Origin: Longimicrobiales bacterium
GTDB taxonomy: Bacteria; Gemmatimonadota; Gemmatimonadetes; Longimicrobiales; Gaopeijiaceae
Assembly: GCA_965203485.1 (NCBI GenBank)
Contig: OZ241892.1
Location: 2,432,001 to 2,496,000, forward strand
Direction: 5' to 3'
Length of the DNA: 64,000 bases
Under the pieces are notes generated by a model. That model searched no databases. It was given only the letters and a program-made list of their open reading frames with translations, and was not told the DNA's origin. The position numbers were made by a program, and so were the translations under genes. Of this stretch, positions 1 to 64,000 are shown piece after piece (position 1 is the first letter of the stretch; each line of letters opens with the position of its first letter).

Positions 1-3000
1 GGGGGCGCGCCGGCGGACGACGGTTCGCCCAGGGTCTTGGAGCGGCGGCGGTTCCAGGGCTTGAGCCGGACTTCGTTGCCGGAGGCGGCAGGCAGGAGGG
101 GGAGTCGGGGTCGTCCGCTTCGTCTTGGGCGCTGCGGCGGCCTCGGCCTCGGAGCAAGATGTCTTGGCGGCCGGCCAAGTCTGCGTCGGACAGGTTGCAG
201 GAGACGGCGTAGAGGATGCACGCGCCGGCCGGCGCCGGTCCCAAGCCGAAGTCGCTGCGGTGCAGGAGGTAGTAGGTGGTCGGATCGTCGAGGTCCTGCA
301 CGGAGGCGTCGTTCTCGCCGAACATCCGGCTGACGACGAAAGCCACGACCATGCGGCGAACTTCGCGGAGGAACTCGGCCACGGTCAGCAGCTGGTTGGG
401 CGTGTCGGTGACTCTGACGACGGGATGCTTGCTGAACGCTTCGAGCGCAGGGCCGGTGGCGGCCCAGACGAAGTCGGGGCCTCGGATGCCGGCATCCCAG
501 AAGTCGCGGAGCCGGGCCGTGATGTTCTCCTTCATCTCGCTGAGCACCAAGCCGTCCCAGCCGGGCCGGGTCGTTCGCGCGCGCTTCCTGCACACCAGCC
601 AGATCGACGACGACAGGGCCGCCGACGAAAGCGACCGCTGGCGGTTCTGCATCTCGGTCTGGATCGGCCACGAGCCCACGACCACGAACCCGGCGCGGAC
701 AAGGGCCGAGACCAGCGTCTCCCAGGCGTCGGGCTGCTTGTTGGCGAAGACGATCACCAACCTGCCGTCGTCGCGCAGGGCCTCCCAGAAGCGCTTGAAG
801 GCCCGCGCCATGCCGTCCTCGTAGTTCTGCTTCGACGCCTTGCGGTCGCCTTCGAACCGGGCCGCGTCGTCAATCAGCTCGCCGTCCTGCGCTTCCGCGT
901 TCCACTTGGGGCCGAGCGGTTCGGCGAACGCCTCGTCGATCTCGGGCGAGAGACCGTGCAGCGTCCGGCGCAGCCACACGTGAAAGAAGTCCATCAGGTC
1001 CGAATAGGGGATGGCGTCGTAGTACGGCGGATCGGTGCAGATGACGTCGAAGGGACCGGGCAGCGGCTCCATGGCGGACTGGCGCAGGACTTGGGGCATG
1101 GGCACGCCGGCGGTGGCGTCGTCCAGGTGCTCGGCGACGCGGGCGATCCATTCGACGGAAGGGCCGAACCCGCCGGTCGTGTCGGCGAGCGGGCAGGACT
1201 CGGCGAAGTCCCAGACCATGGGGAGGGCGAAGCGGGCGAAGGTGCTGCGAATCTTCTCGGGGTTGTTGGTCCAGGTGGCGAGGCTGCTGCCGCGGTCGGC
1301 GATGCGGCTGATCGTGAGGGAGAGGAACGCGGTCAGGGCTTCGCGCCATTCCGGCGAGTAGTGGTCGGCCATCTCGTCGGAGCAACGGCGGATTTCTTGG
1401 ACCAGGGCGCCGAGGGCCAGGAGCTGGCGGTTGGTGAAGAGCTTGCGCCAGGTGTCGAAGCCGTAGCGGGTCGTTCGGATGCCCAGGCTTCCCGCGCTTG
1501 GCGTCGGCTCGTTTGGAAGACCGAAGGGCACGTTGCCGTACAGCGAATCCAGCACGGCCTCTTCGACGTCCGCCGCATCCAGTTCCTCCTTGGTCGGCGC
1601 TCGGTATTCCTTGCCCTTCTGGCCGTCCACGACCACGGCCGTCAAACACTCGCCAATTCTTCCAGCTCGCCCGGCGACGCGGAGATCGGACATCGTGGCG
1701 ATGACGCCGCAACGCGGGCACATGACGCCGCTCCTGGACATCGTGCCTTCGCCAAGTTCCCGGTCGTGTGCGCGTTTCTGTACGGCGGTGCCTGGATGCG
1801 TGGCGACATCGTTCTCGACTCCGAAGGCAAGACCATCTTCATCCGATTCGATGACCAGCCGGACGCGCTTGCCCCCCTTCTTGCACAGCCAGCGCGTCTT
1901 GAGCAACGGCACTTCCGCCCGGCACGCCGAGCAACGCGTCGTCCGCGCCCACAAGTACGCCACGCTCGGCTTGGCGACCCAGCGCGGGTTGCCTTCGTCT
2001 TCCAGATAGAGGGAATCGAACTCGGCGTTCAGTGCGTCGGGCGACACGCGGCTGTTGTCGTCCGGCTTCAGCAGTTGCCGTTCCCGTGCCTTGTAGCGCT
2101 TCTCCGGCCGGGCATAAGCGCGCTTCCGTCCCTTCTTGCGCACGGGCTCGAACTCGGCGTACGTCGGATAGGCGGACGCCAGCCGTTGCCGCGCCCGAGC
2201 GAGCGCGCAATCACCCCAGGCTCGAAGATGCCAAGCAAAGCCGGTCGGCATGTCCGGCGAAACGTCCGTCGCATCGGCCAGCAAACGGCTCGATCGGTCC
2301 GGATCCTCCCCGTGCCCCAACGCCGCAAGCCCTTCCCGCAGACCGGTGCGGCCCTTCAGCCCTCTTCCCTTCAGAAACTTCTCCGCAAAGTCCCGGTCTC
2401 GAAATGCAAACGCCGGAAGCCCCCGCCGTTCTCCTGCAACCATCCGCGGATAGTGCAACGTGCACCGCAAGACGAACCACGCCACCGCACTGAGATCCGA
2501 CGCCACCGCTTCGCACCCCAGCCGCATCGCTTCCAGAGGAATCGCCCCACCCCCCGCAAACGGATCGAGCATCCTCGGCGCACGCCCACCAAACGCCTCC
2601 TCGACCTTCCGCCGATATGCCTCAATCCGCCCCAACGTCTCGCCATCCGACTCAACCCGCCCTTCTCGGCCCCACCGAAAGATGCCCTCCCTGGTCTCCT
2701 CTCGCGTCACGCTCCCCGACGCGTTCGTCACCTCGACGACCATCCCTGCCATGTGACGAAGCAACTCGTATCGTGCCTCCCGCCCTGTCGGCTCCGGCAA
2801 CAGCGTCGTCAGCAACACCGCCCGACTAGCCGCCAGCGGACGCCGCGCCGGCCAAATGTGGAGCGTCGAGATGTGCCCGTGGCGCACGTTCTTCTCGTGC
2901 ACGGAGTCGATGGATACCTGCTTGACGGGAAAAGCGGATTCAATGAAACGACGGTCGGTGACGTCGGCGTGCGAAGTTCCGTCAACGCCTCCGGCGGTCA

Positions 3001-3001
3001 C
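1..3001 (-). CDS. DUF1156-domain adenine-specific DNA methyltransferase with Zn ribbon (3' end beyond window)
   Basis: Manual translation from GTG at 3001 (missing from the ORF track because it has no stop in the window): RRFIESAFPVKQVSIDSVHEKNVRHGHISTLHIWPARRPLAASRA, motif I MLDPFAGGGAIPLEA, CxxC...CxxC, and DVICTDPPYYDAIPYSDLMDFF. The start overlaps the upstream stop (GTGA). Confidence 0.92.
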   Translation of the reverse strand, partial: MTAGGVDGTSHADVTDRRFIESAFPVKQVSIDSVHEKNVRHGHISTLHIWPARRPLAASRAVLLTTLLPEPTGREARYELLRHMAGMVVEVTNASGSVTREETREGIFRWGREGRVESDGETLGRIEAYRRKVEEAFGGRAPRMLDPFAGGGAIPLEAMRLGCEAVASDLSAVAWFVLRCTLHYPRMVAGERRGLPAFAFRDRDFAEKFLKGRGLKGRTGLREGLAALGHGEDPDRSSRLLADATDVSPDMPTGFAWHLRAWGDCALARARQRLASAYPTYAEFEPVRKKGRKRAYARPEKRYKARERQLLKPDDNSRVSPDALNAEFDSLYLEDEGNPRWVAKPSVAYLWARTTRCSACRAEVPLLKTRWLCKKGGKRVRLVIESDEDGLAFGVENDVATHPGTAVQKRAHDRELGEGTMSRSGVMCPRCGVIATMSDLRVAGRAGRIGECLTAVVVDGQKGKEYRAPTKEELDAADVEEAVLDSLYGNVPFGLPNEPTPSAGSLGIRTTRYGFDTWRKLFTNRQLLALGALVQEIRRCSDEMADHYSPEWREALTAFLSLTISRIADRGSSLATWTNNPEKIRSTFARFALPMVWDFAESCPLADTTGGFGPSVEWIARVAEHLDDATAGVPMPQVLRQSAMEPLPGPFDVICTDPPYYDAIPYSDLMDFFHVWLRRTLHGLSPEIDEAFAEPLGPKWNAEAQDGELIDDAARFEGDRKASKQNYEDGMARAFKRFWEALRDDGRLVIVFANKQPDAWETLVSALVRAGFVVVGSWPIQTEMQNRQRSLSSAALSSSIWLVCRKRARTTRPGWDGLVLSEMKENITARLRDFWDAGIRGPDFVWAATGPALEAFSKHPVVRVTDTPNQLLTVAEFLREVRRMVVAFVVSRMFGENDASVQDLDDPTTYYLLHRSDFGLGPAPAGACILYAVSCNLSDADLAGRQDILLRGRGRRSAQDEADDPDSPSCLPPPATKSGSSPGTAAAPRPWANRRPPARP

Positions 3002-3396
3002 TTTTCCTCTTTCTCTGGCCGGATTGCCGTGAAGTCTTTGGGACGGTTGTAAAAGATGCCAAGCCTGCAACCGAGACGGCTGTGCTCTTGCGGCATTCCA
3101 GGCATAAGATTGAAGACATGTCTTCCAATGTGAATACTTCCACCACCACTACTGTTCCACAAAATGCCAGTGATAGTCAGTTCAGGTGATTTCCCGCTAC
3201 CAATGCCCGGTTCAACAGTTCTCCACCAAAAGGCAAAGCCAGCCAATCGCTTCCTTCCTCGGTGCGGAATCTGATATACAGGTCGCAAGGCTCTTCCTGT
3301 CATCGACAGCACGAGAGCCACAACTGCAATTCCTAACTGTACTACATTTCTGAGCAATTGTGCGAGGTGATCAGTAAATACTACAACTTCTTCCAT
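2998..3396 (-). CDS. hypothetical protein, one hydrophobic segment
   Basis: 132-aa ORF in a lower-GC tract; overlaps both neighbouring ORFs; no recognised family. Confidence 0.45.
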   Translation of the reverse strand: MEEVVVFTDHLAQLLRNVVQLGIAVVALVLSMTGRALRPVYQIPHRGRKRLAGFAFWWRTVEPGIGSGKSPELTITGILWNSSGGGSIHIGRHVFNLMPGMPQEHSRLGCRLGIFYNRPKDFTAIRPEKEEK

Positions 3397-3602
3397 TCAA
3401 GTTTCTCCGGTTCGGTTAAACGGATATAACAGGATCCTTCGGCATGTTCCATTAACGCAACAAATCCCGAAAACAAAATGACAACATCGTCTTCAACCAA
3501 TCGGAATCGAACTTCTTTAGCCATCGTGTAAGATTCTCTAAGAAGCCGCTGTCCGAGCATCGCAGGAACGTATAAGAGTTGTGCAACAACGGTTTGAGGC
3601 AT
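3381..3602 (-). CDS. small hypothetical protein
   Basis: GAGGAG RBS before ATG at 3602 (MPQTVVAQLL...); no recognised family. Confidence 0.4.
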   Translation of the reverse strand: MPQTVVAQLLYVPAMLGQRLLRESYTMAKEVRFRLVEDDVVILFSGFVALMEHAEGSCYIRLTEPEKLEWKKL

Positions 3603-3820
3603 CTTGCAGTCTCCTCGACAATTCAATCCAAGGTTATAGGACACCGACGTCGCATGTGTGTCGCACGTGACATCAATACAATACGCCTCCAATTTCCGAA
3701 ATCGCGCTGGCTTCGTCATCGTCAAGACAACACTTTACGCCGTCATCGTACAGGGTCCCGTGTACGTCGCCGGTTCACATCCCGGCTCAATCAATCCGTC
3801 CTCCCTGCGAATCACCGTTC

Positions 3821-4897
3821 TCACGATCCTGCCAGATCACCATGTTTTCGCAACGCATTGTAGCATTGCTTGGCTACAGCCTCGGCAAAATCGCACGGCA
3901 ACGCATTCCCGATGGCATTGCAGGCATGTTCCATGTATGGCGTAGCCAAGACATAGTCCTCAGGAAATGTCTGAAGCAGGGCGGCTTCGCGTACCGAAAT
4001 CGTCCGATCAGCTTCTGGATGACCAAATCTGCCTTTGCTAAAGGTCGTGCATCCTCCCGTTATCGTCGGCGATGGACGATCCCATTCCATACGCCCATAG
4101 ACATTCGTGAAGCCCCTATAGTTCCCTTTATGGCAACGAGGACGAAGATCCTCCGGAATGCTTGGCCACGTCTGTCCCGGTCTAGCTGCTCTGATCCTCT
4201 TCCGATTCGCTGCCGACAGGGTCCTCACTACGTGCCAGTTCGCCGCATGAACTCCTGCGCCCATTTTCGCTTCCGCCAATGTAGGCGCGTCCTCGTCCAA
4301 ATGACCAATAGCATCTCTCACCGTCTGCCAGCACCGCAGGCCGTCGCTTCCTGACGCGGAATGCGTCGGCCCTGGCAACTCAATCTGAAAACCCAGGCCA
4401 CCCAGCAAGACCAAGCGACGTCGAAACTGTGGCACGCCGTAGTCGGCCACCTGCAACACACCGTCGGACACCAAATAGCCAAGTGCCTTCAGTTTTGCTT
4501 GTAACACCGCATAGATGTCATCATCTGCCAATTTCGGCACATTTTCCATCATGATCGCTGCTGGTCGCAATTCACCTGCGAGTCGCGCCATCTCCATAAC
4601 CAATAAATTCCTTGGATCCCATTTTCCATATCTATTCGTCAAGCTAGTGAATCCCTGGCACGGCGGGCAACCAGCTAACAGGGCAGTCGTCTCCGAATCT
4701 TCTGGCATCAGACCACTATCCCTTTTCAAGTCCCTAACATCTTCTTCCAACGCCCGCACCGCGCCGTGGTTGATCCGGTAGATTCCAATCGCGTGCGCAT
4801 CGACTTCGACAGCCGACGCTACGTCAAAGCCCGCTCGTCGCAGACCTACGGTAAGTCCTCCGGCTCCGGCAAACAGATCGATCGCACGATAGGACAC
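3821..4897 (-). CDS. DNA (cytosine-5)-methyltransferase
   Basis: Motifs DLFAGAGG, GCPPCQGF, MENV, PQFRRRL, R-ISVREAALLQTFP, IGNA; strong RBS GGAGGGAGG. Confidence 0.95.
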   Translation of the reverse strand: MSYRAIDLFAGAGGLTVGLRRAGFDVASAVEVDAHAIGIYRINHGAVRALEEDVRDLKRDSGLMPEDSETTALLAGCPPCQGFTSLTNRYGKWDPRNLLVMEMARLAGELRPAAIMMENVPKLADDDIYAVLQAKLKALGYLVSDGVLQVADYGVPQFRRRLVLLGGLGFQIELPGPTHSASGSDGLRCWQTVRDAIGHLDEDAPTLAEAKMGAGVHAANWHVVRTLSAANRKRIRAARPGQTWPSIPEDLRPRCHKGNYRGFTNVYGRMEWDRPSPTITGGCTTFSKGRFGHPEADRTISVREAALLQTFPEDYVLATPYMEHACNAIGNALPCDFAEAVAKQCYNALRKHGDLAGS

Positions 4898-6497
4898 GCC
4901 TTTAGCCTCCCTCCGTCGACATTGAAGCTAGTCGATCAGCTTCTTTCAAAAAATCTTCGTGTATCTGTTCCGTACGTCGCAGAAAAACCGCCCAGGTGAT
5001 ATGCGTCAACCGCGGCTTCAATCCAGCCATCGCATGTGCATCATATCCTTTCACACCAATCCGATCGCAGACCAGTGTGATTTGAAAATCAGGAAATTGT
5101 TGAGCAAATTCGGCATTGCCAGGTTCGCGAAGAAACGTTTCCATGCAATCATGATACACACCGATTCGTTGCAATTCTTTCTTATTCAAGACATGTCCCG
5201 GATTCTTGATTTCCACGATTTGTATTGTGCCTTGCTGGCATGTCAAAACAAAATCGGGTTGTTTATTTGGTTCATCAAATCCCACAATATTCTCGGACGC
5301 CATATAGTATTTCTGAAACGCGCGTTGCAACGTCTTGAATGTTTGATTCGCTGTGACAGGAGCCCATTCCGGGTTAACAAGCCAGGGTGCATCGGCGATC
5401 AGTTTTTGTAGATCAGCTTCGGTCGTTGATGATTGTTCAATCAAGTCCCGCAAGCGTCTTACCACTCTAATTCTGTCGTTTGCAATGCGTCCAAATGACC
5501 ATAATTCCGAAATGCGAGCGATGCGTAGACATTTGCTAATAAAAGACATCGGCGTGTCCGCATTGTCGACAGCTTGTTTCATCACTTGATCGAGAGTCAT
5601 GTGAGGAGCTAACAGTATCGCCAACTCCACAAGATCACCAATAGCACTCGTGTCATCGACATCCGATCGATCCATAGTTCGTCCAAACATCTTTGCTATC
5701 CCAAGTGCTTGAAGTCGCAGATCCTTGTTGGCATGGCCCGGAAAGCGACGATCAATACAATCTTCCACATCGCCGTTCTCCAGGAAAAGATCTAGCGTGG
5801 CTTTCCGTAATGGATCGCGTGCAAATTTGCCGATCATGGCGACCATTTCCTGGCCCCAGTCTTGAAATAATTCTCCAAGGCTATCCGACCATAAAATATC
5901 GCGGCGATCTGTCAAAATGAGATCCTGTTCGTCATCCAACCAGTCGGCATGGAGTTCCCCAACCAAGTACGAACGGATGTTGTGTTCTCCGGTAAAGCCG
6001 GCTTTCCGATTGAACACGGATGTTTGTGAAGCAATCTTGCCTCGACAGTATATTCTGACGCCAGCCATTAATTCATCGCGATATGGGAGCTTGCTGTATC
6101 CCATCCATCCAGACAAAGGATAGAACCGATCGCCGTCGCCGTAAAAACCGGCATGGCGATCGTCGATTTGTTGTCCATCGGGTCCGGTGACCGTGCTGTC
6201 TGTATTGAATGTGAGCTTCGTATTCGGCATCGTTTCTACGTCGAACCGGCTCACCGGCCTGGGTTTCGATTTGCTATTGGGATCGCTGTCGGCAACGACT
6301 ATCGTCCAATTTTCGGAACGAATGCCAAAACGCTGAGCGATTTGCCGAGTTAAGACATCGACGTCAGGTTGGAGTTGCCCCGGTATGGTGGACGGGCAAG
6401 GATCTTGGGTTCAGATGGTGCAATGTGAAACATGACTTTAGGAAGGACGGAGGCGCAAGGGCGCCGAACGGTCTCGTGTCGAGGGGGTCGGTGCACT

Positions 6498-7346
6498 TTA
6501 CGCGACCGCACGCTTGCGCTCGAAGCCGGCGGGGGATTCGTAGCCGAGCGCCGAGTGTCGGCGCCGCGAGTTGTAGAAGCCTTCGATGAAGGCGAAGACG
6601 GCGCGCCGGGCTTCGGCCGGACTTGTGAACTGGCAACGGTCCAGCAACTCGCATTCCAACGTGGCGAAGAAGCTCTCGCACATCGCGTTGTCGTAGGCGT
6701 CGCCCACCGAGCCCGTCGAGCGACGCACGCCGGCCTTCCTGCACCGCTCGCCGAACGCCCAGGACGTGTACTGCGACCCCTGGTCCGAGTGATGGATCAC
6801 GGTCTCTGGACTGCGGTTCTCGACGGCCATGGCGAGCGCGCGCTCGACGAGTTCGCCGCGCAGGTGCGTCTCCATGGCCCAGCCGACGACGCGGCGGCTC
6901 CAGGCGTCGACGACGACCGCCAGGTAGAGCCATCCGGCCCCGGCCGGCACGTACGTGATGTCGGCGACCCAGAGCTGGTCGGGGCCTTCGGCGCTGAAGT
7001 CGCGCTCGACCAAGTCCGGAGCCGGGCGCGCGTGGGCGTCGCGCACCGTCAGCGCCACCTTGCGGCGCCTGCGGCTCGCGCCTTCGATGCCCTCCTCGCG
7101 CATGAGGCGGGCGACGCGCTTCGGACCGACGCGCTCGCCCCAGGCCGCGAGATCGGCGTGGATGCGCGGTCGCCCGTACGTCCGCCGGCTCGCTTCCCAG
7201 CTGCGGCGCACCAAGACGCGCAACGCGTCGTCGCGCAACGCGCTCGCCGATCGGGGACGCTTCAGCCATGCATAGAAGCCGCTCGGGGAGAGACCGAGGA
7301 CGCGGCACATCGCGCGCACGGGAAACACGGCCCGGTGCGCTTTCAC
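6498..7346 (-). CDS. IS3 transposase OrfB (DDE integrase core)
   Basis: WVADITY, HHSDQGSQY, DNAMCESFF, FYNSRRRHSALGY. Confidence 0.95.
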   Translation of the reverse strand: MKAHRAVFPVRAMCRVLGLSPSGFYAWLKRPRSASALRDDALRVLVRRSWEASRRTYGRPRIHADLAAWGERVGPKRVARLMREEGIEGASRRRRKVALTVRDAHARPAPDLVERDFSAEGPDQLWVADITYVPAGAGWLYLAVVVDAWSRRVVGWAMETHLRGELVERALAMAVENRSPETVIHHSDQGSQYTSWAFGERCRKAGVRRSTGSVGDAYDNAMCESFFATLECELLDRCQFTSPAEARRAVFAFIEGFYNSRRRHSALGYESPAGFERKRAVA

Positions 7347-7657
7347 GAACTCGAACCCTCTCCGGGAATCGAGCCGCTCTCCCGAGCGAACCAGGCCGCG
7401 GCTTTTTTTAGAATGTCGCGCTCGAGGCGCAACTGCTTGTTCTCCCGCTTCAGGCGGCGCAACTCGTCCCGCTCGCGCGTCGTCGTCCCGTCGTCGCGAC
7501 GGCCCTCGTCGAGATCGGCCTGCTCGACCCAGTTGCGGATCGTCGGCGCCGACGGCTCGAACTCACGCGCCAGCGCCTCCGGCGACCGGCCCGAACGCGC
7601 CAGATCCACCATTCGCCGCCGGTACTCCAGCGGGTACTGCTTGCGTTTCTTCGGCAT
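7343..7657 (-). CDS. IS3 transposase OrfA (HTH)
   Basis: MPKKRKQYPLEYRRRMVDL...LRLERDILKKAAAWFA; RBS GAGGAG; A7G slippery site at 7402-7409 for the -1 frameshift into OrfB. Confidence 0.93.
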   Translation of the reverse strand: MPKKRKQYPLEYRRRMVDLARSGRSPEALAREFEPSAPTIRNWVEQADLDEGRRDDGTTTRERDELRRLKRENKQLRLERDILKKAAAWFARESGSIPGEGSSS

Positions 7658-8359
7658 CGTGGACTCCTCCTCGTCCCGAAAGATTGAACGTGTCCACCAT
7701 GCCGGGGCAACTCCAGGTATCCGTTTTCTGTAGAATTTGCGCAATGTGATGGTAGTACCGGTCTTTGGACTGATAGTACAATCATGATCGCCGGGTCGGG
7801 GTCGATATGTTTCGCTTGGAACTCTACCTAACTGGACAATATCGTCGTAATTGAGAATCACATGGGACGTCAGATACCCGGTCTGAACACAGCCATCCAC
7901 GGTCGTGCATGTGATCTTGTCGCCACCTGCACTCTTTACTTCAATGACTTTGCATATGCCAAAGGGGGCGAGTTTGCCAACACCCTTTCGACCCATAACC
8001 TTTCGGGAGAAGCGCTTCGATGTCGATCCGCGATCGGGATCGTCACGACGCTCCATGCCGACAGGCAGGAAAAAGGTATCCATTTCACGGGGCGTCATGC
8101 CAAGACCGTTGTCGGAGATTTCGAGGGCGTAGCCCTTATCTCTCAACTTACCCTCTACGACTGTGGCTAAGTATTTGCCTAGCGGCGCGCACACCTTTGC
8201 CTCTGTAGCGTCGGCATCGTACGAGTTTGAAAGCAATTCCGCGATGACAGCAGAGGCGCGATCGTATAGCTTCACGCCAAGCTTGTCGACGGTGAGAGCC
8301 GAAATTGGCATCGTGTACTCTACGGGCTTGATCACGGTCGTGTCGGATGAGGCCCGGGT

Positions 8360-8722
8360 CGTCTTCAGGCGTACTGTCGATGACTTCCGCAATTCCTGAT
8401 TCCGAGGATCCACCTCCACCCCCATCGATTCCAGCGCCGTCGCACCCAAGAGCGGCTCGGCACCGGCCTCCCCGAACACCACCGTGCCGCCGACGAACTC
8501 GTCCATGAACTCGATCCGGGCCACGGCCACCTCCATCCGCACCTGGCGTCCGTCTGCCAACTCGTAGGTGCGCTGGCCGGCCGACTTGACCCCAATGGCT
8601 TCAAGACGATCACGCGGAACGACCGAGTCCGTCGCCCCGGTGTCCACCAGAAAGGGGCCTCGCCAACTCCGAGACGGGTCGGCTGGATTGCGGATCGTCA
8701 CGTCTACGTGAATGGCTCCCAT
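8360..8722 (-). CDS. clan AA (retropepsin-like) aspartic protease; no stop, reads into the GHKL ATPase
   Basis: MGAIHVDVTIRNP...FLVDTGATDS...YELADG...PLLGATALESMG.EVDP; GGAGG RBS. The end coordinate is approximate. Confidence 0.85.
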
Positions 8723-8740
8723 ACGTCGCTCGTCCTCCGT

Positions 8741-9640
8741 TCAGGTTGGCTCCGCCGCGTCCATCAAGGACTTGGAGGAGATGGCGTAGGTTGCCGACGC
8801 GCGCTCGTTGGCGAGGAGCTTGGCGAATGGGTTGCGGACTCGGACCAATATGGGGTCCGGCGTCGCGCAGTTCCAGACTACGTACAGACAGTAGCGGTCG
8901 CCCAGGTGCACGGCCTGGGTCCACTCGTTGGCGGCCAGCTGGACGGCGGCGCGGTCGGCGCGGCCCTTCACCTCGATGCTTCGCACCGCTCCGTCGGGCT
9001 GGCGGGCCAGGCAGGTCGAAGCCGGGCCAGTCGGCGAGTCCGGCCGCCCGGGCAAGGGCGGGCTTGCTCACGTCCTGCACGGCGGCGCCGCGCTCTTGCC
9101 CCCAGGCGGTGGCGATCCGCACGGCGACCTCCTCGACCTGCTCGTCGTGCTTCTCCATTTGGCCGGAGTTGTCTGGAAGCACGGCCAGCGCGTGAACCAC
9201 GAAACGGGCCTCGCCCAACGCGATTCGGCCCGGCGCGGCTTCCAACGTTGACAGCGCGGACGCCTTCTCCATCTGCAGGGTCTTCTGATCGCGCCTGATC
9301 TCGGCCGCTTCGCCGTCGGCGTCCTCCCTGCCCGCGAGTCGGGGTCCACCTGGACGCCAGCTCGGCGGCGCGGAGGGCGAAGAGGCGGCCAGCATTCGGT
9401 CATGATCGTCTTCCCCACCCCCGCGTCGTCCGCCGAAGCAGCCGAGGCGGCCTGCGTCGCGGAGACCTCCTCTTCCAGGCGCCGGAGGCGATCCAGGGCC
9501 AGCGGCTGGGGATTGGAGTGACCGGCCTCCCACCGGTGGACCGTGAGCGGCATCACCAGCAAACGGGCCGCAAAGCTGTTCCTGGGTCAGGCCCGCTCCG
9601 CTTCGGAGGCGCTTGACGCGGGCGGCCGTGCCGTCTTGCG
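8741..9640 (-). pseudogene. remnant of XRE-HTH / SNF2-type helicase / DUF3883 gene
   Basis: Frameshifted pieces: HTH (RVKRLRSGAGLTQEQ/AARLLVMPLTVHRWEAG), helicase Walker A ADDAGVGKTIMT, and C-terminal WPGFDL...RSIEVKGRA..NEW..A.HLGDRYCLYVVWNCATP. Most of the helicase core is absent. Confidence 0.8.
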
Positions 9641-9677
9641 AAGCGTCGGGCTTGGAATGACGAGCGAGGCGCACATC

Positions 9678-9709
9678 AAATGATAACACGGCGGCGCGCA
9701 TGTTTTCGC
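9678..9709. repeat. 32-bp direct repeat, copy 1 (minus-strand TGnTATCAT extended -10-like motif)
   Basis: AAATGATAACACGGCGGCGCGCATGTTTTCGC; 30/32 identical to 12176-12207. Confidence 0.85.
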
Positions 9710-9739
9710 CCGAATCGCGCTTTGGCCGATGTTGAACGA

Positions 9740-9930
9740 GGGAACGGTCGAGCGCTCGATCGTGCGGCGCGACGGGGCACGGGTTGCGAGGAGTGGTTGC
9801 GCGAGTTGGCGCGGGCGTCGGGGATCGAGACGCCGACGCGCGAAGAGCTGGCGAAGCTGGACCGGAAGCGGTCGAAGAAGAGATCGAACGCGCAGTGGGT
9901 GCATCCGGGCGACCCGGAAGCGCAGCTACG
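9740..9930 (+). pseudogene. transposase fragment (IS1182/IS5-like)
   Basis: RSIVRRD../EEWLRELARASGIETPTREELAKLDRKRSKKRSNAQWVHPGDPEA resembles an internal segment of IS1182-type DDE transposases (family assigned from memory). Confidence 0.65.
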
Positions 9931-9989
9931 TGAGCGAGCCCGCCCGTTGCGGCGTACAAGGAGCCCAAGGCACAGTTGACGTCCCGCGG

Positions 9990-11186
9990 CTACGCCCACT
10001 CCACTTCTTGAACTGCGCCCCACGGCACCACCTCGACGCCATTGCGCTGGTGGCGTCGCCCGTCGCCGCCGTAGACGAGCCGCACGGCGGGCTCCAAGTG
10101 CGGATCGGCCTTCAGCGCCCGCTCGGGGAACGTCGCGAGCCCCCGCAGGAAGTCCGGAGCCACAGTTGCGCCCGACTTGGCCTCGACGCCGATCGTGCGC
10201 CGCGCCGCTTCGACGACCAAGTCCAGTTCCAGGCCCCGGGCCTCGCGGAGATGGAAGAGGCCGCCGGGCTCTCCGCGATGGACCCGCGCCTTGAGGATCT
10301 CGGACGCGCACCACGTCTCGAAGAGCGGGCCGCGCAGAGGATGCGCGCGGAGCTGGTCCGGAGCGCGAATCCCCAGCAGTCGGCAGGCGAGCCCCGAGTC
10401 CACGAAGTGCAGCTTGGGCGCCTTGACCAGACGCTTGCGGAGGTTGCGAATCCACGGCGGCACGCGAAAGACGACGAAGCTGGCCTCGAGGACCGACAAC
10501 CATGCCCGGACCGTCGGATGCGTGACGCCCGCGTCGGCCCCTAGCGACGACAGGTTGAGTTCCTGGGCAGTGCGGCCGGCGGCCAACCGCAGAAACGTGC
10601 TGAACGCGGCCAAGTTGGTGACTTGGACTGCTTGGCGCACGTCGCGTTGGACGTAGGTGTCGGCGTAGTCGTTCAGCCATTCGGCGGGCGGGAGCCGACG
10701 GTCGTGAATGCGCGGGTAGCCTCCCGTCCATACGGTGGTCCACAAGTCGGCGGAGCGTTGCCCCGTCTGCCCCGGAAAACGGCGAGTTTCCTCGAGACTC
10801 ATCGGCAGGAGATTGAGCATGGCCATGCGGCCGGCCAAAGATTGGCTGATCGCTTCCGTCAAGCCGAAGCGCTGGGAGCCGGTCAGCACGAACCGGCCGG
10901 GTTGCGGGTCCTCGTCCACCGTTTCGTGCAGGTACGAGAAGAGCCCCGGCACGCGCTGAACCTCGTCGAGAACGACAGGGCCCGGGTATTGTGCGAGGAA
11001 CCCCCTGGGATCGGTTTCGGCGAACTCGCGCATGTCCAGCGGCTCCAGGCTCACGTAGTCGTGACCGGGAAAGCACGCGCGGCACACCGTCGTCTTGCCG
11101 GACTGCCGGGGTCCGGTGACGGCCACAACGGGCGACTGCCGGGCCGCGCGGCGCAACCGGGGCTCCAAGATGCGGGCAATCGTCAT
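9990..11186 (-). CDS. AAA+ ATPase, AAA_14 + DUF4143
   Basis: TGPRQSGKTT, VVLDEVQR, LTGSQ, GGYP, KAPKLHFVDSGL, ELDLV..GVEAKS. Confidence 0.93.
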   Translation of the reverse strand: MTIARILEPRLRRAARQSPVVAVTGPRQSGKTTVCRACFPGHDYVSLEPLDMREFAETDPRGFLAQYPGPVVLDEVQRVPGLFSYLHETVDEDPQPGRFVLTGSQRFGLTEAISQSLAGRMAMLNLLPMSLEETRRFPGQTGQRSADLWTTVWTGGYPRIHDRRLPPAEWLNDYADTYVQRDVRQAVQVTNLAAFSTFLRLAAGRTAQELNLSSLGADAGVTHPTVRAWLSVLEASFVVFRVPPWIRNLRKRLVKAPKLHFVDSGLACRLLGIRAPDQLRAHPLRGPLFETWCASEILKARVHRGEPGGLFHLREARGLELDLVVEAARRTIGVEAKSGATVAPDFLRGLATFPERALKADPHLEPAVRLVYGGDGRRHQRNGVEVVPWGAVQEVEWA

Positions 11187-11216
11187 GCACAAATCGTAAA
11201 ATCCATTTTCAATCTA

Positions 11217-12073
11217 GAACCTATCTCAAAAGGCCGAGATGGTTGAAGAAGATGCAGATGGCGGACAGTTGGACGAACGCCAGGAAGTTCTCGGGATGAT
11301 ATTCCCAACGGACCAACAGCCGGCGCTTCCACTGCATCCACCCGAAGAACCGCTCGACAATCCATCGTCGCTTCGCCCGCCGAAGCCGACGACCGTCCTG
11401 CGTCCGCGGCCGCGTTCGATTGCGCCGGTGCGGCGCGATCATCTCGATGCCTCGCGCACGCAAGGCCGCGTCCAGCGGGTCGCTGTCGTACGCCTTGTCG
11501 CCGATCAAGTTTGCCGGCGTGTCGTCCGTGAACGCCAAGTCCAGCGACAACTGGACGAGCGTCGCCTCGTGAGGATTCGCAGGATGCGTGCTCAACGACA
11601 GCGGAAGACCGCAACGGTCCACGACCGCCATGATCTTCACGCCCTTGCCCGCCTTGGTGTTTCCCACGCCCGCCCCGCCTCCCTTCGCCCGCGCGAACGA
11701 CGCGTCCACGTATGCCTCCGTGCCGTCGAAGAGACCCCGTTGCCTCGCTTCCCCCGCCAAGTCCCTCAGCACCCGTTCGAGCACTCCCGTCCGGACCCAA
11801 GTCTGGAACCTCCGGTGCACGGTCTTGTAGTTCGGATAGTGTTGCGGCAGAAAGCTACACTGGGCGCCCGTGTGCAGAATCCACAGCACAGCTTCGAACA
11901 CGCGCCGGGCGGGCACCGGCGGCCGCCCCAGCCGCTTCCCCTTTTGCGCTTCCTCGGGAAAGTGGTGGCGAATCCGCTCCCACTGCTCGTCGCTCAGCTT
12001 CATCGTCGTCATACCTCGAAGATAAACAACTCCCCGACCCATCGCAACCCATCATGCTTTTTGAGATAGGCTC
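11217..12073 (-). mobile_element. IS5-family insertion sequence, 857 bp
   Basis: Inverted repeats GA(A/G)CCTATCTCAAAA at both ends; TA duplication at 11215-11216 and 12074-12075. Confidence 0.93.
11221..12012 (-). CDS. IS5-family transposase
   Basis: LSDEQWERI..GRPP..AVLWILHTGAQ..YVDASF..GDKAYDS..RWIVERFFGW. Confidence 0.93.
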   Translation of the reverse strand: MTTMKLSDEQWERIRHHFPEEAQKGKRLGRPPVPARRVFEAVLWILHTGAQCSFLPQHYPNYKTVHRRFQTWVRTGVLERVLRDLAGEARQRGLFDGTEAYVDASFARAKGGGAGVGNTKAGKGVKIMAVVDRCGLPLSLSTHPANPHEATLVQLSLDLAFTDDTPANLIGDKAYDSDPLDAALRARGIEMIAPHRRNRTRPRTQDGRRLRRAKRRWIVERFFGWMQWKRRLLVRWEYHPENFLAFVQLSAICIFFNHLGLLR

Positions 12074-12175
12074 TACGCAAGTACACGAAGGCAACGAAGC
12101 CTCCGGCAACGTGCCCGAACCCGCGCCGGAGGCGATCTCGCGGCCCATCAAGGACATCGCGAGGGTCGGAGCCCA

Positions 12176-12207
12176 AAATGATAGCACGGCGGCGCGCATG
12201 CTTTCGC
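12176..12207. repeat. 32-bp direct repeat, copy 2
   Basis: AAATGATAGCACGGCGGCGCGCATGCTTTCGC, 2 bp from the NACHT gene stop codon. Confidence 0.85.
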
Positions 12208-12209
12208 GT

Positions 12210-15200
12210 TCATGTCGTTGCCGATGTCGCCTGGGCCGGAGGACGAGGGTCGCCGACATCGACCACGACCACGCCGATCCGGCCGCTTTGAGCCGGTGCC
12301 AGATTTTGCTTCAAGAGGCTTTCCAGCTCTTCCGCGGTCCGGGGCTTCCGAGTGTTCCCGGGTGGTGTCGTCGTGTCCTCGTCGCCGAACCAGAAGACGA
12401 GATAGATGCCGTGTCCGCCCGACTCGGGAATTCGGGTGTATTTGGCAACTAGTTGCTTGTCGATCGCGCTCCAAAGATCCCGGCTCCCGTTCCACTTGAC
12501 TTCCACGGGCACAGCATGGTCCCCGTACCGGCAAGAAATGTCCGCACGTGTCCCGTCCGAAGATGCGGATTCGATCTGCACGACGACATCTTCGGGCAAG
12601 CGCAGCTGAAGGTCCGACGCAAACGCGTCGCGGCACGCTTCTTCTGGGCGCGGCCTCTTCGGCTGTTTGTGCTGGTCCACATTCCAGTATTGCTTCCAGT
12701 CGCAGGTCGCGCCGTCGCGGATATTCCGGCCAAGAATCCTCATGCGATCTTCAACTAAGGCGGCAAGGTCCGCGACGTTCGCGGGCGTCTCGTCGCGAAG
12801 AACATCGCGAACTTGGACCACGCTGGGCACGCGGTACTCCGCTTTTCGGCGAAGAACGACCTGCTCGTCGCGAGCACGCTCGACGTCGTTGTGCCACGCT
12901 TCGACCGCATCGTCGTCCAGCAACGAACCAAGAGCTTCGCCCGCCTCCGGCGTCGGACTTTGCGCCAACACGCGCATCAGCCGCCTGATTACTTCTACTT
13001 CAATTGATTCCTCTGCGTACACTGGTCGAAACCGCCGGGCCAACGCCCGAAGCAACGTTGTCGCATGGGCAACATCGTCGGCTGTCCGTCCCGACCAAGG
13101 CAAGTCGTCCCGGTTCCGTGCCGTCGCCAAGAACTCGACCAAGTGCCGCGCTCGCGCGTTGCCACGGCCTGCCTCCACGAATTCGATGGCCGGAGACGTG
13201 AAGTCGCCCGGCGCCAAGAGCACTCCCGCCGCCAGCCATGTCGCCCTCTGGGCCGAGTCCATGCCTTTCGCCTCGATCCTATTACGGACGCGCTTTGCCA
13301 CTTCGTCCGGCACGTGACGGCTGGCCGCGACCAACATCCGCCGCAGCATCGCTACCTGGGAAAGATCGCAACGTGTCGGAAACACGTTGAGCAAGCGCGG
13401 CAACGCCAACTTCGCCACGCCGGCGGACGCGTCGTATAGCGCCGCGGGTGGGACCGGCTTCCCAGGCCATCCGGAACGAACGAAAGATCTGTGGACCTTG
13501 ACGAAGACGTCTGCCACATCGTCGGGACGGCTTTCCAGAGATCGACGGAACCACCACGGCTCCCAGGGGCTCCACGGCGGTTCGTACAAGAGATGGCACG
13601 CGACCGCCGTGCGCATCAACGACGGGTCGAGGTTGCCGAACGCATCGTGGTCGGTAATTGTCATGGCAATGCTCGCCAGAATCGGTCGCGCTATGTACCG
13701 TTCCCATCCGTTCTCGCACTCCTCTATCAGGTCATCAACGCCAGGAAGATCCCTTCGCTCCAGAATTCCACGCAATCCGATTCTCGCCCACTCCAGCACT
13801 TCGTGTTCTGCCACTTCGTGTTCCGCGTTCGTCTTCAAACCGCGATCGGACGCACCAGCCAGGAGTCGGTCGTCACTGTCTTCAGGAGATTTGGCTTTCA
13901 GGTGCGCCAAGTAGACCTTGGCCAGAGAGTGCAGCAACGGTAGCGGGGCTTGCCCGCGGCGCAAAGCGTTCTCGTGTCCTCGTGCCCAGTTCGTCAGATC
14001 GGCAAACCGCCCTCGATCCGCCTTGTGCTCCACGATGGGATTCGCTTCCTTCCTTCGCGCTTCCTGTTCGTTGTCGTCGCGTGCGATTCGATGCAAGTGA
14101 TCCACCAATGCTGCGCTACTCCCTGCAGCCTTCTCCATCGTCGGCAGCCACGTCGGCGGCAATCCACGCAGACGATGCGGCTGCACAGCCCACTCGACAA
14201 GCTCGCAGGCACTCTTCGGGTGCGTCGTGTGCATCTCCAATGCTCGCTCAAGACACCAATTCGGAAAGTCTGCCGGAAAAGCTCGGCCGAAGATCAGCAT
14301 TGAGAACTCTCGCTTCTCGAGTATCGAACCCGTGCTGTACTTCCGAAGGAACTCCAAGTAAATTGCGCGTTGCGCATCGGGATGGGCCGCAAACCAAAGC
14401 TTCACCGTCCGAATTGGACGGTTCGCGTTGCTCGGCGCGACGCCGTAGGTCGAAAAACCGAGTTCGCTGGCGTTCGTTATGACGGACCTGCAGAAACCAT
14501 CCGACGCACGTTCACTCCGTTCGTGTTGGTCGTGCCGCCACCCGGTTCTCGAATCGTAGGCCACGAACTTGATCCATCGAAGGAGATCGGACGCCGACAT
14601 GAGTTCGCCGCGCAACTCAACGGCGCGGGCGAGCAATCGCCACGGCAAAGCCGCCAGCGCGTTCGGCCAAGAACCTGTGGACTTGGACGGGTCTCGAGAG
14701 AGGACGTCCATAAGCACTGGTATGTCGTCGGAATCAGACTGCGACAAGAGCTTGTCTCGCCAGAACGTCGTGTAATAGCCACCCCGCGCGAAGGCCATAC
14801 GAGCACCGCTCCCGCGTGCCAAGTCTTCGTCGGATGCGTCCTTGAAGCTCTGAAAGCCGTCCAGGTAGTTCCATATTTTATTGGGTGGAATGCGACGCGG
14901 ATAAAGGTGGCCAAGCAGGGCGCCCCTTAGATCCCAACCCTCGTCGGAAACGCGCCCTTCCACCATATCGTCCAGCAGTTGCCGGAGCATCTCGTCTTCG
15001 GCCAGATGACCGGCCGCCCTTAGTGCGGCAAACCTGACGGAGTCCGGCCATGTCGCGTCTCGGGCGGCCGCGATCACCCTCTTGGCCATGTCGGGGCTCA
15101 CGCCGGGCGACATCGCACGCGGAAGCGCGCAATTCGTTGCAACGCCTTCCAACAAGACCTCTACAACGACCTGCGTGCCATGTGACCGGTCTTTGCCGTT

Positions 15201-16490
15201 CAAGCAATCGATCAGCACGTCGAACGTCTCCGGAGAAACCAAGGCCGCAACGGCCAGATCGGAGTACCACCACACGTCTCGCCATTCCTCGGACCGCTCT
15301 CCGAGGCGACGCAAGAGGTGAAGCTTGCTGTCGGCGCTCAAGTCGTTCGCGTCGCCATAGAACAGCACGCCTATGGGATCGCAGTCGATAAGGTCCGCGC
15401 TCGCCAAGGAGCAAAGGCAAGCCAACCAAGCGGCCAGTCCGCGAAGCGAAGCCGCGATGCCGCCGTCTCCGTCCTTCATCAGCGCCAGCACGCGCGTCGC
15501 CGGAAGGCCGTCTTCGATCCTTTTGCTCAAGTGACTAGCGGCCAGAAACTCCGTGACGCGGTTGTGAACCGGCATGAAGCAACCGGGACGCCGAACGGCA
15601 AAGAGCTTGCTGGCCAGCGCGCGCTTGGCCGCCTGATCCGCAACCAAGTCGTCCAGGGCCGGCCAGTCCACGCTCGACACACTGCGCCGATCGGCCACGC
15701 CGTCCTTGCCGGACAACAGCAACAGTGCCGACAACCGAGCCGCGGCGGCCACAATCTCTTCTCCGGCGACAATGTTGCCGCCGTCCGCATCGAGGTGCTC
15801 GTCATTGCGCTCCACGGCCAAGTTGCGACACGCCATCTCGAACACTTCCCGCCGGGTGGCGGGCCATCCGTCATCCTTGACCGCATCCGAGAGAAGTCCG
15901 AGAGACAACGGGTTGGCCCGCAGTCCGGCCAAGCCCCGGGCGTCGGCGTCCAGCAGAAAACCGTCGGCATCCTCGCGTCCGCGGAGGCGCAGGAATTCCT
16001 CGGGTGCACCGGGATCGGAATCGAGAGGATTCAACTGCAACAGCAGGGTCTCCGCGTAGCCTTCCAACGAACGAATCTCGTTGCGGTCTCCCGCCAGCCA
16101 GTCGGCGGCTCGGCAAGAGAGTCGCATCTTTGGATTGCCGATGTCCGCCAAGCGCTCCAAGAGCTTGTCCAACGGGCGACGAGGATCCCCTTCTCCAGCA
16201 CGCGCTTCGTCCAGTGCGTCGAGAAAGAGGGTCTTGTCGCGCCATTTGGAAGCAGGGCAACTCGACCGAAGAAAGCGACGGACCGTCACGTATTCGCCGT
16301 TCGTCAGCTTCGCTTCGGCCCTGAAGGCGGTGGTCTTTCCCGCTCCGGGATCGCCGAGCAAGACGTATGCGCGAGCGGGCCGAAAGGCGGCCAGGGGCTT
16401 GGACTCGGAACCGGACGATCCATTCTCTCGCCGAATCTCGGTCGCGGACCTCTGCAACACGCCGTCCATCCCTCCTGCGGACACGGTCAT
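12210..16490 (-). CDS. large STAND/NACHT NTPase with long helical region and C-terminal PD-(D/E)xK nuclease
   Basis: Walker A VLLGDPGAGKTT, Walker B LFLDALDE, RLSCR, NPLSLGLL, HNRVTEFLAA; C-terminus EEACRD...RADI...VPVEVK...QLVAKY...GIYLVFWFG. Start is 16490 (ATGA overlap) or 16469 (AGGAGG RBS). Confidence 0.88.
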   Translation of the reverse strand: MTVSAGGMDGVLQRSATEIRRENGSSGSESKPLAAFRPARAYVLLGDPGAGKTTAFRAEAKLTNGEYVTVRRFLRSSCPASKWRDKTLFLDALDEARAGEGDPRRPLDKLLERLADIGNPKMRLSCRAADWLAGDRNEIRSLEGYAETLLLQLNPLDSDPGAPEEFLRLRGREDADGFLLDADARGLAGLRANPLSLGLLSDAVKDDGWPATRREVFEMACRNLAVERNDEHLDADGGNIVAGEEIVAAAARLSALLLLSGKDGVADRRSVSSVDWPALDDLVADQAAKRALASKLFAVRRPGCFMPVHNRVTEFLAASHLSKRIEDGLPATRVLALMKDGDGGIAASLRGLAAWLACLCSLASADLIDCDPIGVLFYGDANDLSADSKLHLLRRLGERSEEWRDVWWYSDLAVAALVSPETFDVLIDCLNGKDRSHGTQVVVEVLLEGVATNCALPRAMSPGVSPDMAKRVIAAARDATWPDSVRFAALRAAGHLAEDEMLRQLLDDMVEGRVSDEGWDLRGALLGHLYPRRIPPNKIWNYLDGFQSFKDASDEDLARGSGARMAFARGGYYTTFWRDKLLSQSDSDDIPVLMDVLSRDPSKSTGSWPNALAALPWRLLARAVELRGELMSASDLLRWIKFVAYDSRTGWRHDQHERSERASDGFCRSVITNASELGFSTYGVAPSNANRPIRTVKLWFAAHPDAQRAIYLEFLRKYSTGSILEKREFSMLIFGRAFPADFPNWCLERALEMHTTHPKSACELVEWAVQPHRLRGLPPTWLPTMEKAAGSSAALVDHLHRIARDDNEQEARRKEANPIVEHKADRGRFADLTNWARGHENALRRGQAPLPLLHSLAKVYLAHLKAKSPEDSDDRLLAGASDRGLKTNAEHEVAEHEVLEWARIGLRGILERRDLPGVDDLIEECENGWERYIARPILASIAMTITDHDAFGNLDPSLMRTAVACHLLYEPPWSPWEPWWFRRSLESRPDDVADVFVKVHRSFVRSGWPGKPVPPAALYDASAGVAKLALPRLLNVFPTRCDLSQVAMLRRMLVAASRHVPDEVAKRVRNRIEAKGMDSAQRATWLAAGVLLAPGDFTSPAIEFVEAGRGNARARHLVEFLATARNRDDLPWSGRTADDVAHATTLLRALARRFRPVYAEESIEVEVIRRLMRVLAQSPTPEAGEALGSLLDDDAVEAWHNDVERARDEQVVLRRKAEYRVPSVVQVRDVLRDETPANVADLAALVEDRMRILGRNIRDGATCDWKQYWNVDQHKQPKRPRPEEACRDAFASDLQLRLPEDVVVQIESASSDGTRADISCRYGDHAVPVEVKWNGSRDLWSAIDKQLVAKYTRIPESGGHGIYLVFWFGDEDTTTPPGNTRKPRTAEELESLLKQNLAPAQSGRIGVVVVDVGDPRPPAQATSATT

Positions 16491-17770
16491 CCCTCTTGGA
16501 GCCAGTAGTCGGCCGACTCGGAGAGAAACTCGTTGAGCGGAACGCCCTTGCGGCCCACGGCTTCCTTCGGGCCGACGACAAGCGTCCGCGCGCCCGGGAA
16601 TCGCTCCCTGAATCTCTCCATGCCGCCGAGCGAGCGCGGTTGCGATCCGCTCTTGACCTCGATGCCCAACAAGCGGGAGCCTCCTGAAAGCACGAAGTCC
16701 ACCTCGCGGTCCTTGTCCCTCCAATAGTGGAGCTGCGTGCCGACGGTGCGCGCGTTGTGCAGATGCGCCCCGACGACGGTCTCGACCAAGCGACCCCAGA
16801 ACGACGCGTCCGCGCGAGCGCTGGCGGGATCGTGGCCCGACAACGCCGTCACCAGCGCAGAGTCGAGCGCGTTGAGCTTCGGGCTGGACGCTCTGGCCAA
16901 ATGCGGTCTGGGAGAATACCGGGACAGTCCCGCGGCGAGGCCGGCTTCGGAGAGCAAATGCAGATAGTCCGCGACCGTGTTAGTGCTACCTGCTTCGTCC
17001 ATCTGGCCCACCATCTTGCCGAAGGACATGATTTGCCCGGAGTAGCCGGAGACCATCGCCATCAGCGACCGCATGAGCGCCGGCTTGTCCACGCGAACCC
17101 AAGAGACGATGTCGCGCCCGGTGACCGGAGCGAGGATCCCGTTGACGACGAACTCGCGCCAACGGACCAGGTCGCCCTTCAACCGGGCGGCGCCCGGATA
17201 GCCTCCAAAGAACAAGTAGTCGTCCAGCGTGAAGTCGAAGGCGCTTGCCATCTCGTCGAGCGACCATTGCCGCACCGGGACCGGCATGATGCGGCCAACC
17301 AAGCTCTCGTTGACCCCCGTGAGCATCGACCAGGGGGCGGAGCCCGAAATGACGACCCGCAGGCGACGGCCCTCCGCTCGGTCCCGGTCCCAGAGCCCCT
17401 TGACCAGCCCCGACCAGTTGTCGATGTGCTGGATTTCGTCGAGCGCCAGGGCGAAGCCCTCCGGGAAGAGCCCGGCCTGCGCGCGAGCTTGCTCCCACAC
17501 GCCCAGCAGCCAATCCGCGTCGGGCTTCGCGTAGCTCGACCGGATCCTCGCCTCGTCGCGCGAGGACGAACTCCAAGCCGGAACGCTCGATGCCTGCGGG
17601 TCGTCGACGGCGACGTACCACCACGGAAGTTTCGCCCTCTTGAGCGCTTGGCGGACCAGCGTGGTCTTGCCCGTCTGGCGAGGGCCGGTCACAGCCACGA
17701 TCAGGCCGGGCTCGGGCTCACGGAGGAGGTCGGCCACTTGGGCGGCGTGGGGTCGATGGAAGCGGTGCAT
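16487..17770 (-). CDS. AAA+ ATPase, AAA_14 + DUF4143
   Basis: TGPRQTGKTT, LALDEIQH, SGS, GGYPG, SSPKL, REVDFV..GIEVKSG. Confidence 0.92.
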   Translation of the reverse strand: MHRFHRPHAAQVADLLREPEPGLIVAVTGPRQTGKTTLVRQALKRAKLPWWYVAVDDPQASSVPAWSSSSRDEARIRSSYAKPDADWLLGVWEQARAQAGLFPEGFALALDEIQHIDNWSGLVKGLWDRDRAEGRRLRVVISGSAPWSMLTGVNESLVGRIMPVPVRQWSLDEMASAFDFTLDDYLFFGGYPGAARLKGDLVRWREFVVNGILAPVTGRDIVSWVRVDKPALMRSLMAMVSGYSGQIMSFGKMVGQMDEAGSTNTVADYLHLLSEAGLAAGLSRYSPRPHLARASSPKLNALDSALVTALSGHDPASARADASFWGRLVETVVGAHLHNARTVGTQLHYWRDKDREVDFVLSGGSRLLGIEVKSGSQPRSLGGMERFRERFPGARTLVVGPKEAVGRKGVPLNEFLSESADYWLQEG

Positions 17771-17808
17771 GAATGAAAAGTAACTTACTGAACGAATATC
17801 ATCAATGG

Positions 17809-17836
17809 ATTATATACGGGGTGAAAGGGCGGCCAA
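17809..17836 (-). promoter_or_regulatory. putative sigma70 promoter of the defence island
   Basis: Minus strand TTGGCC-16 bp-TATAAT in an AT-rich gap about 40 bp upstream of ATG 17770. Confidence 0.5.
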
Positions 17837-17913
17837 GAACGCAAAGGACGGCCCCCCGAGCAAGTCGGTGAGTCGGCATCGTGGTTGTGGCGGGCGCGAC
17901 GGCGCCGGAAGGC

Positions 17914-18690
17914 TCAGATCAGCGACTTTCCCTGCGCCCCGTCCACGGCGATGCAGGCGCCCGTGATCAGGCTGGCCCGTTCCGACGCGAGGAAGGCCAC
18001 CACGTCCCCCACCTCGTCGGCCCGGCCAAAGCGGCCCAGCGGCAGGTTCGCCGCCACGAACGCCTTCATCCCCTCGGGATCCGCCTTCACCCGCTTGTCC
18101 CAGCTGCCGCCCTCGAAACGGATCGAGCCCGGCGCGACGCAGTTGACGCGGATGCTCTCGGGCGCGAGTTCCAAGGCCATGATTCCCGCCGCCGAGATGA
18201 GGGCCGACTTGGTGGCGTTGTAGATGGACAGGCCCGGGCCGCCCTTCTCCCGCCCGAACACCGAAGAGACGAACACGATCGAGCCGCCCCCGGCTTCGCG
18301 CATCAGGGGCACGGCCGCCCGGCTGGCCCGCAGTCCCGACATCACGTTGAGCTGGATCACGTCCATCCAGTCGTCGTCCGACGTCTCCTCGAAACGGCCC
18401 CGCCGGTTGCCGCCCACGTTGTTGACCAGGACGTCGAGAACGCCGTAGCGCTGGGCGGCGGCCTCCACGAACCCTGTCGCGCCCGACGGCGCGGCGACGT
18501 CCAGCGGCACGGCCACGACCTCGGCTCCGGTCCGGCGAAGTTGCTCCGCCGCCGCTTCCAGCCCGGCGGCATCGCGGGCGCACACGGCCAGCTTCGCACC
18601 CTCTTCGGCCAGCGAGCGCGCGATGGCGAAGCCCAGTCCCCGGCTGGCTCCGGTGACCGCGGCAACCTTTCCGGCGAGCTTCAGGTCCAT
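17914..18690 (-). CDS. short-chain dehydrogenase/reductase (FabG-like)
   Basis: TGASRGLG, LVNNVG, SS, YNATK, IRVNCVAPG, VDG. Confidence 0.95.
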   Translation of the reverse strand: MDLKLAGKVAAVTGASRGLGFAIARSLAEEGAKLAVCARDAAGLEAAAEQLRRTGAEVVAVPLDVAAPSGATGFVEAAAQRYGVLDVLVNNVGGNRRGRFEETSDDDWMDVIQLNVMSGLRASRAAVPLMREAGGGSIVFVSSVFGREKGGPGLSIYNATKSALISAAGIMALELAPESIRVNCVAPGSIRFEGGSWDKRVKADPEGMKAFVAANLPLGRFGRADEVGDVVAFLASERASLITGACIAVDGAQGKSLI

Positions 18691-19268
18691 GGGCCGGCGG
18701 ACCCATTGGGTGGCGGTGCGGTCATGGACAAAATCATTGGGTGCTCCTTTCGTCGTCGGCTAGGTACGGCCGCCCGCTCGTTGACAAGGCGTTGCGAAGC
18801 GGTCGAGCATCAGACTAATGTACAGCTTCGCGTCGCGGTTTCCGGGGTCACGCAAGGGGACTGGGTGTCGCGCCAATTTGGAAATGTCCGGTCTCGGTGG
18901 GAGCGGGCCGCCCACCAGCCGCCCACCAGGACGACGGCATCCTGCAATTCCGTTCCGTTCACGGGCCGCACCCTGCGCGCCTCCGCGCCCGCATGCCCGC
19001 GAAGCTCGGCCCCCAACGCAACCAGGGCATGCCAGTCCTCCACGCGGCCACGGCCGACACCCCCGTCTTGACGCCCTTGGAGACGCGGCATAGCGCACGA
19101 CCTCTCCCACGATCGTCATGTCCACCTTGGCGTCGGCGAGTTCGTCGTCTGGCACAGTCAGAACGGCCGCGGGCAAGGCGCTGGAGAGGGCACCGTGCGT
19201 GGCCACGGCGGCCTTGCTGACGAAAAATGACACTCCCAGATTCGGCCTCCCTGCGTATCCTACCTATG

Positions 19269-19306
19269 CAAGCGGTGGTTCCACAATCAAGCGGTGGTTT
19301 CACAAC
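19269..19306. repeat. tandem 19-bp repeat x2
   Basis: CAAGCGGTGGTTCCACAAT / CAAGCGGTGGTTTCACAAC. Confidence 0.75.
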
Positions 19307-19859
19307 CCAGCAAGGACGTCGCATGAACCGCTTCATCCTCAACCTGCTGGCCTGGGGCGACCATCCTGGTCGGGGGATGGATGCTCCTGTCGCCGTCTTG
19401 GCATCACGGGTTGCGGGGCCGCCGGTCAAACCGGCTCATGCGCCGAAGTTGCGCGAGCAGGTGTTTGCGCTGGCGGCGGAGTCGCTCTACGCGGCTTCGG
19501 GGCCGACGTTGCTGGCCGGGCAAGCGCGGCGCGAAGGCCGGGGCGGCCCGCGTGCGGCCCGGTTGCGGATCGTCGTCGAGCGGCGCCTGTTTCTCCTTCC
19601 TCTGCGCGCCGATGTTTTCCCTACGATCTACGGTAGCGCAACGCCTGCGGGGATCACATTGGGCTCTTTCTGCGTCCTCATGGCGATGTAATGGATGGAT
19701 GGATCGATCTTTGATGTCCCCTCCGATTCTGGCGATCTACTTCTCTAGCATGGCACGGAGCCTCATGACTGCTTCTTGATTCCACATTAACAATAGAACA
19801 TTACTTACTGGAACAAGTATATCGTCTACACAGTCGGCATAAGACAAAAGGAAGACGCA

Positions 19860-20210
19860 ATGAGCGAGAAAATATCATTAAGACGAATGAGTTTGTTCCT
19901 TGTTCTTGGAGGAGCGGCAGGTATCGCCTTGGGTCGGATGCTTCCTCAGGCCTGGGATGTCCCCGAAGCAACCGTAGGCCTGGGAACGTTGGGCGCCGTC
20001 GTATCCCTGGTAGCCTTCTGGTGGACAGAACCCGAGGGGCTCACGACAGACCAGCGGGCAGTTCTCAAGACGCAGGGTCTGTTCGCTGCAGGCTGGCTGG
20101 TACTGGTCTCCACACCAACCTTCCTCGTAGCGGGGCCGGAGCCGATGATAATTTCGGCTGTGGCAGGCGGATTGATCGCGTCATTGCTTTGGGTGGTGCG
20201 CCTGCGATGA
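19860..20210 (+). CDS. small 4-TM membrane protein
   Basis: 116 aa with four hydrophobic segments; AAGGAAG RBS; AT-rich upstream region. Confidence 0.65.
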   Translation: MSEKISLRRMSLFLVLGGAAGIALGRMLPQAWDVPEATVGLGTLGAVVSLVAFWWTEPEGLTTDQRAVLKTQGLFAAGWLVLVSTPTFLVAGPEPMIISAVAGGLIASLLWVVRLR

Positions 20211-20430
20211 ACCTGTTGCGACGTCTGCGCCGACGGACGGCATCCCCCCTATCACTTGAGCACGACAGAGGTTGCATGAATGGGATTGTCGCGCCGACGG
20301 TAGTCGGCAACTATGTCCGTGGCTAGGCAACCGAAAGGAGATGACGGCCCAACAGTGGGCGCGGAGCCGTGGACGAGACGGAGAACCGCCAACAGGAGAC
20401 TGCGCAGGAGGCGTCCCTTGTCTGCAGGAC

Positions 20431-20798
20431 CAGTCCCGACATCACGTTGAGCTGGATCACGTCCATCCCGTCGTCGTCCGAGGCCTCCTCGAAACGCGGC
20501 CCCGCCGGTTGCCGCCCATGTTGTTGACCAGGATGTCGAGCACGTCGCAGCGCCTGCTGGGGCGACGGCCTCCACGAACCGCGTTGCACCCGAGGGCGCG
20601 GCGACGTCCAGAGGCACGGCCACGACTTCCGTCCCGGTCCGGCGAAGCTGGCTCCGCCGCTCCCTCCAGCCCGGCGCATCGCGGGCGCACACGGCCAGCT
20701 TCGCGCCCTCTTCGGCCAACGAACGCGCGATGGCGAAGCCCAGTCCCCGGCTGGCTCCGGTGGACCGCGGCCACCTTGCCGGCGAGCTTCAAATCCAC
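20431..20798 (-). pseudogene. decayed duplicate of the 5' half of the SDR gene
   Basis: Near-identical to 18331-18700 but with many 1-bp indels, and truncated after ...IQLNVMSGL. Confidence 0.9.
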
Positions 20799-20832
20799 GG
20801 GCCGACGGACATCGTGCGGGGCAATGGTGTAG

Positions 20833-21933
20833 TCACGGGCGTGTGCATTCAGCCCTCCAGCCCAACTTCACTTTGAGCGAGTTGAGGCTACTCTTCCAGG
20901 ATAGTCGGTTCTCATGCTGGAGTCTCCCGACCACGATGCCCGGAGCGATTGCCTGTCCGTCCGCAAAGCCGCGCACTGTGCCGCGCGAAAAATCCTCCTG
21001 TGCGACGAAGCGTTGCCACGCAGGGCGCGGAATCAGGAAATCCATAGCCCATCGATTGGCCTCGTGCTCCATGATGTCGTTCTTGCCGCTTTGCCCGTCG
21101 ATGAACACATCCCGCTTTTTGTGAATCAACACATGGGCAGCTTCATGGAACATGCTGAACCAAAGCTGGTCATCGGTCTTGTACCGAGCCGTGAGGCCAA
21201 TAACCGCGTTGCACGCCGATGGCCACCATGCGGCACCGCTCAGCCGCATTCCGGAAAATGGCTTTTCCACCACCAAGGCAACACCAGACGCATTGCAGAA
21301 GGCTTGCGACTTCGGCAAGGCGTGATCCAACGACTCTCGCGTAAGCTGGCGGACGTTACTCAGCGACTTCTTGAAAGCGCTCAAGTCGCAATCTGCGCAG
21401 TCTTGCTCGAAAGCACGGATCTCCACAGTCCTCAACCATGCGACAAGAGCAGGCAACTTGCTCTTGAAGCTGGGCGAATGACGGTACGCCACCGCCATCT
21501 TGCAGTACCGCTCTTCCCAGGCTTGTACTGACGCCACGCCGAAGAACGAGAGCAACTCGGACACGCGTCGCTTGCCAGTGGCTGGCGAGATGACTCCGCG
21601 TTCCACCATTTCCGTCGCTGGAAAACGTCGCGCCCAGGTCAAGTTTTCCTGGGCCTCTTCTTCGTCTGCCAAGCGGGCCTGATGCAACCGGTATTCGGAT
21701 TCTATGCCGAGCCAAATGTGCGCACGTACGCCAAGCACCCGCTCCAACTGCAAGGCGGTCTTCGGCTCAAGCGGCGCCTTGCCCGCCACGATGTCGCTGA
21801 TCAGCTTCGCGGACCGCCCGCACCGGCGTGCGAGTTCCGCTTGAGAAAGGCCATGGGCCGCTAGACGCTCCGCTAGCACAGATCCAGGAGACACGGCATA
21901 ATCCGGCCGGTAGTCGTAAGTCGTCTTGGCCAT
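20833..21933 (-). CDS. higA: HigA-family antitoxin, XRE-HTH fused to ImmA/IrrE-type metallopeptidase domain
   Basis: AVSPGSVLAERL..LSQAELARR..; HEAAH motif; EHEANRWA. Confidence 0.88.
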   Translation of the reverse strand: MAKTTYDYRPDYAVSPGSVLAERLAAHGLSQAELARRCGRSAKLISDIVAGKAPLEPKTALQLERVLGVRAHIWLGIESEYRLHQARLADEEEAQENLTWARRFPATEMVERGVISPATGKRRVSELLSFFGVASVQAWEERYCKMAVAYRHSPSFKSKLPALVAWLRTVEIRAFEQDCADCDLSAFKKSLSNVRQLTRESLDHALPKSQAFCNASGVALVVEKPFSGMRLSGAAWWPSACNAVIGLTARYKTDDQLWFSMFHEAAHVLIHKKRDVFIDGQSGKNDIMEHEANRWAMDFLIPRPAWQRFVAQEDFSRGTVRGFADGQAIAPGIVVGRLQHENRLSWKSSLNSLKVKLGWRAECTRP

Positions 21934-21943
21934 GGCTGGTCTC

Positions 21944-22282
21944 CTATCCGTGGTAGTCGACTACTTCAACCAGCGTTACCGCAGAAACCCGGTCGGTGTC
22001 GATCCCGCCGTCCGACCGACGAGGAATCGGGTCGTGATCAGGCTTGAAGATCAACCGTTTGGGATGAACCAAGTCTACAGCGTACTGGCCGATTCGGTCG
22101 CCCGTTAGCTGATGTCTCCTTTCGGGTTTGGTAGTTGGTACGTCGGACAGCGTCTCGGCGCTCCTCAGGACGGAGAGTCGGCGCTTGATCACCCCGGCCA
22201 TGCGGTCCCCGTACCGCCGTCTCAGCTGTCGGTCCGAACTGAACGTCTTTGCGAGACGACGACTTTGAAATCTGACGTCCAC
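21944..22282 (-). CDS. higB: HigB/RelE-like toxin (killer protein)
   Basis: LRRRYG.RMA..I.RRL..L..PERRHQLTGDRIGQYAVDLVHPKRLIFKP...VEVVDYH; lies upstream of higA. Confidence 0.88.
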   Translation of the reverse strand: MDVRFQSRRLAKTFSSDRQLRRRYGDRMAGVIKRRLSVLRSAETLSDVPTTKPERRHQLTGDRIGQYAVDLVHPKRLIFKPDHDPIPRRSDGGIDTDRVSAVTLVEVVDYHG

Positions 22283-22362
22283 GAACTCCGGCTGTTGTCG
22301 TTACCATTTGCGTAACGATAACACGCTTTCGTCGGCCGTCCACCCCTCCCAACGCCCCCCAT

Positions 22363-25300
22363 TCAACCCTCGTCCGACACGCGGGCCCGCAACAGCCGCT
22401 CCAGCGTCCGCACGTGCTCGTCCAGCGCGGCGCGCAGCTGCTCGTACCGGCGCGTCGCGTCCCGGCCGGGAGCTTGGTCGGCCCGGTCCAAGTTCCCGTA
22501 CAGGTACTGGAGCTGGTCCACCAGCATGGGGCGCGAGTACCGGATCGGCTCGGTCGCCAGCTCGCGCTCGACGGCTTCGACCTCGGCCGCGAGATTGCCC
22601 CCGCCGCGCCGCCGGGCCTCGGCGATGCGGTGCACGGCCAGCCGGGCCTCGCTCAGGGCGTCCCTCGTCTGCAGGGCCAAGTGCACCTGCCGCCGCACGT
22701 CGTCTTCGGTGACGCCGTTCTCGGCGCTCCGGGGATCCATCACCACGTCGAAGGTTTGCGAAGCGCTCCAGTCGCCCGCCGAAAGCCGCGCCGTGTACGT
22801 GCCCGGAACCACCATCGGGCCGCCGCGTCCCGACCGCTGGGGCCGCGAGTCCCACGGACCGGGGTAGCTCAAGTCCCACACGAAGCGGTGCGCGCCCGCG
22901 TCGGACTCCAGCCTCGGCGTGCCGAAGCGTTCCAGCCGCCATTCCCTCATCCCCGGCTCGGCGGGGACTTCGTACTCGCCCGGTCCTTCGCTGGAGAACG
23001 CGCGCACGAGCGTGCCTTGAGCGTCGAGAATCTCGAGCGTCAGCGGGCCGGCGGCGTCCGCGCCCAGGAAGTAGTCGATGTTCGCGCCGCTCGGAGGGTA
23101 CTCGGGCAAGTGAGGCGCGCGTCGTCCGAAGCCGCCTTGGTAGCGGACGCGGTGGGCGTCCCGGACCGGGAACAAGTGCACCGCCGCGTCCGCCGTCGCC
23201 GCGTCCATGGAGCGCAGCGGCGTCAGGTCGTCCATGATCCAGAAGCCGCGGCCCATGGTGGACAGGGCCAGGTCGCCCTGCACCAGCTTGATGTCGGTGA
23301 CCGGCGTGGCCGGCAGGTTCAGCTGGAAGGGCTGCCACGCCGCGCCGTCGTCGAACGAGACGAACATGCCGAACTCGGTGCCCAGGTAGAGCAGGCCCTC
23401 GCGCTCGGGGTCCTCGCGGACGACGCGCACGGGATGGTCGGCGGGCACGCCGTTGTCGCCGGTCGCGATGCGCGTCCAGGTGGCGCCGTAGTCGTTGGTG
23501 CGGAAGGCGTAGGGGGCGAAGTCGCCCAGCTGGTAGCGGAGGATGGCCACGTAGGCCTTGGCGGGGTCGTGGTGGGACACCTCGATGTTCTGGACGCGGC
23601 CGTGGGGGCCGATGCCGGGCGGCGTCACGTCCGTCCAGGTCTCGCCGCCGTCTCTGGTGACGTGCACGGGGCCGTCGTTGGCGCCCGCCCAGATGACGCC
23701 GGGTTCCAGCACGGACTCCTGAATGTCGTAGAGGACCGCGAAGTGCTCCTCGCCGGTCACGTCGAGCGTGATGGGCGCGCCCGACACGACCTGGGTCTCG
23801 GGCGTGAAGGCGGTGAGGTCGGGCGAGATGGTCTCCCATGCCTCGCCGCCGTTGGTGGTGACGTGCACGAACTGCGAGCCGTGATAGACCTTGTCGGGGT
23901 CGTGGGGCGACACGTGGACGGGCACGACGCGCTGCAAGCGGAATTCCAGGTCCCTGGGGTTGTGGCCGTAGAGGTTGGCGAAGCCGACGTAGTACTGCTT
24001 TTCCTGTCCCGTGCGCCTGTTGTAGAGCCCGAAGCGCCCCTTGCAGTTGGCGTACACGATGTCGGGGTCGCCGGGCTTGGGCACGACGGGGCCGGTCTCG
24101 CAGCCGCCGTGGGCCTCCCATGCCCCTTGCGCGCCGCCGGGCTCCGAGCGCTCGGGCAGGCTGGGCACCGAGATCGTGGAGTTGTCCTGCTGGCCCGCGT
24201 AGAGGCGGTAGGGGAAGTCGTCGGAGACGTCTACTTGGTAGAGTTCGGCCGTGGGCTGGTTGAGTTGGGTGGACCACGTCGCGCCGCCGTCCAGGGACAC
24301 GTTGGCGCCGCCGTCGTTGGACTGGATCAGGACGTCGGGATGATCGGGGTTGATCCACATGTCGTGGTTGTCGCCGTGGGGCGTGGGGCGCGCCGTCCAG
24401 GTCTCGCCGCCGTCCGTGGACTTCCAGAAGCCCTCGGTCATCCCCCAAAGGACGTCGGGGTCCGTGGGATGGGCCTCCAGGTTCGTGTAGTAGAAGGGGC
24501 GGGTTCGGATGGGGCCGAAGTCGGTGACTTGGCGCCAAGTGGCGCCGCGGTCGTCGGAGCGGTAGACGCCGCCGGTGTCGGCGGGGGCCTCGATCAGCGC
24601 GTACACGCGGTCGGGGTCCGCCGCGCTGACCGCCAGGTCCGACTTGCCGCGCAGGCCGGTTGGAAGACCATGATGGGTGGCTTGCTCCCAGGTGTCGCCG
24701 CCGTCGGTGGAGCGGTAGATGCCGCCTTCGAGACCGCCCGAGACGATCGTCCAGGGCTTGCGTTCGGCGCGCCACATGCTGGCGTAGATCGTGGACGGAT
24801 CGTCGGGCGCGAATTCCAGGTCCACCGCGCCGGTGCTGTCGGAAACGAAGAGGACCTGCTCCCAGGCGCCGCCGCCGTCCGTGGTGCGGTAGACGCCGCG
24901 CTCGGGGTTCGGGGCGAAGGGATTGCCGATTGCGGCCACGTAGGCCAAGTCGGGGTCGTCGGGATGCACGAGCACGGCGCCGGTGTTGCCCGCGCGCTCC
25001 AGGCCGGCGTGGCGCCAAGTGGCTCCGGCGTCCGTCGACTTGTAGACGCCCTTGCCGATGATCACGTTGCTGCGAATGCCGTCGGAGCCGGTGGCGACGT
25101 AGACCACGTTCGGGTTGGACGGGGCGACCGCGATGGCCCCGATCGAGCCCGTCGCGAAGAATCCGTCCGAGATGTTGCGCCAAGTGTGGCCGTAGTCCTC
25201 CGTCTTCCACATGCCGCCGCCGGTTGCGCCCATGTAGAAGGTGGACAGCTGGTCGCGATGACCGGCGACCGCGGTGACCCGCCCGCCCCGAGAAGGACCG

Positions 25301-25617
25301 GCGTAGCGGTAGCGCAGTCCGCCGAAGAGCTCCGGCGGGATCGCGGCGGGGGCCAGACCGGCCCAGGCGGTGCGGCTTCCCGTTGCTTGGTCTTCCGCCG
25401 CCAGGTCGTGCGCGCCGGCCTGTTGCACGACCGGGGCGCGTTGCTTTGCGGTGGCGGGTGGCATCGCCGAGGCCTGCCGAACCGCGGAGGCCTGCCGCAA
25501 CGCCGAAGCGGGTTGCACGCCTGAAGCGGGCGCGGCGGCGAGGGCGGCCAAGGCCCCGGCCGCCAAGATGGAGCCCCGGGCCAGCCCGGCAGGCGTGGTG
25601 TTCTTGCTCATCGTCAT
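22363..25617 (-). CDS. secreted VPS10/BNR-repeat glycosyl hydrolase-like protein
   Basis: Signal peptide; GPSRGGRVTAVAG; repeated S/T-x-D-G-G-x-T-W Asp-box motifs. Confidence 0.9.
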   Translation of the reverse strand: MTMSKNTTPAGLARGSILAAGALAALAAAPASGVQPASALRQASAVRQASAMPPATAKQRAPVVQQAGAHDLAAEDQATGSRTAWAGLAPAAIPPELFGGLRYRYAGPSRGGRVTAVAGHRDQLSTFYMGATGGGMWKTEDYGHTWRNISDGFFATGSIGAIAVAPSNPNVVYVATGSDGIRSNVIIGKGVYKSTDAGATWRHAGLERAGNTGAVLVHPDDPDLAYVAAIGNPFAPNPERGVYRTTDGGGAWEQVLFVSDSTGAVDLEFAPDDPSTIYASMWRAERKPWTIVSGGLEGGIYRSTDGGDTWEQATHHGLPTGLRGKSDLAVSAADPDRVYALIEAPADTGGVYRSDDRGATWRQVTDFGPIRTRPFYYTNLEAHPTDPDVLWGMTEGFWKSTDGGETWTARPTPHGDNHDMWINPDHPDVLIQSNDGGANVSLDGGATWSTQLNQPTAELYQVDVSDDFPYRLYAGQQDNSTISVPSLPERSEPGGAQGAWEAHGGCETGPVVPKPGDPDIVYANCKGRFGLYNRRTGQEKQYYVGFANLYGHNPRDLEFRLQRVVPVHVSPHDPDKVYHGSQFVHVTTNGGEAWETISPDLTAFTPETQVVSGAPITLDVTGEEHFAVLYDIQESVLEPGVIWAGANDGPVHVTRDGGETWTDVTPPGIGPHGRVQNIEVSHHDPAKAYVAILRYQLGDFAPYAFRTNDYGATWTRIATGDNGVPADHPVRVVREDPEREGLLYLGTEFGMFVSFDDGAAWQPFQLNLPATPVTDIKLVQGDLALSTMGRGFWIMDDLTPLRSMDAATADAAVHLFPVRDAHRVRYQGGFGRRAPHLPEYPPSGANIDYFLGADAAGPLTLEILDAQGTLVRAFSSEGPGEYEVPAEPGMREWRLERFGTPRLESDAGAHRFVWDLSYPGPWDSRPQRSGRGGPMVVPGTYTARLSAGDWSASQTFDVVMDPRSAENGVTEDDVRRQVHLALQTRDALSEARLAVHRIAEARRRGGGNLAAEVEAVERELATEPIRYSRPMLVDQLQYLYGNLDRADQAPGRDATRRYEQLRAALDEHVRTLERLLRARVSDEG

Positions 25618-25971
25618 GCTCCTCGTTGCTTTCCGGCTTGCGGCCCCGTCGGCGTCGCTCCGCGAAGGAGAGCGCACCCATTGCGAGAGCCTGGACGAAG
25701 GCCGGGCGCCCAGGCTGCAGCACCCAAGAAAGAGAGCGCGGACGGTGCAAGAGAAAGGTCGAGCGCCGGGGCGTCAAGTGCGGCCGGCGCTCCGCCCTGC
25801 AACCGTCTCGGCAAGCGCGGACGGCCACGGGACAAGGCGGTCCCGCTTGTACGCAGGCGGGAATTGGCGCGCCGGGACTCGGGCGTTCGCGATGGCGGCG
25901 GCCGCGGACGGCCTGCTCTCCTCGCGCCCGGTTTGCGGCGGCGGACCCCCCGGCCCATGTTGGGCGCCACG

Positions 25972-27213
25972 ATGCGCGTCTCTTGGGTGGACCCCTTGAA
26001 CCGGGATCCGCACTTTCTCAACGTGCTCTCGCTTGCGTTGGGGGAAGCGGGTCACGACGTGCGAGTGTGGTCCATCGCCCGCGCCGGCTTCAAGCCGCCT
26101 CCCGGGGTGGCTTGGACTCCGTTCGCGGCGATGGCGCGGCCGCCGTTCTCGCTCAAGAGGCGCCCGGCGGCCATGCGCGTGGCCGCCTCCTATCCGTTTC
26201 TGTGGCGCAGGGCCGTCCGGGATGTCGTAGCCACGGGCGCGCGGGCCGTGCTGGCGACTACCGGCCTGGCGTTGCCGCGATGGGACGCGCGGGCGATGCG
26301 CGCTTTCGCTCGCGGCGGCGTGGCACCCGTCGTGATCGTCCATCTTCCGTATCCGGGCTTCCTCGACGATCCCCGCGGCCGGCGGGCCGGCCGGTACCGG
26401 AACTTCTACGCGGCCGCGAGCCGGCTCCTCTTCATGAACGCCGACACCCGCGCGCGCTTCCTGGAGACGTTCTCGGTCCCGGAGGACCGTTGCGCGACCA
26501 TTCCGGCCCCGCACTACGCACCGATTCTGGACGCCGTCGAAGCCGACCGGGGCCTCGCCGAGCGGCTACGCGACTGGGCTGGGGGCGCGCCCGTCGTGAC
26601 CTTCCTCTCGAACATGCGTTCGGAGCACGGCTTCTCCGACTTGCTGGCCGGCTTGGCGCTGCTCGACGCTCGGCTGGACGACTGGAGGTTGCTCGTGGTG
26701 TCGTCCGCCGTGTCGCGGCGCCGCGCGGCCGACGTCGAAGCCTCGCTGGAGAGGCTGGGGCTCCGGCGCCGCAGCTGGTGCGCGTGGCGCCCGTATCCGG
26801 TGTCCTATCTGAAGGCGTACCTCGGCGCGTCGAGCGTCGTCGCCGTGCCGTATCGCGATGCCACGCAGAGCGGCGCGGTGGCGTCGGCCAGAGGAGCGGG
26901 CGTTCCGGTCGTCGCGACCGAGGTGGGCGGCCTGCCGGAGAGCATCCGTCCAGGAATCGACGGCGAGCTCGCGGCGCCCGGCGACCCGGTCGCCCTGGCG
27001 GACGCCTTGGCCAAGGTGGCCGCCGACGCGGACGCCTACCGGCAACGAAAGAAGGCGCGGCGCCGACCGCCGGGGTCCCCCGAGGCCACGGCCAAGGCGG
27101 TCGTCGAGGCGTTGCGCGACGCGGCCGTGCCCGGTCGGCGGCGGCTTGCCTATGCGCGTGACGTGTCGCCGTCCGGGGCCGGCCGGCTGTCGCCGGAGCG
27201 ACGGCGCCGGTAG
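25972..27213 (+). CDS. glycosyltransferase family 4 (GT-B)
   Basis: VPYRDATQSGAV..A..AGVPVVATEVGGLPE...GELAAPGDP. Confidence 0.88.
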   Translation: MRVSWVDPLNRDPHFLNVLSLALGEAGHDVRVWSIARAGFKPPPGVAWTPFAAMARPPFSLKRRPAAMRVAASYPFLWRRAVRDVVATGARAVLATTGLALPRWDARAMRAFARGGVAPVVIVHLPYPGFLDDPRGRRAGRYRNFYAAASRLLFMNADTRARFLETFSVPEDRCATIPAPHYAPILDAVEADRGLAERLRDWAGGAPVVTFLSNMRSEHGFSDLLAGLALLDARLDDWRLLVVSSAVSRRRAADVEASLERLGLRRRSWCAWRPYPVSYLKAYLGASSVVAVPYRDATQSGAVASARGAGVPVVATEVGGLPESIRPGIDGELAAPGDPVALADALAKVAADADAYRQRKKARRRPPGSPEATAKAVVEALRDAAVPGRRRLAYARDVSPSGAGRLSPERRRR

Positions 27214-27971
27214 GCGGCAAGGAGTTCTTCGACGGCGCCGCTGGCACGAATGCGGCCGTCGTGAATCCAAATGGCGCGGTCGCAGAACTCGCGGATGATC
27301 CCGCCGTCGTGGGAACAGACCACGAGCGTCTTCTGGTCCGGCGCTCCTTGCATGCGGCGTCTCGCCTTTTCCCTGAAGCGCAAGTCGCTCGTGCCGATCT
27401 CTTCGTCCAGGAGCAGCACGTCCCAGTCGATGCACATGGCGATTGCAAACACCAAGCGCGTCCGCATTCCGTCGGACAGCGTTCGCGTGGGCATGTAGAC
27501 GTGCCGGCCGATTCCGGACAGGCGGCAGACGGCCGGAATCAGTCTGTCGACGTCCCTGCGGCGAAGGCCCCGCGTGAGCCCGGCGAGCATGATGAACTCC
27601 AGCGCCGTCGCGTCTCCGTAGCCGTGCAGCGAAGTGTCGAACAGACAGGACACGCGTCCCCGCACTTCGCAGGCGCCTTCAGTGGGCGGATAGATGCCGG
27701 CCATGACGCGCAACAGGGCGGTCTTGCCCGCTCCGTTGTCTCCGATCACGCCGATCCGCTGTCCTTTCCGAATCGTCAGCGAGACGCCGTCCAAGACGGC
27801 GATCGCCTTGTTGCGGCGCGCCGGTGCGGCGATGCCGCTCAGCAGCGTGGCCCGGCGAGAGCCATGCTGGGGCGCGGGCAACCGCAACGACACGGATTCC
27901 ATCCGAACGGCGTCGTCGTCTTGCATGGGAAGTTCAGAGCCAGAAGACGACATTTCGGTGATGTCGTCCAT
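27150..27971 (-). CDS. wzt: ABC polysaccharide exporter ATP-binding subunit (Wzt-like)
   Basis: GDNGAGKT, LSDGMRTRL, LLLDE, CSH; adjacent to a permease gene. Confidence 0.88.
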   Translation of the reverse strand: MDDITEMSSSGSELPMQDDDAVRMESVSLRLPAPQHGSRRATLLSGIAAPARRNKAIAVLDGVSLTIRKGQRIGVIGDNGAGKTALLRVMAGIYPPTEGACEVRGRVSCLFDTSLHGYGDATALEFIMLAGLTRGLRRRDVDRLIPAVCRLSGIGRHVYMPTRTLSDGMRTRLVFAIAMCIDWDVLLLDEEIGTSDLRFREKARRRMQGAPDQKTLVVCSHDGGIIREFCDRAIWIHDGRIRASGAVEELLAAYRRRRSGDSRPAPDGDTSRA

Positions 27972-28737
27972 AGAGAATCAGGGTGACGCTCGCGCCAACC
28001 ACGTTCGTCGCCGCCACGACCTGCCATGCGATGTCCGACGCGGGCTCGCCGAGGAGCGGGGCCCGCACCACGTCGATGAAGTGCGTGAACGGGTTTGCCG
28101 ATGCCAGCAACGCGCGGTCGCCCAAGGAATCGGTCCGCCAGAACACGGGAGTGGCGAAGAAGAGGAACCGCGACGCAAGGACCAGCACATGCTTGGTGTC
28201 CGCAATCCTCGCGCCGACGAGTCCGAACAATGCGGAAACCCAGAACGAAGCGAAGAGAACGGCCGCGAGACCCAATGCCGCCGTCGCGAGGTCCGCGGCG
28301 CCGGGCCGCGACGCGAGGACGAGCACGGCGGCCAAGACGGGCGTGTGCATCAGCAAGCGGGCCGCGCCGGCGACCACGTGACGCAGCACGTACGTGTACA
28401 GCGGGCTTCGGTGGCTGAGGATCAGGGAGTCCTTGCTTCGAAAGAGTTCGGCGCTGGACGTGGCCACCGACGACATGTAGAACCACGCGACCACGCCGAC
28501 GCCCACGTAGGCGAAGTAGTTCTGGTCTCCTTGCCCGAGCGAGTAGCCGAAGACCACGCCCAGGCCGGCGACCCAGAGCGCCATGGCCACGGTTTCCCAG
28601 AACGGCCCGAGGAGCGTCCGGCGGTAGGCCAGCACGAAGTCGAACCAGCCGGGCATGGCCCACAGCGCCGGTCTGCGGACGGAGCGGGCGACGTCGCGCG
28701 AGCCCGATGCCAGCGCGGCGGCGAGGGCGCGCGTCAC
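27934..28737 (-). CDS. wzm: ABC polysaccharide exporter permease (Wzm-like)
   Basis: YRRTLLGPFW, FFATPVFW, NPFTHFIDVVRAPLLG. Confidence 0.9.
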   Translation of the reverse strand: MTRALAAALASGSRDVARSVRRPALWAMPGWFDFVLAYRRTLLGPFWETVAMALWVAGLGVVFGYSLGQGDQNYFAYVGVGVVAWFYMSSVATSSAELFRSKDSLILSHRSPLYTYVLRHVVAGAARLLMHTPVLAAVLVLASRPGAADLATAALGLAAVLFASFWVSALFGLVGARIADTKHVLVLASRFLFFATPVFWRTDSLGDRALLASANPFTHFIDVVRAPLLGEPASDIAWQVVAATNVVGASVTLILYGRHHRNVVFWL

Positions 28738-29428
28738 GAAACTCGGTTCGGCCGCGGCCGCGTCGCGCGCGCGTCCTGCGCCAAGTCGTCCCGCAGCCGC
28801 GTGCGCGTCACGCGTTGCCCCGTGGTCGCGTCAGCACCGGATGGTGCGAACGATCCTGCCGTGTTCGTCCACGACGACGGGCGTTCGCGCGACGTCGCGG
28901 CCCAGCGGGATCGCTTCGCCTTGGCGGATCGCCGCCGCGCCCAACGCCAGCGCCGTCACGGAGTCGGGGAGCGTGCGCCATCGAAGGACGCGCTGCCCAT
29001 CGCCGGACGCCACCTCCAAGGCGGCGGCGGCCCGTCGTCGCACGCGGCCAGGGCCAACAGACCCGACGATGCCGCGACGCGATGGGATTCCTCGCCGTCT
29101 CCGGTCAAAGAGGCAGTCTCGCATCTCGTCAGGGTCCCTTTCGCAACGCGGTTCGAAGCTCCAATAATAGCCGACGGCATCCGAGGAATCCGGCGCCGCG
29201 CGGCCGGTCCAGCGCTTCGTCCGGCTCCGCGTGACGCGACGGGACCCCGCTCATATCCATTAGGAGCGTTGCGAGCGGAACCGCCACCCTAGATGCCGCG
29301 TCGCGGGGGGACGCTTCACCGGTAGCGATGGCGACATTTCGAGTTCACGTTGGAACGGGGGGCCGTGGACGCGCACCCGAGCCGGGCGTCCGGCGGCTCG
29401 GCCCCTAAGTTGCCGGACGTGCCCATGC

Positions 29429-30177
29429 GTGCTGACCGCGCGCGCGTTCTGGTCACGGGATGCGCGGGCTACTTGGGTCCATACTGGCGGAGCGGCTCCT
29501 CGCGAAGGGCTACCGCGTGACCGGGCTCGACAACTTGTCCTGCGGCAACCATTCGCTGCTTCACCTTTGCGCCAGCCCGTCGTTCGACTTCGTCCACGGC
29601 GACGCGCGGGACGAGCGCATCTTGGGGGCTTGGTGGCCAAAGCCGACGTCGTCCTGCCCTTGGCGGCGATTTCGGGCGCCCCGGCATGCAACCGGAATCC
29701 GGCGGAAGCGGTGAGCGTCAACCGGGACGCCGTCGCGCTGCTCGACCGTCTGCGCAGCCCCGATCAGCTCGTCGCGTTCCCGAACACCAACAGCGCGTAC
29801 GGCGCGCAAGGCAAGCACGAACCTTGCACTACGTGCATGTGCGCGACGGGGCCGACGCTTTCGTCCATGCGACCGAGCGCTCCGAGACGATGGCGGGGCG
29901 ACCCTGCAACTTGGGGCTCGACGAGGCCAACTGTTCGAAGGGCGAGTTCGCGCCGCGGATCAAGAAGCACGTGCCCGGGTTCTTCGTCCTCTTCGCCGAA
30001 ATCGGCCAAGACCCGGACAAGCGCGACTACGTGGTTTCGAGCGAGCGGCTGCGCCAAGCGGGCTTCGCGGCGAAGAGGAGCCTCGACGACGGGATACGCG
30101 AACTCCTGAAGGCGTACCGGCTTCTTGGCCGCGCGCCTTCGAAAGCCTCGCCGGCCGCCGAGGCTCGCGCCACCTGA
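29429..30177 (+). pseudogene. NAD-dependent nucleotide-sugar epimerase/dehydratase pseudogene
   Basis: Pieces in different frames: VLVTGCAG, GSILAERLL..VTGLDNL, PLAAISGAPAC, FPNTNSAYG, then YVHVRD..DPDKRDYVVSS. The central YxxxK segment is missing. Confidence 0.85.
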
Positions 30178-30386
30178 TCCGCGCGTCCCGGGGCGCATGT
30201 CCTTGCTACCTTCGTCGAGACGCCCCTCGGATGCCCGGACAGCCAACCGGACGCAGGCGGTCTCCGTCGGTCTCGCGGCCCGCGGGGGTGCTTGTAGGCC
30301 GCTCTCGCCAATCGTATCTTGACCCATGTCCGTCCATCCTCTCCTGCGGACGAAGGCGGCCAGGACGCAAGCAACCGACCGACGCG

Positions 30387-32009
30387 ATGGTGGATTCCGG
30401 CAACGCCTCGACAGCGCAAACGCCCCGGCGCCCGCCGTCTGGTTCTGCTCGCGTCGCGGCGTTTGCGTGCTTGCTCGCGGCGGCGAGCGCCGGGCACGTC
30501 CTGGTGCGAACGTCCACCTACGGCAGTGCGATCGGCCCGGACGCGGTAAGCTACATGTCCACCGCCGCCAACCTGGTCGACGGACACGGGTTGCAGGACT
30601 TCCGAGGGGTCAAGCTCTTCCCGTGGCCTCCGCTCTTTCCAGCGCTCGTCGCCCTCGCAAGTTCGCCGGGCTTGGAGCCGCTCGCCGCCGGACGCCTGCT
30701 CAACGCGGCGGCGTTCGGACTCGTCGTGCTCGTGTCCGCGCTGTGGTTGCGACGGGCTCTTCGTTCCACGCTTCTGGCAACCGGCGTCGCGACGCTGCTC
30801 GCGGCTTCGTACCCGCTGGGGCACCACGCTTCGTACCTTCAGTCCGAGCCGACCTTCATCCTGTTCACGTTGCTGGCGCTTGTGGCGATGGACCGGTGCC
30901 GGCAGAGCGGGACCGACCGGCGCGCCCTGGTCGCGGCGGTCATGTGGTCGGCGGCAGCGGCCATGACACGGTACGCGGGCGTGGCGCTGGTCCTCGCCGG
31001 CGCGCTCGTGCTGCTGGAGCAACCGGCGTTGCGACTGCGCGCGCGCGTTGCCCGCACCCTCGCTTACGGCGTCGCGTCGCTCCTTCCGCTCGCCGCATGG
31101 ACGGCGCGCAACCTGATCCAGTTCGGGCAGTGGAAGCGGACAGGACCGAACTTGGGCGGCCTCCCGCTGGCCGATCTCTTGGGGCAACTCTTCCAGGCGC
31201 CGGTGCTCGCGATCTTTCCCGGCGGGGCGCCCGGATGGGCGGCCGCGCTCCCGTGGGCCGCGGCCGCCGTGCTCGCTTCCGCAGGGATCTGGGCTTGGCG
31301 CGCGAAGCGGGACGACGAGACCATTGCCGCCCTGGGGCACGCTTGGCCGTTCGGAGTCTTCGGAGCCGTGTATCTGCTGTTCTTGCTCGCCACCGTGACT
31401 CGCTTCACCGGGGAGGGCATGGACCCGCGCTTCATGCTGGTGGCCTATGTTCCGTTCGTGCTTGCGGGCGCATGCGTTCTGGACGGGCTGCTCTCCGTGG
31501 ACGCCCGAGGCTGGCGGGCGCCCGCCAAGCGTTGCGCCGGCGCGCTTGTCGGCACGGGCCTGGTCCTCGGCATCGTCCTGGGAGTTCGGGACAACGCCCG
31601 TGCCACGGCGAAGGCTCTACGCGAGGGATTCTATGGCCGCACGTACAACGTCGCTCTGTGGAAGGGATCGGAGACGATCGGCTTCCTGGAGGCGAATCCG
31701 ACGACGGAGCCGGTGTACGCCAACCGCACGGGCATCTTGCACGCGGTCCTCGCGCTCGAGTCCGGCGACAACGTGCGCGGCAAGTATCTCACGCTGCCCA
31801 AGGGGCGAAACGCGCTGGAGGCGTTGCCGGGCAGCTTCCATGCCGCATGGCTCAAGCTAGACGGCGACGACGGCTATGAATACGACTACCGGGCGATCGC
31901 CGCGTTGCCCGGCGCCGAACTGGTGGCCGACTTCGCGGACGGCGCGGTGATCCGCGTCGGCAACGGCACGCTCGGGCTTCCGGCCAGCCCCACGTCGGCG
32001 ATTCCATGA
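30387..32009 (+). CDS. GT-C (ArnT/PMT-like) membrane glycosyltransferase
   Basis: N-terminal TM then PDAVSY...WPPLFP; SEP; many TM segments; periplasmic C-terminal domain. Confidence 0.75.
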   Translation: MVDSGNASTAQTPRRPPSGSARVAAFACLLAAASAGHVLVRTSTYGSAIGPDAVSYMSTAANLVDGHGLQDFRGVKLFPWPPLFPALVALASSPGLEPLAAGRLLNAAAFGLVVLVSALWLRRALRSTLLATGVATLLAASYPLGHHASYLQSEPTFILFTLLALVAMDRCRQSGTDRRALVAAVMWSAAAAMTRYAGVALVLAGALVLLEQPALRLRARVARTLAYGVASLLPLAAWTARNLIQFGQWKRTGPNLGGLPLADLLGQLFQAPVLAIFPGGAPGWAAALPWAAAAVLASAGIWAWRAKRDDETIAALGHAWPFGVFGAVYLLFLLATVTRFTGEGMDPRFMLVAYVPFVLAGACVLDGLLSVDARGWRAPAKRCAGALVGTGLVLGIVLGVRDNARATAKALREGFYGRTYNVALWKGSETIGFLEANPTTEPVYANRTGILHAVLALESGDNVRGKYLTLPKGRNALEALPGSFHAAWLKLDGDDGYEYDYRAIAALPGAELVADFADGAVIRVGNGTLGLPASPTSAIP

Positions 32010-33643
32010 CGCGGCCCCCGCGGGCCGGAGCACGCCCACGCGCGACCCTCCTGTCCAAGTTGCCGGACGGCCCAGCCTTCTGGACGCTGGTCCTTGCGCT
32101 GGGCGTCGCGGCCACGCAACTCGGGAGCTTCGGCGAGGAGACGTTGCACTCGGACGAACACTGCTTCCTCCTCATGGCCGCGCACGTGCTGGACGGAAAT
32201 CTTCCGGGCGACGGACTCTTCGACATCAAGCCGCCGCTGTTTTTCTACATGTTGGCCGGAGCATTCGCAGTCTTCGGCGAGACGCTGGGCGTGGCGCGGC
32301 TGTTCGGGGACGTGACGACTCTGGCGCTCTGCTTGGTCACGTTCGCGGTTGCCCGCCGGTGGACGGGACCAGGCCCCGCCGGGCTGGGCGCGCTGCTGGT
32401 CGTCGCCGCGACGGCGGGCTACACGGGTCAAGCGACCCTGACGGACGCGCCGGCGATGGCTCTGCTCATGGCCAGCATGGGGCTCCTGTTGGCGCGACGG
32501 GGCGGCGCATGGACCGCGGCGCCCGCGGGCTTCCTGGCCTCGGCCGCCGCGCTGACGCGTCTCAATCTGGCGATTCCCGTCGCGGCGATGGCGGCGTGGC
32601 TCGCGTTTCGAGCGCTGCGCAGGCCTGGTCCTGCGAAGTGGGCCTCGCTCGTCGCCTTTGCCGTTGCCGGACTGGCGCTGCCCGCCACCTTCCTGTTCCT
32701 GTATTGGCGCGCGGACGCCCTTGCGGTTGCGCGACTGACGCTGATCGACGTGCCGCTGTCCTACGGCGGCCAAACGAGCGTGGGCGAGACCCTCGCGGGC
32801 CAAGCGGCGGCGCTGTGGACCATTGCCCGCGGCAGGCCCGTTGCCGCCGTCGCTTTTGCCGGCGCCGCCGTCGCCGGCGCCGCCGCGGCGTTGCGAACGC
32901 GCTCCACCCGGACGCGCGACGCCACTGCCGCGGCCGACGATGGCGGCGCTCCTGGGACAGCCGGCACCCGCCGGGTGGACGACGAATTCCTGCTGGCGGC
33001 CGTGCTGGCCGGCGCCGGAGTTGCCGTTGCGACGGCCGGCGTCGCGAGCACGCTCTACGCCTTCATGTGGATTCCCGTCGTTGCCGTCTACGCCGCCCGC
33101 GGCATCGGCTGGGGAGCCGCGCAGGCAAGGCGCCTGCCCAGGCCTTGGCCCGAGCGCGCCCGCGGGGCCGCCGCGGCCGCCGCGGCCGCCGCGACATCGG
33201 GTCTCTTGGCGTCGGCGCTGCACGACCGGGCAACGCGGCCGCCCCCGGTCCAGCCGTTGCGCCGCGCCGCCGAGGCCGTCGCGGCCGACCGCGTTCCGTC
33301 CGACCGCGTCTGGGCAGTCGACAGCCCCATCGTTTCGTGGTACCTGGACACCGAGTCCGTGGTGCCGCTCTCCTTCCCCCAGAACTTGGGCAAGCCAGCC
33401 GTCATGCGGCCGCTGACGGAATCGGGATACCTCGGTCCGCGTCCGCTGGAGGACGCCATGGCGGCGCAGCCGGCCTATCTGGTCGTCCGGTCCGACCATG
33501 GCGCGCCCTTCCGGCCGCCCGGCTTCATCGAGAGGCACGGCGCCCGGCAGGCCGAGCTCCTCGCCCGTTGGGTGCGCGACAACTACTCGCTCTTCCACGA
33601 CGCCGGAGGGGTCGCCGTGTACAAGGCGAACGCGCGCCCGTGA
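32006..33643 (+). CDS. GT-C (ArnT/PMT-like) membrane glycosyltransferase
   Basis: DE motif after TM1 (HSDEHCF), DIKPPLFFY, many TM segments; ATGA overlap with the upstream gene. Confidence 0.8.
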   Translation: MTRPPRAGARPRATLLSKLPDGPAFWTLVLALGVAATQLGSFGEETLHSDEHCFLLMAAHVLDGNLPGDGLFDIKPPLFFYMLAGAFAVFGETLGVARLFGDVTTLALCLVTFAVARRWTGPGPAGLGALLVVAATAGYTGQATLTDAPAMALLMASMGLLLARRGGAWTAAPAGFLASAAALTRLNLAIPVAAMAAWLAFRALRRPGPAKWASLVAFAVAGLALPATFLFLYWRADALAVARLTLIDVPLSYGGQTSVGETLAGQAAALWTIARGRPVAAVAFAGAAVAGAAAALRTRSTRTRDATAAADDGGAPGTAGTRRVDDEFLLAAVLAGAGVAVATAGVASTLYAFMWIPVVAVYAARGIGWGAAQARRLPRPWPERARGAAAAAAAAATSGLLASALHDRATRPPPVQPLRRAAEAVAADRVPSDRVWAVDSPIVSWYLDTESVVPLSFPQNLGKPAVMRPLTESGYLGPRPLEDAMAAQPAYLVVRSDHGAPFRPPGFIERHGARQAELLARWVRDNYSLFHDAGGVAVYKANARP

Positions 33644-33671
33644 AGACGCGTGCCAAGGCGCGCGGCCGCTC

Positions 33672-36600
33672 GTGCCGATAGCGTCGCCCCGCCCCGCCGG
33701 CGCGTGGCGGAACGACTGGTCCCGGGCGCCCGTCGAGCCGCTCGGCGACTTCACGCCCGCGGCGCCCGTGAGCGTCGTCGTGCCCTACTACCAGACGCAT
33801 GCCGAGACGCTGCCCAAGACGCTGGCCGCCCTGGAGGGCCAGTCCTATCCGCGCAACCTCTTCGAGGTCGTGATCGTCGACGACGGCTCCGAACCCCCAT
33901 TGAATCGCCCGCGCAACGCCCCCTTCAAGGTCAGGGTCGTGCACCAGGAGCGGCGCGGTTTCGGGCTGGCCAGAGCCCGCAACAACGGCGCGCGCGCGGC
34001 CGCGCACGACATCCTCCTCTTTCTGGACAGCGACGTCCTCGCCGGCCCGGCTTGGATCGCCGCCCACGCCCGATGGCACCACGCGGTCGCCGACGCGCTG
34101 ACCGTCGGGCTCACCTCCTACGTCGCGACCAGCGACATCTGCGCCGAGACCGTTCGCCGAGCGGCCGGGGGGCTGGCCGGGCTCCTGGCCGGGCGGCCGA
34201 CCGACCCGCCGCGCGCCGAAGGGCTGCTCCGGCGCACCAACGACCTGAGAACCAAGGACGACGCCGTCTTCATGGCGATGGCCGGCAACAACTTCGGCAT
34301 CCGCAAGGAGTTCTACGCCGAGATCGGCGGCAGCGACGAGTCGTTCGCTCGCTGGGGATACGAAGACACCGAACTGGCGCACCGGGCCTACGTGCGCGGC
34401 GGGATGATCGCCCCCGCCCACGACGCCGTCGGGTGGCATCAGGGACGCTGGGAGAAGCACCGCAACCGCACGGGAAACCGCATCCAGCACGAGAAGGCGT
34501 CGCATCTGATCGCCCACCGGCTGTTTCGCCGGCGCCGTCCGGGCCGGGTGTTCGCGGTACCCGAGTTCGCGGTGACGCTCGACGCCGGCGATCTCGAGGC
34601 CGAGCGGGTGGCCGACGGCGTGGCGCTGCTCCTGGCCGACCGCGTGCACGACCTCGTAGTGAGAATCGTCGTGCGGGACGCAGACGGCGACGAGCGGACC
34701 GCGAGGCTGCGCGAGGCGTTCGGCGCGGACCCGCGAGTCCGCATCTCGGAGAGCGGAAACGCGATGGACGACTTCCCGGCTTCGCCGTTCCATGTTCTTC
34801 TGCCGTCTCGCGCGTCGTTCTCGCGTCACGTGGTGCACCGCTTGCGGGCTCGGCTCCGCAACGCGGCCGTGGCCCGCGTTCAACTGGCCGACGGCGACAG
34901 GGTGGAGATCGCCCGCGCCTGGGCTCTCCACCGCGCCCGGCGAGCGGGAGGGCGGCCCGAGGACTTCGGCGACCTGCGGATGCTGTCGTCTCGCACACTG
35001 CGGACGAGCGCGGGGCGACGATCCCTGGCCGCCGGGGCGCGGCCTTGGCGCGAGCCCCATCCGAAGCGCCGCCGCTTGGCCGATTCCTTGCGCTTGGTGG
35101 AGAGCCCCGCCGATGCCTGGACTTGGCTGAAGTGGGTCGGCTACCGATGCTCGCAGGAGGCGCGCCGACGAGGAGACGGGCTCTGGCGAAAGACGGTCCA
35201 AGCCGCGGAATCGTCCAAAGGGGGACCGGTCCCTGCGGTCGCCGCAGTCTTGTGGCGAACGGCCAACCGCAGGCGCCTCGTTCCCTGGCACGCGAGGCAC
35301 GCGACTCGCGCCGCGGTGGCCCGCACCGCTGGAGCCTGGAGCACGCTGGCAGGCGCCTTCCGCGCGCCGGCGTCCCCCGGCGCCGCCATGACCGGCGAGA
35401 CCAGCGAACCAGTCCCGAGCAAGACGGACGGCTCTCGGACCGGCCGCGCGCCCCACCGCATGGAACGCTCGCCCCCGAACGCGGCCCCGGAGACGGCTCG
35501 GTCCCGCGAGCGTCCCCGAACCGGCATGGACCGGCGGCCCGCGCCCCCGAACGCGGCGCCCGGCGCGGTCCCACCGTTCGACGCCCGCGTGTGGAACCCC
35601 GTCCGCTGGCGCCGGACCGTCGGCGGCCGCGTGGGCGCTCTGGGACCGCTCCAGCGCCTGCCGCCTGGCGTCTACGCCGATTCCGCGGTCCGGCCCAACG
35701 ACGTCTTCGCCCTGCGACGGCTGCACCACGTAAAGGACGTGGCCGCGTTCCACACGAGCGCGGAGGCCCGCGCGGCCACCTTGGCTCGCGTCGCCGGCAC
35801 CGGCGCACTGGTTCACTTGGCGGACGAATGTCCCGACCTCGGCCGTCTCCTGGGCGAGGAACTCCACAGTCTCATGATGGAGGACCCTGCCGGTCTCGAT
35901 GCGGCCGGTCGCGAAGCGCTTAGCGTCCGCTTGCGCCGCTTGGCGCTCCGCGACCACTCGACGGCCGGGCGGGCAGCTCCGCGCCTTCGACGGGCTCCGG
36001 GAGCCGGCCCGCGCCCGGACACACGCGGCGAGCCGCCGGTCGCGGCGGGGCCTCAGTCCCTCGGTCCCTCCGCCTCTTCCCGCAAGCACGACGAGTTGCC
36101 GGTCGTGTCGGTGCTGCTGGCTACCCGCCGCCCGGAGCTTCTGCCGCGTGCGCTCGAGGCCGTGGCCCGGCAGACCTACCCCCGCCTTGAACTCGTCCTT
36201 GCGCTGCACGGCGACGGCTTCGGCAGGTCCGGCCCGGCTGCCGACCTCCCCTGCCCCGGCAAGACGTTGCGTTTCCCCTCGCACGAGACCCTTGGCACGG
36301 TGCTGGGCAAGGCCGCGGCGGCCTCGCGCGGCCATCTGCTCGCCAAGATGGACGACGACGACGCGTACGACGACGACCACGTCTGGGACTTGGTTCTGGC
36401 CCGCGCGTATTCGGGAGCGCAACTGGTCAGCAAGGGACTGGAATTCGTATATTTGGCCGCGGCGAACACGACGGTCCACCTGCACGCGGGGCGTGGCGAG
36501 GACTATCGTACGATGACGTTCACCGGAGGCACGATGTTGATTTCGCGCCGAGACCTCGCTCGCGCCGGCGGATGGCCGCGCTCGCGCCGGGGCGTGGACA

Positions 36601-36824
36601 AGGAGCTGGTCGAACGCGTCTTGCGGGCGCGCGGATGCGTCTACCGGACCCATGGATTCGGGTACTTGATGATCCGGCGGCCGGCCGGCCACACCTGGGT
36701 GCAGACGGACGACTACTTCCTGGACAAGGCCGAGACCGCGGCGCCGGGATGGAATCCGGCGCTGGCCGGCCTGCCCTCCGTCCAGCGTCCCCCGGTCCTC
36801 GGCGCGCCGGGACGGACTTCATGA
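33672..36824 (+). CDS. multidomain glycosyltransferase with two GT2-like domains
   Basis: N-terminal VSVVVP..VIVDDGS..ARNNGA..FLDSD..WGYEDTE; C-terminal VSVLLATRRP..AKMDDDD. Start approximate. Confidence 0.85.
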   Translation: MPIASPRPAGAWRNDWSRAPVEPLGDFTPAAPVSVVVPYYQTHAETLPKTLAALEGQSYPRNLFEVVIVDDGSEPPLNRPRNAPFKVRVVHQERRGFGLARARNNGARAAAHDILLFLDSDVLAGPAWIAAHARWHHAVADALTVGLTSYVATSDICAETVRRAAGGLAGLLAGRPTDPPRAEGLLRRTNDLRTKDDAVFMAMAGNNFGIRKEFYAEIGGSDESFARWGYEDTELAHRAYVRGGMIAPAHDAVGWHQGRWEKHRNRTGNRIQHEKASHLIAHRLFRRRRPGRVFAVPEFAVTLDAGDLEAERVADGVALLLADRVHDLVVRIVVRDADGDERTARLREAFGADPRVRISESGNAMDDFPASPFHVLLPSRASFSRHVVHRLRARLRNAAVARVQLADGDRVEIARAWALHRARRAGGRPEDFGDLRMLSSRTLRTSAGRRSLAAGARPWREPHPKRRRLADSLRLVESPADAWTWLKWVGYRCSQEARRRGDGLWRKTVQAAESSKGGPVPAVAAVLWRTANRRRLVPWHARHATRAAVARTAGAWSTLAGAFRAPASPGAAMTGETSEPVPSKTDGSRTGRAPHRMERSPPNAAPETARSRERPRTGMDRRPAPPNAAPGAVPPFDARVWNPVRWRRTVGGRVGALGPLQRLPPGVYADSAVRPNDVFALRRLHHVKDVAAFHTSAEARAATLARVAGTGALVHLADECPDLGRLLGEELHSLMMEDPAGLDAAGREALSVRLRRLALRDHSTAGRAAPRLRRAPGAGPRPDTRGEPPVAAGPQSLGPSASSRKHDELPVVSVLLATRRPELLPRALEAVARQTYPRLELVLALHGDGFGRSGPAADLPCPGKTLRFPSHETLGTVLGKAAAASRGHLLAKMDDDDAYDDDHVWDLVLARAYSGAQLVSKGLEFVYLAAANTTVHLHAGRGEDYRTMTFTGGTMLISRRDLARAGGWPRSRRGVDKELVERVLRARGCVYRTHGFGYLMIRRPAGHTWVQTDDYFLDKAETAAPGWNPALAGLPSVQRPPVLGAPGRTS

Positions 36825-37726
36825 TCCCGCCGCGCACGAGGGCCCGTCCCCACGGCGATCCGGCGCGTCCATCGCGCAGAGCGCGCCGCGCCGGGCGGCT
36901 CGCGTCGCTCGCCCGGCGCCCAAGCGTGGTCGGAGACCTCGCCACCAAACTGATTCGCGGACGAGTCGGCGATGCGCTGCGGATCGCCCGCACCGCCTCG
37001 GGCGAACCGGACCTGGGGGCCGAGAAGATCGTGTCGCACAAGTTCCGGTGCCTGTGGCTGTGCAATCCGAAAGTGGCGTCGCGGAGCATCGCTGGAGCGT
37101 TGCTGGAAGCGGATCCGGGCGCCGAAGTGGTTTCCGGCTTGAGCGCCCCGGAGCTGCTGGCCGCGCGCCCGGAATTGAACGAGTACTTCAGCTTTGCGTT
37201 CGTGCGTCGCCCCGTTGGCCGGGCGCTGTCGCTTCATGCGGAACTCCGCTTCGGCGAACAGCGCAACCGGGGCCGCCAGCGGCGCGCGAAGAAGGAAAAG
37301 CGCGAGTGGTTCTTCGCCCGCTACCCCGGGTTGGAAGACGCCTGCACGTTCGACCGGTTTTGCCGTTGGCTGAGCACCCCTTACGGCTCCGACGACTTCG
37401 CGGACCGCCATTTCCTGTCGCAACACGTGCAGATCCGCTTGAGCGACGGACGCTTGCCTCGCTTCGTGGGCCGGCTCGAGAACATCGACGCCGACTGGAA
37501 GACCCTTGCGGCGAGGCTGGGGATGCCCGCGCGACCCCTTGCGATGCTGAACACGATGTCCGGGTGGAACCCCGATCCAGCGGTCGCACGCCATGTCCGC
37601 CGAGTCGTGGAACGGCAAGTCGCTCCGTTTGCCCGCACGCTGTTGCGCGCTCGCTACGCGGAAGACTACCGAGTCGCGGACGCAACGCCCCGCGAAGCAG
37701 GCCCGGAACGGACCGATGCGGCATGA
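36821..37726 (+). CDS. sulfotransferase family 2 protein
   Basis: 5'-PSB NPKVASRSI, 3'-PB FAFVRRP..RALS, HFLSQ, FVGRLE, RYAEDY. Confidence 0.82.
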   Translation: MIPPRTRARPHGDPARPSRRARRAGRLASLARRPSVVGDLATKLIRGRVGDALRIARTASGEPDLGAEKIVSHKFRCLWLCNPKVASRSIAGALLEADPGAEVVSGLSAPELLAARPELNEYFSFAFVRRPVGRALSLHAELRFGEQRNRGRQRRAKKEKREWFFARYPGLEDACTFDRFCRWLSTPYGSDDFADRHFLSQHVQIRLSDGRLPRFVGRLENIDADWKTLAARLGMPARPLAMLNTMSGWNPDPAVARHVRRVVERQVAPFARTLLRARYAEDYRVADATPREAGPERTDAA

Positions 37727-38355
37727 TGACCCGCCCCCCTCCGGTTCCACGGGGCGCGGGCGCGATGACTACCGGCGACGGCGCAGCCGCGTTGCGTTGG
37801 TTGCGCGTGCTTGGCGCCATCCTGGACCAAGCCACGTGCTTGCGCAATCGCCGTCCAGCGCCCCTGGAGACCGGTCTGGACGCCCTCTTGCTGCTGTGGT
37901 CCGAGCTGGCGTCGCACGGCGGTTCCATCTACTGGATCGGCAACGGCGGCACCGCCGCGTTGGTTTCGCACATGTCCCAAGATGTTCTAAACCAGTGCGG
38001 AATCAGATCCATGACCTTGAACGATCCCTCTCTCATTACCTGCATGGCGAACGACTTCGGCTATGAGAACGTCTTCAGGCGTCCGCTCGAAGTCATGGCG
38101 ACAAAGGGCGACTTGCTCATTGCCGTTTCCAGCTCCGGGGAATCCGAGAACATCGTTTCGGCTGCCAAGGCGGCGCTCGACGCAGGCCTGCGATTGGTCA
38201 CTTTGTCGGCGTTCTCGTCCGAGAACCGGTTGCGCGCGTTGTCGGCGGAGTTGTCCTTCCATGTGCCCGTCAACACCTGCTCGCACGCGGAACTCGCCCA
38301 CGAAGCGCTGCTTCACGCCGTGGTAGACACTTTCAAGCTCCGGCGGACTTGCTAG
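37723..38355 (+). CDS. gmhA: SIS-domain sedoheptulose-7-phosphate isomerase-like protein
   Basis: IGNGG, ANDFGYENVF, GDLLIAVSSSGESENI. Confidence 0.8.
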   Translation: MMTRPPPVPRGAGAMTTGDGAAALRWLRVLGAILDQATCLRNRRPAPLETGLDALLLLWSELASHGGSIYWIGNGGTAALVSHMSQDVLNQCGIRSMTLNDPSLITCMANDFGYENVFRRPLEVMATKGDLLIAVSSSGESENIVSAAKAALDAGLRLVTLSAFSSENRLRALSAELSFHVPVNTCSHAELAHEALLHAVVDTFKLRRTC

Positions 38356-38402
38356 CTTGTAGACAGGCGGCCCGGCAGGCGGTGTCGGCGAGGGAGATTT
38401 AG

Positions 38403-39389
38403 TTGATCATCACTAGGACGCCGTACCGGATCACCTTCGCAGGCGGCGGAACGGATTATCCCGAATACTTTCGTGGCCGCGGGAGCATCGCGATCAACGC
38501 CGCCATCAACAAGCACTTGTATGTCCTCCTCACTGAGCGGCTGGACAGCCGCACGCGAATAGCCTACTTCCGCGGCGCGGAGCTCCTGCAGGACTTGAAC
38601 AAAATGCAGCACGAGATCGTTCGGGCCGTGTTGCAGAGATACGGGATAACGGGCGGCATCGAAATCGCCACGATAGGCGAGGTTCCGGCCGAAGCAGGGC
38701 TTGGCTCCAGCAGTGCCGTCACCGTCGGCTTGGTGCACGCCGTGCGCACGCACTTGGGCTTGGCGTGCAACCCGCAAGTCCTGGCCGAGGAGGCCATCGT
38801 CGTCGAGACGGAAATTCTCAAGCGTCCGACTGGATGGCAAGATCCCTGGGGCGTTTCATTTCCGGGCATCAAGGCTATTTCCTTCGGTCCGGAAGGCGAC
38901 ACGCGACTAGAGCCGCTTGCGTTGTCGCCGACTCAGCAATGCGAGCTGGAGCGGCATTCGCTGCTCGTGTTCACGCAACAGTTGCGGAGAGCCGAATCGA
39001 CGCTGGCGGAACAACGTGAGAATGCGGTGCACAACACCGCAGTTTTGGACGAGATTCGGCACCTAGCGACGAGAGTGCGGGCATGCCTCGACATGGATAT
39101 GATGGACTGCATCGATCTCCCGTCGCTCGCCGCCCTCTTGACCGAGCACTGGCAAGCCAAGAAGACGCTCGCATGCAACATCACCAGCTCGCGGATCAAC
39201 CGGTTCTACGAGACCGGGATGGACTCGGGGGCATGGGGCGGGAAGCTCCTCGGAGCGGGAAACGGAGGCTTCCTGTTCTTTTTGGCTCCCGAAGAGAAGC
39301 AGTCGGACATGGTGTCGCGCATGGGGTCGCCGATCACGATACGCCCGCAACTCGATCGCGAGGGTGCATGCGTGGTCTACGCGAACTAG
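38403..39389 (+). CDS. hddA: D-glycero-alpha-D-manno-heptose-7-phosphate kinase (GHMP kinase)
   Basis: IITRTPYRITFAGGGTD, PAEAGLGSSS, GWQD, GGKLLGAGNGGF. Confidence 0.85.
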   Translation: MIITRTPYRITFAGGGTDYPEYFRGRGSIAINAAINKHLYVLLTERLDSRTRIAYFRGAELLQDLNKMQHEIVRAVLQRYGITGGIEIATIGEVPAEAGLGSSSAVTVGLVHAVRTHLGLACNPQVLAEEAIVVETEILKRPTGWQDPWGVSFPGIKAISFGPEGDTRLEPLALSPTQQCELERHSLLVFTQQLRRAESTLAEQRENAVHNTAVLDEIRHLATRVRACLDMDMMDCIDLPSLAALLTEHWQAKKTLACNITSSRINRFYETGMDSGAWGGKLLGAGNGGFLFFLAPEEKQSDMVSRMGSPITIRPQLDREGACVVYAN

Positions 39390-39475
39390 TCTCAATCTCC
39401 GGCGCGGCGTCGGCTCGACCGCCTCGCCGCCGTGTTCGCGATGCCGCCTGTACCGCCGACCGTCGGCGCGACGTC

Positions 39476-41029
39476 GTGCAACCAACCCCTCGTCGGCCGC
39501 TTTTGAACCGGGCATCGGCGTGGCTCCCGGCCGTGCTCGCCGCGACCTACGTGCTGGTGTGCTGGTCGGATCCGATCGGGCCTCACGTTTGGTCTCCCTT
39601 GGGCGAGCACATGCTCCATGGGGACAGCCCGTCGTACTTTCCCTCCTCCTCAGCGATCCGCTACCGCACGTTGGGATATCCGGCTTTCCTTCAAGCAGTT
39701 CTGATTGTCACCCAGACGCTGGAAGCCGTGCCCAGGATCCAAGTGCTCCTCCTAGCTGCTTCGGTCGTGTTCATGGGATGGGCGGTGGGCCGTGCCCTTG
39801 GGGGGCGCCCCGCGTGGACGGTGGCGCTGGTCGTCATCGTGCTTGGCCTGAGCACCGTACCCCGGTTCCATGCATACGTGCTCTCCGAAGGGCTGTTCGT
39901 GCCGTTGTCGTGCGTCGTGGCCGGACTCCTGGTCTTGTTCTTGGCCAAGCCGACGCCATGGTTGGCCACCGGCTTGGCGTCGGCCCTCGGCATTGCCGTC
40001 ACCGTACGGCCCTCGGGGCTGTTCTTTGCAGTGGCTGGGCCCTTCGTCCTCTGGCTGGTCTGGGATCGATGCAAGGGGACGAGATGGCGAATAACGGTGG
40101 CAGCGGCGCTGCCGATGATCGTCATCGTCGCCGCCGAGCAGGTCGGCCGAGGCTTCGTCGAGAACGCATCCCGAGGGACGCCGGCCGGAGCCATGCATAG
40201 GCGGATATTCAGCAAGGCGGTCATGATCAAGTCCGAGCCCGTGCTGCCCGGTCGCGTGCAACGAGACGCGCCATTGGCCGCGTTCGTCGCGGAGGCTCGC
40301 GCCAGCGCGGCTCCCCTGCGCGACCTCGTGCAGCGATCGCCGGACTGGCGCATTCGCGCCGTCCTCTTGCGCAACGCGGAGGCAGCGGGGGAATTCCCCA
40401 GATACTGGAGAGAGATCGGCTGGCGAGCTGCCGACTTGGGCGAGGTGCGCGGCAAGACCGGCGAAGCGCTGGTGGGCGAACTGGGCCGGACCATGTTGCT
40501 TTCAAGGCCGGATGAATGGGCGGCCAACGCCATCCTTCACTGGAGGGCGCTGTGGTTCTTGTACTCGATCAACGACGCCGGCCTGACCGCTCGCCATGCC
40601 TCGTTGGTGGAAGGGATGGAACACGATCCCGTATTTCAGGAAGCCGCCGTCGTCGCTCCGGTTGCCGTGCGGCCCGAAGCGCCATGGATTGTCTTCGGTG
40701 GTCGGCTGGGCGCCCTAGCATCCCTTCTCGCATCGGCAGCCGCAGTCGTGCTCTGCGTGGCGGAACGATTCCGGCTGGAACCGAGGCGCAGGGACGCCGG
40801 CTTGGCGGCCGCCGCCGCGACCAGCTTGATGGCGCACTGCTACATGTTCGGCATCGCGGTCGTGGCGCATGCTCATCTTCGCTACGCGGTCGCCATCTGG
40901 CCCTTGCAGGCAGTCTACTGCACGCTCGTGGCTCGATGGGCGGCCTGCCGGTGGACCGACCGCAGGCGGCGAACGGCCGCGAACGCTCCGCACCTGCCGA
41001 CCCCAGCTACAGCAATCAACGCGAGATAG
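39476..41029 (+). CDS. polytopic membrane protein, GT-C-like
   Basis: DSPSY..RTLGYPAFL, LSEGLF, VRP, multiple TM segments; start approximate. Confidence 0.7.
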   Translation: MQPTPRRPLLNRASAWLPAVLAATYVLVCWSDPIGPHVWSPLGEHMLHGDSPSYFPSSSAIRYRTLGYPAFLQAVLIVTQTLEAVPRIQVLLLAASVVFMGWAVGRALGGRPAWTVALVVIVLGLSTVPRFHAYVLSEGLFVPLSCVVAGLLVLFLAKPTPWLATGLASALGIAVTVRPSGLFFAVAGPFVLWLVWDRCKGTRWRITVAAALPMIVIVAAEQVGRGFVENASRGTPAGAMHRRIFSKAVMIKSEPVLPGRVQRDAPLAAFVAEARASAAPLRDLVQRSPDWRIRAVLLRNAEAAGEFPRYWREIGWRAADLGEVRGKTGEALVGELGRTMLLSRPDEWAANAILHWRALWFLYSINDAGLTARHASLVEGMEHDPVFQEAAVVAPVAVRPEAPWIVFGGRLGALASLLASAAAVVLCVAERFRLEPRRRDAGLAAAAATSLMAHCYMFGIAVVAHAHLRYAVAIWPLQAVYCTLVARWAACRWTDRRRRTAANAPHLPTPATAINAR

Positions 41030-41299
41030 GCGACGATGCCGCAGGCCACGCCGCGCCCGTCTCCCACCACGACCCCCGGCGGCCCGTTGACGACTTGACG
41101 GAACGCCGACGAGCGGCCCATCTTCCGTTCTTTCGGGTTCCGTGTTGCCCGCACCGGGAACGGTCCGCTCGCCGCCCTTTCCTGCGGCTCGGCTGGGCGG
41201 CCCCAGGCACGGCCGACCGTGCGAAACGCCGCCGCAGGAGGAGACGGGATCAATCAAATGGGCCGTTGCCACATGCAACGCGTCGGGAAGCCCTTGCCG

Positions 41300-41854
41300 A
41301 TGCCAATGACGCAACTTCGCTCTCCCAGCGTCGCAAGGCTCGTCCTCGCCGTCGGGGTCTTGGCGCCTCTGGCCGTTGCGTGCGACTTGGCCGCGCCGTC
41401 GCCGCAAACGGCGGACGCGCCGGAGGCGTCGCAGGCGCCCGCGGCCGACAAGGCGACGGCCCTCGGCGCCCCTCGGGCTCCGAGCCGCTACCTCGACCTT
41501 GGGCCGATCGTCTACGTGGACGGCATCCGGGTGGACGAGGCAACGCTGGAGACGGCAACCTTGTTGCCGCACGTGAGGCCCGAGGACATCGTGCGCATCG
41601 AAGTCGCCAAGGGCGAGGCGGCGGAGGCCATCTGGGGAGAGGAGGCCGCAAGCGGCGTGATTCAGGTGTTTACGAAGGCGTTCCAGCCGAACGACGCGAC
41701 CGGAGCGGAGGCGCATGGAGTCGAGCCGAACGGGCAATCGAATTCCGCGCGGATCGAGGGAATGCGCATCCGCATCCGCGGGACGGGCGACCCGCCTTCG
41801 GAGAGGAGCGCCGCCGTCGAGAGGGTCCGGAACGACGCCGCGCCCAAGAAGTGA
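41300..41854 (+). CDS. lipoprotein with TonB-dependent receptor plug-like motif
   Basis: Lipobox LAVAC; PIVYVDG...PEDIVRIEVAKGEAAEAIWGEEAASGVIQVFTK. Confidence 0.7.
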   Translation: MPMTQLRSPSVARLVLAVGVLAPLAVACDLAAPSPQTADAPEASQAPAADKATALGAPRAPSRYLDLGPIVYVDGIRVDEATLETATLLPHVRPEDIVRIEVAKGEAAEAIWGEEAASGVIQVFTKAFQPNDATGAEAHGVEPNGQSNSARIEGMRIRIRGTGDPPSERSAAVERVRNDAAPKK

Positions 41855-41977
41855 CTGCGGCGCCGAGACTGCGCCGCAGGCCGTCTTGGGCGACGGTTCG
41901 CCGCGAGACGGGCCGCCCTCCGGACGCGAGTGGAACGATCGCCCGCAAGTGTTCGCCCGGCCTGACGCCCTGACAGC

Positions 41978-43204
41978 TTGAAGGCGGGTCCGTCGGCCCG
42001 AGCCCGCGGCTTCGCGCGCGGCTGGTTCAGGGGGAAGCGCCTTCACGCCGAGTGGGGTCGCGAGACGGGCGGCCCCGGCCCGAGCCTAGCCGGTCTCCGC
42101 GACGGCGGAGGCCAAGCGTCCTGCTGGCCGCCGAGCGTTCTCGGCGTGCGTGCCGAGACCCGGACAGTGGGCCTCGGAGGCCGCAAGCCGGTTCGCGTCC
42201 GCTGGTATCTGCCGGCGGGGCTCGCCGACGCCGGCCCGGCCTGGCTGCTCCTTCACGGCGTGGCCGTGCAAGGCCCGGATCACCCTGGTCTAGTGCGGTT
42301 CGCCGCGGCCCTGGCGTCCGCCGGATCGGTCGTGGCCATCCCGGAGATCGCCGCCTGGAGCCGACTCGAACTTGATCCCGCGCCGGCGGACGCGGTCGTG
42401 GAGAGAACGCTCATGCACGTCTGCAACGCCCCTGAATCGTCGCCCGGAGGCGCCGTGCTCGCGGGCTTCTCGTTCGGCGCACCCCAAGTCGCGCGCCTCG
42501 CCGTGCACTTGGCTGGCACGGGACACGTGCGGGGCGTCGTCGGCTTCGGCGGCTACTGCAACCTTGCCGACGCCCTTCGCTTCGGCTTGGCGGGGACCTA
42601 CGAATGGAGGGGTCGCCGCCGGCGGGCGCGCCCGGACCCGTACGGAAGATGGGTCGTCGGAGCCAACTATCTCCATCGCACGCCCGGATTCGAGAGCGCC
42701 GGCGAGGTCTCGCGAGCGCTGCGCACGCTGGCCGCCGCGGCCGGGGCGTACGGCGTCCTCGCGTGGGAGCCCTACTACGACGGTCTGAAGAACGAGCTGG
42801 CCGGGGCGTTGCCGCGCGGGGACCGCAAGCTGTTCCGCCGCTTCGCCCCGGCCGCGGGCCACGAACCCGACCTCGGCTGGGCCGACGAGGTCGCGCCGCG
42901 CATCGCCCGGGCCGCGCGGGCCGTCCATCCCCTTCTCGTTCTGCCCGACGACCTTGCTGCCGCCCGCCTGCCCAGCGTCAGCCTCGTCCACGGCCGCGAC
43001 GACCCGCTAATCCCCTTTACCGAGAGCCTCGCGCTGAAGCGGCGCCTGCACCGACTAGGCGCCGTTCGCGTCGACACGACCGTCACGCGGCTGTTCGGTC
43101 ACGCCCGCGAGTCCGGCAACATCGCCGCCCAGCCGGTGGAGGCGCTTCGGTTCTTTCGGATGTTGCGCCGACTGATGCGGACGCCGTCGCGCCGCCAAGC
43201 CTGA
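41978..43204 (+). CDS. alpha/beta-hydrolase fold protein
   Basis: LLLHG, GFSFG nucleophile elbow, HGRDD, C-terminal H. Confidence 0.75.
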   Translation: MKAGPSARARGFARGWFRGKRLHAEWGRETGGPGPSLAGLRDGGGQASCWPPSVLGVRAETRTVGLGGRKPVRVRWYLPAGLADAGPAWLLLHGVAVQGPDHPGLVRFAAALASAGSVVAIPEIAAWSRLELDPAPADAVVERTLMHVCNAPESSPGGAVLAGFSFGAPQVARLAVHLAGTGHVRGVVGFGGYCNLADALRFGLAGTYEWRGRRRRARPDPYGRWVVGANYLHRTPGFESAGEVSRALRTLAAAAGAYGVLAWEPYYDGLKNELAGALPRGDRKLFRRFAPAAGHEPDLGWADEVAPRIARAARAVHPLLVLPDDLAAARLPSVSLVHGRDDPLIPFTESLALKRRLHRLGAVRVDTTVTRLFGHARESGNIAAQPVEALRFFRMLRRLMRTPSRRQA

Positions 43205-43265
43205 TCCGGCGGCGGCGACCGCCCCACCGGCGGAGAGCACGGCCCGTCCCGGCGAGCGTCGCGCC

Positions 43266-48658
<5,393 letters not shown>

Positions 48659-48827
48659 GGGCCGAAACCTACGAGCCCGAGCGGCCCCGGGCGAGGCGGA
48701 TCGCAGGAAGCGGCGGCTTGGCGGCCGCGACACCGGATGCGTCTGGCGGACGCCAGGATCGATCCTCAAATTCGACCGGCCGGAAGACACGCAAGGGGAG
48801 CGATCGCAGAGGAGACGGGACCGACTC

Positions 48828-50588
48828 ATGGGCAAGACCAAAGCAAGGATGGTGCGCGGACAAGGACCGCGGACGCCGACGAGACGGGGCGCCGCGGCCC
48901 GGAGTCGCGATCGAGGCGCGACGCGAGGGCGTCGGAGCGCCCAGGGGAAGCGGCGGGGAGAGGCGCCGAGGGCCGCGCTTCCAGAGGGTGCGTTCGCCCG
49001 TCGCGCCGGTCCGCTCGGCACTTTGCCGCATGGCGCGAAGGCGCGGGCCGCGTTGCTCGGGGGCGCGTTCGCCCTGTCCGCCGCGGCGCCCGGCGCCGCC
49101 CAGACGTTCCCCACGGACGATCCGGTGATCCGCGCCATCTGGGCGGAGGGCATGACCAGCCGCAGCCAGGCGGAGGCGCTGGCGCAGGCGCTCGTGGACT
49201 CCATCGGTCCCCGGCTCATGGGCTCGCCGGCGTTCGCGCGGTCGGGCGACTGGCTGGCCGCCAACTACGAGCGCTGGGGGATCGACGTGGAGCGGCAGGA
49301 CTACGGCGCCTGGACCGGGTGGGACCGCGGCGTCACGCACGTCGATCTTCTGGCGCCGCGCGTCCGCACGCTGGAGGGCATGATCCTGGCCTGGAGTCCG
49401 GGGACGGGCGGAATTCCCGTCGAAGGAGACGTCGTGGCGTTGCCCGGGCTCGGCGGTGCGGCCGGCCTCGACACTTGGCTCCCGTCGGTGGCTGGCAAGT
49501 TCGTGGCGGTGTCGTTCGCGGAGCCCACCTGCCGCGAGGACCAGTCGTGGCAGGACCACGCGACCGAGGAGACGTTCCGGCGCATGACGCGGGCACGCGA
49601 CTCGGCCCGCTCGGCGCACCAGAACGCCTACGCCCAGTTCGCGCGCAGCGGCGGCTTCGCCCGTCTGGAGGAGGCCGACGCGCTCGGCGTCCTGACGGGC
49701 CGGTGGTCGCAGGGCTGGGGAGTGGACAAGATCTTCTCGTCGCCGACCGAGCGCATCCCGTCGGTGCACCTCTCGTGCGAGGACTACTCGCTGGTGCACC
49801 GGCTGGCGTCGAACGGGCAGGGGCCGAGAATTCGCTTGGCGGCCGAGGCGGAATTCCTGGGCGACGTGCCCGCCTTCAACGTGGTGGCGCGCATTCCGGG
49901 GACGGAGCTGCCGGACGAGTACGTGCTGCTGAGCGCCCACCTGGACTCGTGGGACGGCGCGTCGGGCGCCACCGACAACGGCACCGGCACGATCATGATG
50001 CACGAAGCCATGCGCATTCTGAAGACGGCCTATCCCAACCCTCGCCGGACGATTCTGGCCGGACACTGGGGAGGAGAAGAGCAAGGGCTCATCGGCTCGA
50101 CGGCCTTCGCCGCCGACAATCCGGGCGTCGTGGACGGCCTTCAGGCCGCGTTCAACCAGGACAACGGCACGTGGCGGATCGACTACATCCGAATGCAGGG
50201 CTTCCTGGGCGCGGGCAAGCACTTCGCGCGCTGGTTCGAGCAGATGCCGCCGGAGATCACCGGTCACATCGAACTCGACGTGCCGGGCGTGCCGGAGCGC
50301 GGCGGGTCCGACCACATGTCGTTCGTCTGCAAGCCCGCGCCTGGATTCCGCCTGCAGTCGAACTACCCCGACTACCGCCAGTACACGTGGCACACCAACC
50401 GGGACACGTTCGACAAGATCGTCTTCGACGACCTGCGCAACAACGCGACGCTAGCCGCCATGCTCGCCTATGGCGCTTCCGAAGACCCCGAGCGCGTGCG
50501 GGTCGTGCCGCGCGTCCTGCCCGCCGACGAGCGGACCGGACGTCCGGGAGCGTGGCCGCAGTGCCGTCCACCCCGCAGGAGCCGGTAG
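48828..50588 (+). CDS. M28-family peptidase (carboxypeptidase Q-like)
   Basis: DSIGPRL.GS, SAHLDSWD..GATDNGTG, GEEQGL, SDH, WHTNRDT; true start may be further downstream. Confidence 0.9.
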   Translation: MGKTKARMVRGQGPRTPTRRGAAARSRDRGATRGRRSAQGKRRGEAPRAALPEGAFARRAGPLGTLPHGAKARAALLGGAFALSAAAPGAAQTFPTDDPVIRAIWAEGMTSRSQAEALAQALVDSIGPRLMGSPAFARSGDWLAANYERWGIDVERQDYGAWTGWDRGVTHVDLLAPRVRTLEGMILAWSPGTGGIPVEGDVVALPGLGGAAGLDTWLPSVAGKFVAVSFAEPTCREDQSWQDHATEETFRRMTRARDSARSAHQNAYAQFARSGGFARLEEADALGVLTGRWSQGWGVDKIFSSPTERIPSVHLSCEDYSLVHRLASNGQGPRIRLAAEAEFLGDVPAFNVVARIPGTELPDEYVLLSAHLDSWDGASGATDNGTGTIMMHEAMRILKTAYPNPRRTILAGHWGGEEQGLIGSTAFAADNPGVVDGLQAAFNQDNGTWRIDYIRMQGFLGAGKHFARWFEQMPPEITGHIELDVPGVPERGGSDHMSFVCKPAPGFRLQSNYPDYRQYTWHTNRDTFDKIVFDDLRNNATLAAMLAYGASEDPERVRVVPRVLPADERTGRPGAWPQCRPPRRSR

Positions 50589-50724
50589 CGGCCATGCCGC
50601 GCCGACGAGAAGCGCGGCGCAGCAACCAGCGTGGCGGCCGCCGCCGCCGAGAGCGCGAAGCTGGAGCCTGGAGCGGAACGATCGCGCGGTCGTGGCGACG
50701 AGCGGCGCCGACGGCCGCGCGCCC

Positions 50725-51273
50725 CTACGGAAGCCCTTGCGTCCGCAACGTCAAGCTTCCCGCCCCGTCCAGGGTCAGCAGGGCGACGTCGCCCACGGCG
50801 AGGTCGATCTCGCCGTCCCATGCGTAGCGCGCGACGACGCCGTCGCCGGGCTCCGCGTCCGCCGCCAGCACGGCCTCGAAGCGCACCGAAAGGGCCATGC
50901 GCCCCGGCTTGGCGGGCAAGTCGCGGAACACGTAGACGGGGCGGTCGCTCCGCACGCCCTTCGGAAACACGGTGTCGCGGACGACGGGGCGGCCGTCGAC
51001 AGCCACGTCCAACGCGAAGGGCGCCAGGGTTCGCGTGCATTCTTGTGGATTCCGCATGTGAACGGGCAGGGCCGCCAGCTCTTCGTCGGTGCGAGTCCGG
51101 CATGCCTCGACGGGCACGCCCGCAATTCGCCACGATAGGCGAATCAGGGCGCCGCCGCCGCCAAAGTCGGTCGGCACGCGGGAAAGCCAAGCGACGCCGC
51201 CGGTCATCGCAATGGCCAGAAGGGCGGCCGCGGCCCGGCGAACGATCAAGGCGAAGTCTCCTGCGTCTCGCAT
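50725..51273 (-). CDS. membrane-anchored hypothetical protein with Cys pair
   Basis: N-terminal TM, then LIRLSWR..EACR...HMRNPQECTR; overlaps the end of the cytochrome b fusion gene. Confidence 0.7.
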   Translation of the reverse strand: MRDAGDFALIVRRAAAALLAIAMTGGVAWLSRVPTDFGGGGALIRLSWRIAGVPVEACRTRTDEELAALPVHMRNPQECTRTLAPFALDVAVDGRPVVRDTVFPKGVRSDRPVYVFRDLPAKPGRMALSVRFEAVLAADAEPGDGVVARYAWDGEIDLAVGDVALLTLDGAGSLTLRTQGLP

Positions 51274-52889
51274 TCCGCGCCCACGGCGAAGTCCCGTTCC
51301 GCGAGCGCCGCCTCCAGCGCCGACATCTGGGCCCGAAACCGCTCCACCTCGTCCCGCAGCACGCCGGCTTCGCCCGCGCCGGCGTAGACCACGTCGATCC
51401 GCCTGCGGTCCACGCGGTCCTGCAACTCGGCTTCGCGCCCATTGTGGATGCGCTCGTTGAACCACTTGACGCCCTCGCGGCTTCGGCAGTCCCTCGGAGG
51501 GCAGGCCGCCACGACTACGCCTCCAACGCCTGCCCGAACCAAGTACTCGATCACGGACGTGTGGAGGTTCCCCACGCACCCGACCGGAAAGACCTTCGCG
51601 AAGCCCGCCGGCCGGCGCTCCGGCGGTCCCTTCCCGCGGGCGGACGCCGCGCCGCCGATGCGGCCGGCCGCTCCGTGCATGCATCCCACCATCACCACGT
51701 CGCCCGGGCCGGGCCGCGCTTCGGCCAGGAACTCCTGCACTCGGCCCAGCTGGTCGCGCCCCGTGCGACCCGGCGGTCCCACGCCCATGGGCGCGCACGA
51801 TCCGGCGCAGACGCCGCAGCTCACGCACTTGGCCGGATCGACCCAGCCGACCAGGCCGTCCCGCCCGTCGTCCCGCTCGACCATGGCGACGGCCTCGTAG
51901 GGACAGTCCTGGAAGCACTGCTCGCAACCCGTGCAGTAGCGCGGGTTCACCCACGACGGGGGCGGCGCCTTCTCCGCGCGCGGCTTGGTCAACACCGGAA
52001 CCAGAAGAGCCGCGGCGACCATTGAACCGCCCGCGACCCAGATCCAGCCGGCCGCCGCCGCTCGGGCCGCGGGCAACCAGAAGCCGTAGACCCAGTCCAC
52101 CGGCGCCGCTGGGGGGAGCTTCAGCAGGTCGGCTTCGGGACCCAGCGGGGGCGGCCACGCCACGGCCGTCATCGCAAGGAGGCCGACCGTGCCCCACAAC
52201 AGCGGTTTGGGCGGAAGCAGCTGCGCCCGGGCCAGCCGCGACACGTGCACCCAGAGAAAGAGGGCGATCCCCACGGGCAGGGCGATATGGGCGAACAGGT
52301 TCATGAAGAAGAAGGCGTTCGGCACGGGAGCTTCGCCCGTGAACGCGCGGCCCAGCGGTTCGGAGAAGACGGGCAGCGCGTCCAGGAGACGGGCTCCTTC
52401 AACCGCGAGGACTTGGCCGTGAACGTCCCAAGCCATGACGTATCCGGTCCATCCGCACACGAAGAGAATGCCGAGGAGCATGCCCCCCGAGACCCAGGCC
52501 AGCGCCCGCGGGCCCCACGTGCGGCGCTGAACCAGCATCCGAAGGCCGTGGAGGACCGCCGCCAGGACCGCCAAGGCCGACGCGTAGCGGTGCAATCCGC
52601 GAATCCAGCGCCCGCCCCACCACTGGGAGTCGATGGCCGCCACCGACTCGTAGGGCGCGCCGACCCGGTAGAAGAGGAGGAGGTACACGCCCGTCGCTAG
52701 GAGGACGACGAAGCAGGCCACCACCAGCGCGCCGGAGTGGTAGAGCGGGTTGAAGCGCCACGTGTAGAGCGCGTTGAACGCCGCGTCGAGGCGGGACAGC
52801 GCTCGAACGCCCAAATTCCCTGCCGCCTGCAGACTCCCCGCGGGCCGCCTGCCGAGGCGCCCGCCTTGCGTCCCTTCGCGGTTGGTCAT
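51246..52889 (-). CDS. cytochrome b (b/b6 N-terminal fold) - 2x[4Fe-4S] ferredoxin - MvhD/FlpD-like [2Fe-2S] fusion
   Basis: Two His pairs 14 residues apart (GLHRY..LHG; AHIA..VHV); CTGCEQCFQDCP and CVSCGVCAGSC; VGC..PVGCVG..ACPPRDC. Confidence 0.85.
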   Translation of the reverse strand: MTNREGTQGGRLGRRPAGSLQAAGNLGVRALSRLDAAFNALYTWRFNPLYHSGALVVACFVVLLATGVYLLLFYRVGAPYESVAAIDSQWWGGRWIRGLHRYASALAVLAAVLHGLRMLVQRRTWGPRALAWVSGGMLLGILFVCGWTGYVMAWDVHGQVLAVEGARLLDALPVFSEPLGRAFTGEAPVPNAFFFMNLFAHIALPVGIALFLWVHVSRLARAQLLPPKPLLWGTVGLLAMTAVAWPPPLGPEADLLKLPPAAPVDWVYGFWLPAARAAAAGWIWVAGGSMVAAALLVPVLTKPRAEKAPPPSWVNPRYCTGCEQCFQDCPYEAVAMVERDDGRDGLVGWVDPAKCVSCGVCAGSCAPMGVGPPGRTGRDQLGRVQEFLAEARPGPGDVVMVGCMHGAAGRIGGAASARGKGPPERRPAGFAKVFPVGCVGNLHTSVIEYLVRAGVGGVVVAACPPRDCRSREGVKWFNERIHNGREAELQDRVDRRRIDVVYAGAGEAGVLRDEVERFRAQMSALEAALAERDFAVGAECETQETSP

Positions 52890-52903
52890 ATTATCATGAT
52901 AAT
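52890..52903. promoter_or_regulatory. perfect 14-bp palindrome, candidate Rrf2 operator
   Basis: ATTATCATGATAAT in the 38-bp gap between divergent starts 52889 and 52928. Confidence 0.6.
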
Positions 52904-52927
52904 CAGACGAAAATCGATGGCAACCCC

Positions 52928-53368
52928 ATGATCCTCTCGCAGACCGCAGTGTACGCCCTTCGAGCGATGCTTCACTTGGCCGAGCGCCCGAACGACCACC
53001 CGGTGCGCGTGGACGACATCGCGTCCGCGCTGGACGTTCCGCGCAACTACCTGTCCAAGATCCTTCACGTCCTGGCCCGGCGCGGCCTGCTCCGGTCCGC
53101 AAGGGGGCCCGGCGGCGGATTCAGCCTGGCCCGTTCGCCCGGCCGCACGACGCTGCTGGAAGTGGCCGGCCACTTCGACGACATGAACCGCGAGCGTTGC
53201 CTGCTGGGCCGCCCCGAGTGCAAGGACGACGACCCGTGCCCGGCGCACGGGCAATGGAAGGACGTCGCCGCCGCTCTGCATGCGTTCTTCCGCAAGACGA
53301 CCATCGCCGATCTAGCCCGCCGCGGGACGCCGACTCGCCCGCGCCACCAACCGGAGGCCGACTCGTGA
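52928..53368 (+). CDS. Rrf2-family transcriptional regulator (3 Cys)
   Basis: YALRAM..IA..VPRNYLSKIL..SARGPGGGF; C-x6-C-x5-C. Confidence 0.93.
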   Translation: MILSQTAVYALRAMLHLAERPNDHPVRVDDIASALDVPRNYLSKILHVLARRGLLRSARGPGGGFSLARSPGRTTLLEVAGHFDDMNRERCLLGRPECKDDDPCPAHGQWKDVAAALHAFFRKTTIADLARRGTPTRPRHQPEADS

Positions 53369-53544
53369 CCGACCAAGACCGCACCGCCCCAAGGGCGCCG
53401 GACCCCGCCGACGTTCCGTTCTTCCAGCGACTGTACGACCGGCCCTTTCTGCTGCTGGCGCTGGGCTTGGCCGTCATGCTGGTCCTGTTCACCGCTTGGG
53501 GGCTGTGGGAGGTGCTGACGCTCCCCCAGGCCACCTTGCCGTAA
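53365..53544 (+). CDS. single-TM small subunit (subunit IIa-like)
   Basis: GTGA overlap; QRLYDRPFLLLALGLAVMLVLFTAWGLWEV; lies directly before subunit II. Confidence 0.7.
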   Translation: MTDQDRTAPRAPDPADVPFFQRLYDRPFLLLALGLAVMLVLFTAWGLWEVLTLPQATLP

Positions 53545-53559
53545 CGAGAAGGACGCAGA

Positions 53560-54186
53560 ATGTACCAAACAGGCATCACTCCCCCGCAAGGCGTCTGGTG
53601 GAAGCCGGCGCACAAGTCCGAGAAGGCATGGGCCACCGTGGCCTTCGTGTGGTGCATGGTGCTCTTCGCCATGATGCCGGTCTGGCACCTTCGCGGAGGA
53701 CAGAATCCATCGGGAATTCGAGCCAAGGTGGAACCGGCCGCCTTCCAAACCAGGGTCCAGGAGTTCATCCGCGACTATCAGGTAGGCACCGACAGAGGCT
53801 TTCCGGTCGTGGCGCCGCCGCCGGGAAGCGACGTGTACATGATTGGCCAGATGTGGTCGTGGCTACCGGTGGTGCAGCTCGAGAAGGACGCCGAATACAC
53901 GTTGCACCTGTCGTCGCTGGACGTGAACCACGGCTTCAACCTGTATCCGTTCAACGTCAACTTCCAGGTGGTTCCGGGATACGACTACGGCCTTCGCATC
54001 GTGCCGACCGAAGCCGGCGAATACGGCGTCGTATGCAACGAATTCTGCGGAGTCGGCCATCACTTGATGGTGGGCAAGGTGATCGTCACGGACCCGGAGA
54101 GCGACGGCGACGCGGGCAGGCCCGGCGACGGAGGGACGAACGGGGCGTCCCAGTCGGCCGCCGAGGGGGAGGCGGGCGCGCGATGA
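53560..54186 (+). CDS. heme-copper oxidoreductase subunit II with CuA
   Basis: One TM; DVNHGF; CNEFCGVGHHLM. Confidence 0.92.
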   Translation: MYQTGITPPQGVWWKPAHKSEKAWATVAFVWCMVLFAMMPVWHLRGGQNPSGIRAKVEPAAFQTRVQEFIRDYQVGTDRGFPVVAPPPGSDVYMIGQMWSWLPVVQLEKDAEYTLHLSSLDVNHGFNLYPFNVNFQVVPGYDYGLRIVPTEAGEYGVVCNEFCGVGHHLMVGKVIVTDPESDGDAGRPGDGGTNGASQSAAEGEAGAR

Positions 54187-55904
54187 GCAATCCGTTCCGC
54201 AAGTGCCCGACCACCGGGCTCCGCGTGCACAAGGACGCCGACGCCCTGATCAAGGCCAACGCAGTGGCCGCTACGGTCGCGTTGCTGATCGGCGGCGTCA
54301 CGGCGGTGCTGGTGCTGCTGACGCGGTGGCAGGCCGTTCATCTGCTGAGCGACGTGTGGTTCTACCGCATCCTCACCGTCCACGGGATGAACATGCTGAT
54401 CTTCTTCATCCTGTTCTTCGAGATGGCGGTCCTGTACTTCGCGTCGGCAACGCTGCTCAACTCCCGCGTGGCCGCCCCGAAGACCGGGTGGACCGCGTTC
54501 GCTCTGATGCTGGCGGGCGCCGCAATGGTGGAGTGGGCCATGTTCACGGGCAGGGCCGACGTCTTGTTCACTTCCTACGTGCCGTTGAAGGCGCACTGGA
54601 GCTTCTACCTGGGCGTCATCCTCTTCGCCGTGGGCGCGATCCTCGTGACGGCGATCTTCTTCGCGACGCTCGTGGTCGCCAAGCGGGAGAAGACGTATTC
54701 GGGGTCCGTGCCCCTGGTGACCTTCGGCGCCATGACCGCGGCGATCATCGCGGCCATCACGCTCCTCCACGGCGCGGCGATCTACATTCCCACCTTTCTC
54801 TGGTCCTTGGGCCTCATGGAGGTGGACCCGCAGGTGTACCGGCTGGTCTGGTGGGGGCTGGGCCACTCCTCGCAGCAGATCAACGTCGCCGCGATGGTGG
54901 CGATCTGGTACTTGCTGGGCGGACTTACCGTCGGCGCCGTGGTCGTGAACGAGAAGATCAGCCGCACCGCGTTCGTCTTGTACATCCTGTTCATTTCCAT
55001 GGCGTCGGCGCACCACCTGCTGGTGGATCCAGGATTCGGTCCGTCGTGGAAGATCGTGAACACGTCATACTTCATGTACATGGCTGTGCTGGCGTCCATG
55101 CTCCACGGCTTCACCGTGCCCGCCGGCATCGAGCTTGGAATGCGGCTCCGGGGCTTCACGCAAGGGGTGTTCGGCTGGCTTCGGCGCGCGCCCTGGCACG
55201 ACCCGGGCTTCTCGGCGCTGTGCCTTTCCGTGGTCGTGTTCGGATTCGTGGGCGGGATAACCGGCGTGACCTTCGGCACCGAGCAGATCAACATCATCGC
55301 GCACAACACCCTGCGAATCCCCGGCCACTTTCACGCTACCGTCGTCAGCGGCACCGCGATGGCCTTCATGGGCGTCACCTACTACGTGATTCCGCTGATC
55401 TTCCGAAAGAGGATCGCCTTCTACCGCCTAGCAAAGTGGCAACCATGGGTGTTCAGCGCCGGCATGCTCGTGTTCTCGATGGCGATGACCTTTGCCGGCA
55501 CCTTCGGAGTCCCGCGCAGACATTGGGACGTGACCTTCTCGGGGGCGCCCTTCGGCGTGGAATACTCCGCCGCCGTGGACTTGCTGTTCGCGGTCATGGC
55601 GGCCGGGGGCTTGGTCGCGGCGGTGGGCGGCGCCATGTACATCGTGGTGACCGTTTCGTCGGTCTTCTTCGGCAAGCCGCTGGGCGACGAAACGACTCGA
55701 TCGGCTCTTGCGGGCGCCGTGCCGCCGGGCCTCTACACGCGACCCTTCACGGAACTCCCCGCCGTGCAGAGCAAGCTCGAGGAACACGGCAAGCTGGGGA
55801 TGATGCCCGGCACAATGATCCTCGTCGGCGTGTTCATGCTCGCCTTCGTCGTCTACTACTTCGCCAACTGGAAGCTCCTCTCGGCGATGTGGCTGATCGG
55901 GTGA
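54183..55904 (+). CDS. heme-copper oxidoreductase subunit I lacking active-site Tyr; probable eNOR-type nitric oxide reductase
   Basis: All six His ligands present (TVHG, LGHSSQQ, AHH, GHFH), but Gln sits at the His+4 Tyr position. Confidence 0.85.
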   Translation: MSNPFRKCPTTGLRVHKDADALIKANAVAATVALLIGGVTAVLVLLTRWQAVHLLSDVWFYRILTVHGMNMLIFFILFFEMAVLYFASATLLNSRVAAPKTGWTAFALMLAGAAMVEWAMFTGRADVLFTSYVPLKAHWSFYLGVILFAVGAILVTAIFFATLVVAKREKTYSGSVPLVTFGAMTAAIIAAITLLHGAAIYIPTFLWSLGLMEVDPQVYRLVWWGLGHSSQQINVAAMVAIWYLLGGLTVGAVVVNEKISRTAFVLYILFISMASAHHLLVDPGFGPSWKIVNTSYFMYMAVLASMLHGFTVPAGIELGMRLRGFTQGVFGWLRRAPWHDPGFSALCLSVVVFGFVGGITGVTFGTEQINIIAHNTLRIPGHFHATVVSGTAMAFMGVTYYVIPLIFRKRIAFYRLAKWQPWVFSAGMLVFSMAMTFAGTFGVPRRHWDVTFSGAPFGVEYSAAVDLLFAVMAAGGLVAAVGGAMYIVVTVSSVFFGKPLGDETTRSALAGAVPPGLYTRPFTELPAVQSKLEEHGKLGMMPGTMILVGVFMLAFVVYYFANWKLLSAMWLIG

Positions 55905-55920
55905 CCGCGGGACGGCGCCG

Positions 55921-56841
55921 ATGATCCTCCGCCCCCAGGACAAATGGCCCGCCGGGGCCGTCGCGTTCGTCCTGGCCGTGTCCGCCGCGTGGTGGGGATT
56001 CGCGTTGTTCGCGGTCCCCGGCGCGCCCGAGTGGCTGGACCGCGCCCGCGCCGTCTGCTTCAACATCACCGAGAGCGGACTGCCGGACGCGAAGGGCTGG
56101 CTGCTGCTGGTCGGCCAGCCGCCCGCAATGCTGCTGGCGCTGTACACGGGATGGAGCGGCGAAGTGCGCGACACCTGCCGCCACTTCGCCCGCTCGCCCG
56201 CCGGACGGCGTCTGATGGCGGGCGCGGGCGTGACGGTCGCGGCCTTCCTGGCCGTTGCCGCCGCGCGAGTGGCCAGCCTTCGCCTCCCGCCGCCCGCGCT
56301 GGCGGCGGGGCTCGCCGCAAGCGCCGACGAACCCCTGCCCGACACCTACCCGCGCCTCGACCGCCCGTGGCCGCGGACGGACGGCTTGGTGGACCAGCGC
56401 GGCGCCTCCTTCACGCTGGAGAGCCTCGGAGGGCGGCGGGCCTTCGTCACCTTCGCGTTCGGCCACTGCGCGACGATCTGCCCCGTGGTCGTGCGCAACT
56501 CGCTGGAGGCGCGGCGATCCGCCCGGGCCCGGCAAGCGGCCGGCGCCTCCATGGCGGTCGTGGTATTCACGCTGGACCCCTGGCGCGACACGCCCAGCCG
56601 GTTGCCGGCCCTCGCGGAGCGCTACGGACTGGACCCCGCACGCGACTTCCTCGTCGGAGGCGCCCCCGAAGCCGTGACGGCCGTCTTGGACGCCTTCGGC
56701 ATGGCCCACCAGCGCGACGCTCGCACTGGCGACGTCGCGCATCCGCCGCTGGTCTACCTAGTGGAGGACGACGGAACGTTGGCGTACGCGTCCTCCGGCA
56801 CGACGGCCCATCTCGTGCAGCTGTCGGCGAGGTTGCGGTAG
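55921..56841 (+). CDS. SCO-family copper chaperone with N-terminal membrane extension
   Basis: FGHCATICP, TLDPWRDTP, VAHPP. Confidence 0.88.
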   Translation: MILRPQDKWPAGAVAFVLAVSAAWWGFALFAVPGAPEWLDRARAVCFNITESGLPDAKGWLLLVGQPPAMLLALYTGWSGEVRDTCRHFARSPAGRRLMAGAGVTVAAFLAVAAARVASLRLPPPALAAGLAASADEPLPDTYPRLDRPWPRTDGLVDQRGASFTLESLGGRRAFVTFAFGHCATICPVVVRNSLEARRSARARQAAGASMAVVVFTLDPWRDTPSRLPALAERYGLDPARDFLVGGAPEAVTAVLDAFGMAHQRDARTGDVAHPPLVYLVEDDGTLAYASSGTTAHLVQLSARLR

Positions 56842-56844
56842 GCC

Positions 56845-57255
56845 CTACTCTCCGCCTGCTTCTTCCCTCCGCGACGCCATCAATCCGTCCAGAGAGTACT
56901 TCCCGGCGCCGCTGGCCGAGAAGAACAGCCAAACGAAGCAGTAGAACGCGGCGAGCTCGCCCCGGTTCACGACGGGCCAGAACCCGTTCGGCGCGTGGAC
57001 CATGAAGTAGGCCACGGCCATCTGGCCGGACAGGAGGAAGGCCACTGGCCGCGCAAACAGCCCCAGCATCATGAGCAGGCCGCCGACAAGTTCCAGGATG
57101 CCGGCGGCGCCCTGAAGGCTGAGGAAGGCATCCACCTGATCTCGGCCCAGCACGCCGAAGACCTTCTGAAGGCCGTGCTGCATGAACAGGAAGCCCGCGA
57201 CCACGCGGAGGGCGCTGAGGGCGATCCCGTAGAATCCGCCGCGGTTGGTGTGCAT
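56845..57255 (-). CDS. DoxX-family membrane protein
   Basis: LRVVAGFLFMQHGLQK..GILELVGG..SGQMAVAYF..H..GAGKYSLD. Confidence 0.9.
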   Translation of the reverse strand: MHTNRGGFYGIALSALRVVAGFLFMQHGLQKVFGVLGRDQVDAFLSLQGAAGILELVGGLLMMLGLFARPVAFLLSGQMAVAYFMVHAPNGFWPVVNRGELAAFYCFVWLFFSASGAGKYSLDGLMASRREEAGGE

Positions 57256-57392
57256 CTTGGCGCTCTCTCCGGCGATTGGGGGCTGTCGGCCGGCGCACCT
57301 CCGCGCCAGCTCGCACGACGCAAACGTGTAGGATAGGGCGCCGCGCGGGCGCCCGCCAGCGCGAGGCCCCTTGCGCGGACGCTCGCCCTCCT

Positions 57393-59726
57393 TCAGAACG
57401 CCTTCAGGTACGTCAGCTTGACCACGCCGGTGCGCCAGCGCCAGCGGTCGCGGGGCAGGTCGTCTTCGGGGAAGCGCGGGTCCAGCGCCTCGCCGGTCAA
57501 GTATCCGGTGTCGAGCACCACGAACAAGTCGCTGCCCGGAGTGTGTATCCAGTCGATGCGGACGTTGGCGCGGATCAGGTTCGACACGTCGTCCCACTGG
57601 ACCAAGGCGTTGGCGAAGAGGGAGCGGTTGACCGCGCCCAGGACGGTCATGCTGAAAAGGCGCGTCGCGAAGTCGCCGTCCGCGACGGGCAGGCTGACGT
57701 CGTTCCACGTGTAGTCGCCGCCGAGCGTCAGGTGCGGGCCGGTCTTCCACTGGCCGCCCACCGCGATGCCGGTGCGCGTGCCGCTCCAGAACCCGCCGGA
57801 CGAGAGCGCGCCGCGGGCCGACAGGCGGCGGCTGTCGTTCGTGCGGAAGCGGAAGTCGAAGGTCGTGAAGGCGTAGTCGCCGGCGGCGAGTTCGCGGCCC
57901 TGGATGCGGGCGGAGGTCCGCAGGGCTTCGGTGCGGCGGCGCAGGTTGACCATCGCCCAGTCGCCGGTCTGGAACGTCAGCATGCTGTGGGAGAGGATGC
58001 TGGCGCTCTGCTTTTCGCCGTCCAGGCCCTGGATGTACTGGCCGTTGACGGCCGCCACGAGCTGGCGGGCCCAACGGCTTCCCTCGAAGCGCGGAAAGGC
58101 GGCGGCCGCGGCCGTGTAGCGCCGCATGTCGCGGCGGCGCACGAACCCCAGCGCGGGGTCGAACTCCCGGGGCACCTGGGTGAAGCTCGCGCCTCCCGAC
58201 AGGACGCTGTTGCCGAGGTCCACTTCCAACGACCCCGCGGCGGCCGATGGAGCCGCGTTCCGGAACGAGCGCGCGGCCCAACCGACCACGGAGCTCGAGC
58301 CCCCGAAGCGCAATTGCGCGTCGAAGCCGGCTACCCGGTTGGTCAGGCCGTCGGCGTCGAGCGACGTGAAGATGCCCCCGACGGTCGCGCGGGGGAACGG
58401 ATCGGCCCGCAACCGGAGAACCGAGTTGACTCCGCCCGGCCTCGCGCGTCCCTCCGCGTCCCCCGCGTCCTCGGTGAGAAGGCTGAGGGCTCCGACGGAC
58501 ACCGGACCCGCTTGGCCCGTGAGCCGCGCGCCTCCGGCGATGGGGTTGGCGATGCCCACGCGGCGGCTGAAGAAGACCTCCGTCTCCCGCGAGTCGCCGA
58601 AGTCGAAGAGGCCCGCGCGCTCGAGGAAGAACTCGCGCTTCTCCGGGAAGAAGAGATCGAAGCGCGTGAGATTGATCTGAACGTTGTCCGCTTCCACCTG
58701 GGCGAAGTCGGGGTTCACCGTGGCGTCCAGAGTGAGGTTGGACGTGATAGAGTACTTGAAGTCCAGGCCGACCTCGTTCAGCGTCCGCGTGACGCCTTCG
58801 CCGCCGCCCGCGCCGCCTTCGGCCGTGCGTCCGGCGATCGCGAACGGCTTGGCCTCCATGTAGCGCCCGCGCCGCAGGTCCTCGAGACCGGCCAGCGTAG
58901 CGTACTGCGACACCTGGGTGAGGCCCGAGCGGAACTCCTGGCTCACATGGGGCCAGTAGACGAACTCGTTCTTCCGCCTGATCGTGCGCTCCACGAGGAT
59001 GCCCATCGTCGGCGCCCGTTCGTCGGAGAACCGAATGGTCGTGAAGGGAATCGCCGCCTCGACGATCCAGCCGGTCGCGGTGACGCGGGCCTCGCTCTCG
59101 TACACGCCTTCCCAGTTCCAGTCGGCCAAGGTCATCGACTCGTCGGTGATGAGCGCGTCGCCCTGGGTGCCGAAAGGGTTGATCTCGAAGATGTAGGCAT
59201 TGCGCCGGTCGTGGTACGTGTCGAGGCCGATGCGGATGTTGTCGTCCTGGTCGATGCGGCCCTCGCGGTGGAGGATGCTGCGACGGACGGCGCCCGGGTC
59301 CGAATCGTGCAGCACGAGCGCGAAGTAGAGGTTGCGCTCGTCGAAGGCCACGCGAAGCTCGGTCCGCTCCGAGGCGGCGGCGCCGTCCACGGGGGCGCGC
59401 TGGCGGAAGTCGGTGACGGGAACCGCCGCTTGCCAGAAGGGCTCGTCGAGGACGGCGTCGATCGCCGGGGGCTCGCCGGCGCGAACGGCCCGCACGATCG
59501 CCTCCGGGCCCGGCGGGGGAGGCGCGGCCTGGGCGGACCGATCCTGCGTCTCGGCGCTCGCGGCGCCCAAGGCTACCGGCCAGGCGCCGATCAGCATCGC
59601 GGCGAGGAGCGCCGGGGGACGCGTTCGCGAGAACGCCGGGCCGTCGGCCGTCCGTCGTCGCGACGGCGCCCGGCCGACAAGGCGCCGCAGGACCGAAGCG
59701 GCCGAGACGTCGCCCCCGGCCCGCAC
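57393..59726 (-). CDS. CBM9-like / DUF5916 outer-membrane protein
   Basis: IDAVLDEPFW, W.VEAAIPF, TVNPDFAQVEAD..NLTRF.LFFPEKREFFLE; C-terminal aromatic residue; start uncertain. Confidence 0.85.
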   Translation of the reverse strand: MRAGGDVSAASVLRRLVGRAPSRRRTADGPAFSRTRPPALLAAMLIGAWPVALGAASAETQDRSAQAAPPPPGPEAIVRAVRAGEPPAIDAVLDEPFWQAAVPVTDFRQRAPVDGAAASERTELRVAFDERNLYFALVLHDSDPGAVRRSILHREGRIDQDDNIRIGLDTYHDRRNAYIFEINPFGTQGDALITDESMTLADWNWEGVYESEARVTATGWIVEAAIPFTTIRFSDERAPTMGILVERTIRRKNEFVYWPHVSQEFRSGLTQVSQYATLAGLEDLRRGRYMEAKPFAIAGRTAEGGAGGGEGVTRTLNEVGLDFKYSITSNLTLDATVNPDFAQVEADNVQINLTRFDLFFPEKREFFLERAGLFDFGDSRETEVFFSRRVGIANPIAGGARLTGQAGPVSVGALSLLTEDAGDAEGRARPGGVNSVLRLRADPFPRATVGGIFTSLDADGLTNRVAGFDAQLRFGGSSSVVGWAARSFRNAAPSAAAGSLEVDLGNSVLSGGASFTQVPREFDPALGFVRRRDMRRYTAAAAAFPRFEGSRWARQLVAAVNGQYIQGLDGEKQSASILSHSMLTFQTGDWAMVNLRRRTEALRTSARIQGRELAAGDYAFTTFDFRFRTNDSRRLSARGALSSGGFWSGTRTGIAVGGQWKTGPHLTLGGDYTWNDVSLPVADGDFATRLFSMTVLGAVNRSLFANALVQWDDVSNLIRANVRIDWIHTPGSDLFVVLDTGYLTGEALDPRFPEDDLPRDRWRWRTGVVKLTYLKAF

Positions 59727-59902
59727 CGCGTGAACACGAATCGCGCATCCACGACGGCGTCGGCCAGGGAACGCCGCGCCGCCGTCGCCGCCTCCGGCCG
59801 ACCCCGAAAGAACGCGCGCGGCCCGCCCGGAACGGCGACGGCCATGAGCGGGCCCACGCACCGCCGCCTCCGGCCGGCCTCGCGAGTCGCGAATCGGCGT
59901 CC

Positions 59903-60742
59903 CTAAGCGGCGCAAGCCGGCTTGACGGCCTGGATCACTCCCCCGTGAACGGACTCGGCGAAGGCGCGCGCCTCGGCCGCGCGGACGGGATCGTCCTTCA
60001 CGACCGCCTGGACCTGGGGGTCGGAGAAGATGTGCTCCGACGGGTACGGACTGCCCTTCTCTACGGAGATCTCGGCGAAGCCGACCGCCTCCAAGTCGCG
60101 TTCGTACTCGGACAAGGGGACCGGAAGGCACCCCACCATCGCGTCCTTCGCGGAGGCGACGAACTCGGGCGCCCCACGGTCCGACACCAAATCGGAGATC
60201 ATCAGCCTGCCGCCCGGCTTGAGCACGCGCAGCGCCTCGGCCAGCGCCCTCGGCCGGTCGGCGGACAGGTTCAGCACGCAGTTCGAGATGACGGCGTCAG
60301 CCACGCCGTCGGCCAGCGGCAACGCCTCGATTTCTCCCAGCCGAAACTCCACGTTCTCGGCCCCGGCCTTGGCCGCGTTGGATCGCGCTCGCTCGACCAT
60401 CTCGGGCGTCATGTCCACGCCCACGACGCGGCCCTCCGGGCCCACGTTCCGTCCCGCCAGAAAGCAGTCGAAGCCGCCCCCGGACCCCAGGTCCACTACC
60501 GTCTCCCCAGGCGAAAGCGACGCCAGCGCGACAGGGTTGCCGCATCCCAACCCCAGGTTGGCGCCCTCGGGCGCCGCCGCCAACTCGCTCTCGTCGTACC
60601 CCACGGCCAAGCCGATCTCCGACGCCGACCCGCCGGCGCAACCGCAACCGCTCTCCGGTCCGCAACATCCGTCGCTCTCCGTCGCGCTGCGCGCGTACCG
60701 CTCCCGCACGGCCCGGCGCACTTCGTTCGCGGCAATCCCCAT
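59903..60742 (-). CDS. arsM: arsenite S-adenosylmethionine methyltransferase
   Basis: N-terminal CC, NLGLGCGNP, DLGSGGGFDC, ISNCVLNL, VGC; GAGGAG RBS. Confidence 0.85.
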   Translation of the reverse strand: MGIAANEVRRAVRERYARSATESDGCCGPESGCGCAGGSASEIGLAVGYDESELAAAPEGANLGLGCGNPVALASLSPGETVVDLGSGGGFDCFLAGRNVGPEGRVVGVDMTPEMVERARSNAAKAGAENVEFRLGEIEALPLADGVADAVISNCVLNLSADRPRALAEALRVLKPGGRLMISDLVSDRGAPEFVASAKDAMVGCLPVPLSEYERDLEAVGFAEISVEKGSPYPSEHIFSDPQVQAVVKDDPVRAAEARAFAESVHGGVIQAVKPACAA

Positions 60743-60980
60743 GTCGTCCTCTCCTCTTCCCGTGTCCAGCCCGGCGAACCGGCGGCCCGGCCCTATTGCC
60801 GGCTCGCCGCCCAGCGGCATTGCCCGGCACGTCGCGTCGCCAACCGGTGGCGGGGCAGGTCTCAGCCGGCGCCCGGGGCCGCGACACGCCGCGCGGCCGC
60901 CACCTTGATGACGCTAGGTTGGACGATAACGTTTCGGCTCGGCCGAACCAACCGATCATGAATGAAGACGGAGAAGCCGC

Positions 60981-62162
60981 ATGGACTGGGGGGACTGGAA
61001 GGAATACATCGACCGGATCGGGTCGCGCCTCGAACGGGAGCGCGAGGACCTCCGGCAACGGGCGCGCCAAGCTGGCGACGAGCTCGACAAGATGGAGGAG
61101 AGGTGGAAGACGTTCGTGTCGCGCGTCTCGGAAATCGAGTTCTCCGAAGTGACCGACGACGTGCGAGCGACGGCGGAAAACTTGGCCGCGGAGCTGCGCG
61201 AGGGATACTCGCGGTTGCGCGACACGATCGGCGAAGCCGGCAAGGCCGGGGCACCGGACCCCGACGGCGGAGGGGGCGCACCGCGCGAGGCCGAACCAGC
61301 GTCGAGGCCGCCGACCGCCGCCGGGCCGGACGAGGGGGACGGGCGGACGGACGCGCCCGATGCCGCCTACACGATGGGCTACGGCGAGGAGTTTCGCCGC
61401 GTGCTGGAGCGTCGCAGCGCCGAGACGCACGCCGCCGACTTGCTGCCGCTGCTCCGCAAGGGCATGCGCGTCCTGGACTTCGGGTGCGGCACCGGGTCGA
61501 TCTCGGTGGGGCTCGCGAAGGCGGTCGAGCCGGGAGAGCTGCACGGAATCGACATGGAAGAGTCGCAGATCGAGATCGCCCAAGCGGCGGCGAAGGCGGG
61601 CGGGCACGACAACGCCGCGTTCCAGGCCGGCGACGCCGCCCAGCTGCCGTTCGAGGACGAAAGGTTCGACGTGGCCCACTGCAACGCGGTGCTGATGCAC
61701 GTCCCCGGCACGCAGGCGGTTCTGGCGGAAGTCATGCGGGTGCTCCGCCCCGGCGGGATCCTGTCGGTGCGCGAACTCAACACGCCCTCGTCGTTCATCG
61801 AGCCCGGATTCGGCGAACTCGAATCCGCTTGGGACACATTCGCGGGGCTTCTGGCGGCCAACGGCGGGCATCCGCGGATGGGGCGCGAAATCGCCGGGAC
61901 GCTCCGGGCGGCCGGATGGTCCGACGTGCGGGCGAACGGGTCGTTCGAGCTGTTCCGTTCGGCCGACGACCGCGTGTTCTTCCATCGCTTCGTGAGCGAG
62001 TGGTTCTTCGCGGAGGACACGGTGAAGGCCGCAACCCAGCACGGCTTGGCGTCGGCCGAGCGCCTGGACGCTTGGCGGAATGCGCTGGACCGGTGGAGAG
62101 ACCACCCGGGAGCGCTCGCGGGCTTCGCATGGGGAGGGGCGACCGCGAAGAAGCCCGGCTGA
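60981..62162 (+). CDS. class I SAM methyltransferase with N-terminal helical domain
   Basis: VLDFGCGTGSI, GID, LPFEDERFDV, RVLRPGG; about 85-aa coiled-coil plus low-complexity linker at the N-terminus. Confidence 0.85.
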   Translation: MDWGDWKEYIDRIGSRLEREREDLRQRARQAGDELDKMEERWKTFVSRVSEIEFSEVTDDVRATAENLAAELREGYSRLRDTIGEAGKAGAPDPDGGGGAPREAEPASRPPTAAGPDEGDGRTDAPDAAYTMGYGEEFRRVLERRSAETHAADLLPLLRKGMRVLDFGCGTGSISVGLAKAVEPGELHGIDMEESQIEIAQAAAKAGGHDNAAFQAGDAAQLPFEDERFDVAHCNAVLMHVPGTQAVLAEVMRVLRPGGILSVRELNTPSSFIEPGFGELESAWDTFAGLLAANGGHPRMGREIAGTLRAAGWSDVRANGSFELFRSADDRVFFHRFVSEWFFAEDTVKAATQHGLASAERLDAWRNALDRWRDHPGALAGFAWGGATAKKPG

Positions 62163-62174
62163 CCGGAGACGCCG

Positions 62175-62269
62175 TCACTCGCCGCAAGCCGGCCGGTTCT
62201 GCTCCAGCCATTCGAGCAACGCCTCGGCGGCCCACCGGTGGCCGCGGGGGGGGGCTCCAGTGGCCGTCG
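62175..62269 (-). pseudogene. 3'-end remnant of an SGNH/AlgX-like gene
   Basis: DGHWS(P..)/GHRWAAEALLEWLEQNRPACGE* with a frameshift in a 9-nt homopolymer; begins exactly at the mini-IS end. Confidence 0.55.
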
Positions 62270-62343
62270 TGGGGTTGCCCCGGTATGGTGGACACGTTCA
62301 ATCTTTCGGGATGAGGGGAGTCCACGATGCCGGGGCAACTCCA
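62270..62343 (+). mobile_element. 74-bp miniature (MITE-like) derivative of the IS3 element
   Basis: TGGGGTTGCCCCGGTATGGTGGACACGTTCAATCTTTCGGGATGAGGGGAGTCCACGATGCCGGGGCAACTCCA = IS3 left end and leader joined to the right inverted repeat. Confidence 0.88.
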
Positions 62344-62435
62344 GTTAAGTTAAGGAGATGATCTTCGCGGCATGGGCATCCGACGGCTGGCCGACGTGAA
62401 GCCGCTGGTCACGTTCCATCGAACACCGCCCATGC

Positions 62436-62939
62436 ATGGAAAGCCAAAGCGTGAAAACCCAATGCCCCTGGCCCTCAGGCTTCCGGCACGGGCGCGTCAT
62501 CCTCTGTGCAATTGCGGCGTGCCTGCTCCGACGCGAGCCCGTTGCGGGCCAGACCGGTGAAGCTGTGCCACGAGATTCCCTTCTCGTTGACTTGCAGAAG
62601 TCGGCGTCAGCCGCAATCGAGGTATTGGACTGGATCGCCGAGTATCCGGCCTGCGCTTCAGCGGCGCGCAACTACGTGGCCAAGCCGACCGAGTTGACGT
62701 CCCATCGGGCGGTGCTGGACGCGCTGAACAACCCCGTTGACGCATTGGAGCTTCGCGAAGGAGTTGTTGACGTGTTGGCGTTCTTGGAAGCGGCACCGTC
62801 ACTGGACATAACGGCATTGCGCAAAATGGTGCAGACAATGGAAGCACACTTTCTGCCCATTAGCCCGGGGCTGATGCGGCCCGGGCTAATGGCATACCTG
62901 CCTTGGGCACAGTTGTGGAAGGCGGCTATCCCCGCGTAA
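62436..62939 (+). CDS. hypothetical protein
   Basis: 167-aa ORF in a lower-GC tract; no family recognised. Confidence 0.4.
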   Translation: MESQSVKTQCPWPSGFRHGRVILCAIAACLLRREPVAGQTGEAVPRDSLLVDLQKSASAAIEVLDWIAEYPACASAARNYVAKPTELTSHRAVLDALNNPVDALELREGVVDVLAFLEAAPSLDITALRKMVQTMEAHFLPISPGLMRPGLMAYLPWAQLWKAAIPA

Positions 62940-63249
62940 GGTAGAGGGCATACAGGGCACTCGCTATCGCCCCCCAGGCCACCAATAGCTTGTACGGGAA
63001 GATCCACCGCGTCAACGGGTGGTTCTCCTTGTCGGCGCGTTGCTTGTAGGCTCTACGCAATATGAAGCGCGAGCATATGAGCAACCCGACGGCCGCGAGG
63101 CTTTGAACATCATCTTGCGTACGTCCGTAGATCAGTGCGAGAATGCCGTAGGTCGCTGCCCAAGGGAATCGATTGGAGCAAGCCCGCAACTTCGCGGAGA
63201 CACCGTTCGTGGGTCTCTCCCTCGGTCTGGCAACCGTCGTGGTCGTCAC
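62926..63249 (-). CDS. small membrane protein
   Basis: GAGGAG RBS before GTG; three hydrophobic segments. Confidence 0.45.
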   Translation of the reverse strand: MTTTTVARPRERPTNGVSAKLRACSNRFPWAATYGILALIYGRTQDDVQSLAAVGLLICSRFILRRAYKQRADKENHPLTRWIFPYKLLVAWGAIASALYALYLTRG

Positions 63250-64000
63250 ATTCTCCTCGCGATCTCCCGGAGCACCCCGGGACGCTACCGCCACAGCGAC
63301 GGATTCTGGTTTCAGTCCTCCCTCAGAAACCGCCGGTACACCGCTACTGCGAACACGATGCACATGACCGATACCACCAGTCCGGGGAACATCAGCCTAC
63401 CCTCCGAATCACCGTACCGCATCCCACGGCCCGGGCAACGGGACCGGCGGACAGACGGAGGAGAAGCTGGGGGTTGAGTTAGGTAGTCGGGTCGGCAGGG
63501 GTGCGATGGCAATCGCGAGCCCGGAAGCAACCAAGCTCCAAGTCGGCGACGGGGCAAGAGTAGACGCATCCACCGACGGGATGTGCCACTCTGCTGCGGA
63601 AGTCGCTTCAGCCGGGTGGGCCGCGATCGCCACGGCTACTAGCGAAGCAAGGAGAACTGGGGGGAGGGGGGGCGAACTGCGTTCATCGGAACTCTCAGCG
63701 TCGAGGTGGTGTATCGTGAGCTTGCGTCGCATGCGGAGCCTCTATCCGGTGCGGGGGCACCCTCTCGGACCCCCTCCTCTCGTCCGCAAGCCCTCCGGCT
63801 CCCGTGAGTCCGTAGCGTAACCATAGGAAAACCGACACGCAATGGGAAGCGGCCGGGCGTCGCCCGGCGGGGGCCAGCCTAGCCGCTTGCCGTCGTCTCG
63901 GGCGCGAAGCGCGTCCAGGCGACACCCGGCCCAGGAGGCGAACGTGCCCCCGATCACGCGCGACCGCGCTTCGGCCGCCAGGCGGATCAGGACGCGGAGG

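Follow-up and report, generated by a model that had tools for sequence, protein, structure and literature searches.

A diheme cytochrome b fused to ferredoxin and MvhD-type iron–sulfur domains, encoded opposite an eNOR operon in a Longimicrobiales genome, appears to be a dedicated redox accessory of this nitric oxide reductase, with which it is co-inherited. Judged from its relatives, the cytochrome b protein and the small membrane protein encoded beside it are one membrane module, here divided over two genes. The function that we tentatively favor, as possible rather than probable, is that this membrane module delivers cytoplasmic electrons to the adjacent N2O-producing eNOR.

Gene cluster and nitric oxide reductase

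The cluster (50725..56841 of the window, the whole 64,000-nucleotide stretch of DNA analyzed) consists of a plus-strand operon facing a two-gene minus-strand unit, with 38 bp between the divergent start codons. The layout drawn in the initial annotation, namely seven genes, the 38-bp gap and a cytochrome b–ferredoxin–MvhD fusion, was borne out, all seven genes giving stop-free translations at the coordinates listed below. A DoxX gene (56845-57257) was ruled out as a cluster member, as it has no match in 93 loci. The annotation had also remarked on several missing genes. This holds for Rieske and c-type heme proteins, since neither a Rieske nor a CxxCH motif occurs in any frame between positions 44001 and 62000. 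In contrast, the absence of ctaA/ctaB carries no information because a CtaA-family gene (C1:34080-34901) and a ctaB homolog (C1:401638-402456) sit elsewhere in the genome, and related loci contain ctaB in 21 and ctaA/cox15 in 8 of 93 cases.

While the enzyme had been described as divergent and only eNOR-like, the plus-strand reductase is, by its sequence, an ordinary eNOR, with five of five published markers at the published spacing. The family features compared were R. marinus Q245, the K-channel analog Y256, S318 and H321, subunit II E21 and the CuA site (PMC11214002, Dataset S1). Subunit I (54183..55904, plus strand) carries the metal ligands His228/277/278 and the heme ligands His67/382/384. 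Its Gln232 replaces the cross-link Tyr at H228+4 and is invariant in 35 aligned copies, and the channel residues Y243, S305 and H308 lie at the R. marinus offsets (Q+11, +73, +76) and are likewise invariant. The closest solved structures are ba3-type B-family oxidases (E about 1e-51). Subunit II (53560..54186, plus strand) matches COX2/CoxB and has a complete CuA site (H124, C159, E161, C163, H167, M170) and the channel residue E21, all invariant in 26 aligned copies. A small single-helix protein (53365..53544, plus strand), seen in translation and without family match, precedes subunit II at related loci as well; gene order and B-family descent make it a probable equivalent of ba3 subunit IIa. 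The operon ends with a Sco/SenC copper chaperone (55921..56841, plus strand; Pfam SCO1-SenC, E 8e-20) extended at its N-terminus by two hydrophobic helices.

In the host genome (95% complete), nothing over cut-off was found for NirK, NirS, NosZ, NrfA, NarG or NapA. Because no nitrite or N2O reductase is thus apparent, NO scavenging is a more probable task of the system than the completion of denitrification. The genome contains complex I genes, many carbohydrate and peptide catabolic genes, an alternative complex III-like cluster, c-type cytochromes and three Rieske-domain genes, all three far from the cluster.

A membrane module divided over two genes

The fusion protein P0001 (51246..52889, minus strand; 547 aa) combines a diheme bc-type cytochrome b (about residues 26-300), two [4Fe-4S] clusters (314-366) and an MvhD-type [2Fe-2S] domain (398-531). 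Pfam matches cover Cytochrome_B (residues 47-219, E 1e-14), Fer4 (314-366) and FlpD/MvhD (431-525, E 1e-9, over cut-off). In searches with the predicted model (pLDDT 92.5, pTM 0.91), the best Foldseek matches were bc1/b6f cytochrome b, while, among solved structures, C-terminal domains of HdrA (HdrA 578-630) come closest to the ferredoxin part. Among NCBIfam models, HdrA2 aligned to residues 291-527, and the SoxC model scored 43.5 bits (E 2e-11) against a cut-off of 740.

Conservation was assessed on 134 aligned relatives, clustered at no more than 50%. The heme ligands His100/114 are retained in 132 and His201/215 in all 134, each of the eight ferredoxin Cys in 132-134, and the MvhD ligands Cys403/438/463 in 131 and Cys468 in 108. 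The subunit-IV part is also present, so that a whole bc-type cytochrome b is retained. The Qo motif reads VDWV and departs from the P[ED]WY type: across the relatives, its first position is L/I/V/T and the Pro is lost, Asp265 (125/134) being the sole residue kept. Trp154/Asp155 occur in 132/134, and the position that we take, from bc1 numbering, to be G143 is L/V/I in 122/134. Regarding a HdrA or hydrogenase partner, no HdrA was encountered among 52 scanned neighbors, and the MvhD-domain profile matches the fusion alone in the genome, which encodes no second cytochrome b of this family.

The second minus-strand gene encodes P0002 (50725..51273, minus strand; 182 aa), overlaps the fusion gene by 28 nt, and had been regarded as a separate membrane-anchored Cys-pair protein. 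Its product is instead a split-off C-terminal domain: as 86 of 105 long relatives carry this partner fused to the C-terminus of the cytochrome b protein, the minus-strand unit corresponds to one split protein. A frameshift or assembly error was ruled out as the cause, since of 74 loci with a partner match, 60 encode the partner in a frame of its own and 11 have it fused. P0002 has a single N-terminal hydrophobic helix and a beta-sandwich, predicted to be periplasmic, bearing a C58...P-x-[HN]-M-R...C79 hairpin. It matches no Pfam or NCBIfam family. With its model (pLDDT 93.8), the best VIA Z was 6.7, to generic transthyretin/Ig-like sandwiches, none being at 8 or above; Foldseek returned nothing at E<=0.001 and the best Atlas matches are unnamed. 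Considered as a redox carrier, P0002 thus matched neither the Rieske nor the cupredoxin fold nor any other redox fold known, which does not imply a new fold. C58 and C79 are jointly present in 61 of 64 relatives and jointly lost in three; the pair looks structural and behaves like a disulfide. His72 occurs in 41/64 (Asn in 17/64) and Met73 in 61/64.

Linkage to eNOR

In the host phylum, the fusion was found in 68 of 301 genomes. All 66 genomes with a subunit I of at least 67% identity are fusion carriers; the two remaining fusion genomes contain one contig-end cut and one decayed copy. Twenty-three genomes gave only 31-35% matches in this survey and were left unclassified. In a second phylum, the 16 fusion carriers among 151 genomes all fall within its 18 eNOR genomes. 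An eNOR subunit was seen at 40 of 41 fusion loci having at least 2.5 kb upstream. When gene trees were compared for 34 fusion/subunit I pairs, 16 of the 18 well-supported splits of the fusion tree recurred for subunit I and none was contradicted. It had been suggested to check whether homologs occur mostly without eNOR genes, and the contrary was found, no intact fusion without eNOR being found in the 452 genomes searched. Collectively, this linkage (66/66 and 16/18) and the congruent trees support the core of the original proposal, in that this redox accessory is dedicated to the CuA enzyme and inherited along with it.

The module is not universally required by eNOR, since in a second subtype (QQ[IV]NL) the fusion is absent from five whole genomes and from the vicinity of two plasmid copies. 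These module-less eNORs possess identical markers and a CuA subunit. The subunit I tree, rooted with one distant outgroup, is compatible with both loss and original absence of the module.

In co-directional clusters, the fusion most often directly follows sco. No credible Rieske motif occurs at 96 of 97 loci, the exception (L025) lying about 5 kb away. Six of 93 clusters encode a paralog in which cytochrome b is joined to Fer2, FAD and NAD-binding domains and whose best NCBIfam matches are BenC/MmoC/AntC, oxygenase reductases that oxidize NAD(P)H. In L070, two fusion copies flank a NuoF-like gene; in L098, the fusion is preceded by a NuoF fragment. Hemerythrin genes come after the partner in 7 of 52 scanned neighbors. 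A cultured carrier of the fusion is Defluviimonas sp. SAOS-178_SWC (plasmid NZ_CP156080.1); for Magnetospirillum, an eNOR and the fusion have each been published.

Regulator and candidate operator

The first plus-strand gene encodes an Rrf2-family regulator (52928..53368, plus strand; Pfam Rrf2, E 2e-31) with a C-x6-C-x5-C-x2-H Fe-S ligand set, a motif present in 22 of 22 related copies. Only the Rrf2 superfamily model is over cut-off for this product, IscR (E 2e-20, 72.8 bits, cut-off 207.55) and NsrR (E 5e-10, 39.5 bits, cut-off 182) both lying below. By score the protein is nearer IscR than NsrR, and the nitrosative-stress control proposed initially gains no support from these scores.

Co-regulation of the two units, in contrast, is supported by a conserved palindrome within the 38-bp gap, a new element of the locus whose occurrence follows that of rrf2. 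This candidate Rrf2 operator (52886..52899, unstranded; TCATR-N4-YATGA with AT-rich flanks, 52883-52902) overlaps a putative -10 as well as the start codon of the fusion gene, and has a single match in the window. Of the 18 discovery loci where rrf2 intervenes, 14 contain it exactly; out of sample, it was found in 8 of 14 test genomes with rrf2 versus 0 of 6 without (shuffle mean 0.01/20). Conservation merely for the start codon was ruled out, as the spacing to the coding frame differs among loci. No wider Rrf2 regulon emerged, the genome offering just two further loose matches versus 1.4 expected. A sigma-70-like -35/-10 (52896..52923, minus strand), identified by consensus match only and directed at the fusion gene, is the sole promoter-like site in 50400-57100 (shuffle mean 0.2); because its -10 ends 7 nt before the ATG, the fusion transcript may be leaderless.

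Possible roles of the module

If the module acts as an electron wire to eNOR, the MvhD and ferredoxin domains would follow six helices and face the cytoplasm, with the partner beta-sandwich outside. A cytoplasmic reductant (NAD(P)H via a flavoprotein, or ferredoxin) would feed the Fe-S chain, from which electrons would reach the outer face by way of both b hemes, the partner helix and hairpin docking the module against eNOR. The electrons would serve turnover, or would keep the metal centers of eNOR reduced under NO. In proteobacterial clusters, the input might come from the paralog with its own NADH module, while in the host the input partner would be encoded elsewhere. The Rrf2 protein would repress both operons via one operator.

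The complex prediction with subunits I and II that had been recommended placed the partner on both subunits with a score of 0.60, against 0.00 for the best of three controls; runs agree in at least 87% of contacts and the partner pLDDT is at least 79. Of 157 solved pairs, 116 pass the mark for this score, as do 2 of 215 mismatched pairs; but only 18 of the solved pairs pass it at 0.60 or lower, as do both of these mismatched pairs, so the predicted partner–eNOR contact receives weak support. The prediction omitted the small helix protein, whose slot the partner helix may have occupied.

As to direction, the reductase-type paralog, the NuoF-like neighbors, the lost Qo proline, the change at bc1 G143 and the missing Rieske protein count for input from the cytoplasm. 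Counting against the wire, nothing is seen that could carry electrons from the outer heme to CuA, the partner His, Met and Cys are all losable, and Asp265 is retained. The same applies to the module-less subtype, to the alternative complex III-like genes and c-type cytochromes of the host, and to the purified Rhodothermus eNOR, which has two subunits, contains modified heme a alone and turns over with TMPD/ascorbate. Outflow from the membrane also fits, because in Hdr the MvhD cluster hands electrons on to FAD (PMC13518236).

It is less likely that the same wire powers the building of eNOR rather than its turnover, by Cu(II) or thiol reduction for Sco/CuA loading or by heme A synthesis. The position of the fusion mostly right after sco in co-directional clusters, the occasional ctaA/cox15 (8/93) and ctaB (21/93) neighbors, the oxygenase-reductase type of the paralog and the two subunits of the purified enzyme would suit such a maturation factor, as would CcoG, a membrane [4Fe-4S] cupric reductase in the assembly of cbb3 oxidase (PMC8267372). 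However, same-marker eNORs with a CuA subunit occur without the fusion, the A-family oxidase locus of the host has no such gene, the genome encodes just one cytochrome b of the family, and family scans (Pfam, NCBIfam) revealed no sequence relation to CcoG.

More doubtful still is a Rieske-less complex III driven by NO reduction, in which quinol oxidation at a Qo-like site would send one electron to eNOR, while its companion would pass via the b hemes and Fe-S clusters to NAD+ or ferredoxin. This is close to the supercomplex with NAD+ reduction proposed for Ferrigenium (Becker et al., bioRxiv 10.64898/2026.01.22.701106), and agrees with the termination of HdrA/MvhD wiring at a flavin (PMC13518236). 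The cytochrome b is kept whole including its subunit-IV part, with Asp265 in 125/134 and Trp154/Asp155 in 132/134 relatives, and the anchor and outer domain of the partner resemble the layout of a Rieske protein; yet no high-potential cofactor is evident in this partner and the Qo motif is degenerate. With menaquinol as donor, NAD+ reduction against the membrane potential is strongly endergonic, and the host, having complex I genes and many carbohydrate and peptide catabolic genes, does not obviously need reverse flow.

It seems on the whole unlikely that a new Rieske-less bc-type respiratory assembly ends in this eNOR subtype, either by direct NAD(P)H/ferredoxin wiring bypassing quinone and cytochrome c or by quinol bifurcation between eNOR and the HdrA/MvhD-derived Fe-S arm, with NO reduction driving NAD+/ferredoxin reduction. 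An inducible quinone reductase, passing cytoplasmic electrons to quinone at the Qo-like site with eNOR fed via alternative complex III and cytochrome c, is improbable: it would account for the acidic Qo-side residues and the alternative complex III-like cluster, but leaves the invariably linked periplasmic domain and the weak predicted eNOR contact unexplained, and complex I already fills that job. A co-regulated stress gene acting independently of eNOR is scarcely credible given the lack of intact fusions without eNOR in 452 genomes and the congruent trees, even if the hemerythrin genes (7/52) indicate that stress genes do cluster here.

Significance

eNOR has been reported in 547 GTDB genomes, at a metagenome frequency about that of cNOR and qNOR (PMC11214002 Table 1), and the assays described so far used artificial donors only. 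If most eNORs depend on the module, its direction sets whether NO reduction conserves energy, dissipates it for NO detoxification or drives reverse electron flow, and bears on N2O production and nitrate-dependent Fe(II) oxidation. A scattered remark thereby becomes a testable rule, with module-less eNORs as a natural negative class, a cultured carrier and a candidate operator.

Comparison with known systems

With bc1/b6f cytochrome b, the module shares the fold, the four heme His with 14-residue spacing and the subunit-IV-like part. It differs by the missing Rieske or c1 partner, the degenerate Qo motif and the fused cytoplasmic Fe-S chain. Its Fe-S part is like the C-terminal ferredoxin and MvhD arm of HdrA, a comparison system with which QmoB/QmoC are grouped; in contrast to this arm, it has no FAD domain and no hydrogenase or Hdr partner, and is joined to a bc-type cytochrome b. 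Sulfolobus SoxABCD, a B-family oxidase with the cytochrome b homolog SoxC, and CcoG are precedents for a cytochrome b and a membrane Fe-S protein, respectively, that serve a single heme-copper enzyme as dedicated partners. A Rieske protein is the working partner of SoxC, and CcoG is without hemes.

Compared with the eNOR family (Murali et al., 2024, PMC11214002), the five markers, their spacing, the CuA subunit II and the B-family descent are alike and the enzyme showed no difference. Further traits of the family are NO reduction without O2 reduction and a modified heme a; the host genome has ctaA and ctaB homologs. In its accessible text, that description leaves the accessory module unmentioned. 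The initial annotation had considered the fusion architecture undescribed. This is too strong, because a PDWF-FeS clade was named in 2014 and such genes were mentioned in a 2026 preprint on the Ferrigenium eNOR operon, while no functional study was found in the literature searched, with subscription journals largely outside. The PDWF-FeS clade joins cytochrome b, 4Fe-4S and MvhD in Magnetospirillum magneticum AMB-1 as well as Turneriella parva, has no Rieske gene in the cluster, and has a sister form with a ferredoxin and flavin oxidoreductase fusion (Kao and Hunte, 2014, PMC4122944). By architecture, the module is like this clade, equally without Rieske protein, whereas its motif is VDWV instead of PDWF, Asp alone being kept across the 134 relatives. 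As far as its accessible text goes, the PDWF-FeS account gives no function, eNOR link or periplasmic partner domain (PMC4122944).

The eNOR operon of Ferrigenium straubiae contains two "bc1 chain C-like" genes seen in the proteome, one for cytochrome b with Fe-S and one for cytochrome b with Fe-S, FAD and NADH domains, which were termed "rather unusual" and suggested as a marker of Ferrigenium-dominated communities (Becker et al., 2026). Two of our loci (L082 and L088) have the Ferrigenium gene order, from which we infer orthology, while the host genome differs in lacking both the FAD/NAD paralog and the scaffold gene. In contrast to the "rather unusual" status given to these genes in the accessible part of the preprint, this eNOR subtype is as a rule accompanied by the Fe-S form, and this across several phyla.

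Reductase, Fusion Protein and Its Split-Off Domain

All seven ORFs of the cluster translate cleanly, and the gene content, domains and layout reported in the initial annotation hold. On the plus strand, rrf2, a small helix protein, subunit II, subunit I and sco form the eNOR operon, which is separated by 38 bp from a divergent minus-strand module composed of a fusion protein (P0001, 51246-52889) and its partner (P0002, 50725-51273). The cluster had been described as devoid of Rieske and cytochrome c genes, and neither a Rieske nor a CxxCH motif was found in 44001-62000. A DoxX-like membrane protein (56845-57257, minus strand) converges on sco but is not conserved there in 93 loci, and positions 2001-6000 of the window have a GC content of 0.51-0.57 vs ~0.69 elsewhere, possibly marking an acquired island.

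The reductase, initially called divergent, is by every available sequence test an ordinary member of the eNOR family (Murali et al., 2024, PMC11214002), with the corresponding presumed activity. Subunit I Q232, Y243, S305 and H308 match the offsets of the Rhodothermus markers Q245, Y256, S318 and H321 (Dataset S1 of the same study) and are invariant in our alignments, while subunit II contains the marker E21, which is invariant across aligned copies along with the CuA ligands.

A family scan of P0001 (547 aa) identified cytochrome b, 2x[4Fe-4S] and MvhD domains. The four heme His, the eight ferredoxin Cys and three of the four MvhD Cys are each kept in at least 131 of 134 aligned relatives; the remaining MvhD Cys is found in 108. 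The predicted model is confident (pLDDT 92.5), with bc1/b6f cytochrome b as best structural matches; among solved structures, the ferredoxin part is closest to HdrA C-terminal domains. Scoring of 8000 candidates gave 2489 clusters at E<=0.001, which marks a large family, and 384 representatives were obtained at E<=1e-30.

P0002 (182 aa), taken at first for a separate membrane-anchored Cys-pair protein, is in fact a domain of the fusion, the two genes representing one split protein. Indeed, among 150 fusion representatives, 105 are 620 aa or longer, of which 86 possess a P0002-like C-terminus (E<0.001). Of 74 loci, 60 have a separate partner gene and 11 a fused one, while in three the partner is located behind the paralogue. 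Its predicted fold, a helix and a beta-sandwich, gave generic matches only in structure comparison. Both Cys are kept in 61 of 64 sequences and missing together in three, one alone never occurring, a pattern consistent with a structural disulfide. Asn replaces His72 in 17 of the 64, while Met73 is kept in 61 and Arg74 in 62. From the likely six-helix topology of the cytochrome b, the Fe-S domains would be cytoplasmic and the partner sandwich periplasmic.

Association With eNOR

One eNOR subtype is almost always accompanied by the module. The closest named relatives are Longimicrobiales MAGs (77-82%). In the host's phylum, 68 of 301 genomes contain the fusion and 93 a subunit I match at E<=1e-60. 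This match reaches at least 67% identity in 66 genomes, all of which encode the fusion (66/66); four have a 46-48% match and no fusion, and 23, with matches of 31-35% only, were left unclassified. The two other fusion genomes are G294, in which subunit I is cut off at a contig end, and G126. The latter contains a decayed cluster (L022:8363-10469) with frameshifted sco and rrf2, the last third of the fusion, an apparently intact partner and no eNOR subunits. In a second phylum (151 genomes centred on G301, including G302, Methylomirabilia), eNOR occurs in 18 genomes and the fusion in 16, all of them among the 18 and 14 with both on the same contig; of the two eNORs lacking it, one is cut short by the end of its contig and the other belongs to another subtype.

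Among 93 fusion-anchored loci, 53 contain an eNOR subunit, 15 other cluster genes only, and in the remaining 25 the upstream sequence does not exceed 1,036 bp. Fusion homologues occurring mostly without eNOR-type genes, which would have spoken against the initial proposal, were not what we observed: eNOR lies nearby in 40 of the 41 loci whose upstream sequence spans 2.5 kb or more and in 27/27 of those spanning at least 6 kb. Trees of 34 fusion/subunit I pairs, which include non-independent kin, were compared with one another only; of 18 supported splits in the fusion tree, 16 recur in the subunit I tree and none is contradicted. The whole cluster is plasmid-borne in a cultured Defluviimonas.

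Seven eNORs with a QQ[IV]NL motif have no such module (for five, the whole genome was searched; for two, on Thermus and Thermomicrobium plasmids, the neighbourhood and the plasmid only) and count against its being universal. This subtype (L018-L021, L127, L133, L134) mostly has GHG. The Thermus thermophilus plasmid eNOR, which carries a cbb3 or ba3 oxidase annotation, adjoins rrf2, DUF542 and a nirK-like gene.

Extended Clusters and Host Context

Proteobacterial-type loci additionally contain ctaB, a "scaffold" gene and a paralogue combining cytochrome b, Fer2, FAD and NAD-binding domains, which most closely matches NAD(P)H-oxidising oxygenase reductases. This paralogue lies beside the fusion (L082:5735-7675, L088:5754-7694, L092:7813-9726), one partner gene serving both, which suggests a heterodimer. 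The scaffold, a second heme-copper-fold gene (motif WGGGH) found in many eNOR clusters (L082:8199-9611, L062:12004-13323, L070:461-1885, L073:13982-15373, L123:4284-5627) and absent from the host genome, keeps the heme His and first metal His and misses the metal His pair, and may thus act as a chaperone for heme only. One eNOR cluster (L070:6446-12552) contains a fusion with fused partner, a NuoF-like gene, a second fusion copy and a stand-alone-MvhD-like ORF, the NuoF-like gene sitting between the two fusion copies. In L077, L079, L081, L083, L085, L087, L093 and L132, the gene immediately after the partner encodes a hemerythrin domain, with a monoheme cytochrome c next in two of these loci.

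The host genome (95% complete) encodes ctaA, ctaB, an ACIII-like cluster, complex I and one further heme-copper enzyme, of the A family, whose operon (G000:C1:3469981-3475623) has a triheme cytochrome c gene ahead of it; no further bc-type cytochrome b was found in the genome. A formate dehydrogenase alpha gene (G000:C1:900642-902525) has one in-frame TGA, probably selenocysteine. Since a search of this genome for NirK, NirS, NosZ, NrfA, NarG and NapA gave nothing over cut-off, the system likely serves NO scavenging.

Regulation

The 38-bp gap contains a candidate operator palindrome, TCATR-N4-YATGA (52886-52899), overlapping the sole promoter-like site of the region. It is exact in 14/18 discovery loci with rrf2 between the units and 2/8 without. 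In 20 genomes outside the derivation set, it is exact in 8/14 with rrf2 and 0/6 without (shuffle mean 0.01); allowing one mismatch gives 10/14 and 1/6. A ligand set of three Cys plus one His is common to all 22 Rrf2 copies, but the protein scored below the cut-offs of both NsrR and IscR models. Co-regulation, as initially proposed, gains support from the palindrome tracking rrf2; its nitrosative trigger is not backed by the NsrR score. The palindrome is unlike the RisR site (PMC9973013).

Possible Functions and Comparison With Known Systems

The module provides a cofactor chain which crosses the membrane and is tied to eNOR. We tentatively favor that electrons would leave a cytoplasmic reductant, enter the Fe-S chain and cross both b hemes to eNOR. 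The paralogue of NADH type and the neighbouring NuoF-like gene speak for this, as do the degeneracy of the Qo motif and the lack of a Rieske protein. Complex modelling with subunits I and II gave weak support for this wiring: the partner is predicted to contact them with a score of 0.60 (best control 0.00), runs agreeing in at least 87% of contacts with partner pLDDT of at least 79. The contact mark was reached by 116/157 solved and 2/215 mismatched pairs (18 and 2 at 0.60 or under), and the small helix protein was excluded from the prediction, which may have freed a slot for the partner.

Against this wiring, a relay between the module and CuA is not apparent, eNOR was purified as two subunits and the host owns another route to CuA. 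That the module is a maturation factor is a lesser but real possibility. In Hdr, the MvhD cluster passes electrons to flavin (PMC13518236), so outward flow from the membrane fits too, and the dedicated conduit initially proposed stands for its tie to eNOR and its membrane-spanning chain, not for its direction. Rieske-less quinol bifurcation appears slightly less likely than maturation and a quinone reductase very improbable, while an independent stress gene is scarcely credible for so constant a companion of eNOR.

No functional study of the module was found in the literature searched. The architecture, initially considered undescribed, was named by Kao and Hunte (2014, PMC4122944), and Becker et al. 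(2026, 10.64898/2026.01.22.701106) report it in one eNOR operon and propose a supercomplex; the core idea is not new. What makes the role of the module testable is the general rule together with the split-domain relation, a control class of eNORs devoid of the module, and the candidate operator. Loci L082 and L088 agree with the Ferrigenium eNOR operon of Becker et al.
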